A DNA stretch of 64,000 nucleotides, from assembly GCA_050186575.1 (NCBI GenBank), contig JBFWYI010000006.1, positions 35,130-99,129 of the forward strand, written 5' to 3'. Within the stretch, counting starts at the first letter, position 1. Every line of letters starts with the position of its first letter. Of the stretch, positions 1-64,000 are shown in pieces. The stretch is from Sandaracinaceae bacterium. GTDB taxonomy: Bacteria > Myxococcota_A > Polyangia > Polyangiales > Sandaracinaceae. A program made the translations under genes and the position numbers. Under the pieces are notes generated by a model. The model was not told where the DNA came from. It ran no database searches and saw nothing but the letters and a program-made list of their open reading frames with translations.

Positions 1-136
1 TTGTTCGGTAAGCGCCCGCGTCCGATGGAGTACCAAGGCGGTAAGCTCGTCACCGGCGACGACGAAGATCTCGCGTCCCCGCCGTTCCAGCCGCCCGGCG
101 CGCAGCAGTAACCACCGCACCGGAGCGCTCCCGTCG

Positions 137-2842
137 TCAGTGACGGGTTCCGCGGCGCACGGGGATGGCCGCGGAGAGCGCGTAGCCTCCCCCCGTGCGC
201 ACGAGCAGATCTCTCAGGCCGCGCTTGCGGAGCGTCGACATCGCGACGTGCGCGCGGTTCAGCGCGGCCCGCTCGCCCATCCGCTCGCCCGGCCAGCCCG
301 CCTCGATGATCTCCGAGAGCGGGACTGGCTCGCCCGGCGCCTCGATCCGACGCCTCGTCAGGTGATCGAGGATCGCGCGCATCGGCGAGCGTTCGGGAAG
401 CTCCTCGACCGACGCACCGCCCGGGAGGCGGAAGCCCTCGCCGGCGCCCAGTACCAAGAGCGCGTCCTCGGGCAGCGCGCCCATCCGTCCGGACGCGAGT
501 CGCTTGAGCGCGCGGAGCGCGAAGCGCGAGTCGTCGTTCGAGGCGCGCTCGACCCGCGCCTCCGCCATGCGGAGCGCGGCGTCCGCAGCCACCGCGGTGT
601 CTCCGCACGCGAGCTCGACGCCGTCGCGGTGCGTGCGGACCGCGGCCTCGAGCGCCGGCTCGCCCGACACGCGTGTCAACGCGACCTCCGCCGTCGCGAT
701 CGCCGCCCGCGCCTCCTCGGCTCGCCCGCGCTGGGCGAGGGCGCTGGCCGAGCACGCCGCGATGAGCGCGTCGTAGCGCGGGGAGCGCACCGTCGCGATG
801 CGCTGCCGCGCGCGCGCGAGCAGCGCGAGCGCGTCTTCGGCGTCACCGCTCTCTACGTACGTCGTGGCGAGGTAGTAGAGCGCGCTCGCCTCGCGGTGAC
901 GGTTCCCGAGATCCGCGAGGATCGAGGCGGCCTCCGCGAGCGCCTCGCGCGCCAGCGAGAGCTCGCCCGCCTCCTGCATCAGCCCGCCGCGCGCGGTCAG
1001 CAAGGTACCTTCCATGATCCGAGCGCCCGCCCGGCGCGCGACCTCGAGGCCTTCACCGATCCGCGCGAGCGCCTCCTTCGCGTCGCCGGCAAACATCGAG
1101 ACCACCGCCTGCTCGTAGAGCGCCGCCGCGAGGCTCGGCTCGTCCCCGAGCTGCCGGTAGCGCGACGCGGCGGCCGAGAGGGCGCGCTCGGCCTCCTCGA
1201 GCCGTCCCTCGCGCCGATGGGCGTGACCGAGGTCGAGGCTCACCCGCGCCTCGAGCGCGGTCCGCTCCGCGCCCTCGTCCGTCCGCGCGAGCAGCGACAG
1301 CGCCTCCTCGAGCCGCGTCCGCGCCTGCGCGGTGTCGCTCCGCACGTCGTCGAGCGCACCCGCCCGCGCGAGCGCCAACGCGAGCAGGCGCTCGTCCCCC
1401 GCCGCCTTCGCGAGCTGGAGCGCGTCGGCGAAGTCCGCCTCGGCCGCGCCGGTGTCGCCCAGCTCCCGCCGCGCGGCGCCGCGCCCGAGCAGCGCGCGCG
1501 CGCGATCCGCGGCCGCCCCGCGGTCGGCCTCGAGCGCATCGAGGGCGGTCACCACGCCATCGAACAACGCCTCGCGCACCGACGAGCGACCGCGCGCCGC
1601 GAGGGGGTCGTCGAGCGCCGTCGCGATGCCGAGCGCGTCGGCCACCCACGTCGGCGAGCGCTCGCCCTGCGCGAGTCGGATCGCGGTGCGGTGCGCGACC
1701 AACGCATTGTCGAGCTCGTCCATGAGCTCCACCCCGAGCGTCCGAGCGCGAGCCGCGTAGTGCGACGCGTGCGCGCGCAGCACGGCGGGCAGCGCGACAT
1801 CTTCGCGCGCGAGGTCCTCCGCCACCTCCCGGATCGTCACGAAGAACGCATGGCGCACCGGCTCGCCATACGTGGTCCGGAGCAGCGAAGAGCGCACCAG
1901 CACGTCGAGCGCATCGAGGACGGATGCCCGCGGTATCGCGACGTCGCCGAGCACCGCCTCCGCGTCGTCGAGTCGAAAGCCGTTTTGCAGGACCGAGACG
2001 AGCGCGAAGAAGCGACGCTGCTCCTCGCCGAGCAGCGCGACCGAGTCCATCACCGCGCGCCGGACCGACGCGGCGCGATGGTCGGCCGACGGATCCGAGA
2101 GGACGTCGAGGGGTCGGTCGAGGCGGCGTCGGAGCTCCGAGAGGCTGAGCAGGCGCGTCCGCGAGGCGGCGAGCTCGATCGCGAGGGGCATCCGGTCGAT
2201 CGCCTCGACGATCTCGGCCACCGCGCCCTCGGGGTCGGGCGTGGCGGTCGGTCCCCCCGCAGCGCGGCGGCGCGCCTCGAACAGCGCCACCGCGTCGTCT
2301 CGCGTCAGGGCGTCGAGCGTCAACACGTGCTCTCCCGCGATGCCGAGCACCGCGCGCGAGGTCGCAACGAAACGTACGTTGCTCGCTCTCGCGATCCAGC
2401 GCTCGATCGCGGGACCGATCCCCGGCGCGATCTGCTCGATGTTGTCGAGGACCAGCCACACCGACCCGCGACGGGCGAGGCCGTCGGCGATCGTGTCCGC
2501 CGCCTCCGTCTCGCCGAGCTCGCCGAGGCTGAGCCCAAACGCCGAGGCGACGAGCGTCAATGCGGCGTACGGCGTGCGTGCTTCCGAGAGATCGATGAAC
2601 AGCGCTCCCTCCTCGTCGTCGTCGAGCTCGGCGATCCGGTCCTCGCACGCGCGGAGCGCGAGGCGGGTCTTGCCGATCCCGCCCGGCCCGAGGATCGTCA
2701 CGAGGCGCGCCTCGCCGAGGAGCCGGGACAGCGCGTCGAGCTCCGCCCGGCGACCGATGAACGACGACGCGGGCCGCGATCGGCGCAGCTGGGCGCGGCT
2801 GTCGGGTACCCCACGCATCCGAGGCCACGGCGAGCATCGCAC
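137..2842 (-). CDS. STAND-type transcriptional regulator: N-terminal P-loop NTPase (NB-ARC/AAA-like), central TPR repeats, C-terminal OmpR/PhoB-type winged-helix DNA-binding domain
   Basis: 900-aa ORF. Walker A 'GPGGIGKTRLA' sits near the N-terminus. Long TPR-like helical repeats follow. The C-terminus 'EGFRLPGGASVEELPERSPMRAILDHL...VAMSTLRKRGLRDLLVRTGGGYALS' matches the trans_reg_C consensus (EFRLL...vhv..LRkkl...i.TvrGvGY.L). Amino-acid composition is balanced, unlike the antisense frames. Confidence 0.6.
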   Translation of the reverse strand: MRCSPWPRMRGVPDSRAQLRRSRPASSFIGRRAELDALSRLLGEARLVTILGPGGIGKTRLALRACEDRIAELDDDEEGALFIDLSEARTPYAALTLVASAFGLSLGELGETEAADTIADGLARRGSVWLVLDNIEQIAPGIGPAIERWIARASNVRFVATSRAVLGIAGEHVLTLDALTRDDAVALFEARRRAAGGPTATPDPEGAVAEIVEAIDRMPLAIELAASRTRLLSLSELRRRLDRPLDVLSDPSADHRAASVRRAVMDSVALLGEEQRRFFALVSVLQNGFRLDDAEAVLGDVAIPRASVLDALDVLVRSSLLRTTYGEPVRHAFFVTIREVAEDLAREDVALPAVLRAHASHYAARARTLGVELMDELDNALVAHRTAIRLAQGERSPTWVADALGIATALDDPLAARGRSSVREALFDGVVTALDALEADRGAAADRARALLGRGAARRELGDTGAAEADFADALQLAKAAGDERLLALALARAGALDDVRSDTAQARTRLEEALSLLARTDEGAERTALEARVSLDLGHAHRREGRLEEAERALSAAASRYRQLGDEPSLAAALYEQAVVSMFAGDAKEALARIGEGLEVARRAGARIMEGTLLTARGGLMQEAGELSLAREALAEAASILADLGNRHREASALYYLATTYVESGDAEDALALLARARQRIATVRSPRYDALIAACSASALAQRGRAEEARAAIATAEVALTRVSGEPALEAAVRTHRDGVELACGDTAVAADAALRMAEARVERASNDDSRFALRALKRLASGRMGALPEDALLVLGAGEGFRLPGGASVEELPERSPMRAILDHLTRRRIEAPGEPVPLSEIIEAGWPGERMGERAALNRAHVAMSTLRKRGLRDLLVRTGGGYALSAAIPVRRGTRH

Positions 2843-2887
2843 ATCGCTCGCGCCCTCGCTTCGAGGTCACGCGCGAACGCGACGCTC

Positions 2888-3754
2888 TCACTCCGTCGTG
2901 ATCTGCACGTCCGCGAGGATCTCCTGCTCGCTCGGCTCCGCCGCCTGCTTGGGCGCGATCTTCTTGGCCCGCTCGGAGCGAGGCGGGAGGGGCGGCGCCC
3001 AGCGCATCAGGTCCTCGGGCACCTTGCCGCGGTAGTACTCGGCCTCGGGGTCCATCCACGTGCCCATCATGCGATCCCAGAACGTGAAGAACTGGCCGTA
3101 GTTCACGCGGAAGTACCAGTGATGCAGCGAGTGGTGATTGCAGTGGTTGATGATGCCGCCGCGCACGAAGCTCACGCGGTCGTGGATCATGACGGTCCAC
3201 GTCATCACGAACGCGAGCACGATGAGGTAGACCCACGCGTTCAGCGGGACGAGGAACGCGAAGATGTGGGTCGGGACCGCCTGCGCGAAGCTGTCGAGCG
3301 GGTGGAAGCCCATCGACACGAAGCTCGTGCTCTCGCGCCACTGGTGGTGCGGCTTGTGGATGTGCTTGAACAGCCACCCTTTGTGCAGCGCGCGGTGGAT
3401 CCAGTAGACGCACGTCTCGGTGAACGCGAGGTAGAGGACGATCGAGAAGAGGAGATAGGGCAGGCCCATCTCCATCGGGTCCCAGTAGATCCGCGAGTAG
3501 CCGTTCGCGATGGCCCAGTGGAAGGGCACGGTGAGGACCGCGTTGCCGAGCGTCCCGTAGACGCCCCACTTCATCTGGTTCCGGAGAACCTTCTTGTCGG
3601 CGACGTAGGTTGGGTGGAAGTAGCGCTTCCCCCACACGAAGAAGATCAGGTAGCTCAGCCCGCTCACGCCGAAGTACGCGACCAGACCGCCGACCACCAG
3701 CAGGAGGAACTGGTTCAGCGCCGTCTCCTCGAAGCCGAGCAGGGTGATGAGCAT
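2888..3754 (-). CDS. Sterol desaturase family / fatty acid hydroxylase superfamily integral membrane protein (ERG3/SC5D-like)
   Basis: Three histidine boxes 'HRALH', 'HKPHHQW', 'HHSLHHW' lie in a multi-TM protein. The start is chosen at the internal Met 'MLITLLGF' (3754), because the longer ORF would run across the tRNA-Val gene. Confidence 0.7.
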   Translation of the reverse strand: MLITLLGFEETALNQFLLLVVGGLVAYFGVSGLSYLIFFVWGKRYFHPTYVADKKVLRNQMKWGVYGTLGNAVLTVPFHWAIANGYSRIYWDPMEMGLPYLLFSIVLYLAFTETCVYWIHRALHKGWLFKHIHKPHHQWRESTSFVSMGFHPLDSFAQAVPTHIFAFLVPLNAWVYLIVLAFVMTWTVMIHDRVSFVRGGIINHCNHHSLHHWYFRVNYGQFFTFWDRMMGTWMDPEAEYYRGKVPEDLMRWAPPLPPRSERAKKIAPKQAAEPSEQEILADVQITTE

Positions 3755-3880
3755 TCGCGCCGGGAGGTTAACCGCGGCGGCGGATGGGGCCAAGCCGACG
3801 TGTCTCGGTACGCCGCCGGCACGGCCCGGATCCACGTGGTCGTGGCCGAACGGGGCCGGCCGCTGCATGCTCCCGCCTTC

Positions 3881-3953
3881 GGGCGGATAGCTCAGTTGGT
3901 AGAGCGCCGGTTTTACACACCGGTGGTCGTCGGTTCGAGCCCGGCTCCGCCCA
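3881..3953 (+). tRNA. tRNA-Val (anticodon TAC)
   Basis: The cloverleaf was read manually. Acceptor GGGCGGA pairs with TCCGCCC; the D-arm is GCTC/GAGC. The anticodon stem CCGGT/ACCGG carries loop TTTACAC. The T-loop is TTCGAGC and the discriminator is A. No CCA is encoded. Confidence 0.85.
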
Positions 3954-3990
3954 CTCCGAGAGCCCACTCCGAGAGCCCACTCCGAGAGCC
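3949..3990 (+). repeat. Perfect 13-bp tandem repeat 'CCCACTCCGAGAG' x3 (plus a partial copy) that begins inside the 3' end of tRNA-Val
   Basis: Read directly: ...ccgcCCACTCCGAGAGCCCACTCCGAGAGCCCACTCCGAGAGCCCACC. Confidence 0.75.
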
Positions 3991-4167
3991 CACCGCGACC
4001 CCGCCGGAACCGCGCGGCGATGGTTGAAAAGTGTGTGACTCCGGCCGTCTGCCTTGCGCGGGGTGCCGAGTCGCCCTACGAAGCGGGCGCTGTCCGAAGG
4101 TCGGCCAGCCCCGGAAACCGCACCTCCGATGTCGAGCCACGCCCGAACGACCCCGGCGCGCCGCCCG

Positions 4168-5649
4168 ATGCGGGCGAGGTCGTGGGCGCCCCTCGCCTCG
4201 CTGGTCGCAGCGATGGGCGGTTGCTCGCCACATCACACGGTCGCGCACCCCGCTGCGCCGGTGGACGTGCCGTCCTCCTATGCGGCGACGGCGGGCGACG
4301 AAGCGGTGGCCGATCAGGAGGCCGAGCCCGAGCGGTGGTGGGTCGCGTTCGGCGACCCGGAGCTCGTGCACCTCGTCGACGAGGCGCTCGAGCACAACTT
4401 CCAGCTCGGCGCGGCGTGGGCTCGGCTCGAGCAGGCCGAGTCCGGGGTGATGGCGGCGTCGAGCGGGTACTGGCCACAGATCTCCGCGCAGCTCGACGTC
4501 GCGCGCCGCCGACAAGTCGTCGTCTTCGGTGCGCTCGGCACCCAGGCGTTCGAGGTGAACTCGTTCGGCGTGTCGGTCCCCGTCAGCTACGAGGTCGACC
4601 TCTGGAATCGCATCGGCCACTCCGTCTCGGCCGGCGCGCTCGACGTGGTCGCCAGCCGGGACGACGTCGAGGCGCTCGCGATGACGCTCGTCGCCAACGT
4701 CGTCGAGGCGTGGCTGAACGTGGTGCATCAACGCGCCTTGCACGCGCTCTTGACCGAGCAGCTCGCGACGAACGAGATCTTCGAGGAGCTCGTCGAGCTG
4801 CGGCTCCGCCACGGCCTCGGGAGCGCGCTCGACGTGTACCAACAGCGCCAGCAGGTGCAGGCCGCGCGCGCGCAGCTCGCGCAGATCAGCGGCGCGGAGG
4901 CGGTGGCTCGTCAGCAGCTCGCGATCCTCGTCGGTCAGGCGCCGTCGGCGTTCGCGTCCGGGCAGATCGGGGAGCTCCCCGAGCCGACGACCCTGCCGCC
5001 GTTGCCTCCCTTGCCGAGCACGGGGATCCCGAGCGACCTCCTCCTGCGGCGGCCGGACGTGCGCGCCGCGCGCCGCCGGGTAGCGGCCCAGGACCATCGC
5101 GTCGGCGCCGCGATCGCGGACCAGTTCCCCCAGCTTCGGTTCAACGCGTCGGTAGGCCTCTCGAACCCGAGCATCGAGGGGCTCCTGAGCTCGTTCGTCT
5201 GGTCGCTCGCGTCGAGCCTCCTCGCTCCGGTGCTCGACGGGGGCCGCCGCGCGGCCGAGGTGCGCCGCAACGAAGCGGCGCTCCGCGAGCGCGTGCAGAC
5301 GTTCGGGCAGACGCTGCTCACCGCGCTGTTCGAGGTGGAGAGCTCGTTGACGCAGGAGCGGCAGCTCGCCGCGCAGATCGCGAGCCTCGAGGATCAGCTC
5401 TCGGCCGCGAACGCCACCCTGTTCGAGTCGCGGCGCCGCTACTCCGAAGGGCTGAGCGACTACCTTCCGGTGCTCACCGCGCTGAGCGCCGTCCAACGCA
5501 CCGAGCAATCGATCTTGGCGGCCCGGCGCCAGCTCCTCTCCCAGCGCGTGCAGCTCGCGCGTGCGCTCGGCGGCAGCTGGTCGAGCGAGCTCGAAGCGCC
5601 CCGGCTCCCCGAGCCGGAGGAGCGAGCGGAGGACGACGATGAGCGGTGA
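4168..5649 (+). CDS. RND efflux system outer membrane factor lipoprotein (TolC/NodT/OprM family)
   Basis: A lipoprotein signal carries the lipobox 'LVAAMGGC'. Two OMF coiled-coil/beta repeats are present. The stop overlaps the start of the downstream MFP. The Met at 4168 is in frame. Confidence 0.8.
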   Translation: MRARSWAPLASLVAAMGGCSPHHTVAHPAAPVDVPSSYAATAGDEAVADQEAEPERWWVAFGDPELVHLVDEALEHNFQLGAAWARLEQAESGVMAASSGYWPQISAQLDVARRRQVVVFGALGTQAFEVNSFGVSVPVSYEVDLWNRIGHSVSAGALDVVASRDDVEALAMTLVANVVEAWLNVVHQRALHALLTEQLATNEIFEELVELRLRHGLGSALDVYQQRQQVQAARAQLAQISGAEAVARQQLAILVGQAPSAFASGQIGELPEPTTLPPLPPLPSTGIPSDLLLRRPDVRAARRRVAAQDHRVGAAIADQFPQLRFNASVGLSNPSIEGLLSSFVWSLASSLLAPVLDGGRRAAEVRRNEAALRERVQTFGQTLLTALFEVESSLTQERQLAAQIASLEDQLSAANATLFESRRRYSEGLSDYLPVLTALSAVQRTEQSILAARRQLLSQRVQLARALGGSWSSELEAPRLPEPEERAEDDDER

Positions 5650-6997
5650 AGGTGAGCCGTCCCCCATGGTGCGAACGGACCTGATCGACGATCACGAGGT
5701 GGTGCGCGCCTCGCTCCCGCCGCCGCGGCCGGATCGACCGATGTCGACGCTCGCGCGGGTCGGGGCGATCATGATCCCGGCCGGCATCTGCCTCGTCGGC
5801 ATCGTGGTGTCCGCGATCCTGATCAAGACGCGCCCTGAAGCGGAGCACACCGACCCCGGCGCGCGCGGCTTGCCCGTCGTGACCCAGAGCCTCACCCCCG
5901 GCCGGCAAGACGTCGTGGTGCGGGCTCAGGGTCAGGTGGTGCCCGCGCGGCAGGTCGCGCTCAGCCCCGAGGTCACCGGGCGCGTCCTCGCGATGAGCCC
6001 GAACCTCATCCCCGGCGGTCGCGTGACGGCCGACGAGGACCTCTTGCGCATCGACGGGCGCGACTATCGGGACGCGCTCGAGCAGCAGCGCGCGCAGGTG
6101 GAGTCGTCGCAGCTCTCGTTGACACAGGAGCAGAGCCGCCAGGTGATCGCGCAGCGCGAGTGGGCGCTCCTCGGATCGACGGCGGGCTCGACGGACTCCG
6201 GGCGCGAGCTCGCGCTGCGTGAGCCGCACACCCGCGCCGCGGCGGCGTCCGTCCGTGCGGCGGAGGCGGGCGCACGACGCGCGCAATCGAACCTGTCGCG
6301 CACCACCCTCCGCGCGCCGTTCGACGCGTTCGTGCAGGCGGAGAACGTCGAGGTGGGCCAGCTCGTCGGACCGGGCTCGTCGGTCGCGACGCTGGTCGGC
6401 ACCGATCACTTCTGGGTCCGCGTCGCGGTGCCGATGGAGCAGCTCGCCTGGATCCACGTGCCCGAGGGCGAGGGCGACGTGGGCTCGAGCGCCCGGGTGA
6501 TCCAACACGTCGGCGAGGACGCGCAGATCGTGCGCACGGGCCGCGTCATCCGGCTCTACGGCGACCTCGATCCGGTCGGCCGCATGGCCCGCGTGCTCGT
6601 GGAGATCGACGATCCGCTCGGGCTCGCGCATGAGGACGGCGAGCCGCCTGCGATCCCGACCGAGGGTGACCCGTCGCACCTGCCGATGCTCCTCGGCGCG
6701 TTCGTCGACGTGGAGATCCAGGCCGGCCAGCTCGAGGACGTGTACGAGGTGCCGCGGAGCGCGCTCCACGCGGGCGACAGCGTGTATCTGTTCGGCACCG
6801 GGGCGCTCCAGATCCGCCCGCTCGAGATCGTCTGGCGGCGGCCGGACAGCGTGCTCGCGCGCGGGCTCGCCCCCGAGGACGAGCTCATCGTGAGCGCGCT
6901 CCCCACCGCGATCGAGGGCACCGCGGTGCGCCACGCGGAGGAGGACGCGCCGAGCGAGACGGAGGAGCCGGCCACGGAGACCGCGGAGGCGCCATGA
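5639..6997 (+). CDS. RND efflux periplasmic adaptor (membrane fusion protein, HlyD/AcrA family)
   Basis: N-terminal TM anchor 'IMIPAGICLVGIVVSAILI'. Coiled-coil hairpin and beta-barrel MFP motifs are present. ATG 5639 overlaps the upstream stop. The stop TGA 6995-6997 overlaps the downstream ATG 6994 as ATGA. Confidence 0.8.
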   Translation: MSGEGEPSPMVRTDLIDDHEVVRASLPPPRPDRPMSTLARVGAIMIPAGICLVGIVVSAILIKTRPEAEHTDPGARGLPVVTQSLTPGRQDVVVRAQGQVVPARQVALSPEVTGRVLAMSPNLIPGGRVTADEDLLRIDGRDYRDALEQQRAQVESSQLSLTQEQSRQVIAQREWALLGSTAGSTDSGRELALREPHTRAAAASVRAAEAGARRAQSNLSRTTLRAPFDAFVQAENVEVGQLVGPGSSVATLVGTDHFWVRVAVPMEQLAWIHVPEGEGDVGSSARVIQHVGEDAQIVRTGRVIRLYGDLDPVGRMARVLVEIDDPLGLAHEDGEPPAIPTEGDPSHLPMLLGAFVDVEIQAGQLEDVYEVPRSALHAGDSVYLFGTGALQIRPLEIVWRRPDSVLARGLAPEDELIVSALPTAIEGTAVRHAEEDAPSETEEPATETAEAP

Positions 6998-9900
6998 GCG
7001 GGCCCGAGCCGACCGGCGGGAACGACCCCGCCGCCGACGAGCGCGGCGCGGGCGCGCACGGCGGCGACGAGCGCGGCGCGGGCGCGCACGGCGCCGACGA
7101 GCACGGCGCCGACGAGCATGGCGCCGACGAGCATGGCGCCGACGAGCACGGCGCGGACGAGCAGGGCGGCGCGCCGGGGGTCTTCGCCGGCCCGCTCGCG
7201 TGGATGGCGAAGAACTCGGTCGCCGCCAACGTGCTCATGCTCCTGCTCATCATCGGGGGCCTCTTCTCGATCACTAGGATCAAGCAAGAGGTCTTCCCCG
7301 AGTTCGATCTCGACATGATCGTGATCAACGTGCCCTACCCCGGCGCGTCGCCCGAGGAGGTCGAGCAGGGCGTGATCCTCCCCATCGAGGAGTCGGTCCG
7401 CGCGATCGACGGGATCAGCGAGGTGCGCTCCACCGCGTCCGAGGGCGTGGGCGTCGTGGTGATGGAGCTCCTGGTCGGCGAGGACCCTGACCGCGTGCTC
7501 GCGGACGTGAAGAGCGCGGTCGACCGCATCACGAGCTTCCCTACCGACGTCGAAGAGCCGGTGGTGAGCCGGCCCCAGTTCCGCGGCGAGGTCATCTCCG
7601 TCGTCATCTACGGGGACGCGAGCGAGGCGGCGCTCCGCACACTCGGAGAGCGGACGCGCGACGGGCTGCTCGACGACGATGGGATCACCACCGTCGAGCT
7701 GAGCGGCGTCCGACCGCTCGAGATCGCGATCGATATCCCGCAAGATAACCTGCGTGCCTACGGCATGTCGCACAGCGACGTAGCCAACGCGATCCGCGCG
7801 GCGTCGCTCGACGTCCCGGCCGGCAACCTCCGCACCGCGGCCGGCGAGGTGCTGCTGCGCACCACGGAGCGCCGCGAGATCGGCGCCGAGTTCGAGAACA
7901 TCGTCGTGCGAATGCAGCCCGACGGGTCGCGCGTGACGGTCGGGGACCTCGGCGAGGTGACCGACGGCTTCCGCGAGGTCGACACGGCGGCGTCCTACGA
8001 GGGACAGCGCGCGGTGATGGTCAACGTGTTCCGGGTGGGCAACCAGACCCCGCTCGACATCGCGGCCAAGGTCCAAGACTACATCGCGGCGCACGAGGCG
8101 GACCTCCCGCCCGGCGTGCACTTCGCCACGTGGAACGACCGCTCGGAGTTCTATCGCGGCCGCATCGATCTGCTCGTCCGCAACGCGTACCTCGGGCTCA
8201 TCCTCGTCCTCGTGTGCCTCGGGCTGTTCCTCGAGATCCGACTCGCGTTCTGGGTGACGCTCGGCATCCCGATCTCGTTCATCGGCTCGCTCATCTTCCT
8301 GCCGACGATCGAGGGCGCGTCGATCAACATGATCTCGCTCTTCGCGTTCATCCTCACCCTAGGGATGGTCGTCGACGACGCGATCGTGGTCGGCGAGGCG
8401 GTCTACACGCGCCGCACCAAGGGCGTGCCCGCGATGCGCGCCGCGATCGAGGGCGTCAAGGAGGTTGGCGGCCCCGTCGTCTTCGCGATCCTCACGACCT
8501 GCATCTTCTTCATCCCGCTCCTCCTCGTGCCGGGCGTGATGGGGAAGTTCTTCATGCAGATCCCGATCGTCGTGATCCTGGTGCTGCTCCTCTCGCTCGG
8601 CGAGTCGCTCCTCGTCCTGCCCTCGCACCTCGGCCACCTCGACGCGACCAAGTGGTGGATCTGGGGGATCGTGGTGCTCAACGGCGCCTCGATCCCGGTC
8701 GTGTATCGCTTCAAGGGCGAGGTCTACTTCGCGCAGCTCTTCATCGAGGGCGTCTGCGTGCTCCTCCTGATCGCCGTGTACTGGAAGCCGGTGCACGCGG
8801 CGCAGCAGCGAGTCAGCCGCCTCATCGAGTGGTTGATCCAGAAGACCTACGCGCCGGTCCTCTCGCGCGCGGTCCGCAGCCGCTACATCACACTCGCGGC
8901 CGCGGTCGCGCTGTTCATCGGCGGCATCGGCATCGTCGCGGGCGGCCGCGTCGAGTGGGAGTTCTTCCCGAAGATCGACAGCGACATCGTGTCGGCGCGC
9001 ATCACCATGCCGTTCGGTACGCCGGCCGCGGTGACCGAGCAGGTGCAGCGACGCGCGCTGGACGCCTCGCACGCGGCGATCGCTCGACTGCAGCCGGACA
9101 CCGGCGAGTCGGTGGTGCGCGGGCGCTTCGCGCTGCTCGGGAGCTTCGGCGCGGCGGGCGGCGGGCCCGGGGGCAGCAACTCCGCGTCGGGCGGTCACGT
9201 CGCCGAGGTCGCGATGTTCCTCCAGCCTTCGGATCAGCGGGCATTCAGCGCACGCCAACTTGCGGAGACCTGGCGCGAGATCCTCGGCGACGTGCCGGGC
9301 GTCGAGTCGCTCCAGTTCCAGTCCGACACCGGCGGCCCGAGCGGATCCGACATCGACTTCCAGCTCAGCCACCCCGATCTTCCGACGCTCGAGCGCGCCG
9401 CCGCGGTGCTCGCCGACCGCCTGCGCGAGTACTCGGGCGTCCGCGAGATCAACGACGGCTTCGCCGAAGGCAAGGAGCAGCTCGACTTCGAGCTCCGGCC
9501 CGAGGCGCGCGCCCGCGGGATCACCGAGCAGATGCTCGCGCGTCAGCTCCGCGACGCGTTCTTCGGCGCCGAAGCGGTCCGCCAGCAGCGCGGTCGCGAC
9601 GAGCTGCGGGTCTACGTGCGGCGACCGCTCTCGGAGCGACAGTCGTTGGCCGACGTCGAGAGCATGCTGATCCGCACGCCGGACGGCGGCGAGATCCCGC
9701 TCAGCGAGGCGGCGGTGATCACGCGCGGCCGGAGCTACACGCAGATCCAGCGGCTGGACGGACGCCGCCGCGTCAACGTGACGGCCGGGGTCGACTTCGG
9801 CACGAACGCGAACCGCGTGCAGGGCGAGGTGCAGGAACAGGTGATCCCCGACCTGCTTCGGCAGTTCCCGAACCTGCGCGTCGAAGCGGGAGGCAACGCG

Positions 9901-10524
9901 AAGCGCCAGGGCGAGACGATGGTCGCGCTCGGTTACGGCTTCTTGATGGCGTTCCTCGCGATGTACGCGCTCCTCGCGATCGCGTTCAAGAGCTACGTCC
10001 AGCCGTTCATCATCGCGTCCGCGATCCCGTTCGGTTTCGTCGGCGCGGTGCTCGGTCACGCGGTCCTCGGCTATCGCTTCAGCCTCATGAGCATGATGGG
10101 CCTCGTCGCGCTCGCCGGCGTCGTGGTCAACGACTCGCTCGTCTACGTGAGCGCGGTGAACGACATCCGGCGCGACGAGCCGAACCTCTCGCTCGTCGAG
10201 GCGGTGTCCCTCGCCGGCGTGCGCCGCTTCCGCGCGATCCTGCTCACCTCGTTGACGACCTTCCTCGGGCTGACCCCGATGATCCTCGAGACGTCGGTCG
10301 GCGCGCGCTTCCTCATCCCGATGGCGATCAGCCTCGGGGTCGGCGTGATGTTCGCGACGTTCATCACCCTGCTCCTCGTGCCCTCGCTCTACCTCATCGT
10401 CGAGGACGTGGTCCGCACGGTGACGCGGGTCTCCGGGTTCGTGGTCGCCGGGATCCGGGGGCGCCGGCCGGTCGAGTCACCTCCCGGCGCGCCGACCGAG
10501 GACGCGCCTACCCACGCCGAGTAG
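6994..10524 (+). CDS. RND efflux permease (AcrB/CzcA superfamily), 12 TM, with an unusual His/Asp/Glu-rich N-terminal tail
   Basis: The 1176-aa ORF is colinear with AcrB. The TM4 motif is 'LGMVVDDAIVVGEAV' and two large periplasmic loops are present. The first about 60 aa are (GADEH)n low complexity encoded by 15-bp tandem repeats. Confidence 0.85.
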   Translation: MSGPEPTGGNDPAADERGAGAHGGDERGAGAHGADEHGADEHGADEHGADEHGADEQGGAPGVFAGPLAWMAKNSVAANVLMLLLIIGGLFSITRIKQEVFPEFDLDMIVINVPYPGASPEEVEQGVILPIEESVRAIDGISEVRSTASEGVGVVVMELLVGEDPDRVLADVKSAVDRITSFPTDVEEPVVSRPQFRGEVISVVIYGDASEAALRTLGERTRDGLLDDDGITTVELSGVRPLEIAIDIPQDNLRAYGMSHSDVANAIRAASLDVPAGNLRTAAGEVLLRTTERREIGAEFENIVVRMQPDGSRVTVGDLGEVTDGFREVDTAASYEGQRAVMVNVFRVGNQTPLDIAAKVQDYIAAHEADLPPGVHFATWNDRSEFYRGRIDLLVRNAYLGLILVLVCLGLFLEIRLAFWVTLGIPISFIGSLIFLPTIEGASINMISLFAFILTLGMVVDDAIVVGEAVYTRRTKGVPAMRAAIEGVKEVGGPVVFAILTTCIFFIPLLLVPGVMGKFFMQIPIVVILVLLLSLGESLLVLPSHLGHLDATKWWIWGIVVLNGASIPVVYRFKGEVYFAQLFIEGVCVLLLIAVYWKPVHAAQQRVSRLIEWLIQKTYAPVLSRAVRSRYITLAAAVALFIGGIGIVAGGRVEWEFFPKIDSDIVSARITMPFGTPAAVTEQVQRRALDASHAAIARLQPDTGESVVRGRFALLGSFGAAGGGPGGSNSASGGHVAEVAMFLQPSDQRAFSARQLAETWREILGDVPGVESLQFQSDTGGPSGSDIDFQLSHPDLPTLERAAAVLADRLREYSGVREINDGFAEGKEQLDFELRPEARARGITEQMLARQLRDAFFGAEAVRQQRGRDELRVYVRRPLSERQSLADVESMLIRTPDGGEIPLSEAAVITRGRSYTQIQRLDGRRRVNVTAGVDFGTNANRVQGEVQEQVIPDLLRQFPNLRVEAGGNAKRQGETMVALGYGFLMAFLAMYALLAIAFKSYVQPFIIASAIPFGFVGAVLGHAVLGYRFSLMSMMGLVALAGVVVNDSLVYVSAVNDIRRDEPNLSLVEAVSLAGVRRFRAILLTSLTTFLGLTPMILETSVGARFLIPMAISLGVGVMFATFITLLLVPSLYLIVEDVVRTVTRVSGFVVAGIRGRRPVESPPGAPTEDAPTHAE
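7036..7166 (+). repeat. In-frame coding tandem repeats: 2 x 30 bp followed by 5 x 15 bp ('GACGAGCAYGGCGCS'), encoding ...ERGAGAHGGD... then (ADEHG)5
   Basis: Read directly in the RND N-terminal coding region. Confidence 0.7.
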
Positions 10525-10948
10525 CGCCCCCGTTCCGCCGTCGTTGGATCAGCCCGTCGAGCGACCAGGCGCCCGGTCCGGCGAACAGTAACGTTACTGC
10601 GCAGAGCGCGTACACCATCGCGAGCTCCCGGTCCGAGTAGGGATCGCCCGCGTGAACGATGACGAACGCGACCACCATCGTGATGAGCAACGGCACAGCC
10701 GCGAGGCGCGTACCGAGCCCCACGATCAGCAACGCGGGCGCCACCACCTCACCGACGATCGCGAGCACGAAGGAAGTCGCGTTCCCGACCCCGAGCGGAT
10801 CGGGGAACGTCTCGAGGATCCCGGGGAGCCGCCCGAGCTTTGGAATTCCATGGCCGAAGAGCATCATGGAGGCGATGCCGATGCGCAGGAGCAGTAGACC
10901 GAGCGAGCTCGCCCACTTCAGGTCCGTGTTCAAAAGGGTCTTGAGCAT
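10508..10948 (-). CDS. DoxX family membrane protein
   Basis: About 146 aa with four hydrophobic helices. The N-terminus 'MLKTLLNTDLKWASSLGLLLLRIGIASMMLFGHGIPKL' is DoxX-like. The start was chosen at the internal Met; the longer ORF is antisense to the neighbouring gene. Confidence 0.55.
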   Translation of the reverse strand: MLKTLLNTDLKWASSLGLLLLRIGIASMMLFGHGIPKLGRLPGILETFPDPLGVGNATSFVLAIVGEVVAPALLIVGLGTRLAAVPLLITMVVAFVIVHAGDPYSDRELAMVYALCAVTLLFAGPGAWSLDGLIQRRRNGGATRRG

Positions 10949-11885
10949 GGGGGTGACGCTAGCACTCGCGATCGGGTGCGCCTCGCTCGAGCCGCTCCCG
11001 TCGCTGTACGACGACGCGACGCTCGCGCAGCAGATCCGGGACGGCGACGGGATGGATGCGCGGATCACTCGCTACAACGGCTTCGTGCACGGCGACCCCG
11101 TCGGCTACTGGACGATCGGGATCAACGGCGCGCACGCGATGCCGATCTACCAGCTCTGCCGCGCCGAGGGCTCGGACCCGTGCGTCCCGATCGACCACCC
11201 GCCGATCCTCGATGCGCTCCCCGGCGACGCCGAGTACACGCCGTACGGTCAGGTCCACTGGGTCCGGCTCCCCGAGGGCTGGGACGGCCGGCTCGCGAGC
11301 CGCGAAGAGATCGACGCGGAGGTCGCGCGCCTCGGGATCGATCCTCCGAGCCCTTCGAGCGAGCTCCACCACTGCCCGATCACCGTGCCCGAGACCGAGA
11401 TCGAGCTGGGCGAGGACATGGTCGGCACGCCAGCCGGGACGATCTACTACCGCGGGAGGGAGGCGCGGTGCTTCGACTTCGGCGCGAACCCGAACCGCGC
11501 GGTGCTCCCCAACGGCGACCTCTTCATCCGCAACGTCTACGTGCTCACGCGCGAGGGCGAGGACATGCCGCTCATGGAGGCAGCAAGGATGATGGACATC
11601 ACGGGCGACGGCGACGCCGTGGACTCCAACAACACGTTCGGGGTCGGCCTCGGCGACGGGGACTACACCCCGCTCTGGCGCATGGTCGCCGTCACGGTGC
11701 CCGCCTCGTACTCGTCGATCGACACCTCGATGAACCAGGAGCTCGCCGACTACCGCGACGCCCACGACATGTTCGACGTGTCCGCCGACTACATGATCAC
11801 GCCGCGGATGGGGCAGATCGTGGACTACACGGAGACCGAGACGCTCATCAACTGCCCGCTCCAGAGCGCGATCGGCCAGCTCTGA
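10947..11885 (+). CDS. Hypothetical lipoprotein
   Basis: Lipobox 'LALAIGCAS'. Balanced composition with many Asp/Tyr/Trp. An alternative upstream Met at 10881 (MRRSSRP...) would give a basic n-region. The ATG overlaps the DoxX start on the other strand (shared CATG). Confidence 0.5.
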   Translation: MGVTLALAIGCASLEPLPSLYDDATLAQQIRDGDGMDARITRYNGFVHGDPVGYWTIGINGAHAMPIYQLCRAEGSDPCVPIDHPPILDALPGDAEYTPYGQVHWVRLPEGWDGRLASREEIDAEVARLGIDPPSPSSELHHCPITVPETEIELGEDMVGTPAGTIYYRGREARCFDFGANPNRAVLPNGDLFIRNVYVLTREGEDMPLMEAARMMDITGDGDAVDSNNTFGVGLGDGDYTPLWRMVAVTVPASYSSIDTSMNQELADYRDAHDMFDVSADYMITPRMGQIVDYTETETLINCPLQSAIGQL

Positions 11886-11941
11886 TCACCAGGTCTTTCG
11901 ATTGATCGCGGCGCACCCCGGGGTGCACTATTCCGCTCATC

Positions 11942-14308
11942 ATGAGTGATGGCCCCGTATTGGGGATCGACCTCGGCACCACGAACTCCGTGGTGGCCAT
12001 CGCGGATGGCGGGCAGGCCCGCGTCATCAGCGATCCCGAGGGTCGGCGGATGGTCCCCTCGGTGGTCTCGTTCCACCCGGCCGGCCACAAGCTGGTCGGC
12101 TACGAGGCGCGCGACCGGCGGCTGATCGACGCGAAGAACACCGTCTACGCGGTGAAGCGGCTGATCGGGCGCCCGTACGACAGCCCTGAGGTCGAGCGCG
12201 CGCGGCAGCGGTTCGGGTTCGCCATCGCGCCCAACAAGCACGGCGGGTGCATCGTCGAGGTGCGCTCGGGTCGCTATGCGCTGGCCGAGATCAGCGCCAT
12301 CGTCCTGCGTGAGCTGCGACGGATCTCCGAGCTCGACCTCGGCGTCGCGTGCGAACGCGCGGTGATCACCGTGCCCGCCAACTTCAACGAGCTCCAGCGG
12401 AGCGCGACCAAGGCGGCCGGGAAGGTGGCGGGCCTCGACGTCCTGCGCATCCTCAACGAGCCGACCGCCGCCGCGCTCGCGTATGGCTACGGCAAGAAGC
12501 AGAAGGAGCGCGTCGCGGTCTACGACCTCGGCGGCGGCACGTTCGACATCACGGTCCTCGAGCTCGACAACGACGTGTTCGAGGTGCTCGCCACCGGCGG
12601 CAATAGCTTCCTCGGTGGGGAGGACATCGACCGCGCGGTCGGCGAGGTGATGGCGCAGCAGTTCCTCGAGCAGCACGGGTGGGATCCGCGCTCGGACTCG
12701 CAGGCGTTCGAGCGGCTCAAGGCGGCCGGCGAGTGGGCGAAGTGTCAGCTGAGCGAGGAGCAGGCGGTCCGCCTCACCATCGAGGAGCTCACGATCGGCG
12801 AGGGAGGCCGTCCGCTCGACCTCGAGTTCGAGATGACGCGCGCAGAGCTCGAGGAGATCTCGCACCCGTGGCTGCAGCAGTCGTTCGACGTGTGCGACGC
12901 CGCGCTGAAGGACGCGAGCTTCCGCGCCGACGAAGTCGACAGCGTCGTCTTGGTCGGCGGCTCGACCCGCATGCCGCTCTGCCGCCGCATGGTCGAGAGC
13001 TACTTCGGGATGACGCCGAACGCGGCGATCGATCCCGACATGGTCGTCGCGCAGGGCGCCGCGATCCACGGCTACGCGCTCGGCGGCGCGGCACAGGACG
13101 CCGCCGCGAAGGCGCGCGGCAAGAGCACGCTCGGACGCGTGGCGCTGCAGCGCCTCACCGCGGCGGAGATCGAGCAACGCCAACGCGCCAAGCGGATCGA
13201 CACCATCGACGGGATGCCGCGCCAACCCGCGTTCGCCCCGCCGGAGCGACCGGCGCAGGCCGCACCGCGCGCGCGCCCGGCCAAGATCTCCGATCCGCCT
13301 CCGTCGCTACCGAACCTCCCGGACGGTCCGACCGTCGTGCGCGAGGTGCGCGCGGTCACCACGCCCAAGACGACGATGGACATGGAGCTCGACGGCCTCG
13401 CGCCCGATCGGGACGCGCGCCAGGCCGGCTCCCTCGACGATCTCGCCCCGCCCGCGTTCGCCGATCCCGCCGACCCGTTCGCCGACCTCGCCCCCGACGA
13501 CCCGTTCACCGCACCGACCTCCGGAGGCAGCAAGGTAGGTTTCCTCGACGAGCTCGACGAGACCGACGCGGCGCTCGACGATCCGTTCGAGCTGCCCGCG
13601 CCGCGCGAGCGAGGGAGGAAGAAGGTGCCCGCCCGCGAGCCGACCACGCCGTTCTCGATCGACCGACGCGATGCGCTCGACCCTCCGAAGCCCCCGGTCG
13701 TAGAGCGGCGTCCGCCGCCGCCGCGCCCTCCCCCGACCCCGCGCGTCGGCACTCCGCACGTCGCGCCGCCTCTCCCCGCGCCGCCCGCACCCGTCGCGTC
13801 GCCGCCCGCGTTGCCGCCCGCGCAGAAGGCGGCGTGGCTCCCGTCTCAGCCACCTCCACTCGCGCAACCCGTGTTGCCGATGGTCGACGCCGCACCGCCC
13901 ATCCTGATGGACGTGACCCCTCACTCGCTGGGCATCGAGACGGCGGGCGGCTACTGCCGTCACCTGATCCTGAAGAACGCCCCCGTGCCCACCGAGCAGA
14001 CGCGCGGATTCACCACGGCGCGCGACGATCAGACCGAGGTCGCGGTGCGCATCTGCCAAGGCGAGTCCGACTCGTTCGACGCGAACCAGATCCTCGGCGA
14101 GGTCGTGCTCTCCGAGCTCCCGAGGAAGGCGCGCGGCTCCGTGTCGATCGACGTCGCGTTCATGCTCGACGCGGACGGGACGCTCGACGTCGACGCGGTG
14201 GAGCCGACGACCGGCACGAAGCGCAGCGTGAAGATCAACTTGCGCGGTGGCCTCAACGACGCGGACATCGCGGCGATGCGCCTCCGCATCGAGGCGGAGG
14301 AGCTGTGA
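11942..14308 (+). CDS. Hsp70 family chaperone (DnaK paralog) with a large Pro/acidic-rich insertion between the NBD and SBD-beta, and no helical lid
   Basis: The N-terminal nucleotide-binding domain 'GIDLGTTNSVVA...' is canonical through about residue 385. About 250 aa of disordered Pro/Asp-rich sequence with repeated 'DPF' motifs follow. The conserved SBD-beta 'ILMDVTPHSLGIETAGGY...' is present. The protein ends right after the DnaK-equivalent 'LNDADIAAMRLRIEAEEL'. Confidence 0.85.
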   Translation: MSDGPVLGIDLGTTNSVVAIADGGQARVISDPEGRRMVPSVVSFHPAGHKLVGYEARDRRLIDAKNTVYAVKRLIGRPYDSPEVERARQRFGFAIAPNKHGGCIVEVRSGRYALAEISAIVLRELRRISELDLGVACERAVITVPANFNELQRSATKAAGKVAGLDVLRILNEPTAAALAYGYGKKQKERVAVYDLGGGTFDITVLELDNDVFEVLATGGNSFLGGEDIDRAVGEVMAQQFLEQHGWDPRSDSQAFERLKAAGEWAKCQLSEEQAVRLTIEELTIGEGGRPLDLEFEMTRAELEEISHPWLQQSFDVCDAALKDASFRADEVDSVVLVGGSTRMPLCRRMVESYFGMTPNAAIDPDMVVAQGAAIHGYALGGAAQDAAAKARGKSTLGRVALQRLTAAEIEQRQRAKRIDTIDGMPRQPAFAPPERPAQAAPRARPAKISDPPPSLPNLPDGPTVVREVRAVTTPKTTMDMELDGLAPDRDARQAGSLDDLAPPAFADPADPFADLAPDDPFTAPTSGGSKVGFLDELDETDAALDDPFELPAPRERGRKKVPAREPTTPFSIDRRDALDPPKPPVVERRPPPPRPPPTPRVGTPHVAPPLPAPPAPVASPPALPPAQKAAWLPSQPPPLAQPVLPMVDAAPPILMDVTPHSLGIETAGGYCRHLILKNAPVPTEQTRGFTTARDDQTEVAVRICQGESDSFDANQILGEVVLSELPRKARGSVSIDVAFMLDADGTLDVDAVEPTTGTKRSVKINLRGGLNDADIAAMRLRIEAEEL

Positions 14309-14817
14309 GCGATCAGCTCGAGCTCCTCGACTACTACACGCTCTTGGGCGTGGATCGCGGGGCGAGCGCCGACGCGGTCAAGGCGGCGTTCCGCGACTTT
14401 GCGCGGCGCTATCACCCGGATCGTTTCGGCGGGGCACCGGAAGACAAGCTGCGGCGGGCGACGCAGATCTACCGACGCGGGAGCGAGGCCTACCAGATCC
14501 TCAGCAATCCGGTGTCGCGCAAGGCGTACGATCGCGTGTTGCGCGTCGGGCGCATGCGCCTGTCCGCCGAGGAGCGCGACAAGGCCGCGCAGGAGGAACG
14601 CCCGGCCGCGGCGCCCGCGCCGCAGAAGAAGCCGGAGAACCCGATCCGATCGACGGCCGCGCTCGAGTTCTACCATCGCTCCGCCGAAGCGGCGCGCGCC
14701 GGCAACTGGCGCGACGCGTGGAAGTCGATGAAGCGCGCGGTCGAGATCGAGCCCGAGAACGAGCTCCTTCGAGGCCGCTTGACGCAGATCGAAGCGAAGC
14801 TCCGCACCTCTCGGTGA
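14305..14817 (+). CDS. J-domain (DnaJ-like) co-chaperone, about 170 aa
   Basis: 'DYYTLLGVDRGASADAVKAAFRDFARRYHPDR' contains the HPD motif. A GTG start overlaps the Hsp70 TGA as GTGA. A C-terminal TPR-like helix pair is present. Confidence 0.7.
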   Translation: MSDQLELLDYYTLLGVDRGASADAVKAAFRDFARRYHPDRFGGAPEDKLRRATQIYRRGSEAYQILSNPVSRKAYDRVLRVGRMRLSAEERDKAAQEERPAAAPAPQKKPENPIRSTAALEFYHRSAEAARAGNWRDAWKSMKRAVEIEPENELLRGRLTQIEAKLRTSR

Positions 14818-15149
14818 CAGGGGACGTGGTGCCCCAACGAGCCGCCGCGTCTGACACCTACGCGCGCATCTATCGCGTCGTGCGACGGATCCCGGAGGGC
14901 AAGGTCGCCACCTACGGGCAGATCGCGGCGCTGGTGGGCAACGTCGGCGCGCGCCAGGTCGGCTACGCGCTCCACGCGCTCCGGGACGACACCGTCCCGT
15001 GGCAGCGCGTGATCAACGCGAAGGGTGAGATCAGCCCGCGGCCAGAGGCGGACCATCAGCGGGTGCGACTCTTGGCCGAAGGTGTCGTGTTCGATGGGCG
15101 CGGTCGGGTGGATCTGCACGCGTACCGGTGGCGACCGCGGAGGCGGTAG
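14814..15149 (+). CDS. Alkyltransferase-like (Atl) / MGMT-family DNA-binding protein lacking the catalytic Cys
   Basis: 'TYGQIAALVGNVGARQVGYAL...VPWQRVINAKGEIS' matches the MGMT helix-turn-helix and Asn-hinge region. The 'PCHR' active site is replaced by 'PWQR', as in Atl/YbaZ. A GTG start overlaps the J-protein stop. Confidence 0.6.
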   Translation: MTGDVVPQRAAASDTYARIYRVVRRIPEGKVATYGQIAALVGNVGARQVGYALHALRDDTVPWQRVINAKGEISPRPEADHQRVRLLAEGVVFDGRGRVDLHAYRWRPRRR

Positions 15150-15225
15150 CGGCTCGATCGCGTCGGGCGACTTCGCGGGGGTGGTGGTTCGCGTAGGTCT
15201 CGGTGAGCGCGGGCTCTCGTGTACG

Positions 15226-15280
15226 TGGACGAGCACGAGGACGTCCACGTGCACGAGGACGTCCACGTGCACGTGCGGGT
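15226..15280. repeat. Direct 18-bp repeat 'CACGAGGACGTCCACGTG' x2, rich in the 6-bp palindromes CACGTG (x3) and GACGTC (x2)
   Basis: Read directly: gtacgtggacgagCACGAGGACGTCCACGTGCACGAGGACGTCCACGTGcacgtgcgg. It lies in the intergenic region upstream of the MBL / sigma-54 activator genes. Confidence 0.6.
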
Positions 15281-15387
15281 TCCGAACACGCATCAGGATC
15301 GGAGGCTGCTCGGATCGGGAGCACCCCTCTGCTCTACCGCAGCGCATCGAAGCGATTCCTACGCATCGATCCCATGCCCGCGGCGTC

Positions 15388-15401
15388 GGCACGGGAATCG
15401 C
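15388..15401 (+). promoter_or_regulatory. Putative sigma-54 (-24/-12) promoter: GGCACG-N5-CGC (GG-N10-GC spacing)
   Basis: 'cGGCACGggaaTCGCt' has GG and GC separated by exactly 10 nt. It lies about 30 nt upstream of ATG 15432, with the SD 'GAGGAGG' in between. The downstream gene is followed by a sigma-54 activator. There is one mismatch to the TTGC -12 element. Confidence 0.3.
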
Positions 15402-15431
15402 TGAGTGTGCGCTCCGAGGAGGCTGACCCCC

Positions 15432-16262
15432 ATGAACCTGACGATCCGATTTTGGGGCGTACGCGGCAGCATCGCGACGCCTGGACCCCGCACCGTACGA
15501 ACCGGCGGCAACACCCCCTGCGTCGAGATCTCGTGCGAGGACACCCTCTTGATCCTCGACGCCGGCACCGGCATCCGCGATCTCGGCGAGCGCCTGATGC
15601 GCGAGGACCGACGCGACGCGACGCTGCTCCTGAGCCACCTGCACTGGGATCACATCCAAGGGCTCCCGTTCTTCGTCCCCGCGTACGTACCCGGCCGCTC
15701 GCTCACCATCCGAGGAGCTCGCGGATTGCAAGACGCGCTGTCGGCGCAGATGACCGCGCCGAGCTTCCCCGTCACCCTCGACGCGTTCGGCGCCGACGTC
15801 GCGTTCCGCGCGGTCGTGAGCGGCGAGCGCTTCGACGTCGGACCCTTCTCTATCCAGGCGGCCGGCCTCAACCACCCCGGTGGCGTCCTCGGGTACCGCG
15901 TCACGCTCGGCGATCGTTCGATCGTCTACGCGACCGACACCGAACACTACGCTTGTCCCGACCCACGCCTCATCGATCTCGCAAGGGACGCTGACGTGCT
16001 GATCTACGATGCGATGTACACCGACGCGGAGTACCCGACGAAGGTCGGCTGGGGTCACTCCACGTGGACCGCCGGCGTCGACGTCGCGGACGCGGCGGGG
16101 GTCGACCGGCTGGTCCTCTTCCATCACGATCCGACGCGCGACGACGACGCGGTGGACGCGATCGAGCGCGCCGCCGCGGCCACGCGAGGCGGCACCGTCG
16201 CCGCCCGAGAGGGAGAGTCGCTCGTCCTCGCGGCGACCCCGGGAGCACGGCGCGCGGCGTGA
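15432..16262 (+). CDS. MBL-fold metallo-hydrolase
   Basis: The '[14 protein letters not shown]' HxHxDH motif is present, with downstream His/Asp ligands. The ATG is preceded by GAGGAGG. Confidence 0.75.
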
Positions 16263-16270
16263 GCGGAGGT

Positions 16271-17821
<1,551 letters not shown>

Positions 17822-17897
17822 TGGTGGTTTTCTTAGCCGGGAGAGGAGGAGACTGGGAGAGGGGGAGAGTGCGTCGGCTTCGCCGCCGCGGAGCGAG

Positions 17898-18296
17898 CTA
17901 TCGATGGTGTGGCGCGGTGACGCGTCGGATTCCCGCCTCGCGGAGCGCTGGGACGTTGAAGTTCACGAGGAGTCCGACGCTGAGGCCCGTCAGCTTGAGG
18001 TAGGTCCTGAGTTGAGCGCGATGGAGCGTCGTCAGGGCGGTGACCGACTTCACCTCGACGACGATCCGGCGCTCCACGACGAGGTCGAGCTGGTAGGCAT
18101 GCTCGACGTGCAGGCCTTTGAATCCGAGGGCGACTGACTTCTGTCGCTCTAGCTTCAGGCGGCGCCGCGCAAGCTCGTGTGCAAGACACGCCTCATAGGT
18201 CGACTCCAACAACCCCGGCCCCAAGTGGCGGTGAACTTCGATGCAGGCCCCGATGATCGCCTCGGTGAGGCCGCCGAATCCGTGTCGCGCTGGCAT
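17898..18296 (-). CDS. GxxExxY family protein (PD-(D/E)XK nuclease-like fold, PDDEXK_3)
   Basis: A 132-aa protein: 'EAIIGACIEVHRHLGPGLLESTYEACLAHEL...' is the eponymous motif region. The conserved D/E-x-K core 'LDLVVERRIVVEVKSV' is present. Confidence 0.65.
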   Translation of the reverse strand: MPARHGFGGLTEAIIGACIEVHRHLGPGLLESTYEACLAHELARRRLKLERQKSVALGFKGLHVEHAYQLDLVVERRIVVEVKSVTALTTLHRAQLRTYLKLTGLSVGLLVNFNVPALREAGIRRVTAPHHR

Positions 18297-18497
18297 GCCG
18301 CCCTATCGATGGCTCCGCGCGCGCGTTGCGCGCGCACCCTCCTCCTCTCCCACTCTCCTCGTCTCCCGGCCGCCCGCCGCAGGCGCGGTCACAGATGCCG
18401 ACCCGCCGCCGGCGCTCGAAGCCGAAGCCGGTGGCCTGCTCTCGCCCGGCCTCCCCGCCGCCCGCCCGAGGCGCGGTCACGAACGCCGAGCCGACGG

Positions 18498-19718
18498 TCA
18501 GTCGGTGCGAGCCGGCAACCGCGGCAGCAGGCCTTCGAGCAAGGAAGACGGGATCCGCGTCGCGACCACGGGCGCCTCGTCTGCGGTGCGCCACGGCACG
18601 TCGGGCCACCAGCGCTCGACCTCGGGCGGCGCCGCCGGCTCGACGCTCTCGCCCGGGCGCGGCACCACCGCGCGCACGTGCGCTTCCTCGGCGGCCGCGA
18701 GCACCCGCTCCGCCGGCTCCGTCCAGCTGTGGTACGCGAGGTTGAACAGGCCCCAGTGCACGGGGATGAGCACGTCGCCGCGCACGAGCTGATGCGCCAG
18801 TACCGCTTGCTCGGGACCGAGGTGCCAGTCCGGCCACGCGGAGTCGTACGCGCCGGACTCGATCATCGTCACGTCGAACGGCCCGAACCGCTCGCCGATC
18901 TCCGCCATCGCGGGGAAGAGCCCGGTGTCCCCCGAGTAGAACGCGCGGTGATTCGGTCCGATCAACGCGAAGCCCGCCCACAGCGTCGCGTCCTTGTCGA
19001 TGCCGGTCCGCCCCGACGCGTGCCGCGCCGGCGTACACACCACCGTCAAGCTTTCATGCTCGACGCGATCCCACCAGTCCACGTCGACGATGTGCTCCTC
19101 GTCGACGCCCCAGTACGCGAGGTGCGCGCCGACACCGAGCGGCGCCACGAACGTCGTCTCCCACTCGCGCATCCGCTGGATGGTCGGGTAGTCGAGGTGG
19201 TCGTAGTGGTCGTGCGAGATGAGCACCAGATCGATGGGCGGCAGCTGATCGAGCACGATCGGCGTCGGATAGAACCGCTCCGGCCCCGCCCACGTGAACG
19301 GGGACGTCCGTTCCCCGAACACCGGATCGGTGAGCACCGTGTAGCCGTCGATCTCGATCACGAGGATCGAGTGCCCGAGCCAGGTCACCCGCAGCCCGCT
19401 CGCCGGCGGCGCGCCGAACCGAGACCGATCCCCCGGCACCGTCGCGATCGGCGCGTTCGGCGATCCGTACGCGCTCGCGTTCATCACCCCGGTGATCATC
19501 GCGCCCCAGTCGTTGTAGAGCGGCTCCGGGTTCACGAAGCTCGACTCGCCCTCCGACCAATGCGGTGACGCGTCCATCCGTTCCCGCCGCGCGCCGTCGG
19601 CCGCCTGACCGAACGCGCGCCAGCCGTCGATCAACGCGAACGTGGCCAACGCGAGCACCGCGAGCGCGAGGACGCCGAGGACGCGGAGGACGATCCGTCG
19701 GCGGCGCGAGCGCTCCAC
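18498..19718 (-). CDS. MBL-fold metallo-hydrolase with an N-terminal membrane anchor (NAPE-PLD / Zn-dependent hydrolase-like)
   Basis: N-terminal TM 'IVLRVLGVLALAVLALATFALI'. The 'VLISHDHYDHLD' HxHxDH motif is present. It lies immediately downstream of a TetR gene on the same strand. Confidence 0.75.
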   Translation of the reverse strand: MERSRRRRIVLRVLGVLALAVLALATFALIDGWRAFGQAADGARRERMDASPHWSEGESSFVNPEPLYNDWGAMITGVMNASAYGSPNAPIATVPGDRSRFGAPPASGLRVTWLGHSILVIEIDGYTVLTDPVFGERTSPFTWAGPERFYPTPIVLDQLPPIDLVLISHDHYDHLDYPTIQRMREWETTFVAPLGVGAHLAYWGVDEEHIVDVDWWDRVEHESLTVVCTPARHASGRTGIDKDATLWAGFALIGPNHRAFYSGDTGLFPAMAEIGERFGPFDVTMIESGAYDSAWPDWHLGPEQAVLAHQLVRGDVLIPVHWGLFNLAYHSWTEPAERVLAAAEEAHVRAVVPRPGESVEPAAPPEVERWWPDVPWRTADEAPVVATRIPSSLLEGLLPRLPARTD

Positions 19719-19720
19719 GC

Positions 19721-20437
19721 CTACTCCGACGCGTCGCGGTGAGCCTTCGCCGCCGCCATGAGCACCTGGGCGAACATGTCGACCACGACGTCGCCCATCT
19801 CATCGACGGAGTAATCGACCTTGTCGAAGCCGGCGCCGAGGGGACCGTCGACGATAAGGGCGCTGAGGCCGTGGGTGACCGACCACGCGAGGAGGACGTA
19901 CGCGTGCAAGGGTCCTTGCGGGACGAAGCCGTTCGCCTGGCCGGCCGCGATGTTGGTGACCAGCGTCTGGAAGACGGGCTCGGAGGCGGCGTGCAGCTCG
20001 GGGAAGGCCTCGGGGTCGGCGAGCTCAGGGCGGAACATGACGCGGAAGTGCGCCGGATGTTTGCGCGCGAACCGGACGTAGGCGCCGCCGCACGCGGTGA
20101 GGCGCGGGGCGCCGATCGCGGCATCGCGCACGGCGTCGTTCATCTCGGCGCCGAGCAGACGGAAGCCGTCCGTCGCGATGGCGGCGAGCAGGGCGCCGCG
20201 ATTCGGGAAATGATGATACGGAGCCGCCGCGCTCACGCCGGCGCGCTTGGCCGCCTGGCGGAGCGAGAGCGCCTGGACGCCGCCCTCCTCGATGAGGGCG
20301 AGGCTGGCCTCGATGAGGGCGGTCCGGAGGTCGCCGTGGTGATACCCGGGCTTCTCGGCTGCTTCGTGCTCGGCCACGTCGGTCCCCAGCATAGCTGCCG
20401 GATCGATCTGAACATCGCTCATTTTGGCTGTTGACAT
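19721..20437 (-). CDS. TetR/AcrR family transcriptional repressor
   Basis: N-terminal HTH 'ALSLRQAAKRAGVSAAAPYHHFPNRGALLAAI' is followed by a helical ligand-binding domain. It is divergent from an MFP-RND efflux operon. Confidence 0.8.
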   Translation of the reverse strand: MSTAKMSDVQIDPAAMLGTDVAEHEAAEKPGYHHGDLRTALIEASLALIEEGGVQALSLRQAAKRAGVSAAAPYHHFPNRGALLAAIATDGFRLLGAEMNDAVRDAAIGAPRLTACGGAYVRFARKHPAHFRVMFRPELADPEAFPELHAASEPVFQTLVTNIAAGQANGFVPQGPLHAYVLLAWSVTHGLSALIVDGPLGAGFDKVDYSVDEMGDVVVDMFAQVLMAAAKAHRDASE

Positions 20438-20492
20438 CCCTGGGCCGGAAACTAAACAGTGCTCAGTCCGACATCTAAACACTGTTCAGACA
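20431..20492. promoter_or_regulatory. Divergent promoter/operator region: TTGACA-N15-TAAACA sigma-70-like promoter toward the efflux operon, overlapping direct/inverted repeats 'CTAAACAGTG'...'CTAAACACTG' (candidate TetR operator)
   Basis: Read directly: TTGACAtccctgggccggaaaCTAAACAGTGctcagtccgacatCTAAACACTGttcaga. The CAGTG/CACTG cores are mutual reverse complements. Confidence 0.35.
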
Positions 20493-20493
20493 C

Positions 20494-21666
20494 ATGTCCA
20501 GGGAGATGGCGATGGCGAAGACATGGGCGAGGCTCGGCGGGTGGAGCCTGGTGGCGCTGGGGCTGGGGCTGGGCGCGTGGCTGGCGCGCCGCGACGCGCG
20601 GGCCGACGACGAGGCCGCGACGGGGGCGGTGCCGAGCATGCGGGTCGAGCTCGAGACGGTGGGGATCGCGGCGGTGCGCTCCCGGCACGTCGCGCACGGG
20701 GTCACGCGACCGACCGACCGGGCGATGCTCTCGTTCGCCGAGGGCGGCCGGGTCGTCGCGCGGCCCATCCAGGTGGGCCAGCGCGTCCGCGCCGGCGAGG
20801 TCGTCGCGCGGCTGGACCCCGCGCCGTATCGCAACGCGGTCCGCGCGGCGAGCGCGAGCCGGCGCGAGCTCGAGCTGAGGAGCGAGCAGCTCGGGCGCGA
20901 TCGCGATCGTGCGGAGCGGCTCGCGCACGAAGGGGTGACGACCGACGCGCGGCTCGAAGAAGCGGTCAGCGGGTACGACCGGGTCGAGGCCCTCCACGCG
21001 GCGGCGAGCGCACAGCTCCGTGAGTCGCAGCGTCGCAGCCGGGAAGGTGTATTGCGCGCGCCCTTCGACGGGGTGGTGACCGACGCGCTGGTCGAGGTCG
21101 GCGAGCTCGTCTCCCCCGGGCAACCGCTCGTGCGCCTCGCCGGCGAAGGTGGGCAGGAGGTCCTGCTCGAGGTGCCGGCCGAGCTCGCGGGTGGGCTCAT
21201 CGTCGGCGCGTCCGTCGCGATGCGCGCGGTCGGCTACGAAGCGGACGATCCGCTCGCGAGGACGCCGCTGGAAGGGACGATCCGCAGCGTCGCCGACCGC
21301 GCGGCCAGCGTGTCGGGGCTCTATCCGGTGATCATCGACGTCACGACCCCGAGCGCGCGAGCCGGGCTCGCGGTCGAGGTCGCGCTCGACGGCATTGAGC
21401 ACGATGTGTTGCAGGTGCCGCTGAGCGCGGTGCTCGATCCGTCGGGCTCGCGGCCGTTCGTGTGGCGCGCGCGCGACGGGCGGGCGGAGCGCGCCTGGAT
21501 CCGCCTCGGCCGCCTGGACGCGGATCGCGTCGAGGTGCGCGAAGGGCTCGCGGTGGGCGACCGGGTCGTGGTGCGCGGGCTGCATCGCCTCCTCGAGGGC
21601 GACGAGCTCGCGGCGGGCGATCCGGCGACGGACGATGCGCGCGCCTCGGTCGGAGGTGCGCGATGA
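20494..21666 (+). CDS. RND efflux periplasmic adaptor (membrane fusion protein)
   Basis: N-terminal anchor 'WSLVALGLGLGAWLA'. MFP lipoyl/beta-barrel motifs 'VVARLDP...GVLRAPFDGVV' are present. Alternative starts at 20506 and 20512 follow GGGAG. The stop overlaps the downstream ATG as ATGA. Confidence 0.8.
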   Translation: MSREMAMAKTWARLGGWSLVALGLGLGAWLARRDARADDEAATGAVPSMRVELETVGIAAVRSRHVAHGVTRPTDRAMLSFAEGGRVVARPIQVGQRVRAGEVVARLDPAPYRNAVRAASASRRELELRSEQLGRDRDRAERLAHEGVTTDARLEEAVSGYDRVEALHAAASAQLRESQRRSREGVLRAPFDGVVTDALVEVGELVSPGQPLVRLAGEGGQEVLLEVPAELAGGLIVGASVAMRAVGYEADDPLARTPLEGTIRSVADRAASVSGLYPVIIDVTTPSARAGLAVEVALDGIEHDVLQVPLSAVLDPSGSRPFVWRARDGRAERAWIRLGRLDADRVEVREGLAVGDRVVVRGLHRLLEGDELAAGDPATDDARASVGGAR

Positions 21667-24600
21667 TCGGTCGCCTCACGGAGCTGCTCGTCGCGCGACC
21701 GCGGCTCACGCTGGGCCTCGCGCTCCTCCTGAGCGCGGCGGGCCTCGTGTCGTGGTTCACGATGGCGCGCGAGGAGGACCCGCGGCTCACCCAGCGGATC
21801 GGGCTCCTCGTTGTCCCCTTCCCTGGCGCCGACGCGGCGCGCGTCGAGCGGCTCGCGGTGCGCCCGATCGAGGACGAGCTGGCCGAGGTCGACGAGGTCG
21901 TCGAGACGCGCGCGACGATCCGCGCGTCGGTGGCGGTGCTCAACCTCGAGCTGCGCCGCGACGTGACGGACACCGACACGGCGTGGGATCGTGTCGAGGA
22001 GGCGATCGCGCGCGCGCGCCTCGAGATGCCGGAAGGTGTTTTGACGCCGAGCCTCGACCACGATCTCGTCGAGACGGAGTCGGTGCTGGTGGCGATCACC
22101 GGATCGGGCGACGTGCTCGAGCTCGCCGACGCGGCCGACGCGCTGCGCGACCGGCTCCTCCGCGTCGACGACGTGTCGGAGGTGGTGCGGAGCGGCGATC
22201 CCGGTGAGCAGGTCGTGGTGCTCTACGACGACGCGACGGCCCGCCGCCTCGGGCTGCCCGCGGAGCGGCTCGCCGAGCTGCTCGCCGCGCGCAACGTGAC
22301 GATCCCCGGCGGCGCGATCCGCGTCGACGACCGCCGGGTCGAGCTGCGTCCGCGGGCCGAGCTCGAGACGGTCGAGGAGCTCGCGCGCACGCCGATCCTC
22401 CTCGCGTCCGGTGCCGCGGTGCCGCTCGGATCGATCGCGGAGGTCCGTCGCGCACCCGCCGAGCCGCGCCTCGAGCGCGCGCGCCTCGACGGCGCCCCCA
22501 CGGTGGTCCTCGGGGTGATCCCGCGCGACGCGATCGACGCGGTCGCGTTCGGCGAGGATGTCCGCGCGGTGCTCGCCGAGTACCGCACCGAACACCCGCA
22601 ATGGACACTGACGGAGATCGCGTACCAGCCCGACAAGGTGTCGGGGCGGCTCGGTGAGCTCGGGCTCTCGCTCCTCCTCGGCGTAGGGATCGTGCTCCTC
22701 GTCCTCTTCCTCACGATGGGGCCGCGCCTCGGCGTGGTGGTCGGCTCGGTGGTCCCGCTCGTCACGTTCGCGAGCCTCGCGATCTACGCGGCGGGCGGCG
22801 GCGTGCTGCACCAGATGGCGGTCGCTGCGCTCGTCCTCGCGCTCGGGCTCTTGGTCGACAACGCGATCGTGATGGCCGAGGCGATCCAACATCGCCTCGA
22901 CGCGGGCGCGAGCCGCGCCGAGGCGATGCGCGGCGCGGTCTCCGAGCTCGCGATCCCGCTCGCGTCGGCGACCGCCACCACCCTCGCGTCGTTCGTCCCG
23001 ATGCTCCTCGCGCCGGGGACGACCGGCGACTTCACGCGCGCGATCCCGATCGTCGTGATGATCACGCTCAGCGCGAGCTACGTGTATGCGCTCGTCGTAA
23101 CGCCGCTCGTCGGCGGGTTCCTGCTGCGGCCCCGCGCGTCGAGCGGCGACGGCTGGGTCGAGCGCGCGGCGCGGTGGATCGCGCAGCGCTCGGTGAAGCG
23201 GCCCGGGTTGACGCTCGCAGCGGTCGGCCTCGTGGTCGGCGGCGCCGGCGCGTTCGCCACGATCGTCCAGAAGGACTTCTTTCCATCCTCCGATCGCGAG
23301 CAGCTCGTGGTGAGCGTCGAGCTCCCCGAGGGCGCGCACCTCGACGCGACGGACGACGCCTCGCGCCGGCTCGAGCGCGCGCTCTCGGAGCGGCGCGAGG
23401 TCGTGAGCGTGGCCGCGTTCGTCGGCCGGAGCGCGCCGTCGTTCTACTACAACCTCCCGCGCGCCCCGCGCTCGCCCCACCTCGCGCACGTCGTGGTGAC
23501 CACCCGGAGCGCGGCCGACGTCGGCGCGATCCGCACGTTCGTCCGCGCGTGGTCGGCGCGCGAGCTACCGGACGCGACCGTGGTGCCGCGCCGCCTCGAG
23601 CAGGGCCCGCCGGTGCCCGCGCCGATCGAGGTGCGCCTCTTGGGCGACGACCTCGCCGACCTCCACCTCGCCGCTGAACAGGTGCAACGCGTGTTGCGCG
23701 AGGATCCGCGCGCCGCCGACGTCCGCACGACGCAGGGACCCGGCGTCCCCACCCTCGGCTTCGCGATCGACGACGCGGTGGCCGGCCGTCGCGGCGTCGC
23801 GCGCGCCCAGATCGCGAGCGCGATGCTCGGGCGCACCGAGGGGCTGCGCGCGGGGAGCTACCGCGGCGGCGAGGACCCCGTGCCGATCGTGGTGCGCGCG
23901 TCGGCCGGGGATGCGCACGCGCCCGAGCAGCTCGACGCCATCGATCTCGTGAGCGCGGCGGGCTGGACACCGCTCGGCGCGGTGACCACGCGCGACCTCT
24001 CGTTCGGGCCCGCCGTGATCCAGCATCGCGACGGTCGTCGCGTCGTGTCGGTGCTCGCCGAGGTGGAGGACGGCTCGACCTACGCACAGATCATCGCCGA
24101 CGCGCGCCCTCGCCTCGAGGCGCTGGAGCTACCGAGCGGCGTGTCGTTCGTCCTCGGCGGCGCCACCGAGTCGTCCGCCAAAGCGAACGACGCGCTCGCG
24201 AGTCGGGCGTGGCTCGGCGCGCTCCTCCTCGTCGTGGTCCTCATCGCGCAGTTCGAGTCGCTCCGTCGCGTCGCCATCGTGCTCGTGACCGCGCCGCTCG
24301 CCGCGCTCGGGATCTGGCCAGGGCTCTTCGCGCTCGATCTCCCGTTCGGGTTCGTCGCGCTGCTCGGCGCCATCGCGCTGATCGGGATCGCGGTCAACGC
24401 CGCCATCGTGCTGCTCGATCTGACCGAGAGCCTGCGCGCCGAGGGCGCCTCGATCGCGGCCGCGCTCGAGGCGGCGGTGACGCGCCGCACCCGACCGATC
24501 CTGCTCACCACCGTGACGACGATCGCGGGGCTCGTCCCGCTGCTCTTCAGCGAGTCCACGCTCTGGCCGCCGATGGCCGCCGCCATGATCAGCGGCCTGA

Positions 24601-26156
24601 CCGTCGCGACCGCCCTCACGTTGTTCGCGGTGCCCGCGCTCTATCGGCTGCTGTTCCGCGATCCCAAGCCGACCGAGGCGCGACCCCTTCCGTTGACCGC
24701 CCTCGGCTCGGCGGCGGCGGCGATGTTCGCGCTGAGCCTGATCGGCTCGACCCCCGCGTTCGCGCAGACCGACGCGCCGGAGCCGGCCGAAGACATGCAA
24801 GCCCTCTTGCAAGGGGAGCCCGAGGGGATGACGGTCGACGACGTGCGCGCCCGCGCGCTCGAGGTCTCGCCTTCGCTCGACGCGCAGCGCGCCGCGATCC
24901 GCGCCGCGGAGGCCCGCGTCCCCGAGGCGTGGGCCGCCATCCTCCCCCAGGTGCAGGTCGGCGGCCGCTACACGCGCCTCTCCGAGATCGAGAACGACCC
25001 GCTGGTGAGCGGCATCGATCCGAGCGGCGCGCAGGCGCTGGTGGCGGGCGTCGATGATCCGGAGGCCCGCGCGCTCTGGGAGTCGACCCTCACCCAGCAG
25101 CAGGCGCTCGCGCAGCGGGCGATCCCGTTCTACCCGAACCAGCTCGCGTTCGACGCGACGATCCAACTTCCGCTGAGCGAGCTGTTCCTCACGCTGGTGC
25201 CGCGCCTCGAGGCCGCGGACGCGGGCGTCGACGCCGCGCGCTCGGCGGAGCGTGCCGTGCAACATGCGTTGCGACTTCGATCCGCGGAGGCGTTCTACGC
25301 GGTCGCGCGAGCGCGCGCGTACTCGGCGCTCGCCGCGCAGCGGGTGATCGACGTCGAGGAGCAGGCGCGCCTCGCGCGGGTGGCCGAGCGCGAGGGCGCC
25401 GCGCTCCTCAGCGAGCGCCTGCGGGCCGAAGCGCAGCTCGCGCGCGCCCGGTCCGCGTCGATCCTGGCGCAGGCGAGGCTCGCGGCGGGAGAGGAGGCGC
25501 TCCGCGCGCTCCTCCACCTCGAGCCCACGACCCCGCTCTCGCTCGCCACGCTCGACGCGCCGCCCTCCCGTCCCCCCGCGAGCCTGGCGGCGCTGACCGC
25601 GCGTGCGATCGAGCGACGACCCGAGACCGAGGCGCTGCGCGATGCGATGCGCGCGAGCGATCGCACGCAGCAGGCGGCGGAGGGCGCGCGGTGGCCGGTG
25701 CTCCGCGTCGCGTTCGGCGCCCAGCTCGCGAACCCGAACCCGCGCTTCGTCCCGCAGCACGATCGCTTCGATCCGACGTGGGACCTCTCGGTGATCCTCG
25801 GCTGGTCGCCAAACCAGACGATCGCGGCCGACGCGCAGGCGAGCCGGGCGAGCGCCGAGACGGCGCGGCTGCGCGCCGACCTCGAATCATTGCACGATAC
25901 GTTGCGCATCGAGGTCGCCAGCGCGTATGCGGATCGTCGCATCGCCGACGCGCAACGCGACGAAGCCGACGCGGCCCTCCGCGCCGCGGCCGAGGCCTAT
26001 CGCGCGCGGCAGCGCGAGCGGGAGGCCGGCTCGGCGAACACCGCTGCGCTCCTCGACGCGGAGACGGAGCTCGCGGCGGCGCGGTTCGCGTGGATCGACG
26101 CCGCGATCTTCCTGCACCTCGCCGAGGCCAGGCTCGGCTACGCGGCGGGGGAGTAG
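21663..26156 (+). CDS. Fused RND permease + outer-membrane-factor (TolC-like) protein: 1497 aa, a single uninterrupted frame
   Basis: Residues 1 to about 1020 are a complete AcrB-like RND pump (12 TM, motif 'LGLLVDNAIVMAEA'). Without any stop the frame continues: 'LYRLLFRDPKPTEARPLP' then 'LTALGSAAAAMFALSLIGSTPAFAQT', which looks like a signal peptide or a 13th TM. Then comes a complete OMF domain (about 470 aa) with two TolC repeats: 'VDDVRARALEVSPSLDAQRAAIRAAEARV...' and '...AEAFYAVARARAYSALAAQRVIDVEEQ'. An internal in-frame ATG lies at 24723. Confidence 0.75.
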   Translation: MIGRLTELLVARPRLTLGLALLLSAAGLVSWFTMAREEDPRLTQRIGLLVVPFPGADAARVERLAVRPIEDELAEVDEVVETRATIRASVAVLNLELRRDVTDTDTAWDRVEEAIARARLEMPEGVLTPSLDHDLVETESVLVAITGSGDVLELADAADALRDRLLRVDDVSEVVRSGDPGEQVVVLYDDATARRLGLPAERLAELLAARNVTIPGGAIRVDDRRVELRPRAELETVEELARTPILLASGAAVPLGSIAEVRRAPAEPRLERARLDGAPTVVLGVIPRDAIDAVAFGEDVRAVLAEYRTEHPQWTLTEIAYQPDKVSGRLGELGLSLLLGVGIVLLVLFLTMGPRLGVVVGSVVPLVTFASLAIYAAGGGVLHQMAVAALVLALGLLVDNAIVMAEAIQHRLDAGASRAEAMRGAVSELAIPLASATATTLASFVPMLLAPGTTGDFTRAIPIVVMITLSASYVYALVVTPLVGGFLLRPRASSGDGWVERAARWIAQRSVKRPGLTLAAVGLVVGGAGAFATIVQKDFFPSSDREQLVVSVELPEGAHLDATDDASRRLERALSERREVVSVAAFVGRSAPSFYYNLPRAPRSPHLAHVVVTTRSAADVGAIRTFVRAWSARELPDATVVPRRLEQGPPVPAPIEVRLLGDDLADLHLAAEQVQRVLREDPRAADVRTTQGPGVPTLGFAIDDAVAGRRGVARAQIASAMLGRTEGLRAGSYRGGEDPVPIVVRASAGDAHAPEQLDAIDLVSAAGWTPLGAVTTRDLSFGPAVIQHRDGRRVVSVLAEVEDGSTYAQIIADARPRLEALELPSGVSFVLGGATESSAKANDALASRAWLGALLLVVVLIAQFESLRRVAIVLVTAPLAALGIWPGLFALDLPFGFVALLGAIALIGIAVNAAIVLLDLTESLRAEGASIAAALEAAVTRRTRPILLTTVTTIAGLVPLLFSESTLWPPMAAAMISGLTVATALTLFAVPALYRLLFRDPKPTEARPLPLTALGSAAAAMFALSLIGSTPAFAQTDAPEPAEDMQALLQGEPEGMTVDDVRARALEVSPSLDAQRAAIRAAEARVPEAWAAILPQVQVGGRYTRLSEIENDPLVSGIDPSGAQALVAGVDDPEARALWESTLTQQQALAQRAIPFYPNQLAFDATIQLPLSELFLTLVPRLEAADAGVDAARSAERAVQHALRLRSAEAFYAVARARAYSALAAQRVIDVEEQARLARVAEREGAALLSERLRAEAQLARARSASILAQARLAAGEEALRALLHLEPTTPLSLATLDAPPSRPPASLAALTARAIERRPETEALRDAMRASDRTQQAAEGARWPVLRVAFGAQLANPNPRFVPQHDRFDPTWDLSVILGWSPNQTIAADAQASRASAETARLRADLESLHDTLRIEVASAYADRRIADAQRDEADAALRAAAEAYRARQREREAGSANTAALLDAETELAAARFAWIDAAIFLHLAEARLGYAAGE

Positions 26157-26213
26157 ACCTCCCGCGCGCCTCCCCCGAAGTCGCGCAGGACTCAGGATGC
26201 GGGGAGCGAGGAG

Positions 26214-26639
26214 TCAACCCGGCCAGGCCTCGCGCGCGCTCGGCGCGCGCTCAGGCGAAGTAGCGCCGCACCGAGCGATCGAGCAGCACCGCAGCGAGTA
26301 CATCGCCATCACGAAGTTCACCGCCACGCCGAGCCCGGCCAGGACGACGTTGAAGCTGGCCTGGTGATAGAGCGCGGCGAGCACCTGCCACGCCATGAAC
26401 GGCGCGATGATCGCGCCGAGCCCGCTCATGCCGATCATCACCGCGCGCGTCAGCCCGTTCCGCCGCTCGAGCGAGCGCCCGATGAGGAACGTCACCGCGA
26501 GCCAGAACGTGGTGACGAGGACGGTCACCATCAGCGAGATGGGCCCGATCCCGTTCATCAGGATCGAGCCGGCCCCGCCGGCCAGCGTGTAGAGGTACCA
26601 GGCGATCGTCAGCCCTTGGATCTTGTCGCGCGCCGTCAT
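26214..26639 (-). CDS. Small hypothetical membrane protein (141 aa, about 4 TM)
   Basis: ATG 26639 is preceded by a strong SD (RC ...GGGGGAGC-ATG). The sequence is hydrophobic: 'LTIAWYLYTLAGGAGSILMNGIGPISLMVTVLVTTFWLAVTFLIG'. It lies 45 nt downstream of the FHA sigma-54 activator on the same strand. The rest of the long ORF-track frame upstream is artefact. Confidence 0.5.
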   Translation of the reverse strand: MTARDKIQGLTIAWYLYTLAGGAGSILMNGIGPISLMVTVLVTTFWLAVTFLIGRSLERRNGLTRAVMIGMSGLGAIIAPFMAWQVLAALYHQASFNVVLAGLGVAVNFVMAMYSLRCCSIARCGATSPERAPSAREAWPG

Positions 26640-26683
26640 GCTCCCCCGTCGTACGGGGCGCGCCCGTTGGCCTTCCCTCTCGT

Positions 26684-28393
26684 CTACGCGAGATACCGAT
26701 AGAGGCTGCGAACGCTGATATCGAGCGCCGCGGCGGCCGCCTCGCGGTTGCCCTCGTGGCGGTCGAGGACGGCCGAGACGTAGCGGCTGACGAAGCGGTC
26801 GCGCGCCTCGGTGAGCGGGAGATCCAGCGGGCCGACGGGCTCGCCCTCGGCTCGCGCCGCCGCCTCGAGCTGCATGTGCTCGGGCTCGATCGCGCGACCA
26901 TCGCAGAGGATCGACGCGCGGCGCATCACCGCCCGCAGCTCGCGCACGTTGCCCTCCCACGCGTGCGCCAGGATCGCTCGCTCGCTCGCCGCCGACAGCT
27001 CGTGCGCGCCGATGCCGAGCGAGGTCTCGCACTGGCGGAGGAACAGGCGGGCGAGCAGCAAGACGTCCTCGCCGCGCGCGCGGAGCGGCGGCAGGTGCAC
27101 CGCGAGCTCGCGCAGCCGGTAGAGCAGATCCTTGCGGAAGCTTCCCGCCTCGACGGCGGCGTCGAGGTCCGCGCTCGTCGCCGCGACGAGCCGAAAGTCG
27201 ACGCGGCGCTCCTCGTTCTCGCCGACGCGGGTGACCGCGCGCTCCTCGAGCACGCGCAACAACGCGACTTGCATCGATAGAGGCATGTCGCCGACCTCGT
27301 CGAGGAACAGCGTCGAGCCCTCCGCCGCTTCGATGCGGCCCATCCGATCCGTCACCGCGCCGGTGTACGCGCCCTTCTTGCAGCCGAAGAGCTCCACCGC
27401 GAGCAGCGACTCCGGCACCGCCGCGCAGTTCAACGCGACCATCGGCCGCTCGGCGCGCGGGCTCTGCCGATGGATCGCGCGCGCCGCGACCTCCTTGCCG
27501 GTCCCCGTCTCCCCGAGGATGAGCACGCTGAGATCGCTCGGCGCGACGCGACGCACGAGCTCGCGCACGCGGATCATCGCCTCGGACTCCCCGACCATCG
27601 GATCGTCGGCCGACGGCCCCGTCATCGCGGCGCGACGGCGGAGCTGCTCGAGGAGCGGCAGCGCCATCGTCGCGAGCAACCCGAGGTCGTGCGCCTGCGC
27701 ATCGCTGAAGCGACCACGCGCGTCCCTGTGGCCGAGGTAGAGCGCGCCGAGCACGCGCGACCCCATCCGCATCGGGACGCAGAGCACACTTCGGAGTGAC
27801 AACGAGACGACCGATGGTACGGAGCGATACCGCGGGCTGGCGCTCAGATCCGTGACGCACACGCTCGCCGCGTCGCCGGCGAGGACGTCCATCACCACCG
27901 TGTCGCTGAGGAGCTCCTCCGCGCGCTCGAGCGGTCGGCCCTCGGCGTCCCGCGCGATCGGGATCGCGTAGCCGTCGGCGTCGCGCAGCACCACCGCGCC
28001 GGTCGCCGCGCCGGTCGCACGGACGAGGCCCGCGACCAACGCAGCCAGCGCGTCGGAAGGCTGGTCGGCCGCGGCGAGCGCCTCGGCGAGCGCTTCGAGG
28101 GGGAGCCCGTCCGTCGCGGTCGCCCTGGAGGCGTCGCGAAGCGCGAGGCTCACGCCGTCCACCTCGAGCGCTCCGCCGAGCGGGATCACGCGCGCGCCGC
28201 CGACGCCGATCTGGCGGAGCTCGAGGCCCGCGTCGACGCGGCGCAGGATCGCCCAGCGCTCGCTGAGGCTCGCGATGCGCACGTCGGCGGCCGGATCCGA
28301 GCCGATCGAGAGGAGCGCGCGATCGATGCGGCGCTGGACGGGCTCGAGGCCGGCCACCCGGATCTCGAGGATCCACCCGTCGCCCGCGGCCAT
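26684..28393 (-). CDS. Sigma-54-dependent transcriptional activator with N-terminal FHA domain and GAF domain (FHA-GAF-AAA+-HTH)
   Basis: FHA-like N-terminus 'ILEIRVAGLEP...LSIGSDPAADVRIASLSERWAILRRVDAGLELRQIG'. A GAF region follows. Walker A 'GETGTGKEV', 'GAYTGA' and the C-terminal HTH 'AAAALDISVRSLYRYL' are present. Confidence 0.85.
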   Translation of the reverse strand: MAAGDGWILEIRVAGLEPVQRRIDRALLSIGSDPAADVRIASLSERWAILRRVDAGLELRQIGVGGARVIPLGGALEVDGVSLALRDASRATATDGLPLEALAEALAAADQPSDALAALVAGLVRATGAATGAVVLRDADGYAIPIARDAEGRPLERAEELLSDTVVMDVLAGDAASVCVTDLSASPRYRSVPSVVSLSLRSVLCVPMRMGSRVLGALYLGHRDARGRFSDAQAHDLGLLATMALPLLEQLRRRAAMTGPSADDPMVGESEAMIRVRELVRRVAPSDLSVLILGETGTGKEVAARAIHRQSPRAERPMVALNCAAVPESLLAVELFGCKKGAYTGAVTDRMGRIEAAEGSTLFLDEVGDMPLSMQVALLRVLEERAVTRVGENEERRVDFRLVAATSADLDAAVEAGSFRKDLLYRLRELAVHLPPLRARGEDVLLLARLFLRQCETSLGIGAHELSAASERAILAHAWEGNVRELRAVMRRASILCDGRAIEPEHMQLEAAARAEGEPVGPLDLPLTEARDRFVSRYVSAVLDRHEGNREAAAAALDISVRSLYRYLA

Positions 28394-28418
28394 CGGTGCC
28401 GAGGATATCAAGGAGCGC

Positions 28419-30716
28419 TCACCGCGGGACGCCGTCGGCGTCGAGGCGGCCGCAGGAACGCAGATCGCCGAGACGGCACGCGGTCCGGAGGTCATCGTAG
28501 GCGCCGCGCTCGTCGCCCGAGCGGCCGCGGAGGATCGCGCGGTTCGCGTACATGCGCGGCACCTCGGGCGCGAGGGCGACCGCGCGATCCGCGTCCGCCA
28601 CCGCGGTGGCGTTCTCCCCGCGCCGCGCCCGATCCACCGCGCGCGCGAGGTAGAGCTCCGGGTTCTCCGGCATCACTTCGATCGCGAGGTCGCACGCCTC
28701 CTCGACGCCGGGTCGCTGCCGACGGCTGAGCAGCGTGCACCTGAGCGCAAGTCCTTTTTCGTCGCGCGGGGACAGCTCGAGGCCGCGCTCGCACGCCGCG
28801 AACGCCTCGTCGATCTGTGCGGGCTCGTCGGACTCCGAGAGCGCGATCCCGAGCGACACCCACGCCGTCGCGTTGCGGGGGAAGCGCTCCACGAGACGGC
28901 GGAGGAACGGCACCGCGTCGAGGGTCCGGTGCGCGAGCTCGTAGACCTCCGTCATCTCGGCGAGCGCGTAGAGGTTGTCCGGATCGTCGTCGAGCACGCG
29001 CGCGAGATCGAGGTAGGCATCGCGCGTCTGCCCGCGGCGAGAGCGCAGCACGCCTCGGTGACGGAGCGCGTCGCGGTAGCGCGGGTCGATGTCGATCGCG
29101 CGCGTGAGGAGCTCGTCCGCGTCGTCGAAGCGACCCTGCCGCAGGGCGAGGAACCCGAGCGCCGTCAGGGCGCGCGGGCTGTCCGAGTGCGTGTTCTCGA
29201 GCGAGCGCGCAGCGACGAAGCCCTCATCGGTCCGGCCGAGCACGAAGAGCGCGAACATCCTCTCGACGAGCGCCTCGACGTCGCTCGGCTCGTCCTCGAG
29301 GCGGCGCGTCGCGGTGGCGAGGACGACGTTCGGGTCGCCGCCCACCGCTTCCGTCTCGACGAGCGGCTCCCCCGGCGCGGCGGCCACCCCCGACGGATCG
29401 GCGGGGTCGTCGTTGCTCAACACGTCGGGCGGGATGGGGTGATAGACGAGCGGCCGGACGCCCGCGTCGTCCGCGCCGCCGTCCTCGCGCGCCGCGTCGG
29501 TCACCCCGGCGTCGCGGGGCGCGTGAGCGCTCGTCTCAAGGCTCGCATCGCTCGACGTGGTGTCCGCATCGCGCGCGATGATCGTGACCGCACCGCCCGC
29601 GATCGCGAGCCCGACCAGACCCGCCGCCGCCCACGGCCAGCGCGGCCTCGGTCTCGACGCGGGCTCCGACGCCACGGCGGCATGGGTCTCCCCGGACGAC
29701 GCGCGCTCGACCAGCGCGAGGGTCTCCGCGTCGTCGGGCGCGTAGGCGAGCGCGCGATCCAACTTGCGGATCGCGTCGAGCGGCCGCCCCGAGTCGATCA
29801 GCGTGCGCGCCTCCCGCCGCAGCTGCTCGGTGACCCGCGCGCCGGCCTTCGCGGCGAACGCGGCCGCGTCGGTGATCACCGACACGCGGAGCGCGCGCGC
29901 CTCGCTCGCGGTACCGCTCATCCAGACCAGCAACCGCTCGAGGAGCGCCGCACCATCCCGCGGGCGCGCGGCCGGATCGGCGTCGAGGCACGCCGCGAGC
30001 AGCGCGTCGAGCTCCTCCGGTACGCGGCGATCGACCCCGCTCAAAGGAGCGAACGTGCCGCTGAGGATCGCCGCGACCTCCTCGCCGGCGCGCGCGCGCT
30101 CGAACGGACGGCGCCCCGTCACGAGCTCGTAGAGCATCACGCCGAACGCCCACACGTCCGCGCTCGGCGCGACGTCGCGTCCCTCGATGCGCTCGGGCGA
30201 CATGTAGGGGACCGACCCTGCGACCTCGCCCTCTCGGGTGTGTCGCGTGTCGGTCTCGGCGAGCGCGAGCCCGAGGTCGACGAGGGTCACATCGCCGAGC
30301 GGGCTGACCATGAGGTTCTCTGGCTTCACGTCGCGATGCACCAAGCCCTCGGCGTGCAACGCGGCGAGGGCATCCGCCAACGGCGCCAACAACACGAGCG
30401 CCGCCTCGGGACCGAGCGCCCGCCGGCCGAACAGATCGCGCAACGTCATGCCGCGCACGAGCGGCATCGCGAGCCACGGGCCGAGCGCTTCGTCGACGCC
30501 GTGATCGATCACGCGGATGAGGTGCGGGTGCTCGATGCGCTCGGCGATCCGGATCTCGCGCTCGAAGCGCGCCAGCTGCTCGGCCGACGCATCGCCGCCG
30601 CCGTGGAGCACCTTGATGGCGACGTCGCCCCCGTCCACGCGCGTCGCGCGGAACACCTGCGCCATCCCACCCTCCCCGATGGGCTCATGCAGCTCGTAGG
30701 GACCGACCGACGCCAT
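28419..30716 (-). CDS. Ser/Thr protein kinase (Hanks-type) with transmembrane segment and C-terminal TPR repeats
   Basis: Kinase subdomains are present: 'IGEGGMAQVFRA', 'VAIKVL', 'HRDVKPENLMV', 'DLGLA', 'GSVPYMSPE'. A TM helix 'WPWAAAGLVGLAIAGGAVTII' is followed by multiple TPR motifs. The stop lies 25 nt upstream of the FHA activator start. Confidence 0.85.
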   Translation of the reverse strand: MASVGPYELHEPIGEGGMAQVFRATRVDGGDVAIKVLHGGGDASAEQLARFEREIRIAERIEHPHLIRVIDHGVDEALGPWLAMPLVRGMTLRDLFGRRALGPEAALVLLAPLADALAALHAEGLVHRDVKPENLMVSPLGDVTLVDLGLALAETDTRHTREGEVAGSVPYMSPERIEGRDVAPSADVWAFGVMLYELVTGRRPFERARAGEEVAAILSGTFAPLSGVDRRVPEELDALLAACLDADPAARPRDGAALLERLLVWMSGTASEARALRVSVITDAAAFAAKAGARVTEQLRREARTLIDSGRPLDAIRKLDRALAYAPDDAETLALVERASSGETHAAVASEPASRPRPRWPWAAAGLVGLAIAGGAVTIIARDADTTSSDASLETSAHAPRDAGVTDAAREDGGADDAGVRPLVYHPIPPDVLSNDDPADPSGVAAAPGEPLVETEAVGGDPNVVLATATRRLEDEPSDVEALVERMFALFVLGRTDEGFVAARSLENTHSDSPRALTALGFLALRQGRFDDADELLTRAIDIDPRYRDALRHRGVLRSRRGQTRDAYLDLARVLDDDPDNLYALAEMTEVYELAHRTLDAVPFLRRLVERFPRNATAWVSLGIALSESDEPAQIDEAFAACERGLELSPRDEKGLALRCTLLSRRQRPGVEEACDLAIEVMPENPELYLARAVDRARRGENATAVADADRAVALAPEVPRMYANRAILRGRSGDERGAYDDLRTACRLGDLRSCGRLDADGVPR

Positions 30717-30957
30717 GCGCGCGCAGCATAGCCTCGCGGGCGCGACGGGCCGGGGCTCAGGCGCGCGAGCTCGCGGGACGGCGACGGCGGGACGTATGCG
30801 ACGAGCACGGGCCGCATCGAAGCGTGGGCCACCGTGGCCGCGTACGGCGCTGGCGCTCATCGGTCGCGAGGGCCATCATACCGAGGATGCTACATTGACG
30901 GCATCGTCGTCAGGCCGAGTCGCGCGAACGGACCGAGCTCCTGCACTCCCTCCGCGA

Positions 30958-31398
30958 TCACGTCGCGCGCGCGACGTGGGCGCGGGGGATGCTCAGCGCC
31001 GTCACCGTGACGTCCGGCACGCTCCCGGCGCTCCGGAGCGCCGTGCGTCCCGCCGGCCAGAGGATCACGAGCGCCAGCAGCCCGAGCCCGAACGCGACCA
31101 CCACGAGCGCGAGCGCCAGCCCGAGCGAGGGCGACGCGATCACCGAGGCCACCGCGAGGACCGCCACCGCGCCGTGGACCGCGCGATCCAACCCCGATGA
31201 CGTCGTCTCGGTCGCGACGCGGAGCGCGACGCGCACGTCGTCCGCCGCGTCGCCGTACGACGCGACGGCGACGGCGGCCCGCACGGCGTACCCGATGTCA
31301 CCCGCGCGTCCGGTCGCGGCAGACGCGGCGAGCGCCGCGCAGACCACACCGATGCCGTACGCCCGATGGGCGCGACTCTTCCCGATCCTCCGGCTCAA
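30958..31398 (-). CDS. Hypothetical small membrane protein (uncertain)
   Basis: Hydrophobic Ala/Val-rich ORF with a TTG start and no clear RBS. It could be a GC-frame artefact. Confidence 0.2.
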   Translation of the reverse strand: MSRRIGKSRAHRAYGIGVVCAALAASAATGRAGDIGYAVRAAVAVASYGDAADDVRVALRVATETTSSGLDRAVHGAVAVLAVASVIASPSLGLALALVVVAFGLGLLALVILWPAGRTALRSAGSVPDVTVTALSIPRAHVARAT

Positions 31399-31561
31399 CG
31401 CTCGACCTCGCGGTTGGGGTTCGCGGGTGGCGGCCTTCCCAACGCGCGTGCCACGTGCAGCGCGCGACGTAGTGCGCGATTTGCTGGGAGTTTCTGACGT
31501 CGACGGACAAACCTGACCGCCAGGCGCGCCGGATCTGTCAGTCGGAGCTAGCCTTGATGGG

Positions 31562-32440
31562 ATGGCCTACCGCGACGATCTCGAAGCCGCGCACGCGCGC
31601 GCCGATGCGTTGGAGGAGCGGCTCCAAGCGCTCGAGGCGGAGAACGCCGCGTTGCGCGACGGCGATGCGCGCACGAGATCGGCGCGGCTCGAGCACCTCG
31701 AAGCGGAGAACGCGGAGCTGCGGAGCGAGGCCGCGGTCACGGAGGCCGCGCTCGAGGACGCGCAGCGGCCCGCGCCCCGTCCTCCGGAGCATGTGCCCGC
31801 GTACCGGCGACGCGAGTTCACGCTCGGCGGCACCGCGCTCGGGTTCGCGTTCGTCGGCGCGATGTCGCTCTACGGCGGCTTCCGCCACCAGGGCTTCGTT
31901 TTCCTCGGCCTCGCCTGCCTCGTCGGGATCGTCGCGGCGATCCGGTACGCGACCGGTCGACGAGCGCAGCCCGGGTTCCTCCTCGTCGTCTTCCGTCGCC
32001 GTCCCAAGAGCTCCGACGCGAGCGGCGTCAACTATCGTGTCGTCAGCGAAGGAGCGGTCACCCCGATCCCGCTGCTCGAACGCATCGACGCCCTCGACCT
32101 CCGGCCCCACGAGCTCCACGTCGCGGTCGCCGCGTCGACCCAGGAGCGCGAGCCCGTCGATGTCTACGCGGACGCGCGCATCCGCCTCGCCGACGTCGCG
32201 CCTGGAGTCGACGCCGCGATCGAGCGCTTCCTCGGCCGGCGACGACACGAGGTCGAGCGGCGGGCCAAGGAGGCGCTCGTGCATCAGATTCGCGGGTTCG
32301 TCGGGAGCGAGCCGTCGAGCGCTCTGCGCGCCGACCTCAAGCGCGCGCGCCACGAGATCCGCCAGCGCGTCGAGGACGAGCTCGGGCCGCTCGGGATCGT
32401 GGTCGAGCGCGTCAAAGTCGACATCGTCAAGTCACGCTGA
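31562..32440 (+). CDS. Hypothetical membrane protein with N-terminal coiled coil, TM helices and a C-terminal SPFH/band-7-like region
   Basis: A heptad-rich N-terminus (LEERLQALEAENAALR...) is followed by two TM segments. The C-terminal region has SPFH-like spacing ('VDVYADARIRL...GIVVERVKVDIV'). Confidence 0.45.
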   Translation: MAYRDDLEAAHARADALEERLQALEAENAALRDGDARTRSARLEHLEAENAELRSEAAVTEAALEDAQRPAPRPPEHVPAYRRREFTLGGTALGFAFVGAMSLYGGFRHQGFVFLGLACLVGIVAAIRYATGRRAQPGFLLVVFRRRPKSSDASGVNYRVVSEGAVTPIPLLERIDALDLRPHELHVAVAASTQEREPVDVYADARIRLADVAPGVDAAIERFLGRRRHEVERRAKEALVHQIRGFVGSEPSSALRADLKRARHEIRQRVEDELGPLGIVVERVKVDIVKSR

Positions 32441-32692
32441 CGGTGCCGTCTTGCACGACGTCCTCGTCACGGGGGCGGCGAGTCCGCGCGGTGTGGGCCG
32501 GGAGGCCACAACAGGTGTGGGGTGATCTTCACACCCCGGTGCGAAGCCCGTGCGGCGCTCGCCGCGAAGGGCGCTTCGCGCTCACGAAGCTCCTCGACAC
32601 ATCGCCTACCCCAGCTGCAAAGCGATCTGCGCACCCCTGACGGGCGCCACGACGGCATCGCGCTTGCTCTCTCCACCCACGAGGAGGTGAGC

Positions 32693-33331
32693 ATGCGCGG
32701 ACATGACCGAGCGATCGCGATGGTGGGGATTCTCGCGGTGATGGGGGTGGGAGCCCCCGCGCTCGCCCAGACGGCGACCGTCGAGGTGCAGACCACGCCC
32801 CCGCCGTATCAGCCAGCCCCGCAACCCCAGCCGCAACCTTACGTGCAGCCATACACCCAGCCGGCGCCCTACGGGCAGCCGGGCTATGGGCAACCGGGTT
32901 ACGTCCAACCCGCGCCGCAGCCCCAGCCGCATGAAGAGACCCGCATGCACCTCGGGCTCACGATCAGCGGCGCCGTGATGCTCGGTGTCAGCTACCTCCT
33001 GCACGCCGCGATCGTCAGCCCGCTCGCGGGGTGCGACTTCGACACGTGTCACGGCGAGTGGAACGGCTTCCGCTACGCGGGGCTCATCCCCTTGGCCGGT
33101 CCGTGGGTGCAGCTCGCGGTTCGCCCGGGCGCGAGCGACCTCGACGCGTGGGGTCCGTACCTCGTCATCGACGGTCTCCTCCAGACCGCCGGCCTCACGT
33201 TGTTGATCCTCGGGCTGACGCTGCGCGAGACCGTCACCGTGTACTCGTCGCGCGACGGCGACTTCGAGCTCGCGGTGCTCCCCAGCGCGGGGCAGAACGG
33301 CGGCGGCCTCGCCGCGGTCGGTCGGTTCTAG
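32693..33331 (+). CDS. Hypothetical secreted/membrane protein with Pro/Gln/Tyr-rich repeat region
   Basis: Signal peptide 'MRGHDRAIAMVGILAVMGVGAPALAQ'. A (PQPQPY/GQPGY) low-complexity segment follows, then hydrophobic segments. RBS GAGGAGG precedes the ATG. Confidence 0.5.
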   Translation: MRGHDRAIAMVGILAVMGVGAPALAQTATVEVQTTPPPYQPAPQPQPQPYVQPYTQPAPYGQPGYGQPGYVQPAPQPQPHEETRMHLGLTISGAVMLGVSYLLHAAIVSPLAGCDFDTCHGEWNGFRYAGLIPLAGPWVQLAVRPGASDLDAWGPYLVIDGLLQTAGLTLLILGLTLRETVTVYSSRDGDFELAVLPSAGQNGGGLAAVGRF

Positions 33332-33405
33332 CTCTTGTGCACTCGCTCACCCCGCGCGCGCCCTCCCTCTTTGGGGCGCGGCTAACCTCCCGGGTCGGAG
33401 GGCAC

Positions 33406-33795
33406 ATGACCGCCAAGACGGGCATCGAGATCAAGCCGGGCATCTCGGACGCGCAGAGGAAGACCGACGCGCTCATGAAGAAGCTCCACCTCGAGTGGTT
33501 CGGCGCCGCGATCAAGTCGCTCGCCAAGGGCGCGACGATGACGATCACGCTCGATGGCCAGCGACGGACCGAGCCCTGGGCGGGCGCTCACTTCGTCGAG
33601 TGCACGCCGGGCGCCCACGAGCTCCAGCTCGAGTGGGACACCCACAGCATCGGCGGGCACAGCCTCGAGCCGCTCGTCCAGACCATCACCGTCGAGCCGG
33701 GCCAGATCACCGAGCTCGTCTACAGCGTGCAAACCCTGGTGTCGCACGGACCCGCCGCCGCGTCGCTCGAGATCAAGGGCCGCCGCCCCGGCTGA
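33406..33795 (+). CDS. Hypothetical protein (129 aa), beta-rich, possibly a PEGA-like domain
   Basis: Balanced composition. Only weak resemblance to the PEGA beta-sandwich. Confidence 0.4.
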   Translation: MTAKTGIEIKPGISDAQRKTDALMKKLHLEWFGAAIKSLAKGATMTITLDGQRRTEPWAGAHFVECTPGAHELQLEWDTHSIGGHSLEPLVQTITVEPGQITELVYSVQTLVSHGPAAASLEIKGRRPG

Positions 33796-33894
33796 CGCGC
33801 CGATTGAACGGACCGGCCCGCCGCCGCATGCTGCCGCGGTGTCGCTGGACCTCGTCGTCGTTCGGCGCCGCCCCGGCGCGCGCCGAGGCGCCTC

Positions 33895-35922
33895 GTGACG
33901 CTCCTCGGACGCGACACCGAGCTCCGTTTGCTCGCGGAGCGGCGAGCCGCGGGAACGCCGACGCGGCTCGTCGGCGCACCTGGGATCGGGCGCCGCGCGT
34001 TGCTCCGCGCGAGCGGGCTGGCGAACGATCCGCGGGGAGCGCCGGTCGTGGTCGGTCCGCTGGCGCTCGACGCGTCGGTCGCGCTCTTGCGCCGAGAGCT
34101 TACCGCGCACGCGCCCGAGCGCGACGACGACGACGACGCGCTGGCGACGCTCGCGCTCCGGCTCGACGGAGTGCCGCTCCTGCTCGAGCTCGGCGCGCGC
34201 CACGCCGCGATGCGCGGGCCGGACGCGACGCTCCGCGCGCTCGACGACGCGGAGATCACGGAGCTGATGGCCCACGACCCGCGCGCCGTCGACTGGACCG
34301 CGCGGGTCGATGCGCTCGCCGACGGCTCGCTCGCGGCGCTCGCGATCTTCGCCGGCCGCTTCGACGAGGCGGCCGCGCGCGCCGTCGCACCGGGCGCGGC
34401 GGACGACATCGCGTCGCTCGTCGAGCAAGGCCTGTTGCTCGTCGACGGGAGCGCGCTCCGCATGCTGGCGCCGATGCGGCGGCGGCTCCGCGCGCGCCCG
34501 CCCGCCGATCCCGAGCGCCGTGCACGTCACGCCGCGTGGACGCTCGCGCAGCGCCGGCCCGATCCGGCCGACCTCCGCGAGGTGTTCGAGGAGCACGACG
34601 GTCGGCTCGCGCGTCGCGCCGGGGCGCGCCTCGCGTCGTACGCGATCGACCGCGGCCCGGTGCAGCACCACCTCGCGAGGCTGATCGCACTGCACGCGGA
34701 GATCGGCGACGCCGACCCGGAGACGGAGCGCGCGCTCGCGACGCTCCACCTGATCCTGGGTGAGCCCGAGATCGCGTGGCGCCGCATCGAGCCGCTGGCC
34801 CATCGGAGCGCGCGCGATCGACACGTCGCGGCGAACGTCTTGCGCCGCCTCGGGCGCGACGCGGAGGCCGAGCGCCACTACGAACAGGCGATCGCAGCCC
34901 TCGAGCTGGAGGACGATCGCGCGCAGCTCGGACGCGCGCTCTCGAACTACGGCGGGCTCGCGATGGAGCGCGGCGACGTGGATCGCGCGCGCGCGCTGTG
35001 GCGACGCGCGCTCCGCTGCTTCGCGCGGGACGAGGACCCGCGCGCGCAGGCCACCACGCTCGGCGATCTCGGATTGCTCGACCACGAATCGGGCGCCCTC
35101 GACGACGCGGAGGGCCGCTACCGCGCCGCGCTCGCGATCCACGAGGCGCAGCGCAACCTCCGCTCGATCGGGATCGTTTCGCAGGATCTCGGTGAGCTCT
35201 TGCTCCTGCGGGGGAGCCCGCTCGAGGCGCGGAAGTACCTCGCGCGCGCGGTCACGCTCCATCGTCGGATCGGGGATGCGCGGCAACGCGCGCTCGCCGA
35301 GGCCGCCCTCGCGTTCGCGGCGTTGGTGGCCGGCGACGCGGACGGCGCGCGCGCCCGGCTCGACGCGCTGCGCGACGAGGCGCCAGACGATCTACGAGGC
35401 GTGATGACGCTCTACCGCGCCGCGCTTCGCCTCGCGTCCGTGCGCGCCGCGAACGCGCGCGGGGACGTGACGGAACAGAAGCGCGCGGCGAGCGAGCTCG
35501 AGCGAGACCTCGACGAGCTCGGCCGTACGCCCGACGAGGCGCGCCGCGTCGCGAAGATGATCGCGGCCGAGCTCGCCCGCGCACGCCGCGCGCGCGGATG
35601 GACGATCGCGGCGGACGGAGGGTTCGTGGTGACCCCCGACGACGAACGGATCGATCTGAGCCGCAAGCACGTGTGGCGTCGACTCGTCCAAGCGCTCCTC
35701 GAGCGGCGCCTCGCGCGCCCCGGGGATCCCCTCTCCATGGAGCAGCTCGTGCGGCTGGGCTGGCCCGAGCAGCGCACCGTCCACGCGGCGGCGCGCAACC
35801 GCCTGCACGTCGCGCTGAGCGGCATCCGCAAGGCTGGCCTCGAACCGCTGCTCGTCAAGACCGATCAAGGTTACTTGCTGGACCCCGACGTGGACGTCGT
35901 GGCTCAGAAGCAGACGTCGTAG
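33895..35922 (+). CDS. STAND-type regulator paralog: P-loop NTPase + TPR + C-terminal OmpR/PhoB-type winged helix
   Basis: Walker A 'GAPGIGRRALL'. TPR region 'HYEQAIAALELEDDRAQLGRALSNYGGLAMERGDVDRARALWRRAL...'. The C-terminus 'MEQLVRLGWPEQRTVHAAARNRLHVALSGIRKAGLEPLLVKTDQGYLL' matches trans_reg_C. It shares architecture with the ORF at 137-2842. Confidence 0.65.
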   Translation: MTLLGRDTELRLLAERRAAGTPTRLVGAPGIGRRALLRASGLANDPRGAPVVVGPLALDASVALLRRELTAHAPERDDDDDALATLALRLDGVPLLLELGARHAAMRGPDATLRALDDAEITELMAHDPRAVDWTARVDALADGSLAALAIFAGRFDEAAARAVAPGAADDIASLVEQGLLLVDGSALRMLAPMRRRLRARPPADPERRARHAAWTLAQRRPDPADLREVFEEHDGRLARRAGARLASYAIDRGPVQHHLARLIALHAEIGDADPETERALATLHLILGEPEIAWRRIEPLAHRSARDRHVAANVLRRLGRDAEAERHYEQAIAALELEDDRAQLGRALSNYGGLAMERGDVDRARALWRRALRCFARDEDPRAQATTLGDLGLLDHESGALDDAEGRYRAALAIHEAQRNLRSIGIVSQDLGELLLLRGSPLEARKYLARAVTLHRRIGDARQRALAEAALAFAALVAGDADGARARLDALRDEAPDDLRGVMTLYRAALRLASVRAANARGDVTEQKRAASELERDLDELGRTPDEARRVAKMIAAELARARRARGWTIAADGGFVVTPDDERIDLSRKHVWRRLVQALLERRLARPGDPLSMEQLVRLGWPEQRTVHAAARNRLHVALSGIRKAGLEPLLVKTDQGYLLDPDVDVVAQKQTS

Positions 35923-36929
35923 ACACGAACGCCCGATCCGTCGCCGAGCGCGAGCACCTGGCCCACCCACGCGATCGCGTACGCTGGCGCGAGCGCGGGC
36001 TCCTCGCGCGTCGTCCCCGCGTCGAGGTCGTGCACGCGGAGCGCGGCCGAGTCGAGCGTGAGGAGCCGCGATCCCCGAGCCACCAGCGCCTCGCCGCCGG
36101 CCATCGACGGAAGCTCGTCGAGCGTCGCGAGATCGAACACCCGGACCCCGTCGACTGTACCGAGGAAGCCTCGATCCGCGTACACCGCGAGCGCGCCATG
36201 GCCCGCCCGTGGGCTGAGCGGCATCCTCACGATCGGCATCGCCGCCGTTGGATCGCTCACGTCGACGACGGTGAGCGTGTCGTCGGCGTCGGGGTCCACG
36301 TCGGCGACGAGCGCCACCGCGCCGTCCGTCGCGATCCGCACCGGGTGCTTGCCGGTCACGTCGACGGTGGACAGCGACGCGAGGCCCGACAGATCCGTGA
36401 TGCGATGCGCCTCGAACACGTTGATGCGCGCGGCGCTCGGGTGCCGGTACGCGTAGAGCGTGTCGCCGAACCCGGCGACCGTCGCCTGCCCCGAGACGTC
36501 GACCCACGCGGTCTCCTCGAGCCCGGCGTCGTTCGAGAGCACGCGGAGCGCGCTCCCGTCGTACACCGCGATCACGCCCCCCGTCGCGAGCACCTGCAGG
36601 ACGGGCACGGGCGCCTCGCGAGCGGTGAAGTCCGCGAGCGCGATGACGCGCAGCGCGCTCGGGCTCCCGACGTAGATCGAGTCCGCGTCGAGCGCGAGCG
36701 AGGTGACGCCGTCGGGGATCGGCAACACCGCGCGCAACGTCACACACGCGCTCCCCGCGTCCTCGCCGCCCGCATCGAGGCTTGCGGCATCGATCCCCGA
36801 GTCGGCGGCGCCGGCATCGCTCGCGCCGGCATCGCGCGCGCCGGCATCGCGCGCGCCGGCGTCGGTCGCAGGATCCCTCTGACACGCCAGGGCGAGCACG
36901 AGCACGAGGGGGATCGGCCAGCGGCCCAT
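35904..36929 (-). CDS. Lipoprotein with beta-propeller-like (LVIVD/YVTN-type) repeats and N-terminal 'DAGARDAG' low-complexity linker
   Basis: Lipobox 'LALACQ'. Repeated '...V.VYD...' blades are present. The 'DAGARDAGARDAGASDAGAADSG' linker is typical of myxobacterial secreted proteins. Confidence 0.6.
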   Translation of the reverse strand: MGRWPIPLVLVLALACQRDPATDAGARDAGARDAGASDAGAADSGIDAASLDAGGEDAGSACVTLRAVLPIPDGVTSLALDADSIYVGSPSALRVIALADFTAREAPVPVLQVLATGGVIAVYDGSALRVLSNDAGLEETAWVDVSGQATVAGFGDTLYAYRHPSAARINVFEAHRITDLSGLASLSTVDVTGKHPVRIATDGAVALVADVDPDADDTLTVVDVSDPTAAMPIVRMPLSPRAGHGALAVYADRGFLGTVDGVRVFDLATLDELPSMAGGEALVARGSRLLTLDSAALRVHDLDAGTTREEPALAPAYAIAWVGQVLALGDGSGVRVYDVCF

Positions 36930-36992
36930 CGCACGATGCTAGCCCACCCACTCTTAAGCGGCCGGCTAAGTCCCCGAGCGCGATCACCAGGC

Positions 36993-38147
36993 ATGCGATT
37001 CACCCTCCTTTGCTTCCTCGCGGTCGGCTGCGCGCGCTCCACCCTTCCCCTCCCCGAGGAAGGCGGCGCGCCGTCGGACGCCGGCTCGCCTCTGTCAGAC
37101 GGCGGCGTCGACGCCGGCCGAGACGCGGGGCCGCCCCGTCCCGACGCCGGCCTGCCCGATGCCGGCACGCCGCGGCCGTGCTTCGACGAGCCGGTCGAGC
37201 TCGCGTTCGACGACAGCGTCCACGCGAGCCGGTCCGCCCTTCACCCGATCGCGGCCGCCGGTACCGACGACGGATGGCTCGCGCTCTATCACGGACCGAC
37301 CGGCGACCGCGCCACACGGATGGGCCTCGATGGCACGGTCGGCGACACGCTCACGCTGCCCGGTGCGAGCGCGATCCCGGTGTCGATCGGCTCCCCGCTC
37401 GTCACCCGCATCGTCGACGGCGAGCTCGTCGTGCTCGGATGGGCGCTCCTACGCCTCGGCCCGGTCGACGGAAGCTTCACGGACAGCTGGCTCCCGTTGG
37501 ACGGGAACGTGGTCGGCTGGTGGGTCGACGAAGCGTCCGCGGGCGCGCCGATCCGGGTGGTCCGTCGCACCGACACCGAGCTCGACGTCGTCGACCTCCG
37601 CTTCGACGACGCCGATCCGACCGGGCTCGTCGAGGTCGCCCGCGCTCCCCTCGGCGCAGCGGAGCTCGCGCCCGCGTGCCGCTTCGCGTCGGCGACGGAG
37701 ATCGAGTGCGTGCGCTACGTCGACGTCACCTGGCGACGCGAGCGGTACGACCTCGTAGATGACGCATGGGTCCTCGTCGACACCCAGTCGGACGGCGATC
37801 CTCCCGGACGCATCTACGACATCGTCGGAGGGCGCGCCCTCACCAACCGCTGGACGTCGGACGGCAACGTGACGTTCCTCGAGCTCCCCGGCGGCCCTCG
37901 CAGTCGCCTGTTCGAGCCCTACCCTTACGCGTGGCTCGACACCCCCTCGCTCGTCGTGGTCGCGAGCTCGGGCGCCGTCCACGTCTACGACCGATCCTCC
38001 CTCACGCTCCTGCGCGAGATCCCCGTCGCCGGAGGGATCCACGCGATCACCCTGCGTGGCTCGACGCTCTTCGTCTTGTCCGTCGGCGTCGGCGCGCCGG
38101 ACACGAACGAGCGAGCGCAGCTCCTCGCCCGCTGCATCGACCTCTGA
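36993..38147 (+). CDS. Hypothetical lipoprotein, divergent from the previous lipoprotein
   Basis: Lipobox 'FLAVGCARS'. A Gly/Asp/Ala-rich linker is followed by a beta-rich domain. Confidence 0.6.
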   Translation: MRFTLLCFLAVGCARSTLPLPEEGGAPSDAGSPLSDGGVDAGRDAGPPRPDAGLPDAGTPRPCFDEPVELAFDDSVHASRSALHPIAAAGTDDGWLALYHGPTGDRATRMGLDGTVGDTLTLPGASAIPVSIGSPLVTRIVDGELVVLGWALLRLGPVDGSFTDSWLPLDGNVVGWWVDEASAGAPIRVVRRTDTELDVVDLRFDDADPTGLVEVARAPLGAAELAPACRFASATEIECVRYVDVTWRRERYDLVDDAWVLVDTQSDGDPPGRIYDIVGGRALTNRWTSDGNVTFLELPGGPRSRLFEPYPYAWLDTPSLVVVASSGAVHVYDRSSLTLLREIPVAGGIHAITLRGSTLFVLSVGVGAPDTNERAQLLARCIDL

Positions 38148-38167
38148 GCCGGAAGCGGCTCGCACGC

Positions 38168-39070
38168 TCACGCGGTGTCTCGCGCGTAACGGCGCGGCGG
38201 CTGGCCGACGTGCCGAGTGAACGCGGTGCTGAAGGCGCTGGCCGAGCCGTAGCCCACCTTCTCCGCCACCTCGGCGAGCCCGGCGTCGGATCGACGCAAG
38301 AGATCTTTCGCCACCGCCATGCGCCACGTGAGCAGATACTCCATCGGCGAGAGCCCGACGCTCCGCGTGAACCGCTCGAAGAACGCGGAACGGGACAGCG
38401 CGGCCGTCTTGGCGAGCTCCGCGACCGTCCACGGTCGCGCGAGCTGCGCGTGCATGCTGCGCATCGCCGGCGCGATCCGATCGTCGGCGAGGCCGCGCAA
38501 GAGACCTGGCGGGGCGTCGTCGCCCGAGTTCGCGCGCAGCGCCTCCACCAGCAACACATCGATGAGCCGACTCAAGACGAGCTCGCGCCCCGCGCGGCGC
38601 TCGAGCGACTCTTCGCCGACCCACCGCACCAGCTCGCTCAGGCGCGCGGCGTCGCGCACGTGCACCAACGCCGGCAGGAGCGGGACGAGCAGCGCCGCGT
38701 CGGGCGAGTCGAACACGAAGTAACCGCCGAGCAGCCGCACGTCGGGGCGTCCGCCGCGCCGGCCGTGCCGGACCTCGCGAGCCGGGAACGTCCTGGCGCC
38801 CTTGGGGTGGAGCTCGACCGGCGTGGCTGGCTCGAACCCCGACATCGTGAACGCGGGCGTCGCGGGCAAGAGCACGAAGTCCCCTCGCTCCATCACGATC
38901 GGGCGCTGCCCGTCGACGGCGAGCCGGCAGCGACCGTCCAGCACGGCGCAGAAGCTCGGCTCCCCGAAGTCGGAGTACCGGACCGCCCACGGTCCGGCGC
39001 CGGTGATGCCCTTCGCGAACACGGCGCGCGGCTGCAGCAACCCGATGACCTCGGACAGTGGATCGGTCAT
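38168..39070 (-). CDS. AraC family transcriptional regulator (cupin-like N-terminal domain + HTH_AraC)
   Basis: The C-terminal tandem HTH 'WTVAELAKTAALSRSAFFERFTRSVGLSPMEYLLTWRMAVAKDLL...VAEKVGYGSASAFSTAFTRHVGQPP' is present. Confidence 0.8.
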   Translation of the reverse strand: MTDPLSEVIGLLQPRAVFAKGITGAGPWAVRYSDFGEPSFCAVLDGRCRLAVDGQRPIVMERGDFVLLPATPAFTMSGFEPATPVELHPKGARTFPAREVRHGRRGGRPDVRLLGGYFVFDSPDAALLVPLLPALVHVRDAARLSELVRWVGEESLERRAGRELVLSRLIDVLLVEALRANSGDDAPPGLLRGLADDRIAPAMRSMHAQLARPWTVAELAKTAALSRSAFFERFTRSVGLSPMEYLLTWRMAVAKDLLRRSDAGLAEVAEKVGYGSASAFSTAFTRHVGQPPRRYARDTA

Positions 39071-39165
39071 CCCTGGACTCCCTCGAATGAAATGCGGACT
39101 GCGTATGATAGATCGTCCGGCACGAGGGGACCATGGTGTCTCTCGACCACTCGAGAGGAGGATCC

Positions 39166-39909
39166 ATGAAGACCGTGCTCATCACCGGCTGCTCGTCGGG
39201 CTATGGACTGGAGACCGCGCGCTACTTCCACGCTCACGGCTGGAACGTCATCGCGACGATGCGCACCCCGACGGAGGACGCCCTCCCGAAGAGCGACTCC
39301 CTCCGCGTCGTGCCGCTCGACGTCACGAAGGAGGACAGCATCGCGGCGGCCCTCGAAGCGAGCGGCCCGCTCGACGCCGTCGTCAACAACGCGGGCATCG
39401 GCGCGGCAGGCGCGTTCGAGGCGACCCCGATGTCCACCGTGCGCGAGGTCTTCGAGACGAACACGTTCGGCGTGATGGCGGTGACCCAGGCCGTCATCCC
39501 GGCCATGCGCGAGCGCGGGTCCGGCGCGATCGTAAACGTCACGTCGAGCGTCACGTTCGCCCGTATGCCGCTCGTCAGCGTGTACGCCGCCAGCAAGCAC
39601 GCGATCGAGGGCTTCACCGCGTCCGTCGCGCTCGAGCTCGCGGAGCACGGCGTCCGAGCCAAGCTCGTCGAGCCGGGTTACGGGCCGGGGACGCGGTTCA
39701 CCGCCAACACCGGCACGCGCCTCGAGGGGACGATCCCGCCCGCCTACGCGTCGGTCGCGGCGCGCGCGTTCGGCTCGATCGGCCAGCGCGCCGAGGTGAC
39801 GCAGGCGAGCGACGTGGCCGAGGCGGTGTGGCGCGCCGTGCACGACACGACCGGTCAGCTCCGGTTCCCCGCGGGGGCCGACGCGATCGCGCTCTCGCAA
39901 GCCCGGTAG
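39166..39909 (+). CDS. Short-chain dehydrogenase/reductase (SDR)
   Basis: 'VLITGCSSGYGLETA' (TGxxxGxG), 'NNAG' and the catalytic 'YAASKHAIEGF' (YxxxK) are present. RBS GAGAGGAGG precedes the ATG. It is divergent from the AraC gene. Confidence 0.85.
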   Translation: MKTVLITGCSSGYGLETARYFHAHGWNVIATMRTPTEDALPKSDSLRVVPLDVTKEDSIAAALEASGPLDAVVNNAGIGAAGAFEATPMSTVREVFETNTFGVMAVTQAVIPAMRERGSGAIVNVTSSVTFARMPLVSVYAASKHAIEGFTASVALELAEHGVRAKLVEPGYGPGTRFTANTGTRLEGTIPPAYASVAARAFGSIGQRAEVTQASDVAEAVWRAVHDTTGQLRFPAGADAIALSQAR

Positions 39910-39913
39910 ACGG

Positions 39914-40849
39914 TCAGCGGATCTTCGTGAACAGCGGCGGCGCGAGCGGCTGCTGATCTGGCGACCCCTCGCGCGCGACGCGCAACGCCTCGTGCACCTG
40001 GCGCCGGATCATCTCGGCGAGCGAGCGCGTCGGCAGATCGTTGCAGTCGATGCCGAACGGGTTCTCGAGCTCGGCGGCCAGCACGTCGACCGCCGCGAGG
40101 ACGAAGAACGCCACCATCGCGATCGGGATCGCGCTCCATCCGAGATCGGCGTGCAGGCCGAGCGGTACGAGCAGCGCGAAGAGGAGGAGGAAGCCGCGGA
40201 TCACCGCCGTGAGCGCGAACGGGATCGGCGTGTTGCGGATCCGCTCGCACGCTCCGAGGACATCGAGCAGCGCCGCCGCGTGCGGCTGGAGCAGCAGGAG
40301 GCGCCCCGTGTCGAGCGTGCCGCGCGCGTTTCGTTCCGTCACCTCGCGCCACACCAGCTCGCTGACGTAGCTGAGCGGATGCGTGCGACTCGCCGCGTGC
40401 GCGCGCTCGTCGTCGGCGAGCGACTCCAGGTCCTTCGCGGTCAGCTCACCACGCAGGTGGAGCGAGAGACCGACCACGAAGTCACCGACCAGACCGGCCA
40501 TCCGGCGACGGCCGGTCGCGTCGTCCGCGTCCCACATCGCGTGGACGAGGTTCGCGAGGTTGCGGCAGTGATTGACGAGCAGCCCCCAGTGCTGTCGCCC
40601 TTCCCACCAGCGCGCGTACGCGTTGTTGATCCGAAACGCGAGCCCGAGGCTCACCGTGCCTCCGACGACGCTCAGCGCGGCGGCGCCGTGCGGGAGCTCG
40701 ACGCGGAACGCGAGCTCGAGGGCGCTCACCAAACACGCGGCGTAGACGCCCATCAGCACGGTCCCCATGAGCGCGCGACGCAGGGCATAGCTGATCGGCA
40801 GACGGACGATGTCGGTCCACCAGTGAGGATGTGGCTCGTAGCGGATCAT
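39914..40849 (-). CDS. Bestrophin / UPF0187 (YneE) family anion-channel-like membrane protein
   Basis: The conserved 'AYARWWEGRQHW' region and a four-TM topology are present. Confidence 0.7.
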   Translation of the reverse strand: MIRYEPHPHWWTDIVRLPISYALRRALMGTVLMGVYAACLVSALELAFRVELPHGAAALSVVGGTVSLGLAFRINNAYARWWEGRQHWGLLVNHCRNLANLVHAMWDADDATGRRRMAGLVGDFVVGLSLHLRGELTAKDLESLADDERAHAASRTHPLSYVSELVWREVTERNARGTLDTGRLLLLQPHAAALLDVLGACERIRNTPIPFALTAVIRGFLLLFALLVPLGLHADLGWSAIPIAMVAFFVLAAVDVLAAELENPFGIDCNDLPTRSLAEMIRRQVHEALRVAREGSPDQQPLAPPLFTKIR

Positions 40850-40898
40850 CGGAGCGCGGTAGAGTAGCCCGCGCCGAAGGCCAACGAAGGAGCGATCG

Positions 40899-41168
40899 AT
40901 GAGCGACGACGTGTGCGAGCACCTTTCCGCGATCGAGTCGATCCGACTCCCCGACGAGCGCGTGTGCGTCGACTGCGTACCGATCGGCGGGCGGTGGGTG
41001 CACCTCCGGACCTGCCAGACCTGTGGGCTCACGCGCTGCTGCGACAGCTCGCCGAATCGCCACGCGAGCGGGCATGCAAGAGAGAGCGGGCACCCCGTCG
41101 TCGCCTCCGCGGAGCCGAACGAGCGCTGGCTCTGGTGCTACGTCGACGAGGCCGCCGCGGAGTACTGA
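40899..41168 (+). CDS. UBP-type zinc-finger domain protein (about 89 aa)
   Basis: The 'CEHL...C.DC...GRWVHLRTCQTCGLTRCCDSSPNRHASGHARESGHP' Cys/His pattern is that of zf-UBP. RBS GAAGGAG precedes the ATG. Confidence 0.65.
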   Translation: MSDDVCEHLSAIESIRLPDERVCVDCVPIGGRWVHLRTCQTCGLTRCCDSSPNRHASGHARESGHPVVASAEPNERWLWCYVDEAAAEY

Positions 41169-42862
41169 CGCGCCGCCGCCGCGCGCCGCTCGAGCAACGC
41201 GAGGCGTCGGTGGATCGCGTGGACGACCACCGAGCCCTCCCCGACCGCCGACGCCACGCGCTTCACCGATCCGGATCGCACGTCGCCCACCGCGTAGACG
41301 CCGGGTTGGCTCGTCGCGAACGGCGACAGCTCGCGGTCCTCGTCCTCGAACCGACCGGTGAACACGAAGCCGTGCTCGTCGAGCTCCACGCACCCGGCGA
41401 GCCAGGCCGTGTTGGGCTCCGCCCCGATCATCACGAACAGCTGTGACACCGGGCGCGTCTCCTCATCGCCGGACTTGCTCCTCCACGTCACCGAGCGCAG
41501 CCACGCGTCGCCGTCGAGCGCGGTGATCTCCGTCTCCGTCCGCACCACGATCCGCTTGGACACGCGGATCCGATCGACGAGGTAGCTCGACATGCTCGCC
41601 TCGAGCGACGCCCCGCGCACGATCATGTGGACGCGCACCGCGTGGCGCGCGAGGAAGATCGCCGCCTGCCCGGCCGAGTTGCCGGCTCCGACGACCGCCA
41701 CTTCTCTTCCATCGCACAGCTGGGCCTCCATCGCGGTCGCCGCGTACTCGATGCCCTGCCCCTCGAACCGATCGAAGTTGGGCAGATCGAGCTTGCGGTA
41801 CCGCGCCCCCGTCGCGACCACCACCGTGCGCGCGTGCGCGACGCGCTCGTCGTCGAGCCGGATCCGAAACGTCGGACCGCTGCAGTCGAGCGAGCTCACG
41901 TGGCGCGACACCGCGAGCCGCGCGCCGAACTTCTGCGCCTGCACCTGCGCGCGACCGGCCAGCGCCTGCCCCGAGATCCCCGTCGGGAACCCCAGGTAGT
42001 TCTCGATCTTCGAGCTCGTCCCCGCTTGCCCGCCCGGCGCGTGTCCCTCCACGACGAGCGTGTCGAGCCCCTCGCTCGCCGCGTAGACCGCGGCGGCGAG
42101 CCCGGCCGGACCGGCGCCCACGACGACGACCTCGTAGACGTGCTCCTCGTCGAGCGGCTCGGTCAGCCCGAGCGCGTCGGCGAGCGCCCCGTTGCTCGGG
42201 TTCTCGATCACCTGGTGGTCGTGCGCGACGACCACGGGGAGGTGCGCGAGCTCGAGATCGAAGCACGGCTGGAAGTGACGCCCCTCCTCGCTGTCGAGAT
42301 CGATGAGCCGATGCGGGTAGCCGTTGCGCAAGAGGAAGCGCTCGATGCGCAGCGTGTCCGCGTTGGCCATCGATCCGATGAGCAGCGCCGCCCCCTGCGA
42401 GTAGCGGATCAACCCCACGCGCCGGAGGATGAACGCGCGGACGATGATCTCGCAGACGTCCGGCTCGGCCGCGAGCATCCGTCGAAAGCTCGCGTGCGGG
42501 ATCCGGAGCACGCGCACGTCGCCGCGGGCGCGACCGCTCACCAGGATCCGCCGGTCGTTGAAGAGATCGAGCTCACCGGTGAAGCCGAGGGCGTCGTGCG
42601 TGAACACGACCGACTCTTCGCCCGCGAGCGCCTCGTCGAGGATCTCGACGTGCCCCTCGACCACCACGAAGAAGTCCGGGCTCCGATCGCCGCGCCGGAA
42701 GAGGTACGCGCCGTCGCGCAACGACTCTTCCGCACCGTGCACCGCGAGCCGCTCGACCATCTCGGGCGTGAGGTGCGGGAACGTCTGCTCCACGCGGGCC
42801 GCCGGCTCGCTCGGGTCCAGGTCTTCGGGGCGCGCGGACGGTCGGTGCGAAGGGTCGGTCAT
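41138..42862 (-). CDS. Cyclic-nucleotide-binding domain fused to a thioredoxin-reductase-like FAD/NAD(P) flavoprotein; the canonical CxxC redox pair is replaced by a single Cys
   Basis: N-terminal cNMP fold ('LFRRGDRSPDFFVVVEGHVEIL...'). Then 'VVVVGAGPAGLAAAVYA' (FAD GxGxxG) and 'VAVVGAGNSAGQAAIFL' (NAD(P)H GxGxxG). At the position of the TrxR 'CATCDG' the sequence is 'AMEAQLCDG'. Confidence 0.8.
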   Translation of the reverse strand: MTDPSHRPSARPEDLDPSEPAARVEQTFPHLTPEMVERLAVHGAEESLRDGAYLFRRGDRSPDFFVVVEGHVEILDEALAGEESVVFTHDALGFTGELDLFNDRRILVSGRARGDVRVLRIPHASFRRMLAAEPDVCEIIVRAFILRRVGLIRYSQGAALLIGSMANADTLRIERFLLRNGYPHRLIDLDSEEGRHFQPCFDLELAHLPVVVAHDHQVIENPSNGALADALGLTEPLDEEHVYEVVVVGAGPAGLAAAVYAASEGLDTLVVEGHAPGGQAGTSSKIENYLGFPTGISGQALAGRAQVQAQKFGARLAVSRHVSSLDCSGPTFRIRLDDERVAHARTVVVATGARYRKLDLPNFDRFEGQGIEYAATAMEAQLCDGREVAVVGAGNSAGQAAIFLARHAVRVHMIVRGASLEASMSSYLVDRIRVSKRIVVRTETEITALDGDAWLRSVTWRSKSGDEETRPVSQLFVMIGAEPNTAWLAGCVELDEHGFVFTGRFEDEDRELSPFATSQPGVYAVGDVRSGSVKRVASAVGEGSVVVHAIHRRLALLERRAAAARQYSAAASST

Positions 42863-42904
42863 CGGCGCATCGAAGCACGAGCCGACGAGCCGGAGAAGGT
42901 GGTC

Positions 42905-43492
42905 TCAGCTCGGCACTGTGACGGTACGCGGCTCGCCGTCCGGGTGGCCGCAGCGCACCGTGACGACCGCGCCGCGACCGAGCGGATGGGCCTCGAGCAC
43001 CGGCGCGAGCGTCGACCACGTCGCCTCGGCGTCGAGCGAGTACACATAGAACGCCAGCTTGCCCTCCTTCAGCACGTGGGGCCCGCGCAGGTCGAGCTCC
43101 TCGCCCGCCGCCTCCTCGATCGCCTCGATGAGCGCGTCGAACACCTCCGTCTCGGGCACCGACGCGAGCTCGATCTCCACGCCCTCCGCCACGCCGAACG
43201 AGTACACGAGCTCCTCCTCGCCGCGCGGCACGATGAGCTCCGAGCGCTTGGGCATCCCGCACTGCGAGAGGAACCCCATCACCTCGCCGAACACCTCGTC
43301 GTCGTCGTCGAGCTCGAGCTCGATGTCGATGTGCTCGATGCGTCCGCCCTCCTTGAGTTGCGTCCCTCCGCCGTGCACCGTCCCGCGATCGCCCAGCCGC
43401 TCCATCAGCGGGTCCTCGTATCGCTCCCCGCGATCGATCGGCAGGATCGACTCCCACGCCCTCACCAGCGCGAACACGCGTGCCTCGCTCAT
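42905..43492 (-). CDS. Hypothetical acidic protein (195 aa)
   Basis: Balanced, Glu-rich ORF with no recognisable motifs. Confidence 0.45.
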   Translation of the reverse strand: MSEARVFALVRAWESILPIDRGERYEDPLMERLGDRGTVHGGGTQLKEGGRIEHIDIELELDDDDEVFGEVMGFLSQCGMPKRSELIVPRGEEELVYSFGVAEGVEIELASVPETEVFDALIEAIEEAAGEELDLRGPHVLKEGKLAFYVYSLDAEATWSTLAPVLEAHPLGRGAVVTVRCGHPDGEPRTVTVPS

Positions 43493-43556
43493 CGCCGTCG
43501 CTTACCGCGGCGGAGTGATCGCAGCAACGCACGAGGCCGCGGGCTATCCTCGCCGC

Positions 43557-43931
43557 ATGTCGGCACGTCTCACCCGGTCATCGGAGCGTCTCGCGGCCAC
43601 GCTCGGGATCGCCCTCTTCGCGCTCGCGCCGTCGATCGCGCTCGCCGATGTCCCGCCGCCCGACATCTGCGGAGAGCTGGGCACGGCGTGCACCGCCCCC
43701 GACGGCCAGAGCGGCCACTGCGCGGTGAGCACGTGCAGCCGCATCAACTACGGCCCGAACGGACCGGACGGCACGGCGGAGTACGAATGCAACCGGTGCC
43801 TGCCAGGCGCCCCCGAGGGCCAGAGCTCCAACTCGTCCTGCGCGACCGGCCGCGGCGGCCCGACCTCCCTCGCGTGGCTCTTCGCCGCGGTCGCGACGTT
43901 CGTCGTACGCCGACGACGCCGAGCCGAGTGA
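43557..43931 (+). CDS. Small Cys-rich secreted protein with a MYXO-CTERM-like C-terminal sorting tail
   Basis: Signal peptide 'LGIALFALAPSIALA', eight Cys, and the C-terminus 'CATGRGGPTSLAWLFAAVATFVVRRRRR' (Cys, hydrophobic helix, Arg cluster). Confidence 0.6.
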   Translation: MSARLTRSSERLAATLGIALFALAPSIALADVPPPDICGELGTACTAPDGQSGHCAVSTCSRINYGPNGPDGTAEYECNRCLPGAPEGQSSNSSCATGRGGPTSLAWLFAAVATFVVRRRRRAE

Positions 43932-44124
43932 TGCATACGGTCTTGTCGGTCCGAGTCAGCGCGCGCCCGGCGGGGGCATGAACCGTTCCGCGATCTCCGC
44001 GATGAGCTCCGACGGGATGCCATGGCGTTGCTCGATCGCGAGCGGATGGTCCGTCGGCTCCAGCTCGATGGTGGGCCGGCCGGGCGGTCGCATCGAACCG
44101 GACGAGCCGCGGTGCGCCTGCCGA

Positions 44125-45252
44125 TCAGAGAAACGGAGCGAGCGAGATCACGACGATCTCACGCTCGCGTGCGACCGCGATGCGGCGCCGATCCGGATCC
44201 AAGGCCATCGCGGGCGGGAGTGAGGACACCCCCCGGGTAATGCTGGATGTCTGCGTACCGGTGGGGACGTCGGGCCATGCGTGGACCACCGCGCCGTCCG
44301 ACAGCTGGACGAGCCGAGGGTGCTGGTAGAGCGCGAGGACGTGTCCCTCGCCGACACGCATGACGAGCCCAGCGGGCTGTTCGAGGCGGCAAGCCGATAC
44401 GCAGCGCGCTTGCCGCACGTCGTAGACGATCACACCGTTGGGCTCGAGACGTAACTCGTCTTGCCCGCTCTCACCACGTTCTGGGTCGCCGGTGTCGGCG
44501 TCCGCGGTGACGATGATCCGGTCGTCCGACTGCCATGTGGCGGAGGCCTCCTGGATCGCTTCTCCGGGCGCCGCTGCGCAGAAGCTCGCTCTGTCGAGGG
44601 TCGTCGGATCGCGCAACGCCGCGTCGACGTCGTAGAGCGCGACGGCGCTCCACGGGTGCCAGACCCATCCCGCGCTGAGGAGGCGCTTGCCCCCTGGGCT
44701 CACCTCGAGGCGCGACTGAAAGAAGTCTTCCGGCTGCGGCTCCTCCGGCCGCGCGGTCAGCCGATCGCCGGTCAGCGCGTCCTCCACGTGGAGGCGGTGA
44801 TAGTCGGTAGGGCAGTGCGCGAGGAGCACCCGCCCCTCGCGGGTCCAGAGACAGATCGGATACTCGTACGCGTTCGCGAAGTAGTAGCTGCGGTCGATCT
44901 CTCGGACGAGCTTACCTCGCTGGAGGACGAGGCCTTTCGTGCCGCCGCGCTCGTAGATCACCGCGACCGATCCATCCGGCGTCGCGACCGCCGCGTCGAA
45001 ACGGTACGCGTAGAAGACGTGCGCACGCTGGTGCGACCCGTCCAGCCCGTACCGATGCTCCCCGCTCACCCAGTCCACGAGGTGGTCGCCGTCCCATGTC
45101 AGCGAGCGGATCTCGTCCTTCGTCCCGAGCACCTGCACCGACCCGTCTATCGGACTCACGCAAGACTCATAGCAGCCCGCCTCGGCGGGCGGCAGCCGGC
45201 CGCGCGTCGAGAAGCGCCGGCTGGGAGATTCGCGGGCGCAGGGCGTATTCAT
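44125..45252 (-). CDS. Hypothetical protein, beta-propeller-like (start uncertain)
   Basis: Balanced composition with many W/Y/D. The upstream Met at 45261 would overlap the divergent ATG at 45260; Met-41 at 45252 was chosen. Confidence 0.45.
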   Translation of the reverse strand: MNTPCARESPSRRFSTRGRLPPAEAGCYESCVSPIDGSVQVLGTKDEIRSLTWDGDHLVDWVSGEHRYGLDGSHQRAHVFYAYRFDAAVATPDGSVAVIYERGGTKGLVLQRGKLVREIDRSYYFANAYEYPICLWTREGRVLLAHCPTDYHRLHVEDALTGDRLTARPEEPQPEDFFQSRLEVSPGGKRLLSAGWVWHPWSAVALYDVDAALRDPTTLDRASFCAAAPGEAIQEASATWQSDDRIIVTADADTGDPERGESGQDELRLEPNGVIVYDVRQARCVSACRLEQPAGLVMRVGEGHVLALYQHPRLVQLSDGAVVHAWPDVPTGTQTSSITRGVSSLPPAMALDPDRRRIAVAREREIVVISLAPFL

Positions 45253-45259
45253 ACGACGC

Positions 45260-45922
45260 ATGAGGTCGACCACTACCTGGCTCACCATCGCACCGGCGTC
45301 CCTCGCCCTCCTCGCGTGCGGCGACCCTGATCCGCCAGCCCCGACCGAGGCGGAGCTCGAAGCGCAGCGCATCGCACACGACTACGCCGCCGCGCACTTG
45401 CGACAGGAGGACCCGACGCCCGCCGCCGACCCCGCACCCGCGACACCGATGGCCCGGCTCCGCGGCTTCGCCGGGTTCTCCGCCGACGGTCGACGCTTCG
45501 CGTACGGATCGGCGAGCGCGAGCGGCGGCAGCAATACGTGCGTGCTCTGGGTGACGGAAGCCGGCTCGCCGTCGGCCGACGTGCTCGAGATGGTGTTCGA
45601 AGACAGCGAAGTAGACGGCGCACAGCGCCAGCTCGACGAGGGCGGCTTCACGGCCGAGCGACGAGCCGCGCCGGCCGACCTCACGCTGGAGGCGCACCTC
45701 ACCGACACGCCGCCGACCGTCACGCTCCGTCAGGGTGATCGCAGCGTGACGCATACGATCGAGGTCGCGCCCTTCCCTCCGACCGACACCGCGTCCATCT
45801 GGGGGATGTCGCCCGACGGAACGCACGTGGTGATCGACGTCCACGGACCGCAGGTGAACGGGATGTTGACGCAGGCGGGCTCGGGGACCGTGCAGTTCTT
45901 TCGCGTCGTCGCGATGCCGTAG
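45260..45922 (+). CDS. Hypothetical lipoprotein
   Basis: Lipobox 'LALLACGD'. Confidence 0.55.
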   Translation: MRSTTTWLTIAPASLALLACGDPDPPAPTEAELEAQRIAHDYAAAHLRQEDPTPAADPAPATPMARLRGFAGFSADGRRFAYGSASASGGSNTCVLWVTEAGSPSADVLEMVFEDSEVDGAQRQLDEGGFTAERRAAPADLTLEAHLTDTPPTVTLRQGDRSVTHTIEVAPFPPTDTASIWGMSPDGTHVVIDVHGPQVNGMLTQAGSGTVQFFRVVAMP

Positions 45923-46100
45923 TCAGGCGAGCAGACGCTCGCTCAGCTTCCACAGACGTCGCGGGTCCGCGGGGTCGATCGAGCTCGTACACGCGTCGCG
46001 GAGCCCGTGACCGATCGACGTCGACGCGAGCTCGTCCGCGCGATCTCCCCCTCGACGCGATCGCGATCTCGCGCGCACACCCGGCACGCCGGCGGTGCGG

Positions 46101-47018
46101 TCACGGCGACTCGATGGGCGTTCGCTCCACGTCGGTCGATGCCCCACACGTCGCGTCACCGCCGATCGCCATCTGCATCGCTTGCAGCTGGGTTCGTCCC
46201 ATCCAGCGGTCACTCACGATCTGCTCGATGAGGCCTGGCTCACAGCCGCCGTCCGACTCCGAGCCACGTCGCCCTCGGCGGGTGGATCGGCGGCCGCAGC
46301 GACGGCTCACCCACTCGTAGGTCGCCGCGAGTCGCTCGACACCCTCCGCCCGTTCGAGGAACGCTTCGTAGTTGCGGACTACGTACATCGCGTCCTCCAC
46401 GCTGAAGATCGCGCACCGATGTCGGAGGTAGGCCAGGTTGAAGTAGGCGTCGGCTCGCTCGGGGTCGAGCTCGATCGCACGCCCGTATTCACGCGCCGCC
46501 GCCTCGCGCTGACCTGTGCCGCGAAGCGCCACGCCGTAGCCGAGTCGAAGATCGTAGTCGCGAGGGCGTAGCTCGACCGCGCGGCCGAGCACCTCCACCG
46601 CACGCTCGTAGTCTCGTGTCTGGATGAGCATGTCCCCGAGCGCCGCCAGCGTCTCGATGCGGTCCGGCTCGAGAGCGCGGGCCCGAATCATCCGCCGCAG
46701 CGCCCCCACGCCGTCGCCGGCTCGCCACTGCGCAAGCCCACACGCGAAGTGCGTCCGCGCCGACTCGCCCTCCTCCTCCATCGCCTGGTCACACGCCTCC
46801 AGCGCGAGGGCCAGCTGGGACGGCGTCTGTTCGCTCTGGCTCAGGTACCACAAGCTCTGGTCGGCCAGCGGAGTGGGCCGCGGTGGCGGCGGCGAAGGGG
46901 CCGGATCGATCGGCTCCACGGGCTCCGCCGCGACGCTGGCCCTGACGGCGACCGGCGCAGGCTCACTTGCGCCTGCGCATCCGAGCAGAAGGAGGATTGC
47001 GACCGGCCAGCACCTCAC
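46101..47018 (-). CDS. TPR-repeat lipoprotein
   Basis: A GTG start gives 'VRCWPVAILLLLGCAGAS' (lipobox). At least four TPR motifs are present ('ADAYFNLAYLRHRCAIF...'). The longer ORF reaches 47114. Confidence 0.6.
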   Translation of the reverse strand: MRCWPVAILLLLGCAGASEPAPVAVRASVAAEPVEPIDPAPSPPPPRPTPLADQSLWYLSQSEQTPSQLALALEACDQAMEEEGESARTHFACGLAQWRAGDGVGALRRMIRARALEPDRIETLAALGDMLIQTRDYERAVEVLGRAVELRPRDYDLRLGYGVALRGTGQREAAAREYGRAIELDPERADAYFNLAYLRHRCAIFSVEDAMYVVRNYEAFLERAEGVERLAATYEWVSRRCGRRSTRRGRRGSESDGGCEPGLIEQIVSDRWMGRTQLQAMQMAIGGDATCGASTDVERTPIESP

Positions 47019-47128
47019 GAAGGGAGGATAAAGGTCGGGGTGGACCGCGTCACCGCCCGGTCGAACCGCCGGGGCCCAACCGCAAGAGCCCGACTCCGGC
47101 GCGAGCCGAGCCACACCCCAAACGCAAA

Positions 47129-47150
47129 GAGCCAGCCCCGAGGGGCTGGC
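47129..47150 (-). terminator. Hairpin GCCAGCCCC-tc-GGGGCTGGC followed by a T-rich run, directly downstream of tRNA-Asp
   Basis: A perfect 9-bp inverted repeat was read directly. On the minus strand it is followed by CTCTTT. Confidence 0.4.
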
Positions 47151-47163
47151 TCACTTGCAAGAG

Positions 47164-47237
<74 letters not shown>

Positions 47238-47301
47238 AAGAACTGAACGAAGGCGGCTATCTAGCGCGGTCCCCGAGGGGTGTCAAAGCGCTTCTGCGCA
47301 C

Positions 47302-48351
47302 CTACTCGCAGCCGGCCGGAGACATCGCGGCGATCCACTCGCGGATCAGCGCGACGCCCTCGGCGTGGCTGAGCTGGCTCGGGAGCTCGGGCATCTTGAT
47401 GCCGGGCTCCTCGGACTCCATGCGGAACACCATGACGCTGTCGTCGGGCTGGCCGGGGACGATGTCGAAGCGACGGCCGCCCGCGCCCGCGCCTGCCGCG
47501 ACGGGGCGCTTGCAGACGCCGAACATCGCGGGGGTGGTGATGTCGGCGCCGAGCCAGAGACCGCTCTGCGCGGCCGCGCCGTGCTCGTTGTGGCAGTGCG
47601 AGCAGTTGGCGTCGAGGTAGGCCCGCGCGCGCGCGTCGAGGTCGCCCGTCCCTTCGGGATCCTCGAAGTGCATGCGCGCGCTCGGGACCGGACCGTCGAA
47701 CCAGCCGAGCGACTCGAAGTGCGCGATCTGGTTCTCGGGGCCGGCGCCGTAGTCGTTGTTCGTGTCGATCTGCGCGGTGCGCGGACCGATCGGGGTCGCG
47801 GGCTGCGTGCCGCCATGGCAGTTCGCGCACTGGACCTCGTTGGGCACTCGATACTGCAAGGTCCGCTGACTGCCGTCGGTGTGCGTCCACGCGACGTCGA
47901 CGCGCGCGCCCGCCCGCGCCCGCGTGGCGTCCCGCATGTCGTCGTCCCACGTGTAGACGTAGGGGTGCCACTCGCCGAGCTCGTCGAGCACGAGCAGGCG
48001 CGTCTCGACGATGCGCTCGCCGAGCGACGGGTCGCGCAGGTCCGCGAGGTAGCCGAACGTCTTCACGATCACGGTGCCGCTCGGCCACACCCAGTCGCCC
48101 GTGTCCGTGTAGTGGACCTGGCCGCCCTCGGGCAGCCGCACGAAGCGATGCTTGTTCGCGTAGTCGCTGAACAGCGGGCTGATGATCGTGTAGGGGATCA
48201 CATCCGATTCTGGGGTCTGGCTCGCCCCGTCGACGAAGATGTCCCAGCCGCTGAGGTGGCTCGGCACCTGCTCCGCGCACCCGCTCGTCGCCGCCGCGAA
48301 GGCGAGGACGACGAGCCCACGCGCGAGCTTCGGGGCGACGGCCGAGCGCAC
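47302..48351 (-). CDS. Di-heme c-type cytochrome lipoprotein (SO_2930-like family, partner of beta-helix proteins)
   Basis: Lipobox 'LAFAAATSGCAEQ'. Two CxxCH motifs: 'QCANCHGG' and 'NCSHCHNEH'. A GTG start lies 2 nt after the upstream gene's stop. Confidence 0.7.
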   Translation of the reverse strand: MRSAVAPKLARGLVVLAFAAATSGCAEQVPSHLSGWDIFVDGASQTPESDVIPYTIISPLFSDYANKHRFVRLPEGGQVHYTDTGDWVWPSGTVIVKTFGYLADLRDPSLGERIVETRLLVLDELGEWHPYVYTWDDDMRDATRARAGARVDVAWTHTDGSQRTLQYRVPNEVQCANCHGGTQPATPIGPRTAQIDTNNDYGAGPENQIAHFESLGWFDGPVPSARMHFEDPEGTGDLDARARAYLDANCSHCHNEHGAAAQSGLWLGADITTPAMFGVCKRPVAAGAGAGGRRFDIVPGQPDDSVMVFRMESEEPGIKMPELPSQLSHAEGVALIREWIAAMSPAGCE

Positions 48352-48353
48352 GA

Positions 48354-49634
48354 TCAGTCCTCGAGCGCGGCGAAGCCGGCGAACGCCTCGTCGACGCGCG
48401 GCCGCGGCGTGCCCATGCAGTCGTGCGGCGTGATGTCGGTGTTGGTCATCAGGCCGTCGCCGAGGAGCCCCGGCAGATCCAACAAGCGGAACTCGGCGCC
48501 CGCGTTGTTCTGCGCGCAGAGGACGTCCGCCGGCGTGCTGCCATCGGCCAAGAAGCCGTCCCACGTGATCTCTTCGACGGTGGTGAGCGTGGTGCCCGCG
48601 GCCGCCATGAGGCCGAGCAACGTGCGCAGCGCGTCGTTCGATCCGTCCGGCGTCATGCTGCCCGGCATGTCGCCATTGCCGGAATACGTGTTGTCGTGGA
48701 TGTAGATGCCCTCGGAGTACGGGTCGTAGCCCGGGTCGTCGGGGGGCGCCTCGCCCGTGAGCGCGCTGATGATCTGATACGAGATCACCGTCGACGCGAC
48801 GCCTCGGTTGCCCTCGATGGTGTTGTTCGAGATCTCGACGTCGTTGGCGGCGAGGATGAAGAGCCCGCTGCCCGCGGGGACGAGGCCGACCGTCGTGGTG
48901 GGGTCGCCGAAGTTCACGCGGTTGTTGTTGCGGATCATGTTGTCGGTCACGAGGGTGCCGCCGCCGCGCCGCGGGAGCGTGGGGAGCTCGAAGACGAGGA
49001 TGCCGCCCGTGTTGTCCTCGGCGGTGTTCCCGTAGACCTCGCAGTCGGTCGAGTTCTCGATCTCGATGCCGGCCACGTTGCCGTGCGCGCGGCTGTTGCG
49101 GACGATGCAGGTCTGCACCTGGCCGACGTAGAGTCCGGCGTCGGCGGAGTTGAACGCCTCGCAGTCCTCGATGAGCACGTGCTGCGAGCTGACCGGGTAG
49201 ATGGCGTACTTCCCGTTGTCGACCGAGTCCTCGGCCGTCCAGCCCGCGCTCACCCCGCGGATGACCACGCCCTCGCTGTTGCTGATGCGGAGGCCATTGC
49301 CCGCCGCGTCGAGGATCGTGAGGCCCTCCACCAGCACGTTGGTCATGTTCATCATGTCGACGCCCGCGCCGCCGGTGACCTGACCGGAGAAGTCGAGGGT
49401 GGTCTGCCCCATGCCCGCGCCGCGGAGCGTCACGCCGCTGTGGTTCGACAGCTCGAGCGCGTCGGTCAGCGTGTAGGTCCCGGCGCCGAGCTCGATCACC
49501 ATGTCGTCCTCGACGTCGACGAACGCGGTCTGGATCGCGGTCTGATCGTCGCTCGACGGATCGACGTGGATGACGTTGCCGCTGCCGCACGCGGCGAGCG
49601 AGAGGCTCGTGAGGAGGAGGGAAAGCTTCCGCAT
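48354..49634 (-). CDS. Parallel beta-helix repeat lipoprotein (NosD/pectate-lyase-like right-handed beta-helix)
   Basis: Lipobox 'LSLAACGSG'. Repeated 'G..I.N..' beta-helix turns are present ('VRNSRAHGNVAGIEIENSTDCEVYGNTAEDNTGGILVFE...'). Confidence 0.75.
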   Translation of the reverse strand: MRKLSLLLTSLSLAACGSGNVIHVDPSSDDQTAIQTAFVDVEDDMVIELGAGTYTLTDALELSNHSGVTLRGAGMGQTTLDFSGQVTGGAGVDMMNMTNVLVEGLTILDAAGNGLRISNSEGVVIRGVSAGWTAEDSVDNGKYAIYPVSSQHVLIEDCEAFNSADAGLYVGQVQTCIVRNSRAHGNVAGIEIENSTDCEVYGNTAEDNTGGILVFELPTLPRRGGGTLVTDNMIRNNNRVNFGDPTTTVGLVPAGSGLFILAANDVEISNNTIEGNRGVASTVISYQIISALTGEAPPDDPGYDPYSEGIYIHDNTYSGNGDMPGSMTPDGSNDALRTLLGLMAAAGTTLTTVEEITWDGFLADGSTPADVLCAQNNAGAEFRLLDLPGLLGDGLMTNTDITPHDCMGTPRPRVDEAFAGFAALED

Positions 49635-49685
49635 GCGAGGAACGCTAGTCCGCACCCCGCGTGATTTCCAGAGGGGTGGAGCGCC

Positions 49686-51335
49686 TCAGCGGAAGTAGAC
49701 GACGTAGGTGCTGAGCGAGATGTCGCCGCCGCGCGGCTCGCCGCCCGCGAAGCTCGCGGTGTAGGTCAGCTCGTTCGGCATGCCGAGCATCACGTCGCTC
49801 GTCACGTCCTCGCGACGCACCGGGAGCGGGAGGCCCGGACACCACCCCGCGCGCAGCGGCGACCAGTTGCCCCACTGGCCCGGGGGGACGCCCTGCCCCG
49901 ACATCTCCGCGCAGCCGTTGCGCGTGCCGGCCATCCCGTCGAAGCCGATCGTGTGCGCGCTCGCGCCGTTGACGCTGAACGCGTGCTCGTGGTTGCACCA
50001 CTCCGCGCAGTTGTCGACCATCGTCTGCCCGTGGCCGCTCACGATCGTGACGAGCTCCACGCGCGTGGTGCCGGCCGGCGGGGTGAACGAGAACGGCGTG
50101 TGCGCCGCGTTGTAGGTCGCGTCGAACGTGCCGCCGACGAACGCGCGCTCCGCCGCGAACGCGCGATCCGGCGCGCCGCGGCTCGACAACATGAGATTCA
50201 CGCTCACGGTGCGCTCGGTCGGCTCCTCCCAGTCGGGGCCGAACACCACGCGGAACGTGCGCTCGCCGCCGTCGCCGAGGAGCGCGATGAGCGCGCTCGC
50301 GTCCATCAGCCAGCGGCGCCGCCCGGGGCGCGAGTACGGGGTGATCCATCGCACGAGCTCCTGCGGGTCCGCGCACGTCGCGTCGTCGCACACGAAGACG
50401 TAGGCGATGCGATCCCACTCCGAGCAGTCCTCGGGCGCCGCGATGCACGTGAGCTCGACGTCGACCTCGAGCGTGTCGAAGCCCGCCATCTCGGTCGCGC
50501 TCGGCAGCGTCACCGTGCGCTCGAGCGTGCGCATCGTCGTGACCTCGTCGGTCAACAGCGGGACGACCGTCGCGTCCGTCGCGTCCGCGATCCGTTTGTC
50601 GAGCGCCCGGATGTAGTCGAAGAACGGCGGGACGAAGCGCGCCATGCTCATCAGCGGGACGAACCCAGCCCCGCCCACCGTCATCAGCGAGCCGACCGGA
50701 TCGAAGCGCTGCTCGCGCGTGATCGCGAACGCGGCCGGGATCGGCGCGGTGCGCACGAGCTCCGCCACGCTCCCCGTCGCGTCTTGGATCGGCTGATCGA
50801 CGTAGTGGAAGTGCGCGCGCCAGTACTCGCGATCCTCGGCCGACACGCCCTGGAACTCGAAGCCGTCCTCGATGCGGAGACGCATCTCCTCGGCCTTGGC
50901 CGCCGCCTCCGCCGCGTCGGTCGTGGCCGCGCTGAAGAAGTAATGCGCGTTGCGGGGCCCGAGGGTGAACAGCTCGTCGACGCCGGACGCGAAGAGTCCG
51001 TTGGCGTAGTCGGTGTTCGACCACACGAGGAACACGTAGGACTCGCAGCCGCTCCAGCGCTCGCTCAGGGTCCAGTCGCCGTCGAGGGTGTGGACGGTGA
51101 AGTCGCCGGCCACCGTCTCGAGCGCGGTGCCGGTGGCGGTGGCGTCGAACGGGACGACGTCGTCGATGCCGAGCTCCGCGCAGATGGCGCTCGGGTCGGG
51201 GCCCGCGTCGAGGCCGGGACCGGCGTCCATCCCGCCCGCGTCCGACCCGGCGTCCGAGGGTGAAGGCCCGTCGTCGCAGGCCGAGGCGACGGACAGCGCG
51301 AGGAGCGACGAGAGGAGGGTGAAGCGACGGCTCAT
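49686..51335 (-). CDS. Hypothetical lipoprotein; C-terminal region weakly resembles peptide-N-glycosidase F-type beta-sandwich
   Basis: Lipobox 'LALSVASACDD', then a DAG-rich linker. The C-terminus 'SGHGQTMVDNCAEWCNHEH...NGCAEMSGQGVPPGQWGNWSPLRAGWCPG' is reminiscent of PNGase F. The functional call is weak. Confidence 0.5.
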   Translation of the reverse strand: MSRRFTLLSSLLALSVASACDDGPSPSDAGSDAGGMDAGPGLDAGPDPSAICAELGIDDVVPFDATATGTALETVAGDFTVHTLDGDWTLSERWSGCESYVFLVWSNTDYANGLFASGVDELFTLGPRNAHYFFSAATTDAAEAAAKAEEMRLRIEDGFEFQGVSAEDREYWRAHFHYVDQPIQDATGSVAELVRTAPIPAAFAITREQRFDPVGSLMTVGGAGFVPLMSMARFVPPFFDYIRALDKRIADATDATVVPLLTDEVTTMRTLERTVTLPSATEMAGFDTLEVDVELTCIAAPEDCSEWDRIAYVFVCDDATCADPQELVRWITPYSRPGRRRWLMDASALIALLGDGGERTFRVVFGPDWEEPTERTVSVNLMLSSRGAPDRAFAAERAFVGGTFDATYNAAHTPFSFTPPAGTTRVELVTIVSGHGQTMVDNCAEWCNHEHAFSVNGASAHTIGFDGMAGTRNGCAEMSGQGVPPGQWGNWSPLRAGWCPGLPLPVRREDVTSDVMLGMPNELTYTASFAGGEPRGGDISLSTYVVYFR

Positions 51336-51416
51336 CACGGCGAGGATCGTAGTCCGTCGGACCACGGATTACGATCCCGTGGGCGTCGACGGCTGCGCGC
51401 GGCCGTGAGCCCCGGC

Positions 51417-52949
51417 TCAGCCGCCGAAGCGCCGAACCGCGTGGATCGCGTCGAGCGCGGCGCGCGCCTTGTTGACCGTCTCGTCGTACTCCGCGTCCGC
51501 GTCCGAGGCCTCGACGACCCCGCCGCCCGCCTGCACGCGCACCTTGCCGCCCTCCTCGACGAGCGTCCGGATCGCGATCGCGAAGTCCATGTTGCCATCG
51601 AAGCTCACGTAGCCGACCGCGCCGCCGTAGAGGCCGCGCGCGACCGGCTCGACCGCCTCGATGATCTGCATCGCGCGCACCTTGGGCGCTCCGCTCAGCG
51701 TGCCCGCGGGGAACGTCGCGCGCAGCACGTCGAGCGCGTCGCGACCCTGTTCTACATCGCACGTCACGTTGCTCACGAGGTGCATCACGTGGCTGTAGCG
51801 TTCGACGCTCATCTTCTCGGTGATCCGCACGGTGCCCGGTGCGGCGATTCGGCCGAGGTCGTTGCGCCCGAGGTCGACGAGCATCACGTGCTCGGCGCGC
51901 TCCTTCGGATCGGCGAGCAGCTCGTCGGCGATGCGCTGGTCATCGGCGTCGTCCTTGCCGCGCGGCCGCGTGCCCGCGATCGGTCGCAGCTCGGCGCGTC
52001 CGTCCTCGAGCCGCACCAACGTCTCGGGGCTCGCGCCCGCGATCGCGCGGTCGCCGAAGCGGAGGAAGTACATGTACGGCGACGGATTGATGACCCGCAG
52101 CATCCGATAGACGTCGAACAGCTCGACGCCGCGCGCGTCGACCTCGAAGCGCTGCGAGGGCACGACCTGGAAGATGTCGCCCGCGCGGATGTGCTCCTTC
52201 GCGGTGGCGACCACCTCGCGGTAGCTCGCGCGGTCGAAGCTCGACGCTGGGAGCTCGTCTCGCGCGCGCTCCGCGGCCGTCCGCTTCGGCGGCGGCTCGA
52301 GCAACCGCGGCACCCGCGGCCGCGAGAGCTCGTCGGCCACCGCGTCGAGCTCGCGGAGCGCGTCGTCGTACGCGCGGCCCGGCTCCTCGGTGATGCGCCG
52401 CGCGCTGACCGCGTAGATGCGCTGGCGGAGGTCGTCGAAGATGAGGCTCGCGCCGCCGAGGGAGAACGCGAAGTCCCACGCCTCGGGGTCGGCCTTCTCG
52501 CGCCCGATCGTCGGCTCGAACGTGCGCACCGCGTCGTAGCTCACGTAGCCGACCGCGCCGCCCCAGAAGCGAGGCAACAGGGGAAACGCTCCGGCCGGCG
52601 GCGGCACCCACTCGGCGAGCCGGGCGCGCAGGACCGGCCACGGATCGCCCACGTCCAACGCCTCGATGCGCCCGCGCGGATCCTCCACCTCGACGCGACC
52701 GGCGCGCCCGCGGATCAGCGCGTCCGGGCGCCAGCCCACGAAGCTGTAGCGGCCCCACTTCTCGCCGTGCTCGACGCTCTCGAGCAGGTAGCTCCCGAGC
52801 GCGCGCGCACCGAACCCGACGTGACCGAGCGTCGCGTACGCGGTCACCGGCGTGAGGGCGTCGGCGAGGATCTCGCGCGTCACCGGGACGACGGTGGCGC
52901 CCCCCGCCGCGAGGGAGAGAAACGTCTCCCGATCCGGGATCACCGCCAT
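51417..52949 (-). CDS. trpE: Anthranilate synthase component I
   Basis: Chorismate-binding motifs 'MLVDLGRNDLGRI', 'FPAGTLSGAPKVRAMQII' and 'RGLYGGAVGYVSFDGNMDFAIAIRT' are present. Confidence 0.9.
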   Translation of the reverse strand: MAVIPDRETFLSLAAGGATVVPVTREILADALTPVTAYATLGHVGFGARALGSYLLESVEHGEKWGRYSFVGWRPDALIRGRAGRVEVEDPRGRIEALDVGDPWPVLRARLAEWVPPPAGAFPLLPRFWGGAVGYVSYDAVRTFEPTIGREKADPEAWDFAFSLGGASLIFDDLRQRIYAVSARRITEEPGRAYDDALRELDAVADELSRPRVPRLLEPPPKRTAAERARDELPASSFDRASYREVVATAKEHIRAGDIFQVVPSQRFEVDARGVELFDVYRMLRVINPSPYMYFLRFGDRAIAGASPETLVRLEDGRAELRPIAGTRPRGKDDADDQRIADELLADPKERAEHVMLVDLGRNDLGRIAAPGTVRITEKMSVERYSHVMHLVSNVTCDVEQGRDALDVLRATFPAGTLSGAPKVRAMQIIEAVEPVARGLYGGAVGYVSFDGNMDFAIAIRTLVEEGGKVRVQAGGGVVEASDADAEYDETVNKARAALDAIHAVRRFGG

Positions 52950-53008
52950 GCCGCCCGAGTACCGCGGGCCGACGGCGCCGTCCAGACAGGCGTGCTATCT
53001 GGCGCCGC

Positions 53009-54262
53009 ATGAGCGAGCCCACGCTGAGTCGAGTCGACCCCGAGATCCACGCGCTGATCGGGCAGGAGGAGCGCCGGCAGGCGGACGCGCTCCGCCTCAT
53101 CGCGAGCGAGAACTACATGTCGCGCGCGGTGATGGAGGCGGCCGGCTCGTGCCTCAACAACAAGTACTCCGAGGGCTACGCGAACAAGCGCTACTACCAG
53201 GGCCAGCGCTTCATCGACGCCGTCGAGGTGCTCGCGAAGTCGCGCGTCGAGAAGCTCTTCGGCGCCGATCACGCGAACGTGCAGCCGTACTCGGGCTCCC
53301 CGGCCAACCTCGCCGTCCACTACGCGTTCCTCCAGCCGGGCGACGTCACGATGGGCCTCGGCCTCCCGGCCGGCGGCCACCTCACCCACGGCTGGAACGT
53401 CTCGATCACGGGCAGCTACTTCCGCGCCGTGCAATACGGCGTGCGCGAGTCCGATCACCGCATCGACATCGACCAGGTCGCGGCGCTCGCGCGGGAGCAC
53501 AAGCCGAAGCTGATCTGGTGCGGCACCACCGCGTACGCGCGCATCCTCGACTACGACGCGTTCGCCGAGATCGCGCGCGAGGTCGGCGCGATCCTGGTGG
53601 CCGACATCGCGCACATCTCGGGGCTCGTGGCGGCGGGCGTCCACCCGAGCCCGGTCGGCAAGGCGGGCGTCGTCACATCGACCACGCACAAGACATTGCG
53701 CGGCCCGCGCGGCGGGATGATCCTGTGCGACGCGGCGCACCAGAAGGCGATCGACCGCGCGGTGTTCCCGGGCCTCCAGGGCGGGCCCCACAACAGCCAG
53801 ATCGCGGCGCTCGCGGTGGCCGCCCACGAGGCGAGCCAGCCGGAGTTCAAGCGCTACGCGCAGGCGGTCGTCGACAACGCGCGCACGATCGCGGACACCC
53901 TCGCCTCGCGCGGGATCGCGCTGGTGACCGGTGGCACCGACACGCACCTGATCCTCGCCGATCTCACGCCGAAGGGCGTGGCCGGCAAGCCCGCCGCGGT
54001 CGCGCTCGAGCGCGCCGGCATCGTCGTGAACTACAACTCGGTGCCGTTCGACAAGCGCAAGCCGTTCGATCCGAGCGGCATCCGCCTCGGCAGCCCCGCG
54101 GTGACGAGCCGCGGGATGGGCGCGGACGAGATGAAGAAGATCGGCGGCTGGATCGCCGACGTGATCGAGAACGTGGACGACGAGGCGCTCCACGGACGCA
54201 TCGCCGCGGCGGTCAAGGAGCTGTGCGACGGCTTCCCGGCGCCCGGGCTGCTCTTCGCGTAG
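53009..54262 (+). CDS. glyA: Serine hydroxymethyltransferase
   Basis: Full-length SHMT. The PLP lysine sits in 'VVTSTTHKTLRGPRGG' and 'SENYMSRAVMEAAGSCLNNKYSEGY' is present. Confidence 0.95.
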   Translation: MSEPTLSRVDPEIHALIGQEERRQADALRLIASENYMSRAVMEAAGSCLNNKYSEGYANKRYYQGQRFIDAVEVLAKSRVEKLFGADHANVQPYSGSPANLAVHYAFLQPGDVTMGLGLPAGGHLTHGWNVSITGSYFRAVQYGVRESDHRIDIDQVAALAREHKPKLIWCGTTAYARILDYDAFAEIAREVGAILVADIAHISGLVAAGVHPSPVGKAGVVTSTTHKTLRGPRGGMILCDAAHQKAIDRAVFPGLQGGPHNSQIAALAVAAHEASQPEFKRYAQAVVDNARTIADTLASRGIALVTGGTDTHLILADLTPKGVAGKPAAVALERAGIVVNYNSVPFDKRKPFDPSGIRLGSPAVTSRGMGADEMKKIGGWIADVIENVDDEALHGRIAAAVKELCDGFPAPGLLFA

Positions 54263-54271
54263 CCGGCGCGC

Positions 54272-55651
54272 TCAGCCCAGCTCGTAGAGCTCGTCGAGCG
54301 AAGCCCAGCGTCCGTCGGGCAGCGCACCGGAAGGCTTCTTGCGCACGAAGAAGCGCCTGCCGATCGTGGCGTTCTCGGGGTTCGGGTACTTCGGGACCTT
54401 CGCCTCGAGCTCGGCGGCGAGCGCTTTGGCAGATCGGACGGAGCCCCACTTGCACTCGCCGAGGTCCGTCCAGCCGTCGTCGCGCACGCCGACCACGTCG
54501 ATCTGGACGTCCTTGTCCCAGTACTCGCCGACCTCGAACGCCGCGCTCACCCCCTCCTCCGCGTAGAGCCCGCCGAGCGCCTCGCGGCAGAGCCGCTCGA
54601 AGCCGCCGCCGAAGTAGCTGTCGAGCTCGGGCTTGATGCGGTCCTTGAACGCGCGCGCGGCGCCCATCTGCGTGAGGTAGGTGAGGTTCGGGAACACGAA
54701 GCGGAACCAGAACCGGAGCAGCGGATCGTCGATCGTGTAGCGCACCGCGCGCGCCGACGGCTTGCTCCGGCTCAGCGGATACCGGCGCGCGACGTAGCCG
54801 AGCTCGATCAGCTGCGTCAAATAGTAGTGCACGCTCCGTTCGGGGATGTCGCTGGCCCGCGCGATCTCGGTCTGCCCGTGGCGCCCATCCGCGATCGCAC
54901 GCAGCACCGCGTGATAGAGCTGCACCTCGCGGAGCTCCTCGCGCAGCAGGAACTCGGGCTCATGTCGGAGCGGGGCGAACTCGCCGAGCAGCTCGGCCTC
55001 GATGTTCTGCTCGATCGAGCGATCCGGATCGAAGCGCATGAGGTACATCGGCACGCCACCGACGAGGAAGCGCGCGCGCGCGCGATCGACGTTGGACCAC
55101 TTGGGGTGGAAGCGCGCCGCCTCGATGTGATCGAACGGGCGCAAGAGAATCTGTGCGGTGCGGCGCCCGAACAGCGGGCTCTTCTCGCCGAGGACCTCGC
55201 GCTCCATGAACCCGACGTACGAGCCGCAGAGGATCAGCATCACGCGGCCCGACGCGCGCCAGCGTCGATCCCAGAGCTCCTGCAGCACCGAGGGCAGCTC
55301 GGGGCTCGCGCCGCACACCCACTGGAACTCGTCGATCGCGATGACGAGCTTGCCGTCGCCGCGGTGGCGCTCCTCGATCGCGAGGAGGAGCTCGCGCCAG
55401 CCCTCGAGCCGGATCTGGGCGAGCAGCGGCTCGTCGAGGCGCGCCGCCGCCTCGCGGGCGAGCTCCTGCATCTGGAGGCCCGGCGGCGCCTGCTTGCCGA
55501 GGTAGTAGATGGCCGGCTTTCCCTCGAGGAAACGGAGGATCAGCTCGCTCTTGCCGACCCGTCGACGCCCATAGATCGGGATGAACGCGGCCTCGCGGCC
55601 CTCGTAGGCGCGCTCCAGCGCGGCCCGCTCGCGCTCCCGACCGACGAACAC
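54272..55651 (-). CDS. ATP-binding protein, archaeal-type ATPase family (Arch_ATPase + DUF234)
   Basis: 'FVGRERERAALERAYEGREAAFIPIYGRRRVGKSELI' carries the Walker A, with a C-terminal DUF234-like region. Confidence 0.7.
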   Translation of the reverse strand: MFVGRERERAALERAYEGREAAFIPIYGRRRVGKSELILRFLEGKPAIYYLGKQAPPGLQMQELAREAAARLDEPLLAQIRLEGWRELLLAIEERHRGDGKLVIAIDEFQWVCGASPELPSVLQELWDRRWRASGRVMLILCGSYVGFMEREVLGEKSPLFGRRTAQILLRPFDHIEAARFHPKWSNVDRARARFLVGGVPMYLMRFDPDRSIEQNIEAELLGEFAPLRHEPEFLLREELREVQLYHAVLRAIADGRHGQTEIARASDIPERSVHYYLTQLIELGYVARRYPLSRSKPSARAVRYTIDDPLLRFWFRFVFPNLTYLTQMGAARAFKDRIKPELDSYFGGGFERLCREALGGLYAEEGVSAAFEVGEYWDKDVQIDVVGVRDDGWTDLGECKWGSVRSAKALAAELEAKVPKYPNPENATIGRRFFVRKKPSGALPDGRWASLDELYELG

Positions 55652-55723
55652 GTGGGGAGGCTATCCCCGAGTCGTGACTTGTCAAGTCGTGACTCGACAA
55701 GCCCAACCGCGACGAGCCTCGGC

Positions 55724-56905
55724 TCAGCCTCGGAGTCGGTCACGCACCCGGTCGAGGATCGCGTCGGCGACGTGTCGCTTGTCGAGCTCGGGCAGCGCCT
55801 CCTCGCCGTGCGCGTCGACGAGCGTCACGCGGTTCGTGCTCCGCTCGAAGCTCGCGTCCGCCTCGTTGGCCACGATGAGATCGACCCGCTTGCCGCGCAG
55901 CTTCTGTTGCGCCGCCGCGACGAGGTCGCGCGTCTCGACCGCGAACCCGATGAGGACGGGCCGCGCTCCCGTCCGCCAGCGCCCGAGGTCGGCGAGGATG
56001 TCCGGGTTGCGCGTCAGCTCGAGGGTCAGCGGTCCGTCGGACTTCTTGATCTTGTGATCGTCGCGCGCGACCGGCCGATAGTCCGCGACCGCGGCGGCCA
56101 TGATGATCGCGTCGACGTCGTCGCGCCGCGCGTCGATCGCCACCTTCATGTCGAGCGCGCTCATCACGTCGACGCGCTCCACCCCGCTCGGCGTGCGGAG
56201 ATCGGTGGGCGCGCTAACGAGGACGACCCGCGCGCCGCGCTGCGCCGCGCGCTCGGCCAGCGCGTAGCCCATCCGACCGCTCGAGCGGTTGCCGAGATAC
56301 CGCACCGGATCGAGCTCCTCGCGCGTCCCGCCCGCGCTGATCAGCACGTAGGCGCCTGCGAGATCGGCGGGCCTCACCATGTTCCCGAGCGCGCTCGCGA
56401 TCGCCTCGGGCTCCGCCATCCGGCCCATCCCCGTCTCGCCGCTCGCGAGCGCGCCCTCCACCGGCCCGACGAGCTGCGCGCCGTCGAGCGCGAGGGTCGC
56501 CACCGAGCGCTGCGTCGAGGGCCGCGCCCACATGCGCGCGTGCATCGCCGGCGCGTAGAGCACCGGTCCGTCGAAGCAGGCGATCGTCGCCGTCACGGCG
56601 TCGTCGGCGAGCCCGTGAGCGGCGCGCGAGAGGAGGTTCATCGTGGCGGGCGCGATCACCATCGCGTCGGCCCAGCCCGCGAGCTCGACGTGGACCTCGC
56701 CCGCGTAGCGCGGGTCGAACAGATCGACGATCGGCGGCTCACCGGTGATCCCCGCGAACGTGAGCGCGCCGACGAAGCGTTGGCTCGCCGAGGACATGAC
56801 GACGCGCACACGATGCTCGCGTCGCATCAGCTCGCGCACGAGCGCGACCGCCTTGTACGCGGCGATGCCGCCGCCGACGCCCACGATCACGTTCGCCACG
56901 CCCAT
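55724..56905 (-). CDS. coaBC: Bifunctional phosphopantothenoylcysteine decarboxylase / phosphopantothenate-cysteine ligase
   Basis: N-terminal flavoprotein 'VIVGVGGGIAAYKAVALVREL' and C-terminal CoaB 'ISAGGTREELDPVRYLGNRSSGRMGYALA' are present. Confidence 0.9.
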   Translation of the reverse strand: MGVANVIVGVGGGIAAYKAVALVRELMRREHRVRVVMSSASQRFVGALTFAGITGEPPIVDLFDPRYAGEVHVELAGWADAMVIAPATMNLLSRAAHGLADDAVTATIACFDGPVLYAPAMHARMWARPSTQRSVATLALDGAQLVGPVEGALASGETGMGRMAEPEAIASALGNMVRPADLAGAYVLISAGGTREELDPVRYLGNRSSGRMGYALAERAAQRGARVVLVSAPTDLRTPSGVERVDVMSALDMKVAIDARRDDVDAIIMAAAVADYRPVARDDHKIKKSDGPLTLELTRNPDILADLGRWRTGARPVLIGFAVETRDLVAAAQQKLRGKRVDLIVANEADASFERSTNRVTLVDAHGEEALPELDKRHVADAILDRVRDRLRG

Positions 56906-56932
56906 GCTTAGCACGGTGGATATGCTGCGCGC

Positions 56933-57901
56933 GTGCGTGCGTGGCTCGCTCGGTGGTGCGTCGCCCTCGCGCTCGGCGCGGGCTGTGGGGCACCCTCCGA
57001 GGTCGTGGCCCCTCCTCCACCCTCCCCCGCGTCGGTCCTGATCCTCGGGCACCGCGGCGCGCGCGGGCATGCCCCGGAGAACACGCTCGAGGGCTTCCGC
57101 GAGGCGTTCCGGATCGGCGTCGACGGGATCGAGCTCGACGTCGTCACGACGGCGGATGGCGTGCTCGTGGTGCATCACGACGCGGCGCTGAACGTCGACC
57201 TCGCCCGGCTCGACGGCGCGCCGATCGAGGCGCCGATCCCGATCGGTGAGCTCACGCTCGCCGAGCTCGCGCGCTACGAGGTCGGCCGCGCGCGCGAGGG
57301 GAGCGCCTACGCGGCGCGGTTCCCCGAGCAGCGTCCGATCGAAGGCGCACGCGTGCCTACGCTCGACGCGGTGCTCCGGATGATCACCGAGCTGTCCGAC
57401 GACGCGCGCATCAACGTGGAGCTCAAGCTGACGCCGAGCGACGCGGACGCGGACGTGGAGCGCACGGTGACGGAGACGCTGCGCCTCCTCGAGGAGCGCG
57501 GCGCGATCTCACGCGTGATCCTCTCGTGCTTCGACTTCCGCGCGCTCGTGATCGCGAGGCGCCTCGCGCCCGATCTCGAGACCTCGTGCCTCACCGAGCG
57601 GCTCAGCGACGATCCGTCGTGGCACGCGGGCCGTGTCACCGCCGATCACGGCTCGCTCCCGCGCGTGGTCGCGCACGTCGGCTGCGCCAGCTGGGCGCCC
57701 GACCACGAGTCCCTCGCGCGCGCTCAGGTGGACGAGGCGCACGCGCTCGGCCTGCGCGTGGTGGTGTGGACGGTCAACGAACCGAGCGATCTGGAGCGCG
57801 TGCTCGACCTCGGCATCGACGCCATCATCACGGACTATCCGGACCGCGCGAGGACGGTGCTCACCGAACGCGCGATGGCGGTACCGAGGCGCTACCCATA
57901 G
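56933..57901 (+). CDS. Glycerophosphodiester phosphodiesterase (GDPD) lipoprotein
   Basis: Lipobox 'LALGAGCG'. 'HRGARGHAPENTLEGFREA' and 'GIELDVVTTADGVLVVHHD' are GDPD catalytic His/Glu motifs. Confidence 0.8.
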   Translation: MRAWLARWCVALALGAGCGAPSEVVAPPPPSPASVLILGHRGARGHAPENTLEGFREAFRIGVDGIELDVVTTADGVLVVHHDAALNVDLARLDGAPIEAPIPIGELTLAELARYEVGRAREGSAYAARFPEQRPIEGARVPTLDAVLRMITELSDDARINVELKLTPSDADADVERTVTETLRLLEERGAISRVILSCFDFRALVIARRLAPDLETSCLTERLSDDPSWHAGRVTADHGSLPRVVAHVGCASWAPDHESLARAQVDEAHALGLRVVVWTVNEPSDLERVLDLGIDAIITDYPDRARTVLTERAMAVPRRYP

Positions 57902-57927
57902 GCGAGCGCGATTCCGATTCCGAATAG

Positions 57928-57968
57928 TCCGAGTCCGAGTCCGAGTCCGAGTCCGAGTCCGAGTCCGA
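57928..57968. repeat. Hexanucleotide microsatellite (GAGTCC)6-7 flanked by GATTCC half-repeats
   Basis: Read directly between the convergent stops of the GDPD (57901) and VanW (57995) genes. Confidence 0.85.
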
Positions 57969-57994
57969 TTATTCCGATTCCGAGTCCGATCCGC

Positions 57995-59620
57995 TCATGG
58001 CTGCGGGAAGCCGAGCCTCTCCGTCCAGCCCGCTACCCCCGTGCGACCTGCACGTCGCACTACGCGTTGACCACGCACTCCCTCGCCCTGCGTGACCTCG
58101 AGGTATCCGTCGGCGGTGTACTCGCCGTGGCCGTCGCCCGCGGGGGGCTCGTAGTCGGGCGCCGCGACGCCGCCGCTGCCGACGCGCCAGATCTGCTCCG
58201 TCGGCGGATAGTGATCCTCGGCGCGCGTCCGACGCGCTTGGTTCATCGCGGTATCGCGCACGATCCGGAAGCTCGTGATCTCGAAGCCCGGCACACCCCG
58301 CTGCTGGAGCACGCGCGTGCCGCGCGGGAGGCTCGAGTCCGCGATCTCGCGCTCCGTGTACGCGAGCACGTCGTCGATGCGGCGGACGAACGTCACGAGG
58401 CGCGGCAGGCTCGGGCCGCGGATCTCGGCGCGCGCGATGCCGCCCTCGACGGTGAAGCCGACCGCCACCGGGACGTCGAGGTCGTTCTGGAATCGCAAGT
58501 TGAGCTGCGGGTAGCTCACCACCGCGTCGAGGCCCATGTAGATGTACGTGCTGGGCCGGCTGTGCGGCGAGCGCTCCACCACCGGCAGTCCGGCGAAGAA
58601 CACCGCGGCGTGCAGCGTGCCCGCCACCTGACACGTACCACCGCCGAGCCCGTCGACGAGCTCGCCGCCCGCGATCACCGGAGCGGGACGGAACCCGTTT
58701 GCTTCGCTGCGCTCTCCGACCAGCTCGTTGAAGTCGAACGTCTCGTGCGGCATGAGGACGATGCCGTCGATCTTCTGCGCCGCGACCTGGAGGTTGAACG
58801 CACGGTCGCGCGACTCGTCGATGGAGCTGTAGTGCGTCTCGTAGCTCCCGAGCACCGCGCTCAGGTCGAGCCCGAGCAGCTCCGCCTCGCTCCGGCGCGC
58901 AGGACGCTGCTGGACCGCCGCGCTCACCTGCGAGCGTCCCGCTTCGAGCCCCGAGCGGAGCGCGTCGAGCGTGCCGTGTACGTCGAGGATCCGCCCGTCC
59001 ACGTGTGCGCGGATCTGCTGGGTGCGCACGTCGATCCGCGCGTCGCTCGCGCGACGATCGTAGCCATCCTTGATCTGCGCGAGCTGCTCGAACGCCGCCG
59101 CCTCGTCCAGCGCGACCGGCGGCGGCAGCGTGAGCTCGGCTCCACCGAGGCGCCGCATGCGGCTCGTCGACTCGAGCGCTTGCGCGAGCATCGACGCGAG
59201 CCGCGCCCGATCGATCCGCGCCCCCCAACCCGCGCGCGACTGCGTGATCGGCGCGTGGTCGGCGATCTCGATCGTCAAGGTTTCGTGCGACCATCGATCC
59301 GCGAATGCCCGCGCGATCGCGTCCGGGTCGCTCCCCTTGGGGACGAGCATCGTCGCGTCGGGTCCGCCTCCATCGATCCGCACCACCGCGTCCGGCGCGC
59401 GAGCGCGGGTGGCCGACGAGGCCTGCGACGGCCCCGCCAGGCCCAACGCGAGGGCACCTCCCGCCGCCGCGAAGCTCGCTACCGCGACGATCACCCGCAG
59501 GCGCTCGAGCACGGCGACCGGGCCGAGGCGACCGGGCGGCTCGGGCCGCGCGCCGTCGAGCGTCAGCCCCGACGCCGAGACGTCCCGCGACTGCTCCGGC
59601 GCGCTGCCATCGACCGCCAT
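57995..59620 (-). CDS. VanW family protein
   Basis: The 'LGGGTCQVAGTLHAAVFFAGLPVVERSPHS' VanW core is present, with an N-terminal TM segment. Confidence 0.8.
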   Translation of the reverse strand: MAVDGSAPEQSRDVSASGLTLDGARPEPPGRLGPVAVLERLRVIVAVASFAAAGGALALGLAGPSQASSATRARAPDAVVRIDGGGPDATMLVPKGSDPDAIARAFADRWSHETLTIEIADHAPITQSRAGWGARIDRARLASMLAQALESTSRMRRLGGAELTLPPPVALDEAAAFEQLAQIKDGYDRRASDARIDVRTQQIRAHVDGRILDVHGTLDALRSGLEAGRSQVSAAVQQRPARRSEAELLGLDLSAVLGSYETHYSSIDESRDRAFNLQVAAQKIDGIVLMPHETFDFNELVGERSEANGFRPAPVIAGGELVDGLGGGTCQVAGTLHAAVFFAGLPVVERSPHSRPSTYIYMGLDAVVSYPQLNLRFQNDLDVPVAVGFTVEGGIARAEIRGPSLPRLVTFVRRIDDVLAYTEREIADSSLPRGTRVLQQRGVPGFEITSFRIVRDTAMNQARRTRAEDHYPPTEQIWRVGSGGVAAPDYEPPAGDGHGEYTADGYLEVTQGEGVRGQRVVRRAGRTGVAGWTERLGFPQP

Positions 59621-59651
59621 CGGCCGAACCTCGCGAAGCGCAGGAGATCGG

Positions 59652-60155
59652 TCAAGATTTCGACTCGGCGCGCCTCCGCCAGACCGGGACGTCGTGGTCC
59701 TCGGCGGGCTGGTAGGTCACCGAGAAGTCGCGGAACGCCGCGAGCGCATCGTCGACCCGCTGCGACGCGGCGAGCTCGAACGAGCTGAACCCGCAGCGCG
59801 AGAGGTAGAGCAGCTGATCGCGCAGCACCGCGCCCACCGCGCGCAGGTCGCCCGCGTAGCCGTGTTTGTCGCGCAGCAGCCGCGCGAGCGAGTACGCGCG
59901 GCCGTCCGTGAACTTCGGGATGGTCACGACGACGAGCGAGACGCCGTCGAGCTGCGCCGCGAGCTCATCCGGATCCGCGTCACCCTCGACCCGCACGCCG
60001 AGGCGGGCCGGCCCCCGCGCGCGCGCCGACGCGAGGGCCTCGATCGGGGCGATCACCGAGGCGCCGGCGAGATCCACATCGTCAGCCGGAAGGAGGGTCC
60101 ACGCGTCGTCCTCGACGACGTGCGCGGCGCCGCCCTCGACGGAGAGCAAGGTCAT
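59652..60155 (-). CDS. DUF934 family protein (sulfite-reductase-associated)
   Basis: A 167-aa protein whose start overlaps the stop of the upstream sulfite reductase gene. 'VVTIPKFTDGRAYSLARLLRDKHGYAGDLRAVG' is a DUF934-type region. Confidence 0.55.
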   Translation of the reverse strand: MTLLSVEGGAAHVVEDDAWTLLPADDVDLAGASVIAPIEALASARARGPARLGVRVEGDADPDELAAQLDGVSLVVVTIPKFTDGRAYSLARLLRDKHGYAGDLRAVGAVLRDQLLYLSRCGFSSFELAASQRVDDALAAFRDFSVTYQPAEDHDVPVWRRRAESKS

Positions 60156-61819
60156 GGCGCGGCTCCGTACACGGCATCCTTGAACGGCCGCGCGCCGACC
60201 CGCCGATACGTCTCGAGGAAGGTCTCTTGCGCCGACGTCCGCAGCTCGAGGTAGGCCTGGACCGCGCGCTCCACCGCCTCGCCGATCTCGCCCTCCGTCA
60301 ACGCGCGCCCGAGGATCGCGCCGAGCGACGCGCTGTCGCCCGACGAGCCGCCGAGCATGAGCTGGTAGTGCTCAACGCCCTGCTTGTCGATCCCGAGGAT
60401 CCCGATGTGGCCCACGTGGTGATGGCCGCACGCGTTGATGCAGCCGCTGATGTTGAGGTGGAGCTCACCGAGGTCGTAGAGCGCGCCGAGGTCGGCGAAG
60501 CGCCGCGTGAGGTCCTGCGCGATCGGGATCGAGCGCGCGTTGGCGAGACTGCAGTAGTCGAGCCCCGGACAGCACACCACGTCGGTGAGCTTGCCGACGT
60601 TCGGCGTGGCGAACCCGTGCCGCGCGAGCTCGCGATGGAGCTCGGGCAGGTCGCGGCGGCGCACGTCGGTCAAGACGAGGTTCTGCCGGTGCGTCACCAC
60701 GAGCCGGCCGAACGAGAATCGCTCCGCGATGTCGGCCACCGCGTCGAGCTGGTCCGAGGTCACGTCGCCCGGCGGGAGCTCCTTGGACTTGAGCGACAGG
60801 TTGACGATCGCGTAGCCGGCGACGCGGTGTGGGGTGACGTTGTGCTCGGCCCAACGCGCGAACGCGCGGTCCTTGTCGAGGAGCGACGCCGCGACGCTGG
60901 ACGGGGCGGCGGGATCGATCACCTCGTACGGCGGAGGGAGGAACGCGCGCACGAACGGCTCGACGTCGGCGTCGGTGAGGCGCAGGGGGCCATCCTTGAT
61001 CCGCTCGTGCTCCTCGCCGACCAACCGCGCGAACTCCTCGGGCCCGGTCTGCTTCACGAGGACCTTGATGCGCGCCTTGTACTTGTTGTCGCGGCGCCCG
61101 AGCCGGTTGTAGGTACGCAAGACCGCTTCCGAGTACGAGACGAGGTCGCGCTTCTCGACGAACGGCGCGATGCACGGCGCGAGGAGCGGCGTGCGGCCCT
61201 GCCCTCCGCCGACGTAGAACGCGAACCCGACTTCGCCAGCGTCGTTCTTCACGACGCGGATGCCAATGTCGTGCACCGCGATGGCCGCGCGATCCACGGT
61301 CGCGCCGGTGACGGCGAACTTGAACTTGCGGGGGAGGAACGCGAACTCGGGGTGGAACGTCGACCACTGCCGCAGGAGCTCGCAGTACGGGCGCGGATCC
61401 TCGATCTCGTCGGCCGCGACGCCCGCGTAGGGATCGCTCGTGATGTTGCGGATGCAGTTCCCGCTCGTCTGGATCGCGTGCATCTCGACCTCGGCGAGCT
61501 CGTCGAGGATCCGCGGCACGTCGGTCAGCGCGGGCCAGTTCAGCTGGACGTTCTGGCGCGTGGTGAAGTGCACGTACCCGCGGTCGTAGAGGCGCGCGAT
61601 CCGCGCGAGGCGACGCACCTGCCGGCTCGACAACAAACCGTACGGAATCGCGATCCGCATCATGTACGCGTGCAGCTGCATGTAGAGGCCGTTCTGCAGC
61701 CTCAGCGGCTTGAACTCGTCCTCGCCGAGCCGGCCATCGATGCGGCGCACGACCTGATCGCGGAACTGCGCCGCGCGCTCCACGACGATGCGGCGATCGA
61801 ACGCGTCGTACTGGTACAT
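60152..61819 (-). CDS. Nitrite/sulfite reductase hemoprotein (siroheme/[4Fe-4S]), ferredoxin-dependent-type assimilatory sulfite reductase
   Basis: Two NIR_SIR ferredoxin-like half-domains are present, plus the siroheme-cluster Cys motif 'CPGLDYC...GCINAC'. Confidence 0.85.
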   Translation of the reverse strand: MYQYDAFDRRIVVERAAQFRDQVVRRIDGRLGEDEFKPLRLQNGLYMQLHAYMMRIAIPYGLLSSRQVRRLARIARLYDRGYVHFTTRQNVQLNWPALTDVPRILDELAEVEMHAIQTSGNCIRNITSDPYAGVAADEIEDPRPYCELLRQWSTFHPEFAFLPRKFKFAVTGATVDRAAIAVHDIGIRVVKNDAGEVGFAFYVGGGQGRTPLLAPCIAPFVEKRDLVSYSEAVLRTYNRLGRRDNKYKARIKVLVKQTGPEEFARLVGEEHERIKDGPLRLTDADVEPFVRAFLPPPYEVIDPAAPSSVAASLLDKDRAFARWAEHNVTPHRVAGYAIVNLSLKSKELPPGDVTSDQLDAVADIAERFSFGRLVVTHRQNLVLTDVRRRDLPELHRELARHGFATPNVGKLTDVVCCPGLDYCSLANARSIPIAQDLTRRFADLGALYDLGELHLNISGCINACGHHHVGHIGILGIDKQGVEHYQLMLGGSSGDSASLGAILGRALTEGEIGEAVERAVQAYLELRTSAQETFLETYRRVGARPFKDAVYGAAP

Positions 61820-61833
61820 GACGGTGCGCTCGC

Positions 61834-62244
61834 TCAGCCGACCGCGCGGATGCGATCCGGCGCCGACACGGCGGGAGGTGGCGCGCCCACTCGCACCACG
61901 TGGGGCGAGATCCCGGTTGGGGTGTAACCGGGCGGCGCATAGCCGAGGCGAACCAGTGTCGGCGCCGGACCTTCGGCCCGGATGATCTCCCGCGTGCTCC
62001 GCGGCACGAGCGCGCCGTCGACGCGATCGACGTCGACGACGTACGGGTCACAGACGACGGCCTCGTCGGTGCGCGCCCAGCCGAGGAGCGCGTCCGCCGC
62101 GTCGGCCGGTCCGGACCACGCCTGCTGGAGGCTCGGGCTCCATGCTCGGGTGGGCGTCAGGTAGCGGACACCGCCGTCCATGAGCGCGTTGGCCGTCACG
62201 ACCCAGGCCTGCTCGACCGCCCGCTCCAACCTCGCCTGCTCCAT
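61834..62244 (-). CDS. DUF2849-like protein upstream of sulfite reductase (start uncertain)
   Basis: A small ORF immediately upstream on the same strand. Its position matches the DUF2849-CysI-DUF934 arrangement, but sequence similarity is not verifiable here. Confidence 0.35.
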   Translation of the reverse strand: MEQARLERAVEQAWVVTANALMDGGVRYLTPTRAWSPSLQQAWSGPADAADALLGWARTDEAVVCDPYVVDVDRVDGALVPRSTREIIRAEGPAPTLVRLGYAPPGYTPTGISPHVVRVGAPPPAVSAPDRIRAVG

Positions 62245-62429
62245 GGTCTCGTCTCCCGCTTTGACGACCGGCATTTCCGACCAACAAACCGTACAAAAGG
62301 ATTTCTGACGCCAATCCCCAGCAAACGCAAGCCAAATTCGCTTGCATTGCCGAGTGATTCAGTCGGGAATCTGCCCGCACGGGCGACTTGACGGCCCCCC
62401 GAACGCGGGCTAATTGCGCCCTCCGCGAT

Positions 62430-62500
62430 TCGGGGATCGTCCAACGGCAGGACTCCAGTTTCTGGTACTGGCTATCTAGGTTCGAATCCTAGTCCCCGAG
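62430..62500 (+). tRNA. tRNA-Gln (anticodon CTG)
   Basis: Acceptor TCGGGGA/TCCCCGA and D-arm GTCC/GGAC. Anticodon stem CCAGT/ACTGG carries loop TTCTGGT. The T-loop is TTCGAAT and the discriminator is G. Confidence 0.8.
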
Positions 62501-62569
62501 TGGGCGACTCGCGTCTGCCGCAGTCGTCTCGGTTCCTGGCTCGCTCCGTTCCTTCGCTCGGTTCGCTCT

Positions 62570-62641
62570 GGCCCCATCGTCTAGTGGTTAGGACATCGGC
62601 CTCTCACGCCGGTAACAGGGGTTCAAATCCCCTTGGGGTCA
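62570..62641 (+). tRNA. tRNA-Glu (anticodon CTC)
   Basis: Acceptor GGCCCCA/TGGGGTC and D-arm GTCT/GGAC. Anticodon stem TCGGC/GCCGG carries loop CTCTCAC. The T-loop is TTCAAAT and the discriminator is A. Confidence 0.8.
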
Positions 62642-62650
62642 CTCGTCGCT

Positions 62651-62860
62651 CCCGCAGCTCGCTCCGGACCCGCCGCTTCGCGGGAGGGTCCTTTGCTCCC
62701 CGCTCGGACCATCCCGCGGCTCGCTCCGGACCCGCCGCTTCGCGGGAGGGTCCTTTGCTCCCCGCTCGGACCATCCCGCGGCTCGCTCCGGACCCGCCGC
62801 TTCGCGGGAGGGTCCTTTGCTCCCCGCTCGGACATCCCGCAGCTCGCTCCGGACCCGTGG
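62651..62860. repeat. 62-bp tandem repeat, about 3.4 nearly identical copies, each with an internal hairpin (GACCCGCCGCTTCGCGGGAGGGTC)
   Basis: Copies at 62651-62712, 62713-62774 and 62775-62835 (the third lacks 1 nt), with a partial fourth copy. The unit is 'CCCGCRGCTCGCTCCGGACCCGCCGCTTCGCGGGAGGGTCCTTTGCTCCCCGCTCGGACCAT'. It is not CRISPR: there are no unique spacers. Confidence 0.85.
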
Positions 62861-62874
62861 TAGATAGGCGTCCT

Positions 62875-63273
62875 ATGCGCGCGACGAATCCGTCGGTGGC
62901 TCTGACCGAGGGCATCCGGGTGACCGTCACCTGTCGGTACCTCGCGGAGCAGTCGAACCCCACGGGTCATCGCTACGTGTGGGCGTACACGGTCGCGATC
63001 GTCAACGAGGGATCGGAGCCCGCAAAGCTCGTTTCGCGGCACTGGATCATCACCGACGCGACCGGCAAGGTCGACGAGGTGAAGGGGCCCGGAGTGGTCG
63101 GGGAGACGCCTCACCTCGGGCCGGGCACGCGCTTCCAGTACACGAGCGGCTGCATCCTGCAGGCGCCGCGCGGGACGATGCATGGCACCTATCAGATGGT
63201 GCGCGACGACGGACGGCCCTTCGACGCGACCATCGCGCCGTTCTCGCTGACCATGCCCGTCGAGCTCAACTGA
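62875..63273 (+). CDS. apaG: ApaG (DUF525) protein
   Basis: 'IRVTVTCRYLAEQSNPTGHRYVWAYTVAIVNEG...HWIITDATGKVDEVKGPGVVGETPHLGPGTRFQYTSGCILQAPRGTMHGTYQM' is colinear with ApaG. Confidence 0.8.
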   Translation: MRATNPSVALTEGIRVTVTCRYLAEQSNPTGHRYVWAYTVAIVNEGSEPAKLVSRHWIITDATGKVDEVKGPGVVGETPHLGPGTRFQYTSGCILQAPRGTMHGTYQMVRDDGRPFDATIAPFSLTMPVELN

Positions 63274-63335
63274 GCCGGTCGAGCTGAGCTGAGCCGGTCG
63301 AGCCGAACCCAGACCGCTACGCGCGGGCCAGACCG

Positions 63336-63845
63336 CTACGCGCTGGCCTGGGTCGCGTCCCAGGTCGACTTGATGCGCTTGAACGACTCGATCGCGTCGG
63401 CGCCGAGGTTGAGCGCGCCGGCCGCCACGAGCTTCTCGTGGATCGCGCGCGGGTCGCGATCCCAACCGGGCGGGACGTCGAGCTTGAGGTTGAGTGGCAC
63501 GCCCTTGAGGTGCCCTTGCTCCTCGAGCGCCCACAGGATCTCGGCGGCGAGGAACTGCCCCGCGATGGCGCGTACCTCGGGAGCGAGCGTCGCGTTCAAC
63601 GGAAACAGGTCGTAGACGGCGACCGCGTCGCTCGCCTTGCCCGCCGTATCGCGCAGCGCCGCGAACGCCGGCGGCGGAATCGGGAGCTCCACGACGTCCA
63701 AACCCGCGATGTCCTCCGGACTCGTGGATCGAAACGCGCGCTCCATCGCGTCGGCGTGGCTCACCGTGATGGCGGCTGGACGCGCGCTCCCGTCGAGGAT
63801 CGCGGTGACGACGATGAACGGGCGACGATCGGCTTCGGCACTCAT
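63336..63845 (-). CDS. Hypothetical protein (169 aa)
   Basis: Balanced composition with no recognisable motif. Confidence 0.4.
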   Translation of the reverse strand: MSAEADRRPFIVVTAILDGSARPAAITVSHADAMERAFRSTSPEDIAGLDVVELPIPPPAFAALRDTAGKASDAVAVYDLFPLNATLAPEVRAIAGQFLAAEILWALEEQGHLKGVPLNLKLDVPPGWDRDPRAIHEKLVAAGALNLGADAIESFKRIKSTWDATQASA

Positions 63846-64000
63846 CCCGCGGCGAAGCCTGCCTCAACTGAGCGACATCGGCAGCGAAATTCGAGCCGCG
63901 AGCAAAGGTCCACCCGAGCGAGCGGCGGAGTGGAGGTGAGTCGCACGACGTCACGGAAATTGGTCTACGAAAACCCATGCCCTCGTGGTAGGTCCCCCGT

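Follow-up and report, generated by a model that had tools for sequence, protein, structure and literature searches.

The third Hsp70 system of Escherichia coli, formed by HscC and its J-proteins DjlB and DjlC, is expressed at a low level, with clients that are narrow or not known (PMC8215388). HscC is characterized by a deletion of residues 76-101 in the ATPase domain (NBD), by an insertion in loop L1,2 of the substrate-binding beta-sandwich (SBD-beta) and by a shortened lid (PMC8215388). In Myxococcota, an expansion of non-canonical Hsp70s has led to the so-called "DnaK derivates", whose lids are shortened or missing and whose roles are not known; those compared here are MXAN_2747, MXAN_3016, MXAN_5323, MXAN_7025 and StkA from M. 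xanthus and the paralogues from Anaeromyxobacter. Hsp70s with SBD-beta and no SBD-alpha also exist as laboratory constructs, i.e., M. genitalium DnaK delta-SBD-alpha (5obu), lid-truncated BiP (7a4u) and mortalin without lid (9blu). Hsp110 and Grp170 are likewise derived from Hsp70 and carry large disordered insertions, those of Hsp110 being located in SBD-beta and the lid; the linker of Hsp110 is diverged and the protein is a J-independent exchange factor.

The locus described here belongs to a 64,000-nucleotide stretch of DNA from a Sandaracinaceae bacterium (GCA_050186575.1 JBFWYI010000006.1:35130-99129), hereafter called the window. It includes the gene of a 788-aa atypical Hsp70 (11942..14308, + strand), followed by that of a J-domain protein and by an alkyltransferase-like (ATL) gene. 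The first two genes constitute an intact and conserved two-gene unit, a variant, not described so far, of a known chaperone machine. Like HscC, the protein of the window is a bacterial Hsp70 of non-canonical type whose SBD is altered and whose gene lies next to that of a dedicated J-protein. However, according to the alignment to E. coli DnaK, the window family retains DnaK 76-101, lacks both the L1,2 insertion and the lid and has an insert before its linker, which is absent from HscC; identity with HscC was thus rejected. Canonical DnaK was also rejected (538 bits versus a cut-off of 648 and 526 versus 823, NCBIfam PRK00290 / TIGR02350; lid and tail missing). The same is true for HscA (481 bits versus a TIGR01991 cut-off of 709), which possesses a full lid and no insert whereas the Hsp70 of the window is lidless with a 264-aa insert, and for HscB as the identity of the J-protein (36 bits versus 198). 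No isc genes were found in any Hsp70-J neighbourhood inspected.

The engineered proteins 5obu, 7a4u and 9blu are among the fold matches of the Hsp70 but, contrary to them, the window family displays a truncation that is natural, conserved and associated with an insert of 112-518 aa. The window family belongs to the same myxobacterial expansion as the DnaK derivates, but neither the NBD-insert-linker-SBD-beta layout nor a co-diverging J-TPR partner is described in the literature examined on them. An Hsp110-type architecture was discarded: the insert of the window precedes a linker that is conserved, as is the J surface, and a dedicated J-protein is attached.

Architecture of the Hsp70

The Hsp70 ORF encodes, in this order, an NBD, an insert, a hydrophobic linker, an SBD-beta and a stub of lid helix A. 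It is matched in two stretches by Pfam HSP70 (PF00012, E=6e-153), and a public protein, P0001 ("Hsp70 family protein [Sandaracinaceae bacterium]"), is identical to it. The NBD (aa 1-386; 11942..13099, + strand) aligns to that of mortalin and DnaK (aa 4-386 with phmmer against the PDB), and the SBD-beta (aa 651-772; 13892..14257, + strand) aligns to mortalin 388-517 (aa 651-780, E=1e-24), the C-terminus being located 8 aa past the aligned region. This agrees with the canonical NBD and conserved SBD-beta recognized by a first, sequence-only reading of the locus. The same alignments map the insert to aa 387-650, with the lid missing, and HMM searches with HSP70, DnaJ and PF01035 (MGMT-type DNA-binding) matched the three respective genes. 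An actin-fold NBD with catalytic residues, a hydrophobic linker and an SBD-beta with a hydrophobic pocket assign the protein to the Hsp70 superfamily. In the AlphaFold2 model (pTM 0.72), the NBD and SBD-beta have pLDDT values above 85 (85-95 for the latter) and the insert values of 39-66. The SBD-beta is docked on the NBD in the fashion of ATP-bound DnaK, and the closest structural matches are the ATP-bound DnaK structures 4b9q, 5nro and 7kzu.

The sequence-only reading had also reported about 250 disordered residues rich in Pro, Asp and Ala between the two domains, with repeated DPF and DDPFELP motifs. This stretch is indeed 264 aa long, is modelled with low confidence and contains 21.8% Pro, 15.3% Ala and 8.8% Asp. 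Its basic N-module (aa 387-440; 13100..13261, + strand; net charge +6) harbours the family motifs LGRVAL(K/Q)(K/R) and P(K/R)QPAFAP; its pLDDT is low to moderate and a helix is predicted at aa 407-418. QPAF is present in 86 of the 119 family inserts (0.6 expected), LGRV in 37 and RVAL in 40 (about 1 expected). The acidic region that follows (aa 441-575; 13262..13666, + strand; net charge -10; pLDDT 39-50) carries the short linear motifs TPKTTMDMELDGLAP, LDDLAPPAF, DPFADLAPDDPF, LDDPFELP and REPTTPFSID, which keep their position in orthologues of 55-82% identity while the spacers between them vary. DPF occurs three times (aa 511, 520 and 547, including DDPFTAP and DDPFELP) versus 0.13 expected from shuffles (P(>=3)=0.0002), and the enrichment is family-wide (52 observed versus 8.3 expected). 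The last part is a proline-rich tract (aa 576-650; 13667..13891, + strand; about 40% Pro; pLDDT 50-56), highly variable in length and sequence across the family, whose inserts range from 112 to 518 aa. The AlphaFold2 model gives no confident contact for any motif of the insert.

Directly after the insert lies the interdomain linker PPILMDVTP (aa 652-660; 13895..13921, + strand), equivalent to DnaK 389-VLLLDVTP. Its family consensus is PP(L/I)L(M/L)DVTP, with the equivalents of L391 and D393 invariant in 119/119 members. The catalytic residues D8, K70, E171, D194, T199 and D201 (DnaK numbering, verified) are present in the window protein and invariant in 118-119 of the 119 members. In the same alignment, little or no variation affects the J-contact residues R167, N170, T173, E217 and V218 and the pocket residues F426, Q433 and V436, and the residues of the NBD-to-SBD allosteric relay are conserved, while V or A occupies the position of the arch residue M404. 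Since all these groups of residues are invariant or conservatively replaced, a working ATP-driven Hsp70 cycle is expected. The proposal that such an insertion would drastically alter allosteric coupling therefore appears overstated: the linker located 3' of the insert is conserved, the relay and the J surface are invariant and AlphaFold2 docks the SBD-beta. By contrast with these conserved features, the salt bridge of the lower nucleotide cleft and the hydrophobic clamp are gone (R56 to E/D, E264 to A and L257 to Q), which suggests, by analogy with HscA and HscC, a fast and GrpE-independent nucleotide exchange.

The absence of the alpha-helical lid, another feature noted at first, is confirmed. 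Beyond the SBD-beta, only a 15-aa stub of helix A (aa 773-787, helical by DSSP; 14258..14308, + strand) precedes the stop codon, and the remaining SBD-alpha and the C-terminal tail are missing. This endpoint is shared, within 0-14 aa, by 119 of the 120 best homologues, which bear the generic name "Hsp70 family protein". The whole layout (NBD, insert, SBD-beta, no lid) is also common to 119/120 of them, and this comparison identifies it as a family trait and not as an artefact.

The J-protein and its divergence with the Hsp70

The second gene encodes a 170-aa class-C J-domain protein (14305..14817, + strand). As previously read from the sequence, it is a minimal HPD protein whose GTG start (14305-14307) overlaps the TGA stop of the Hsp70 gene (14306-14308), giving GTGA. 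Pfam DnaJ, its sole Pfam domain, matches aa 9-76 (E=2e-16) with a YHPDRF motif, and HPD is invariant across 85 aligned homologues. The J-domain is followed by an extra helix, a short linker and a single TPR-like three-helix unit (aa 117-169), and the AlphaFold2 model consists of the J-domain plus helices only. The class-C assignment is based on an HPD J-domain found without G/F region, zinc finger and DnaJ C-terminal domains; the client-binding domains of general DnaJ or CbpA are missing as well. DNAJC7/TPR2 and DNAJC3/p58IPK similarly associate a J-domain with TPR-type helical repeats. However, DNAJC7 and DNAJC3 have 6-9 TPRs forming peptide-binding grooves, whereas the protein of the window has one TPR-like hairpin and a capping helix, a unit whose size does not allow a carboxylate clamp.

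Of 125 loci matched, 80 were listed, and the taxonomic range given here is that of these 80. In 77 of 87 loci, an Hsp70 terminated after its SBD-beta ends at most 200 nt upstream of the J start; a 4-bp RTGA stop/start overlap is seen in 27/81 loci and most of the remaining gaps do not exceed 16 nt. Context look-ups gave an HSP70 followed by a DnaJ-only protein in 5/5 cases. Four or five loci of J homologues (L055, L077, L079, L080) have no detectable Hsp70 directly upstream, which indicates either that the pairing is not absolute or that divergence, or truncation at a contig end, hides these Hsp70s. To judge from their spacing, the two genes are probably co-transcribed and translationally coupled. 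A scan of the + strand revealed no promoter or terminator consensus.

The clusters obtained from the Hsp70s and from the J-proteins agree exactly, both at k=2 and at k=3 (19/28/11). The distances of both proteins are correlated (Mantel r=0.73, with 0/2000 permutations as high), a correlation partly explained by the shared species phylogeny. Furthermore, where one genome carries two Hsp70-J units, these two units belong to different clusters (9/9 cases tested). Read from these clusters, the Hsp70-J pair has undergone duplication, and its two genes have diverged together, into three subfamilies or more. Among the matches listed, it is found only in Sandaracinaceae/Polyangiales-type Myxococcota, the closest relative of the window being L005 (86% identity over conserved Hsp70 columns). 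Adjacency and parallel divergence are those of a dedicated Hsp70-JDP pair, the functional specificity of which is a prediction. The dedicated partnership initially proposed for the J-protein is thus upheld by its adjacency to the Hsp70 and by its distribution in the same three subfamilies.

Possible functioning of the pair

The best explanation, which can be regarded as fairly probable, is that of a conserved two-gene operon encoding a specialised Hsp70/J pair, in which the insert would serve as a tether and to which the ATL gene is incidental. The J-protein would stimulate ATP hydrolysis by its cognate Hsp70, as HscB does on HscA. The SBD-beta would bind extended hydrophobic segments, with a fast binding and release due to the missing lid, as for lid-truncated DnaK. 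The ATP cycle would dock the linker and SBD-beta on the NBD and undock them while the insert tethers. This latter could be a long tether and docking platform more than a spacer, made of a basic LGRVALKK...QPAFAP module, an acidic array of DPF, LDDL and REPTxPF and a stiff Pro-rich tract. Partners or clients would be held on it, or it would determine where the chaperone machine is located. What is said here of clients, of localisation and of the function of the insert is pure inference.

It is unlikely, though less so than for the other alternatives, that the Hsp70 is a repurposed DnaK derivative, acting either as a regulator of canonical DnaK in the manner of Hsp110 or as a scaffold in which the exposure of the insert motifs depends on the ATPase. 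According to a recent review, many lid-truncated myxobacterial DnaK derivatives may have lost canonical function (PMC13580251), and the loss of the lid combined with a large disordered insertion loosely recalls Hsp110. With its hydrophobic core and basic flanks, LGRVALKK resembles a DnaK-type binding site and could serve in cis as pseudo-substrate or pseudo-linker. However, AlphaFold2 keeps LGRVAL out of both pocket and cleft, with pLDDT below 50. Moreover, exchange factors of the Hsp110 type are J-independent, whereas a dedicated HPD J-protein co-diverges here with the Hsp70, and the J-contact residues, the linker and the peptide pocket show almost no variation. In Hsp110, moreover, the insertions are found in SBD-beta and the lid, and not ahead of the linker as they are here.

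A redundant DnaK/DnaJ paralogue, maintained as a general-purpose back-up for a large proteome and bearing an insert due to neutral low-complexity expansion, is more doubtful still. Myxobacteria do carry up to 15 Hsp70 genes, and the non-canonical Hsp70s of M. xanthus give mild and similar phenotypes in sporulation and oxidative stress (PMC8265645); the almost five-fold spread of insert length points in the same direction. Against this stand the position-conserved motifs that persist in orthologues of 55-82% identity, the family-wide QPAFAP, the constancy of lid loss in the family and a J-protein devoid of the G/F, zinc-finger and client-binding domains of general DnaJ/CbpA. In addition, single genomes contain members of three Hsp70-J subfamilies that separated long ago and in which both proteins co-diverge, a point in favour of specialisation.

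The ATL gene, other neighbours and place of the family among Hsp70s

The third gene (107 aa; 14826..15149, + strand; 111 aa from GTG 14814) matches Pfam PF01035 (3e-20) and encodes a VPWQRV motif. In the PDB, it comes closest to Vibrio vpAtl (2kif, 3e-18), followed by S. pombe Atl1 (3gva, 8e-16). As in Atl1, vpAtl and E. coli YbaZ/eAtl, a lone PF01035 domain is found in which the acceptor Cys is replaced by Trp while the Arg finger and the Tyr are kept: PWQR aligns to PWFR/PWHR and is accompanied by the arginine motif ARQVG and the tyrosine motif TYGQIA. The product is thus an ATL, for which lesion binding is predicted, and the sole difference is the residue following Trp (Q in the window, H in Atl1 and F in vpAtl). 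PWQR is not unusual since most of the nearest ATL homologues (95/120) have it, more than any other variant. The identification of an ATL with PWQR instead of PCHR therefore stands, but the start codon that had been assigned to it is less secure. An in-frame GTG (14814) does overlap the TGA stop of the J gene (14815-14817), but this start is possible rather than preferred, because the public annotation of the identical sequence, which begins at GTG 14826, 8 nt past the J stop, and the N-termini of homologues favour the latter.

It had been proposed that the three genes make up one specialised module. The lidless Hsp70 and the J-protein would then serve the ATL sensor, for instance as remodellers of ATL-DNA or ATL-repair complexes. 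This is very improbable. The genes do lie close together on the same strand, the first two overlapping by 4 bp and the last two either overlapping or separated by 8 nt, and the third one is a genuine member of the ATL family, with intact DNA-binding and base-flipping motifs. However, the survey of 86 other Hsp70-J loci found the J gene after the Hsp70 gene nearly always and an ATL gene within 5 kb never (86/86), even at L005, where a different gene follows the J gene. The closest orthologues of the ATL gene (85% and 82% identity) stand alone, in neighbourhoods unrelated to this one. Furthermore, hisB-hisH-hisA-hisF follow another Hsp70-J subfamily equally tightly, so that tight downstream spacing is uninformative here. 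Synteny thus largely refutes such a module, and the ATL, as a predicted DNA-lesion sensor, is unrelated to the pair and its chance, lineage-specific neighbour, probably co-transcribed with it in the lineage of the window.

Upstream, a 310-aa gene (10953..11885, + strand), known from the gene call on the identical public contig, ends 56 nt upstream of the Hsp70 start codon. The N-terminus of its product, MGVTLALAIGC, resembles a lipoprotein signal. Unannotated genes of 322 and 317 aa occupy the same position in the close relatives L005 and L006, the likeness being one of size and position. The ORF 10659-11882 containing the 310-aa gene has no Pfam match, and PADLOC gave no anti-phage defence match for the Hsp70, the J-protein, the ATL or the upstream gene.

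Least probable of all is an insert arising from the mis-joining of an NBD-only gene and an SBD gene, or from a frameshifted or decaying pseudogene: long spurious ORFs do arise in GC-rich genomes, and NBD and SBD are out of frame with each other at three loci of other assemblies (L022, L038 and L084), but the 788-aa frame of the window is uninterrupted by stop or frameshift with its linker in frame directly after the insert, the identical protein is on record from two contigs (187,887 and 4,963 bases), the same continuous architecture characterizes 119/120 homologues and the insert contains conserved motifs.

Beyond the specialised Hsp70/J pair favoured here, it is possible, although still doubtful, that these pairs represent a fourth mechanistically distinct class of bacterial Hsp70s beside DnaK, HscA and HscC, in which the lid has been traded for a motif-bearing tether. 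If so, the ATP cycle would reel a distant and fast-exchanging SBD-beta onto and off the NBD through a tether of 100-500 residues. The motifs of this tether (LGRVALKK, QPAFAP, DPF/LDDL and REPTxPF) would fix the machine to a particular structure of the cell or gate it there; they may be read by the TPR-like unit of the J-protein, or act in cis as pseudo-substrate or pseudo-linker. Each genome would then house three orthogonal pairs, each with different targets.

The Hsp70 gene, its domain layout and its insert

The Hsp70 gene (11942-14308, + strand) is a single uninterrupted ORF of 788 aa that matches the Pfam HSP70 model with E=6e-153, the match being split in two stretches. According to phmmer comparison with the PDB, aa 4-386 align to the NBD of mortalin and DnaK and aa 651-780 to mortalin 388-517 (SBD-beta). 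No PDB match was found by phmmer for the 264 residues in between, and the protein ends 8 residues beyond the aligned SBD-beta. The sequence-only reading, which described a canonical NBD, a big insert, an SBD-beta and no lid, is thus borne out by these searches, as it is by the homologues. Indeed, an NBD extending to about aa 385, an insert of 112-518 aa, an SBD-beta and no lid are found in 119 of the 120 best homologues, whose C-termini fall 0-14 residues from the end of the window Hsp70; the sole exception is an entry annotated as partial. A Sandaracinaceae metagenome-assembled genome carries a protein 100% identical to that of the window, and the protein sequence is recorded from contigs of 187,887 and 4,963 bases. 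The named sources of the homologues are Sandaracinaceae, Sandaracinus (including the cultured S. amylolyticus), Polyangiales and unclassified Myxococcota, and the databases name these proteins only as generic "Hsp70 family protein". At three related loci (L022, L038 and L084), the NBD and the SBD-beta lie in different reading frames; these could be pseudogenes or assembly indel errors.

The insert is of contrasted composition. A basic N-module (aa 387-440, net charge +6, 9% Pro) is followed by an acidic region (aa 441-575, net charge -10, 17% Pro) and by a Pro-rich tract (aa 576-648, net charge +4, 40% Pro). The N-module displays a family-wide pattern, sLG(R/K)VALK(K/R)(V/I)S..(E/D)L, then P(K/R)QPAFAP, and QPAF occurs in 86 of 119 family inserts against 0.6 expected from shuffles. 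The repeated DPF motifs noticed in the sequence-only reading are real: the window insert has three of them versus 0.13 expected (P=0.0002) and the family 52 versus 8.3, confined to 36 of the 119 proteins. Among the orthologues of the window protein (55-82% identity), DPF positions are kept inside a block LDDLAPPxF..DPFADLAPDDPF, flanked by two other conserved blocks, TP(K/R)TT(L/I)DxELDxLAPP and REPTxPFS(L/I)D, with variable spacers. Disordered tethers that carry short linear interaction motifs typically show such a pattern. The internal DDPF motifs resemble the C-terminal tip of SSB (DDDIPF), a motif that requires a free C-terminus, and QPAFAP resembles the FtsZ C-terminal peptide; mimicry was not adopted as a reading for either.

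The J-protein and its pairing with the Hsp70

The next gene (14305-14817, + strand) encodes a protein of 170 aa, and its GTG start codon overlaps the stop codon of the Hsp70 gene (ctGTGAgc). Its sole Pfam domain is DnaJ (2e-16) and YHPDRF is present, in agreement with the minimal HPD J-protein proposed earlier. In the AlphaFold2 model of this protein (mean pLDDT 91), the J-domain is followed by one more helix and, after a short linker, by a unit of three helices at the C-terminus. A search of the last 70 residues against 1.84 billion representatives matched mainly multi-repeat proteins and gave no informative new architecture for this C-terminus. Such matches confirm, at the sequence level, a TPR-type motif; the protein is thus a class-C J-protein of minimal build, whose TPR-like unit is single. 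In size and plan, it is like HscB.

In all five neighbourhoods considered, a DnaJ-only protein of 161-190 aa is encoded directly 3' of the Hsp70 homologue. Scanning the J-protein alignment against 185,579 species-representative genomes led to 125 relatives, and the 80 inspected all come from Sandaracinaceae, Polyangiales or unclassified Myxococcota-type MAGs. An Hsp70 terminated by its SBD-beta ends at most 200 nt from the J start at 77 of 87 loci. The two genes share a 4-bp RTGA overlap at 27 of 81 loci and are separated by at most 16 nt at most of the others. At four loci (L055, L077, L079 and L080), no lidless Hsp70 is detectable directly upstream of the J homologue, where sequence is present; these J-genes may be orphans or have a more diverged partner.

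Co-divergence was assessed by comparing 591 well-occupied Hsp70 columns, insert excluded, with 153 J-protein columns. The pairwise distances are correlated (Mantel r=0.73, a value reached by 0 of 2000 permutations), although this correlation is inflated by shared phylogeny. The concordance of clusters among same-genome paralogues is a stronger argument than the Mantel statistic. Average-linkage clustering gives exactly the same groups for Hsp70s and J-proteins at k=2 and k=3 (19/28/11), and the two pairs of a same genome belong to different clusters in 9 of the 9 cases tested. The pair has thus duplicated and diverged as a unit, leading to three or more subfamilies, members of which are found together in single genomes. 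The genomes that harbour two pairs from different subfamilies correspond to loci L010/L042, L024/L065, L045/L064, L050/L052 and L023/L074, as well as L019/L059, L040/L051, L027/L072 and L071/L078. The two pairs of a single genome differ greatly in insert length (for example, total Hsp70 lengths of 1003 versus 682 aa).

The alkyltransferase-like gene and the surrounding genes

The gene located 3' of the J-gene (14826-15149, + strand) encodes a PF01035-only protein of 107 aa carrying VPWQRV. In the PDB, it matches Vibrio vpAtl best (2kif, 3e-18), together with S. pombe Atl1 (3gva, 8e-16). Trp stands in place of the acceptor Cys, and both the Arg-finger ARQVG and the Tyr motif TYGQIA are present; it is a bona fide alkyltransferase-like protein (ATL). 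The PWQR pointed out in the sequence-only reading does exist but is not unusual, being the majority form among the 120 nearest homologues (95 PWQR, 25 PWHR). In the same way, the proposed overlap of a GTG with the J stop holds only in part. An in-frame GTG at 14814 does overlap this stop; however, the public annotation of an identical sequence places the start at GTG 14826, 8 nt after the J-gene, and the N-termini of the homologues also favour this later start.

It was also proposed that the three genes form one module, a claim that the synteny survey does not support, since no ATL gene lies within 5 kb at any of the 86 other Hsp70-J loci and the two ATL orthologues nearest to it (85% and 82% identity) stand alone, the neighbours being a GGDEF gene for one and hydrolase genes for the other. 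The closest relative of the window locus has a different gene 3' of its J-gene, and subfamily 1, which includes S. amylolyticus, has hisB-hisH-hisA-hisF there after a 1-nt gap. The ATL is an incidental neighbour of the Hsp70-J pair and contributes nothing new.

The linkage of the J-gene to hisBHAF is conserved in one subfamily: hisB, hisH, hisA and hisF follow it on the same strand at L001 (7689-10427, S. amylolyticus CP011125.1), where the gap is 1 nt, and at about 28 other loci, a count obtained by ORF clustering, the identity of hisB being established by Pfam in L001 only. The Hsp70-J pair of this S. amylolyticus strain, DSM 53668, occupies L001 5001-7687, which corresponds to about 4,416,556-4,419,242 of CP011125.1. 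Synteny is only subfamily-specific, and no flanking gene is common to all subfamilies, which therefore gives no functional hint. On the 5' side of the window pair are found an RND/AcrB-type transporter ORF (6994-10524, + strand), DoxX (10508-11068, - strand) and an unannotated 310-aa gene whose product has a lipoprotein-like N-terminus (10953-11885, + strand). A like arrangement is seen in the closest relatives, L002, L005 and L006; it is absent from the other subfamilies, and synteny breaks right after the J-gene. The N-terminus of the transporter ORF contains about nine copies of a 15-nt unit, CGCCGACGAGCACGG (7032-7168), encoding (GADEH)n, an unusual acidic/His repeat located before the first transmembrane segment. 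Another repeat (15218-15276), made of 2.5 copies of the 18-nt unit ACGTGCACGAGGACGTCC with a CGTGCA-type 6-nt periodicity (9.8 copies), lies within the 255 intergenic nt that separate the ATL gene from a metallo-beta-lactamase-fold gene (15405-16262). A sigma-54-dependent activator that combines a GAF sensor domain with an HTH of the Fis type is encoded 0.9 kb downstream (16064-17821); since its ORF overlaps the end of the metallo-beta-lactamase-fold gene, its true start is probably later than 16064. PADLOC gave no defence-system match, and a consensus scan of the + strand for promoters and terminators gave nothing usable.

A putative Hsp70 cycle and the place of the family among Hsp70s

The family was aligned to E. 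coli DnaK (whose numbering is used here), with a reference sequence that agrees with the PDB DnaK chains everywhere except at engineered substitutions. The catalytic residues D8, K70, E171, D194, T199 and D201, the J-contact residues R167, N170, T173, E217 and V218, and the pocket residues F426, Q433 and V436 are invariant or nearly so, and the relay residues P143, R151 and K155 are conserved. The linker reads PP(L/I)L(M/L)DVTP, with invariant equivalents of L391 and D393. In the arch, M404 is replaced by V or A. The lower cleft salt bridge R56/E264 is lost (E/D and A), as is L257 of the hydrophobic clamp (Q), and K55/E267 is retained. Established work on how Hsp70s tune nucleotide exchange has been summarised for HscA and HscC (PMC8215388). 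On that basis, loss of the salt bridge and of the clamp predicts a faster intrinsic nucleotide exchange and may make the lidless Hsp70 independent of GrpE.

The AlphaFold2 model of the window Hsp70, run with the family alignment (pTM 0.72), has pLDDT values above 85 in the NBD and SBD-beta and of 39-66 over aa 386-640, with no confident contact found for the insert. Its final helix (773-787) is a stub of lid helix A. The top superpositions are with ATP-bound, domain-docked DnaK (4b9q, 5nro and 7kzu; target-normalised TM 0.77-0.89). The conserved functional residues and this docked model point to an Hsp70 cycle that would be working, not broken.

In such a cycle, the J-protein would trigger ATP hydrolysis by its cognate Hsp70. 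With ATP bound, the linker and SBD-beta would be docked on the NBD; with ADP bound, they would swing out, tethered by up to about 260 residues. The lidless SBD-beta would take extended hydrophobic segments with fast kinetics; fast substrate kinetics are known for lid-truncated DnaK. Nucleotide exchange could be GrpE-independent, and the insert could be a long tether that doubles as a docking platform, by which partners are recruited or localised.

A role as a scaffold or Hsp110-like protein that does not hold substrates is less likely, since the J-protein is dedicated and the peptide pocket conserved. A redundant general chaperone is also disfavoured, given the conserved insert motifs, the existence of three orthogonal subfamilies and the minimal make-up of the J-protein. 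Synteny over the 86 other Hsp70-J loci largely refutes a three-gene DNA-damage module, and an assembly or gene artefact (mis-join or frameshift) is ruled out by the continuous ORF of the window and the layout common to 119/120 best homologues.

Besides the three recognised bacterial types of Hsp70, DnaK, HscA and HscC (PMC8215388), "DnaK derivates" whose lids are shortened or missing have expanded in Myxococcus and Anaeromyxobacter, an expansion that is poorly understood (PMC8265645, PMC13580251). Literature searches on atypical Myxococcus Hsp70s and on myxobacterial proline-rich or interdomain-linker Hsp70s brought up no paper with the present layout (NBD - long insert - conserved linker - SBD-beta) and a co-diverging J-TPR partner, and searches of Pfam and NCBIfam gave no model specific to this family. 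The NCBIfam equivalog scores of the window Hsp70 are 538 bits for DnaK (cut-off 648) and 481 bits for HscA (cut-off 709), and the family falls outside canonical DnaK, HscA, HscC and Hsp110. The pair would work most like the dedicated pairs HscA-HscB and HscC-DjlC.

To our knowledge, Hsp70 allostery is known almost wholly from a linker of about 10 residues joining the NBD to a lidded SBD. The lidless family is a natural experiment in which all the allosteric and J-contact residues are kept, up to 500 disordered residues precede the linker, the lid is deleted and each Hsp70 has its own co-diverging J-protein, with several orthogonal copies per genome. Sandaracinus amylolyticus offers a cultivable entry to a question raised by recent reviews, the role of the myxobacterial "DnaK derivates", and the family could show in what way an Hsp70 is retuned by the length of its tether, by short linear motifs and by loss of the lid.

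Follow-up and report, generated by a model that had tools for sequence, protein, structure and literature searches.

An efflux operon with permease and outer membrane factor in one reading frame

The window analysed here, a 64,000-nucleotide stretch from a Sandaracinaceae metagenome-assembled genome (MAG), in line with the Myxococcota origin guessed in the first pass, carries a locus that is best explained as a TetR-controlled efflux operon, in which a periplasmic adaptor (MFP) gene is followed by a single frame joining an RND permease to an outer membrane factor (OMF) (Table 1). The position of the regulator is likewise occupied in L001, an orthologous locus in which permease and OMF are split, and in the Logan gene calls. 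The adaptor passed the TIGR01730 RND_mfp cut-off (193 bits against 94.9); its ATG at 20494 lacks a Shine-Dalgarno (SD) site and the Logan gene call uses an alternative start at 20512. This cognate adaptor gene adjoins the permease, its stop codon overlapping ATG 21663 as ATGA, and the permease start has a strong SD (-13.1 kcal/mol). Of the second RND operon of the window (4168-10524), annotated in a first pass as OMF-MFP-RND, the MFP and RND genes were confirmed by Pfam but the OMF was not, ORF 4020-5642 giving no Pfam match at E <= 1e-3.

Table 1. Features of the fused efflux locus, in window coordinates
Feature	Position	Strand	Basis
TetR-family regulator, divergent from the pump operon	19721..20392	-	Pfam TetR_N + TetR_C_33
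Periplasmic adaptor (MFP)	20494..21666	+	Pfam HlyD_3 + HlyD_D23; NCBIfam TIGR01730 RND_mfp
RND-signal peptide-OMF fusion ORF, 1497 codons	21663..26156	+	Stop codon 26154-26156
RND permease domain, aa 7-997, MexK/TriC-like, 12 TM	21681..24653	+	ACR_tran profile; MexK and TriC alignments
Basic cytoplasmic tail after TM12, RLLFRDPKPTEAR, aa 995-1007	24645..24683	+	Read from sequence
Gene-boundary relics: degraded SD GAGG 24676-24679, TTGA 24693-24696	24676..24696	+	DNA alignment with L001, L006-L008; SD energies
Internal signal-peptide-like segment, PLPLTALGSAAAAMFALSLIGSTPAFA, aa 1008-1034	24684..24764	+	Homologous to the L001 OMF signal peptide
Mature OMF domain, aa 1035-1497, complete TolC-fold protomer	24765..26153	+	OEP repeats, profile search, AF2 model, Foldseek

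The frame is free of stop codons from 21462 to 26156, and ATG 21663 opens a protein of 1497 aa with a single terminal stop, in which Pfam recognised ACR_tran at residues 7-997 and two OEP stretches reaching residue 1496. The peptides quoted in the first-pass annotation (...FAVPALYRLLFRDPKPTEARPLP / LTALGSAAAAMFALSLIGSTPAFA / QT...) were found exactly as given. An identical protein is deposited at NCBI as MGE0785240.1 and is present in a Logan contig too. At the DNA level, contig JBFWTP010000516.1 of GCA_050247775.1 corresponds to window positions 22417-29065 with one mismatch (28984) and no gaps, and Logan contig SRR27751815_44500 to positions 18663-27311 at 100%. All three assemblies, one of them a per-run Logan assembly, have the same junction, which rules out an assembly error, although they may stem from a single sample or related ones. 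We are thus highly confident that the fused ORF is genuine, in agreement with the initial reading of an in-frame RND-OMF fusion rather than a frameshift artefact.

Both halves of the fusion are complete

The permease half gave a full-length match to ACR_tran (459.6 bits, profile positions 3-1020 of 1021). Among solved pumps it aligned with MexK (9xwg, 396 bits, residues 13-1007) and TriC (6vej, 335 bits), while it stayed below the NCBIfam subfamily cut-offs (357.8 against 1250), and we classify it as a divergent member of the HAE-1-like MexK/TriC subgroup. A hydrophobicity scan found 11 segments in the RND part, whose positions agree with the end-to-end MexK alignment, and the 13th at aa 1011; the 12th RND segment presumably falls under the scan cut-off. 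A proton-relay triad of the AcrB D407/D408/K940 type is absent. The window protein has D399-N400 in TM4 and N912 in TM10, the latter aligning with an Arg of MexK at what we take to be the position equivalent to AcrB K940. The D-N pair is common to all 116 family members. The family probably uses a variant proton relay, a departure that bears on the mechanism of the permease and not on its fold.

The OMF half contains two OEP repeats and matched TolC and OprN in the profile search. Its AF2 monomer model (pLDDT 90.1, pTM 0.79) displays the secondary structure elements in canonical order (H1-H2-S1-S2-H3-H4 / H5-H6-S4-S5-H7-H8), with a conserved insert of ~50 aa between strands S1 and S2, and Foldseek returned TM-scores of 0.65-0.72 against TolC, OprN and CusC over about 460 columns. 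The family-invariant residues are kept. The signal-peptide-like segment with AFA|Q is internal instead of N-terminal, and no lipobox Cys occurs at +1 of the OMF part, so this OMF is TolC-like and not a lipoprotein.

RND-OMF fusions recur in divergent lineages

Junction-spanning fused homologs were analysed in Myxococcota, Acidobacteriota and other groups (n=113, 102 of them full length). Identities are 45-62% for the RND parts of these homologs and only 25-51% for the OMF parts. They fall into several clades interleaved with split clades. This layout is both widespread and old; it is found in many uncultured bacteria and maintained in many divergent lineages. The fusion is recurrent, with more than 100 divergent members, and not the singular oddity it had first been taken for. 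Uncharacterised database proteins with ACR_tran + OEP domains, such as MCB9612081.1 (Sandaracinus sp.), MDA8019993.1 (Thermoanaerobaculia) and RLE25281.1 (Acidobacteria), belong to other clades, are 41-51% identical over the full length and share with the window protein the layout of RND, basic tail, signal-peptide-like segment and OMF. The JGI label of such proteins is 'multidrug efflux pump subunit AcrB/outer membrane protein TolC'; a literature search found no paper describing an RND-OMF fusion, nor an experimental study of ACR_tran + OEP proteins.

In a neighbour-joining (NJ) tree of the homologs from one of the searches, no other member of the immediate clade of the window protein was fused, and its closest relatives (about 72% identity) have a split MFP-RND-OMF operon. 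The window fusion thus appears to be of independent origin within a clade of split genes; the large fused clades are older, and evolution has tested them more.

The joint resembles a signal peptidase I substrate

By the topology of AcrB, the C-terminus of an RND permease is cytoplasmic. The basic tail that follows TM12 is kept as LFRDPKP in the split orthologs, and in the fusion it would serve as the positive n-region of the next hydrophobic segment: K1001 and R1007 stand upstream of a 27-residue uncharged run. This run ends at A-F-A|Q, a candidate site for signal peptidase I with the cut placed between nt 24764 and 24765, Pro at -4, Ala at -3 and Ala at -1. With its positive n-region, short hydrophobic h-region containing a helix breaker and small residues at -3/-1, the segment has the features expected of a signal peptidase I substrate, and it matches in position and length the 24-aa N-terminal signal peptide of the OMF of L001, MQRSLSVLGAVIAPLWLAVSPAAA|QDAP. 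The former OMF signal peptide had already been located at the joint in the first-pass annotation; cleavage at the retained AFA|Q, which we regard as the likeliest outcome, was absent from it.

The same layout was found across the family. An uncharged hydrophobic run lies at the joint in 107 of the 113 fused homologs, and the 10 residues before it carry a net positive charge in 94 of these 107. As controls we used TM1 and TM7 of the same proteins, which are uncleaved, run N-in/C-out and are followed by big periplasmic domains. Taking the first polar residue after the run as the boundary, 68% of junctions had small residues at -3 and -1, compared with 10% of TM1 and 26% of TM7 segments, a crude test in which about a third of junctions fail under a mechanical boundary rule. 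Similarly, Ala was found at -1 in 47% of junctions (8-9% in the controls), and Pro or Gly at -4 to -7 in 78% (27-48% in the controls). Cleaved signal peptides are told from uncleaved signal anchors by a shorter hydrophobic region (PMC2120157). Junction segments were less hydrophobic than TM12, with a median 19-residue insertion energy of +3.0 against +0.1 kcal/mol. On this hydrophobicity scale, the window segment scored +1.96 kcal/mol, inside the range of its own bona fide TM segments (-3.2 to +3.3), so hydrophobicity alone leaves room for a stable anchor.

Such an anchor was what the first-pass annotation had favoured: a stable, uncleaved 13th TM helix, with the OMF covalently attached to the RND part while inserted in the outer membrane. 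The continuous frame, the homotrimeric state expected of both partners and a junction segment as hydrophobic as some real TM helices agree with a permanent tether, but the c-region is signal-peptide-like, unlike the uncleaved TM1 and TM7, and the distances speak against it. The RND headpiece measures about 70 A. In the assembled 33-nm pump, RND and OMF make no contact and about 6 nm of adaptor lies between them (PMC4754349), while helix H1 of the OMF sits in the equatorial belt, in the middle of the alpha-barrel of the 140-A OMF (PMC8277102, section 6.2). Adding to the headpiece about 60 A for the adaptor zone (PMC4754349) and about 50 A for one half of the alpha-barrel (PMC8277102), we estimate roughly 180 A from the inner membrane to the OMF N-terminus. 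The AF2 model leaves 23 residues, part of them predicted helical, between the hydrophobic segment with its site and H1, fewer than the 30-40 aa previously assumed, and fully extended they would cover at most about 80 A. Many fused homologs have only 0-10 residues before the first OMF helix, too few to lead from the inner membrane to the equatorial domain. A permanently tethered pump thus appears unlikely for the window protein. Some clades have linkers of 50-300 residues (Sandaracinus P0008, P0011 and P0013; also P0088), which could physically span the periplasm, and we see a small chance that at least in these few long-linker lineages the fusion stays uncleaved, one polypeptide being both the proton-driven pump of the inner membrane and the beta-barrel channel of the outer membrane.

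The OMF start signals have decayed

In the split orthologs L001, L006-L009, L012 and L013 the OMF gene lies directly downstream of the RND gene. The RND stop overlaps the OMF start in all five loci read as DNA (L001, L006-L009), and in L013 the OMF starts a few codons downstream of the RND stop. The split relatives thus do carry a stop between the two parts, the point on which the first-pass annotation had proposed to compare orthologs. Their OMFs start with ATG, have basic residues near the N-terminus of the signal peptide (MQRS, MTRI, MDRRTR...) and show SD energies of -6.5 to -14 kcal/mol, with -10.5 to -14.0 kcal/mol in the four closest relatives examined (L001, L006-L008). In the window, the codon that aligns exactly with this ATG is TTG 24693 (Leu), with no basic residue after it. 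The boundary reads GGAGG-N7-ATGA in L006 and GAGG-N13-TTGA in the window, where TGA 24694-24696 is now out of frame; the SD relic stands about 7 nt further from the start position than in L006, which accounts for the change of frame. The best explanation is that the RND and OMF genes used to be translationally coupled through an overlap of stop and start, and later became one reading frame. The SD, the ATG and the basic start of the signal peptide are all degraded, and this decay argues for an established fusion without a separate OMF start.

An alternative is that the frame yields two products, the functional OMF being made from an internal start at TTG 24693 (codon 1011) or ATG 24723 (codon 1021) and the fusion being a tolerated by-product. 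Both codons are in frame, as initially annotated, and TTG 24693 has, besides its alignment with the split-ortholog start, the GAGG relic 13 nt upstream. The SD energies of the two starts (-5.9 and -5.6 kcal/mol), however, lie within the background of the ORF (mean -3.7, 5th percentile -8.9), in agreement with the earlier argument that the missing basic n-region after the internal Met speaks against a separate start. A product from TTG would have a signal peptide without any basic residue and one from ATG 24723 only 14 residues before the site. Internal initiation is also not conserved, as a Met close to where the hydrophobic run begins is present in only 18 of 107 fused homologs, and the full-length product would be made anyway, there being no stop codon. 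We consider this route quite improbable.

Highly improbable is recent damage to two otherwise normal genes, in which a net +1 indel within 24672-24693, either an error of the consensus or a mutation that is recent and perhaps harmful, destroyed the stop. A run of four C (24684-24687) does lie inside the suspect tail, removal of one base would end the RND at TGA 24694-24696, overlapping the TTG start as TTGA, and all other members of the NJ clade are split. But three assemblies, including the independent per-run one, agree, the OMF half is intact with a confident fold, and more than 100 other lineages evidently live with the fused state. The changes at the junction relative to split orthologs also go beyond a single base: the start codon is TTG instead of ATG, the SD is GAGG instead of GGAGG, the spacer is longer and an Arg of the n-region is lost, a pattern that would be expected after, and not at, the fusion event.

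Discussion

The findings presented here suggest that the fused gene encodes a polyprotein which is cut by signal peptidase I into a normal OMF and an RND permease with a 13th helix. We give this reading a probability of about 0.6, a figure that covers the whole statement, including the cleavage, which we infer. The ribosome would make a 1497-aa precursor whose chain is cytoplasmic after TM12; the basic tail (R-R-K-R) and the 27-residue segment would then re-enter the Sec translocon in N-in/C-out orientation, and the translocon would export the 463-residue OMF part as it does the large periplasmic loops of the RND itself. Cleavage after A-F-A1034 would release a mature OMF with the N-terminus QTDAPEP, which the usual chaperone/BAM route would take to the outer membrane, while the RND would retain the signal peptide as its C-terminal 13th helix and the pump would assemble as an ordinary tripartite RND-MFP-OMF machine. 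The matching of inner- and outer-membrane partner numbers is usually left to operon structure. Here, fusion would replace translational coupling, delivering the two trimer partners 1:1 at the same site.

To our knowledge, tripartite efflux pumps have always been described as three separate proteins. Our comparisons indicate that a natural RND-OMF fusion arose repeatedly and was kept over long evolutionary distances. If cleaved, it would be the second bacterial case, after cytochrome b-c1, in which an internal signal peptide yields two envelope subunits 1:1, and the first to release an outer-membrane beta-barrel, the RND being left with an extra C-terminal helix. If uncleaved, the fusion would represent an envelope architecture of a truly new kind, a trans-envelope machine that is covalently closed, needing a novel assembly route for a tethered outer-membrane protein. 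Annotation pipelines call these 1450-1540-aa proteins simply 'RND permease' or 'TolC family protein', and because of such single-name labels OMFs are slightly miscounted, and pump inventories slightly wrong, in Myxococcota and Acidobacteriota.

In components and gene order (TetR, adaptor, 12-TM RND and TolC-fold OMF) the locus is the same as canonical tripartite RND operons (MexJK / TriABC-OpmH; AcrAB-TolC, MexAB-OprM), and the best solved relatives of its permease are MexK and TriC. It differs from them in that RND and OMF form one polypeptide. In addition, the permease family has D-N in TM4 and, in TM10, Asn in place of the Lys940 of AcrB and the Arg of MexK, and the OMF has a conserved S1-S2 insert that sets it apart from canonical OMFs. 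The closest precedent for the proposed processing is FbcH of Bradyrhizobium japonicum, the cytochrome b-c1 polyprotein that Thony-Meyer et al. are said to have proven in 1991 to be cut at a signal-peptidase site, giving two subunits 1:1. Like FbcH, the window protein has the sequence layout of a polytopic inner-membrane protein with a cytoplasmic C-terminus, followed by an internal signal peptide and an exported partner of the same complex. Unlike in FbcH, where cleavage is reportedly proven, in the window protein it is predicted; the protein families are unrelated, and the released partner would have to travel on to the outer membrane.

A single open reading frame encodes an RND permease and an outer-membrane factor

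An ORF scan revealed no stop codon between 21462 and 26156 in the + strand frame containing 21663-26156, and translation from ATG 21663 gives a product of 1497 aa in which an RND permease is followed by a basic tail, a signal-peptide-like segment and an outer-membrane factor (OMF). This ATG overlaps the stop codon of the upstream periplasmic adaptor (MFP) gene (ATGA) and is preceded by GGAGGTG, with an anti-Shine-Dalgarno (SD) pairing energy of -13.1 kcal/mol. Both halves are complete, since the Pfam ACR_tran model matched full-length from residue 7 to residue 997, and a pair of OEP repeats extended to residue 1496. The peptides quoted in the first-pass annotation and the in-frame TTG 24693 and ATG 24723 that it listed were found, letter for letter, in the window sequence and its translation.

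The joint between the two halves resembles a signal peptide

The joint was analysed in 113 junction-spanning fused sequences. After the VPALYxLLF motif at the end of TM12, 107 of them presented a hydrophobic run free of charged residues, whose median length was 21 residues. The 10 residues preceding the run carried a net positive charge in 94 out of 107, and at the end of the run there was typically a small-x-small site such as A-x-A, with Q, E or D next to it. For a control comparison, one mechanical rule was applied to three N-in/C-out segments (TM1, TM7 and the junction), each preceding a large periplasmic domain, in 102 full-length fused proteins. Small residues at -3 and -1 were present in 10% of TM1, 26% of TM7 and 68% of junction segments, Ala at -1 in 8%, 9% and 47%, and Pro or Gly at -4 to -7 in 27%, 48% and 78%, respectively. 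A lipoprotein (signal peptidase II) site was rejected because there is no Cys at +1. On a biological hydrophobicity scale, junction segments showed a median of +3.0 kcal/mol, a value above that of TM12 (+0.1) and below that of stand-alone OMF signal peptides (+5.4), while the window's segment, at +1.96 kcal/mol, overlapped its own weaker genuine TM helices; hydrophobicity alone is thus not decisive and the cleavage argument was not rested on it. Whether a signal peptide is cleaved or acts as an uncleaved anchor classically depends on how long its hydrophobic region is (PMC2120157).

From these sequence features, we infer that the RND-OMF protein is most likely a polyprotein cut by signal peptidase I. 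Translation from ATG 21663 would generate an RND-tail-signal peptide-OMF precursor, in which the chain after TM12 would be cytoplasmic, according to the established RND topology, and the basic tail and hydrophobic segment would insert N-in/C-out. The OMF part would be exported via Sec, as the RND's own 300-residue loops are, and signal peptidase I would cut after AFA1034, freeing the OMF for normal outer-membrane assembly and leaving a 13th helix on the RND.

Linker length disfavours a permanent tether

Alternatively, the OMF could stay covalently attached to the RND. When the OMF half was queried against the PDB with phmmer, no sequence matched at E <= 1e-3; TolC and OprN were reached only with a 12-sequence OMF profile. 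In a confident AF2 model of residues 1035-1497 (pLDDT 90.1, pTM 0.79), the elements followed the canonical OMF order; an additional short helix spans mature residues 7-16, and H1 spans 24-34. The model superposed on TolC, OprM, OprN and CusC over ~460 columns with TM-scores of 0.65-0.72. The RND headpiece of AcrB measures ~70 A. In OMFs, H1 is part of the equatorial belt, halfway along the 100-A alpha-barrel (PMC8277102, section 6.2), and RND and OMF make no contact in assembled 33 nm pumps, where ~6 nm of adaptor lies between them (PMC4754349). The window linker has 23 residues, reaching ~80 A at most, and many Acidobacteriota-type homologs have only 0-10 (e.g., LALPVAAA directly followed by DVTLAEAL). 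By our own sum, with this headpiece value, the OMF N-terminus would lie some 180 A above the inner membrane, and a permanently tethered canonical pump would therefore not be feasible for most of the family. The exceptions are a few clades with linkers of 50-300 residues. In some fused homologs, a very long linker separates the signal-peptide-like segment from TM12 or from the OMF; the fused locus L011 (6238-8028) carries a low-complexity linker of ~70 residues and the homolog P0088 one of ~300. An uncleaved tether would be physically possible in such proteins. Overall, both the geometry and the c-region features of the joint argue against a tethered pump, and cleavage by signal peptidase I is the preferred reading.

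The OMF translation signals have decayed relative to split relatives

Among the homologs, the nearest (P0002-P0006, 66-72% identity) consist of the RND alone and measure ~1005 aa. At the locus of P0002 (L001), the gene order is TetR(-), MFP, RND and OMF. Its RND ends in LFRDPKPAEVVS before a stop codon that overlaps the OMF ATG (TGATG), and its OMF begins with the signal peptide MQRSLSVLGAVIAPLWLAVSPAAA, followed by QDAPDLEALLRGDGGE. Six more split relatives (L006-L009, L012 and L013) share this layout, with the OMF gene directly downstream, ATG as its start codon and a signal peptide that has basic residues close to its N-terminus; stop and start codons overlap in L006-L009, and the L013 OMF starts a few codons past the stop. 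SD energies at the OMF starts of split relatives ranged from -6.5 to -14 kcal/mol, being -10.5 to -14.0 in L001 and L006-L008, the four closest among the split loci examined.

The window junction reads LFRDPKPTEARPLP-LTALGSAAAAMFALSLIGSTPAFA, with the signal-peptide-like segment ending before QTDAPEPAEDMQALLQGEPEG. TTG 24693 aligned with the L001 OMF ATG and the signal peptide comprises 24 residues in both. When the DNA was aligned (window CGAGG-N13-TTGA vs L006 GGAGG-N7-ATGA), the old stop TGA was still present in the window, moved out of frame by a spacer ~7 nt longer (net +1 shift). The OMF start codon had decayed from ATG to TTG and its SD from GGAGG to GAGG, and the basic residue after the OMF start was lost. 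These three decayed translation signals have the look of an established fusion, not of a one-base error. The in-frame TTG and ATG could still be imagined as the real source of the OMF through internal initiation. This explanation is disfavoured by the weak SD at the window's candidate internal starts (-5.9 and -5.6 kcal/mol, inside the ORF background with mean -3.7 and 5th percentile -8.9), by the missing n-region and by the lack of a conserved Met at the joint, which was near the run start in only 18 out of 107 fused homologs.

That the fused frame reflects an artefact or recent damage is unlikely, as three assemblies agree and the joint diverges in multiple features. A 6649 bp MAG contig (GCA_050247775.1) matched window 22417-29065 with no gaps and one mismatch, far from the junction; the identical 1497-aa protein (NCBI MGE0785240.1) is encoded on a 187,887-bp Sandaracinaceae contig; and the Logan per-run assembly of SRR27751815 encodes the same protein, being 100% identical to window 18663-27311. 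The samples behind these assemblies may be related, so their agreement excludes assembler error and not every error type. A lone one-base homopolymer error as the whole cause was rejected, since several independent junction features differ from the split orthologs.

RND-OMF fusions recur among homologs

A full-length homolog search retrieved dozens of proteins of 1430-1650 aa with both PF00873 and PF02321, originating from Sandaracinus and other Myxococcota, Acidobacteriota and Thermoanaerobaculia, and 'Deltaproteobacteria'. An exhaustive representative search with a junction-spanning query listed ~60 further clusters of at least 1400 aa among the best 150 matches, and included a partial fused protein (P0121, 55% identical) with the FAVPAL and LFRDP tail motifs of the window. 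At the DNA level, genome loci L003, L004, L005 and L011 were fused. A neighbour-joining tree built on the RND domain showed several fused clades interleaved with split clades, indicating that fusion, fission or both occurred repeatedly. The window was the sole fused member within its immediate clade, a placement that makes its fusion event appear independent of the large fused clades. Fused proteins were 45-62% identical over the RND and 25-51% over the OMF; such low values indicate that the fused state has been kept over long times. Another large-scale protein search, this time with 201 aa of the junction as the query, yielded nothing but short RND fragments and no closer junction-spanning relative, exact and variable-gap DNA patterns of the junction found nothing in JGI metagenomes, and a protein-seeded metagenome scan yielded no relative closer than those already recovered. 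These searches thus provided no intermediate genome of 80-95% identity to date the fusion.

Additional features of the pump and its neighbourhood

Features of the pump locus and the second efflux operon in window coordinates
Feature	Position	Strand	Remark
ORF of second efflux operon	4020-5642	+	called an OMF in the first-pass annotation
RND of second efflux operon	6994-10524	+	1176 aa
Metallo-beta-lactamase-fold protein	18663-19718	-	adjoins TetR regulator
TetR regulator	19721-20392	-	upstream of pump operon, divergent
Adaptor (MFP)	20494-21666	+	
RND-OMF ORF	21663-26156	+	
D399-N400	22857-22862		TM4
N912	24396-24398		TM10
TTG	24693		in-frame
Old stop TGA	24694-24696		out of frame
ATG	24723		in-frame
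OMF S1-S2 insert	24978-25136		mature residues 72-124
141-aa ORF	between activator and pump		no Pfam match
Sigma-54-dependent activator (GAF-AAA-HTH)	26684-28393	-	convergent, downstream of pump

The Asp-Asn pair D399-N400 was present in 116 out of 116 homologs, fused and split alike. At N912, which we take to be the position of AcrB Lys940, the RND family carries Asn where MexK has Arg. Of the three classic proton-relay residues, the family keeps just one, a pattern that suggests a variant coupling mechanism. In the OMF, a conserved insert of ~50 residues between beta strands S1 and S2, which E. coli TolC does not have, has two short helices predicted (pLDDT 66-88) along with the invariant motifs N-D-P-x-V and D..A..L; it might act as a lid, either extracellular or lumenal. 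The annotated adaptor ATG 20494 showed no SD complementarity (+0.4 kcal/mol), and the Logan gene call starts the adaptor 18 nt downstream, at 20512, so that both positions are candidate starts. Regarding the second efflux operon, the ORF that the first-pass annotation had called an OMF gave no Pfam match at E <= 1e-3. The RND of this operon is unusually long and its ACR_tran match was split into two stretches, suggesting an insertion.

Comparison with known systems

The components of the pump are ordinary: the RND part is MexK/TriC-like, the adaptor scored above the TIGR01730 cut-off and the OMF part has a TolC fold. The difference lies in the covalent RND-OMF arrangement. Of the precedents known to us for such a polyprotein, the FbcH cytochrome b-c1 precursor of B. 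japonicum comes closest. RND-OMF fusions are already deposited in databases under generic names, and no description of a natural one was found in the literature searched; PMC6592562 names both Pfam families, as separate genes. The fusion is of moderate interest because an outer-membrane channel is probably produced here by way of a polyprotein, and would be of high interest only if uncleaved.

What the first reader, a model, noticed from the sequence alone, without database searches (positions are those of the whole stretch)
39914..42862. cNMP-binding TrxR-like flavoprotein lacking the CxxC redox pair, flanked by a UBP-type zinc-finger protein and a bestrophin-family channel
The 574-aa protein joins a CRP-like cyclic-nucleotide-binding fold to a complete two-dinucleotide-fold thioredoxin-reductase scaffold. 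Where TrxR has 'CATCDG', this sequence reads 'AMEAQLCDG', a single Cys. It is therefore unlikely to reduce thioredoxin by the classical dithiol mechanism. It may be a cNMP-gated ferredoxin/flavodoxin-NADP reductase-type enzyme.

It is convergent with, and overlaps by 31 nt, an 89-aa zf-UBP protein. That gene is divergent from a bestrophin (anion channel) gene. The clustering suggests a cAMP/cGMP-responsive redox or ion-homeostasis module.
Basis: partly seen in the sequence, partly recalled or inferred. Interest (0 to 1): 0.55.

Follow-up and report, generated by a model that had tools for sequence, protein, structure and literature searches.

The report
CxxC-less sensor flavoprotein with zinc-finger partner
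This gene encodes a widespread thioredoxin-reductase-like flavoenzyme that is fused to a signal-sensing domain, has lost both classical redox cysteines across its whole family, and is repeatedly encoded next to a small three-zinc "UBP" finger protein, so its usual label "thioredoxin reductase" is probably wrong and its true job is still unknown.

Summary
The genes are real and sit where stated: a 574-aa flavoprotein (41138-42862, -), an 89-aa ZnF-UBP protein (40899-41168, +, 31-nt 3' overlap) and a bestrophin whose true extent is 39914-40849 (-).

The cysteine detail is wrong. TrxR's C-A-T-C aligns to A374-A-T-A377, so both redox cysteines are absent. The "LCDG" cysteine (C383) lies six residues downstream and is not homologous to either.

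This is a family trait. In 105 relatives (39-65% identity, bacteria and archaea) neither CxxC position is ever Cys. E379 is conserved in 105/105 and C383 in 103/105.

The sensor domain is swappable: some relatives carry a receiver (REC) domain instead of the cyclic-nucleotide-binding (CNB) domain.

The ZnF-UBP link is strongly conserved in both directions and in four gene orders, across Myxococcota, Alphaproteobacteria, Acidobacteriota and Actinomycetota. The bestrophin link is not: 1 of 166 loci.

Best reading: a signal-gated NAD(P)H/FAD oxidoreductase using single-cysteine (Glu379/Cys383) chemistry on a protein partner, most likely ZnF-UBP and/or thioredoxin. It is neither a classical TrxR nor a TrxR-type FNR. 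I rate it a new variant of a known kind with an unresolved mechanism.

The parts
41138..42862 (-). 574-aa three-domain flavoprotein: CNB sensor, Grx-like fold, TrxR-like FAD/NAD(P)H module. It is 100% identical to a protein of a Sandaracinaceae MAG.
42470..42727 (-). Cyclic-nucleotide-binding (CRP-type) domain, res 46-131. The following helix 'RAFILRRVGLI' (res ~134-152) is the likely dimer/transducer helix.
   Evidence: Pfam PF00027 at 57.9 bits vs cut-off 27.5; PDB CNB matches; helix 134-148 in the AF2 model
42527..42583 (-). Phosphate-binding cassette 'FTGELDLFNDRRILVSGRA' (res 94-112). G96-E97 are kept, the canonical Arg column is I106, and the conserved Arg is R104.
   Evidence: AF2 pLDDT <50 for res 97-104
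42158..42394 (-). Glutaredoxin/mycoredoxin-like fold (res 157-235, beta-alpha-beta-alpha-beta-beta-alpha). There is no CxxC, and the cis-Pro (P209) and the 'NPS' motif are kept.
   Evidence: AF2 secondary structure; profile hit to mycoredoxin-1 2LQO, E 1e-3; AhpF as the top Foldseek hit with 433 aligned columns; weak Pfam Glutaredoxin hit in homologue L098; translation
41198..42136 (-). Low-Mr TrxR-like FAD and NAD(P)H two-Rossmann module (res 243-555)
   Evidence: Pyr_redox_2 covering 1-291/291; TrxR structures at E 3e-46; Foldseek TMt 0.82 to FR-state TrxRs
41714..41746 (-). Motif Y373-A-A-T-A-M-E379-A-Q-L-C383, which replaces TrxR 'xCATCDGxxx'. E379 is conserved in 105/105 and C383 in 103/105. 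Positions 374 and 377 are never Cys.
40899..41168 (+). 89-aa stand-alone ZnF-UBP protein. It has three predicted Zn sites (C6/H8/C80/D83; C23/C26/C48/H55; C39/C42/H59/H65) plus an extra invariant C47. It is the conserved partner gene.
   Evidence: synteny
39914..40849 (-). Bestrophin_2 family membrane protein (311 aa, start at M62 of the long ORF). It is a lineage-specific neighbour and not part of the conserved module.

Best explanation
The 574-aa protein belongs to a very large, strongly conserved family of signal-regulated NAD(P)H/FAD oxidoreductases. The family architecture is an input domain (CNB here, a REC receiver in some relatives), then a redox-dead glutaredoxin-like fold, then a low-Mr TrxR-like catalytic module.

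SHOWN:
- Both dinucleotide sites are intact.
- The TrxR CxxC is replaced family-wide by [A/G]-A-T-x.
- A Glu (E379) at or next to the position of TrxR's acid-base Asp, and a Cys one helical turn later (C383), are invariant.
- Only one of the three NADPH 2'-phosphate arginines is kept.
- The gene is linked across phyla to a three-zinc ZnF-UBP gene.

INFERRED:
- Electrons pass NAD(P)H -> FAD -> a mixed disulfide on Cys383. This is a single-cysteine mechanism of the CoA-disulfide-reductase / YpdA type, with Glu379 as acid-base.
- The thiol or disulfide partner is a protein, most likely the co-encoded ZnF-UBP (extra invariant Cys47 beside a Zn ligand) and/or a thioredoxin.
- The Cys-less Grx fold serves as the docking module.
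- The N-terminal sensor gates turnover through its C-helix, acting on the FO/FR domain rotation of the dimer.
- The bestrophin is only a local neighbour.
For: Domains and scaffold.

Loss of CxxC and gain of E...C in 105 relatives at 39-65% identity, from Proteobacteria, Acidobacteriota, Myxococcota, Actinomycetota, Cyanobium, Verrucomicrobia, Parachlamydiaceae and Nitrososphaerales.

Strong purifying selection on GGQAGTSSKIENYLGFPTGISG, GGGNSAGQAA, R416 and M424-S425 argues for a working enzyme.

Grx fold.

Input-domain swap to REC with the same E...C motif, still beside zf-UBP. REC-TrxB regulators are listed in a census (PMC9953108).

zf-UBP linkage:
- 14/80 genome loci carry zf-UBP within 6 kb, 10 of them within 0.5 kb, in four orientations.
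- 20 of 66 zf-UBP-centred metagenome loci have the flavoprotein gene ending <=120 nt upstream on the same strand.
- In Rhodococcus and Nocardia plasmids, trxA - zf-UBP - flavoprotein are operonic with a 23-nt overlap. A Rhizobium plasmid carries the pair too.
- The closest relative, L043, has the pair in the opposite relative orientation yet still adjacent.

A protein of the same architecture (ATII-TrxR: 552 aa, CNB plus TrxB) binds FAD, uses NADH and NADPH with similar Km, and reduces DTNB and thioredoxin in vitro (PMC6544261). That fits a single-Cys disulfide reductase and the loss of two 2'-phosphate arginines.

The AF2 model resembles FR-state TrxRs such as the TrxR-Trx complex 1F6M, where the former disulfide site is at the partner-docking surface.
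Against: - No coordinates were available, so the distance from Cys383 to the flavin is unknown. By alignment it lies 5-6 residues beyond the flavin-proximal Cys of TrxR.
- Most family members (66/80 genome loci) have no zf-UBP within 6 kb, so ZnF-UBP cannot be an obligatory substrate encoded in cis.
- Thioredoxin is adjacent only in Actinomycetota and two other loci.
- Family membership of ATII-TrxR, and its lack of a CxxC, were inferred from the paper's description and not from its sequence. Its published Cys numbering does not map cleanly onto the Cupriavidus paralogue I could read.
- Ligand binding by the CNB domain is unproven.
Confidence: 0.4

Rival explanations
1. It is an ordinary NADPH-dependent thioredoxin-disulfide reductase with an added regulatory domain, as most databases and one paper label it.
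For: [quoted passage not shown]
- The best NCBIfam hit is TIGR01292.
- ATII-TrxR is reported to reduce thioredoxin (PMC6544261).
- trxA lies upstream in actinobacterial operons.
Against: - The defining CxxC is absent in 105/105 members.
- The score of 233 bits is below the 343-bit equivalog cut-off.
- Two of the three NADPH-specifying arginines are lost.
- The ATII paper never examined the active-site cysteines and misfiled the enzyme as a high-Mr TrxR.
Confidence: 0.1
2. This is the first reader's idea: a TrxR-type ferredoxin/flavodoxin-NADP+ reductase-like electron transferase. It would pass single electrons from NAD(P)H to a metal centre, possibly an iron-loaded ZnF-UBP acting like a rubredoxin.
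For: - TrxR-type FNRs also lack the CxxC (established knowledge), and FNR structures are matched, though weakly.
- The partner protein is Cys/His-rich with CxxC knuckles.
Against: - Similarity to FNR-type enzymes is about 27 orders of magnitude weaker than to true TrxRs.
- There is no C-terminal extension to stack on the flavin. Family proteins end 3-6 residues after the last TrxR helix.
- An invariant Glu/Cys pair sits at the old disulfide site.
- The ligand sets of ZnF-UBP match the three zinc sites of HDAC6-type fingers and the solved bacterial homologue 2IDA.
Confidence: 0.15
3. The flavoprotein is mainly a sensor or switch rather than a bulk enzyme. Its NAD(P)H/FAD redox state, combined with cNMP or phosphorylation input, controls binding to ZnF-UBP. 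ZnF-UBP in turn regulates membrane transporters or channels, here the divergent bestrophin. This is an ion-homeostasis module.
For: - zf-UBP domains of this type are fused to the C-termini of Na+/H+ exchangers (P0355, P0376), an LPG_synthase_TM protein, and MFS and TerC fragments.
- Bestrophin is divergent from zf-UBP, 49 nt away, in the window and in L043.
- Both classical redox centres are lost.
- The input domain is swappable, as in signalling proteins.
Against: - Bestrophin is present in only 1 of 166 related loci.
- No transporter recurs next to the pair.
- Catalytic motifs for both nucleotides are nearly invariant.
- A protein of the same architecture (ATII-TrxR) turns over at several per second in vitro.
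Confidence: 0.15
4. The three genes are neighbours by chance and share no function.
For: The convergent arrangement with overlapping 3' ends means the flavoprotein and zf-UBP are not co-transcribed in this window.
Against: Reciprocal enrichment far exceeds chance. About 0.2 zf-UBP genes would be expected in 960 kb of flanks if there is one copy per 5-Mb genome, and 14 were seen. The pair occurs in four phyla and four orientations.
Confidence: 0.03

Closest known systems
ATII-TrxR from the Atlantis II brine pool (Badiea et al. 2019, PMC6544261)
   Same: It has the same architecture and size: 552 aa, an N-terminal CNB/Crp domain and a C-terminal TrxB module. It binds FAD, uses NADH as well as NADPH, and reduces DTNB.
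   Different: - It is about 46% identical at most, judged from the Cupriavidus relative I could read.
- The authors call it a high-Mr TrxR and do not address the missing CxxC, the Grx-like domain or any partner.
- I could not check its sequence directly.
Low-Mr thioredoxin reductase (E. coli TrxB; PDB 1F6M, 1TDE)
   Same: It shares the two-Rossmann FAD/NAD(P)H fold at 30-34% identity (E 1e-38 to 1e-46). The GGQ...T...EN..GFP and GGGNSA motifs are kept, and an acidic residue sits at or next to the Asp139 position.
   Different: - There is no CxxC.
- There is a new invariant Cys383.
- Only one of R176/R177/R181 is kept.
- There are two extra N-terminal domains.
AhpF (PDB 1HYU) and NTRC: TrxR modules fused to thioredoxin-fold domains
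   Same: A thioredoxin-superfamily fold is fused to a TrxR module. AhpF is the top Foldseek hit with the longest alignment.
   Different: AhpF and NTRC keep both CxxC centres and shuttle electrons between them. Here both are gone, and the Trx-fold is a single Grx/mycoredoxin-like unit.
Single-cysteine flavoprotein disulfide reductases: CoA-disulfide reductase, and YpdA/Bdr, which has the TrxR fold (from established knowledge, not tested here)
   Same: They are NAD(P)H/FAD enzymes that work without a CxxC. YpdA matches weakly (TIGR04018, E 2e-20).
   Different: CoADR belongs to the GR-type fold. The conserved Cys of YpdA is in the FAD domain, not at the old disulfide site. Neither has sensor or Grx-like domains.
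TrxR-type ferredoxin-NADP+ reductases (B. subtilis YumC 3LZW, C. tepidum 3AB1)
   Same: They have the TrxR fold without a CxxC.
   Different: Similarity is much weaker. This family has no C-terminal flavin-stacking extension and has the invariant Glu/Cys motif.
RPA1320 of Rhodopseudomonas palustris (PDB 2IDA) and the HDAC6/USP ZnF-UBP domains
   Same: The partner protein is a clear homologue of 2IDA (E 1.5e-28, TM 0.73). It shares the three-zinc ZnF-UBP fold of HDAC6.
   Different: 2IDA has no assigned function. The Arg-Tyr pair that clamps ubiquitin's C-terminal Gly-Gly in HDAC6 is Ser50-Ser51 here, and an extra invariant Cys47 is inserted.
REC-TrxB response regulators (census class, PMC9953108)
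   Same: They carry a homologous Grx-like plus TrxR-like output module with the same E...C motif, and are also found beside zf-UBP.
   Different: Their input is a phospho-receiver domain rather than a CNB domain. They too are uncharacterised.

Membership tests
Low-Mr thioredoxin-disulfide reductase (TrxB, TIGR01292) | FAD (GxGxxG) and NAD(P)H (GxGxxA) two-Rossmann scaffold | tested here: met
   Pyr_redox_2 covers 1-291/291. TrxR structures match at E 3e-46. GAGPAG and GGGNSAGQA are invariant in 105 members.
Low-Mr thioredoxin-disulfide reductase (TrxB, TIGR01292) | Redox-active CxxC (CATC) in the NADPH domain | tested here: not met
   It aligns to A374-A-T-A377. Positions 374 and 377 are never Cys in 105 members.
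Low-Mr thioredoxin-disulfide reductase (TrxB, TIGR01292) | Score at or above the curated equivalog cut-off | tested here: not met
   233.2 bits against a cut-off of 343.45.
Low-Mr thioredoxin-disulfide reductase (TrxB, TIGR01292) | NADPH 2'-phosphate arginine cluster (HRRxxxR) | tested here: not met
   The sequence is 'VRGASLEA'. Only R416 (the R176 equivalent) is kept, and it is invariant. The R177 and R181 positions are G/S and A/S/G/T.
Low-Mr thioredoxin-disulfide reductase (TrxB, TIGR01292) | Catalyses NADPH-dependent reduction of thioredoxin | not testable with these tools
   Only a literature report exists, for a protein of the same architecture (PMC6544261).
TrxR-type ferredoxin-NADP+ reductase | C-terminal extension carrying the aromatic residue that stacks on the flavin (established knowledge) | tested here: not met
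   Family members end 3-6 residues after the last TrxR helix ('...VHQVLxE', '...IHRFLNPGVA').
TrxR-type ferredoxin-NADP+ reductase | Closer to FNR-type than to disulfide-reductase-type members | tested here: not met
   FNRs match at E 3.5e-19 to 1e-12, and TrxRs at 3e-46.
AhpF-type fusion (Trx-fold domain plus TrxR module) | Thioredoxin-superfamily fold N-terminal to the TrxR module | tested here: met
   Secondary structure is beta-alpha-beta-alpha-beta-beta-alpha. AhpF is the top Foldseek hit. The profile hits mycoredoxin-1. Homologue L098 gives a weak Pfam Glutaredoxin hit.
AhpF-type fusion (Trx-fold domain plus TrxR module) | CxxC centres in both the Trx-fold and the TrxR module | tested here: not met
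   The Grx-site reads 'GSMANADT' here, with consensus 'GPGHxADT'. The TrxR site reads AATA.
Cyclic-nucleotide-binding domain (PF00027) | Pfam match above the gathering score | tested here: met
   57.9 bits against 27.5.
Cyclic-nucleotide-binding domain (PF00027) | Phosphate-binding cassette with Gly-Glu ... Arg in canonical register | tested here: inconclusive
   G96 (101/103) and E97 (95/103, otherwise Asp) are kept. In ungapped alignments the canonical Arg column is I106 (I/S/A/V across the family). The conserved Arg is R104, and the Glu-to-Arg spacing is 6 instead of 8-9. AF2 confidence is low here.
Cyclic-nucleotide-binding domain (PF00027) | Binds cAMP, cGMP or another cNMP | not testable with these tools
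   This needs ITC or DSF measurements, or a structure.
ZnF-UBP (PF02148) | Pfam match, three Zn-ligand sets and the fold | tested here: met
   37.3 bits against 22.7. Cys and His ligands are invariant. 2IDA matches at E 1.5e-28, and the HDAC6 fold is matched.
ZnF-UBP (PF02148) | Arg-Tyr pair that binds the free C-terminal Gly-Gly of ubiquitin (HDAC6 R1155/Y1156; residue numbers from memory) | tested here: not met
   The aligned residues are S50-S51. D49, S51 and P52 are invariant.
   The 311-aa bestrophin finds a homologue only in L043 among 166 loci.

The most novel reading that the evidence does not exclude
The flavoprotein and the ZnF-UBP protein form a dedicated, second-messenger- or phosphorylation-gated two-protein redox relay. 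In this reading it is a 'split' disulfide-reductase system, distinct from the Trx, Grx and AhpF systems.

The enzyme would contribute NAD(P)H/FAD plus one cysteine. The prokaryotic ZnF-UBP finger would contribute the second thiol or the docking pocket, and would carry the signal on to targets such as membrane transporters.

This would give the first function for bacterial ZnF-UBP proteins. It would also hint at what this domain did before eukaryotes used it to read ubiquitin tails.
Probability: 0.2. Interest if true: 0.75.

Novelty: new variant of a known kind. Interest (0 to 1): 0.55.

Why it matters
Thousands of database entries across bacteria and some archaea are labelled "thioredoxin reductase (NADPH)" or "thioredoxin-disulfide reductase" although the whole family lacks the residues that define that enzyme. 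The one biochemical paper on a protein of this architecture did not address this.

The family is conserved at 45-65% identity between phyla, which implies an important but unknown activity. It is wired to signalling inputs (CNB or REC).

Its conserved pairing with a bacterial ZnF-UBP protein gives a concrete, testable handle on two orphan families at once. ZnF-UBP is a domain otherwise known for binding ubiquitin C-termini in eukaryotes.

If the single-cysteine mechanism holds, it would extend the known catalytic repertoire of the TrxR fold.

Tried and rejected
Rejected on spacing, on retention of the A-T pair and on three HMMER alignments.
- **Bestrophin as a module member.** Rejected. The apparent 'bestrophin' hits in many zf-UBP loci were the antisense strand of zf-UBP, matched by the spurious N-terminal extension of the long ORF.
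- **Unbiased clustering of flanking ORFs around 80 flavoprotein loci.** It found no other specific recurrent neighbour, only generic SDRs, LuxR-type regulators and histidine kinases. A large second cluster around the zf-UBP loci was an antisense-ORF artefact.
- **Thioredoxin as a general neighbour.** Found only in Rhodococcus/Nocardia plus two other loci.
- **Adenylate/guanylate cyclase next to zf-UBP (4 loci).** The four are ~90% identical to each other, so this is one lineage and weak evidence. No similar cyclase is in the window.
- **A conserved flavoprotein C-terminal tail as a ZnF-UBP ligand.** No conserved tail exists.
- **Mapping the ATII-TrxR cysteine numbers onto the Cupriavidus chromid paralogue.** Only the 17-residue spacing of the first pair fits.
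- **The upstream 195-aa ORF (42905-43492).** It has no Pfam hit and no homologue in any related locus.
- **Anti-phage defence libraries.** Only sub-threshold CNB-domain hits.
- **Rfam.** Only tRNAs in the window.
- **Literature searches.** Nothing was found on the flavoprotein/ZnF-UBP pairing, nor under the NCBI product name.

Full report
**What is in the window**

The region is about 71% G+C. The 574-aa product of 41138..42862(-) is 100% identical to a protein of a Sandaracinaceae MAG (Myxococcota).

Pfam gives the following:
- cNMP_binding at res 46-131 (E 1e-15) and Pyr_redox_2 at res 243-543 (full-length model, E 6e-39) for the 574-aa protein.
- zf-UBP (E 3e-9) for the 89-aa product of 40899..41168(+).
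- Bestrophin_2 (E 2e-58) for the ORF ending at 39914(-).

The 3' ends of the flavoprotein and zf-UBP genes overlap by 31 nt (41138-41168).

The bestrophin ORF as listed (372 aa) is too long. Its first ~61 codons are the antisense strand of the zf-UBP gene; they match zf-UBP genes of unrelated loci. Independent gene calling gives 311 aa. The gene is therefore 39914..40849, with a 49-nt divergent spacer and a GAAGGAG ribosome-binding site before the zf-UBP ATG.

Further out lie an SDR and an AraC/cupin regulator. Upstream of the flavoprotein is a 195-aa ORF with no family match and no homologue in related loci.

**The cysteine question**

HMMER alignments to solved TrxRs put C-A-T/I-C opposite A374-A375-T376-A377. 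The templates were Chlamydomonas NTRC 7P9D/7P9E, M. smegmatis 5UTH, and others at E 1e-38 to 3e-46.

The span from the GxG before the motif to the GxGxxA after it is 24 residues here and 23 in E. coli TrxB. The A-T of CATC is retained.

So the protein has no cysteine at either redox position. C383 lies six residues beyond the second one. An acidic residue, E379, sits at or next to the position of the TrxR acid-base Asp.

NCBIfam's TrxR equivalog model scores 233 bits against a cut-off of 343.

**It is a family trait, not decay**

The protein search hit its ceiling of 8000 clusters at E<=1e-20. The top 120 are 61-66% identical and about 558 aa long. A species-level genome scan found at least 596 loci. 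These come from Alpha-, Beta- and Gammaproteobacteria, Myxococcota, Acidobacteriota, Cyanobium, Verrucomicrobia, Parachlamydiaceae, Bacteriovoracaceae and Nitrososphaerales archaea. Plasmids and chromids add Actinomycetota and Deinococcus.

In an alignment of 105 members at 39-65% identity:
- Position 374 is A/G/S/W and position 377 is A/F/P/G, never Cys.
- Y373 is conserved in 101/105, A375 in 104/105 and T376 in 99/105.
- E379 is conserved in 105/105 and C383 in 103/105.
- The FAD and NAD(P)H motifs, R416 and M424-S425 are essentially invariant.

Of the three arginines that bind the 2'-phosphate of NADPH in E. coli TrxR, only the first is retained. This much conservation of both nucleotide sites argues for an active enzyme with an altered active site.

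Residues ~157-235 are predicted as beta-alpha-beta-alpha-beta-beta-alpha. Three further lines support a glutaredoxin-type fold:
- A profile of this segment hits M. tuberculosis mycoredoxin-1 (2LQO, E 1e-3). The alignment preserves the cis-Pro ('LPVV') and 'NPS' regions but replaces the CGYC site.
- AhpF, a Trx-fold plus TrxR fusion, is the top Foldseek hit with 433 aligned columns, against ~320 for plain TrxRs.
- A homologue gives a weak Pfam Glutaredoxin hit.

The architecture is therefore sensor, then a Cys-less Grx-like fold, then a CxxC-less TrxR-like module.

**The sensor domain**

The CNB domain is well supported by Pfam (57.9 bits against a 27.5 cut-off). Its phosphate-binding cassette 'FTGELDLFNDRRILVSGRA' keeps Gly-Glu. 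In ungapped alignments to PKA and a Streptomyces CNB protein, however, the canonical Arg falls on I106, which is I/S/A/V across the family. The conserved Arg (R104, 86/103) lies two residues earlier. AF2 confidence is below 50 there. Cyclic-nucleotide binding is plausible but not shown.

Two relatives next to zf-UBP genes (L098, L118) carry a REC receiver domain instead of the CNB domain. It sits in front of the same Grx-like/TrxR-like module with the same E...C motif ('YYGAALTEAAAC'). A 'TrxB' output class of response regulators is listed in a census, without any function (PMC9953108). Input-domain swapping marks the Grx-like/TrxR-like unit as a regulated effector.

**Neighbourhood**

Starting from the flavoprotein, among 80 genome loci a zf-UBP homologue lies within 6 kb in 14 and within 0.5 kb in 10. 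The arrangements are:
- downstream on the same strand: L019, L064, L068, L079, L080;
- upstream on the same strand: L043, L063;
- divergent: L033;
- convergent: L042, L045, and the window itself.

If there is one copy per ~5-Mb genome, about 0.2 would be expected by chance.

Starting from zf-UBP, of 66 metagenome loci with at least 400 nt upstream, 20 have the flavoprotein gene ending <=120 nt upstream on the same strand. Five more have one nearby. Pfam on the immediate upstream ORFs shows Pyr_redox_2 in 18 of 68, 14 of them with cNMP_binding.

Annotated records agree:
- Rhodococcus and Nocardia plasmids carry (grpE)-dnaJ-cbpM-clpB-trxA-zfUBP-flavoprotein(-DUF1931). zf-UBP and the flavoprotein overlap by 23 nt.
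- A Rhizobium plasmid carries zfUBP followed by the flavoprotein.
- The closest relative (L043) has bestrophin, zf-UBP and the flavoprotein together, but with the flavoprotein inverted relative to the window.

By contrast, the true 311-aa bestrophin finds a homologue only in L043 among all 166 loci. No other specific neighbour recurs. Thioredoxin is adjacent only in the actinobacterial operons and two other loci.

**The partner protein**

The zf-UBP family has 2765 clusters and is mostly stand-alone at ~89 aa. Members are 60-76% identical across phyla.

It is homologous to R. palustris RPA1320, a structural-genomics NMR structure with no assigned function (2IDA, E 1.5e-28; model TM 0.73). It shares the HDAC6 ZnF-UBP fold.

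The invariant residues fit three zinc sites: C6/H8/C80/D83, C23/C26/C48/H55 and C39/C42/H59/H65. There is also an extra invariant Cys47. The site assignment is by analogy to HDAC6, from my own knowledge.

The Arg-Tyr that clamps ubiquitin's C-terminal Gly-Gly in HDAC6 aligns to Ser50-Ser51. A ubiquitin-tail-like ligand is therefore unlikely.

In an exhaustive representative search, the few long proteins carrying this domain are membrane proteins with the finger at the C-terminus: two Na+/H+ exchangers, an LPG_synthase_TM protein, and MFS and TerC fragments. Other recurrent zf-UBP neighbours are DUF5996 (10 loci immediately adjacent) and one lineage with a DUF5939-cyclase.

**What is known**

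One paper characterises 'ATII-TrxR' from a Red Sea brine pool (PMC6544261):
- It is 552 aa, with a CNB domain at res 13-146 and a TrxB module at 234-522.
- It is 87% identical to a Cupriavidus metallidurans protein.
- It binds FAD.
- It uses NADPH and NADH with similar Km (5.2 and 4.2 uM).
- It reduces DTNB (kcat 5.6 /s) and a cognate thioredoxin in the insulin assay.

The authors classify it as a high-Mr TrxR. They cite modelled 'redox centres' Cys206-Cys223 and Cys376-Cys467, none of which is a CxxC. They do not discuss the active-site motif.

I could read only a Cupriavidus chromid paralogue (L081: 'YWASPVEAKLC', no CxxC). The published numbering maps onto it only partly. ATII-TrxR's membership of this family is therefore inferred from its architecture.

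No paper was found on the ZnF-UBP pairing, nor under the NCBI product name.

**How it most likely works**

Shown:
- an intact FAD/NAD(P)H scaffold;
- loss of both classical redox centres;
- a new invariant Glu/Cys pair at the old disulfide site;
- relaxed NADPH-specifying residues;
- swappable signalling inputs;
- a conserved ZnF-UBP partner gene.

Inferred: a single-cysteine disulfide-reductase cycle, of the kind used by CoA-disulfide reductase and discussed for the TrxR-fold enzyme YpdA (established knowledge). In this cycle the Cys383 thiolate attacks a partner disulfide, and the resulting mixed disulfide is reduced by FADH2, with Glu379 as acid-base.

This scheme accommodates DTNB and, in principle, thioredoxin reduction without a CxxC. 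It also fits the dual NADH/NADPH use.

The AF2 model superposes best on FR-state TrxRs such as the TrxR-thioredoxin complex 1F6M (TMt 0.82, against ~0.64 for FO-state structures). In that state the former disulfide site is at the partner-docking surface. The Cys-less Grx fold would act as a docking module, and the sensor's C-helix would gate domain rotation.

The weakest links are the unknown Cys383-to-flavin geometry and the identity of the physiological partner. I put about 0.4 on this composite model.

The rivals are:
- FNR-like single-electron transfer (0.15);
- a mainly signalling role towards transporters via ZnF-UBP (0.15);
- a conventional TrxR (0.1);
- coincidental gene adjacency (0.03).

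**Verdict**

It is not supported on the FNR assignment or on the bestrophin.

The protein family is already present in databases, and one protein of this architecture has been assayed. What appears undescribed is:
- the family-wide CxxC-to-ExxxC replacement;
- the dead Grx-like domain;
- the CNB/REC input swap;
- the cross-phylum ZnF-UBP partnership.

I rate it a new variant of a known kind, with interest about 0.55.

Noticed in passing
window 62650-62857 (next to tRNA-Gln 62429-62501 and tRNA-Glu 62570-62642): A 62-bp unit is repeated 3.4 times at 97% identity, starting 8 nt after tRNA-Glu(ctc).
   Followed up: no
window 3949-3993: A perfect 13-bp x3.5 tandem repeat (GCCCACTCCGAGA) overlaps the 3' end of tRNA-Val(tac) at 3881-3954.
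   Followed up: no
window 7032-7168; 36808-36864; 57926-57993: Other short tandem arrays are present: 15 bp x9, 15 bp x3.8 (which reads as GIARA repeats in one frame of a long GC-rich ORF), and the hexamer AGTCCG x11.
   Followed up: no
window 40850-41032 (-): The first ~61 codons of the 372-aa 'bestrophin' ORF are antisense to the zf-UBP gene. They gave false tblastn hits inside zf-UBP genes of 23 unrelated loci, which is a trap for ORF-based annotation in high-GC DNA.
   Followed up: yes
L082 1-5629 (Rhodococcus plasmid), L083 1-7083 (Nocardia plasmid): The pair sits in a plasmid-borne proteostasis island: grpE, dnaJ-like, cbpM, clpB, a Trx2-type trxA with an N-terminal zinc ribbon, zf-UBP, the flavoprotein and DUF1931. 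This suggests a role in heat or oxidative stress.
   Followed up: partly
L098 1495-3498, L118 1797-3467: Homologues occur with a REC receiver domain in place of the CNB domain, the same E...C motif, and a zf-UBP gene nearby.
   Followed up: partly
P0355, P0376, P0333, P0387, P0382: zf-UBP domains of this bacterial type are fused to the C-termini of membrane proteins: Na+/H+ exchangers, LPG_synthase_TM, and MFS and TerC fragments.
   Followed up: partly
metagenome loci such as L094 641-1546: DUF5996 proteins are the second most frequent immediate neighbour of zf-UBP genes (8 upstream and 2 downstream among ~70 loci). Their function is unknown.
   Followed up: no
L099, L129, L147, L151: zf-UBP lies directly downstream of a DUF5939 plus class III nucleotide cyclase gene. 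The four loci are ~90% identical, so this is a single lineage.
   Followed up: partly
window 38168-39909: A divergent AraC/cupin regulator (38168-39070, -) and an SDR (39133-39909, +) form a pair. The SDR is convergent with the bestrophin and separated from it by a 4-nt gap.
   Followed up: no
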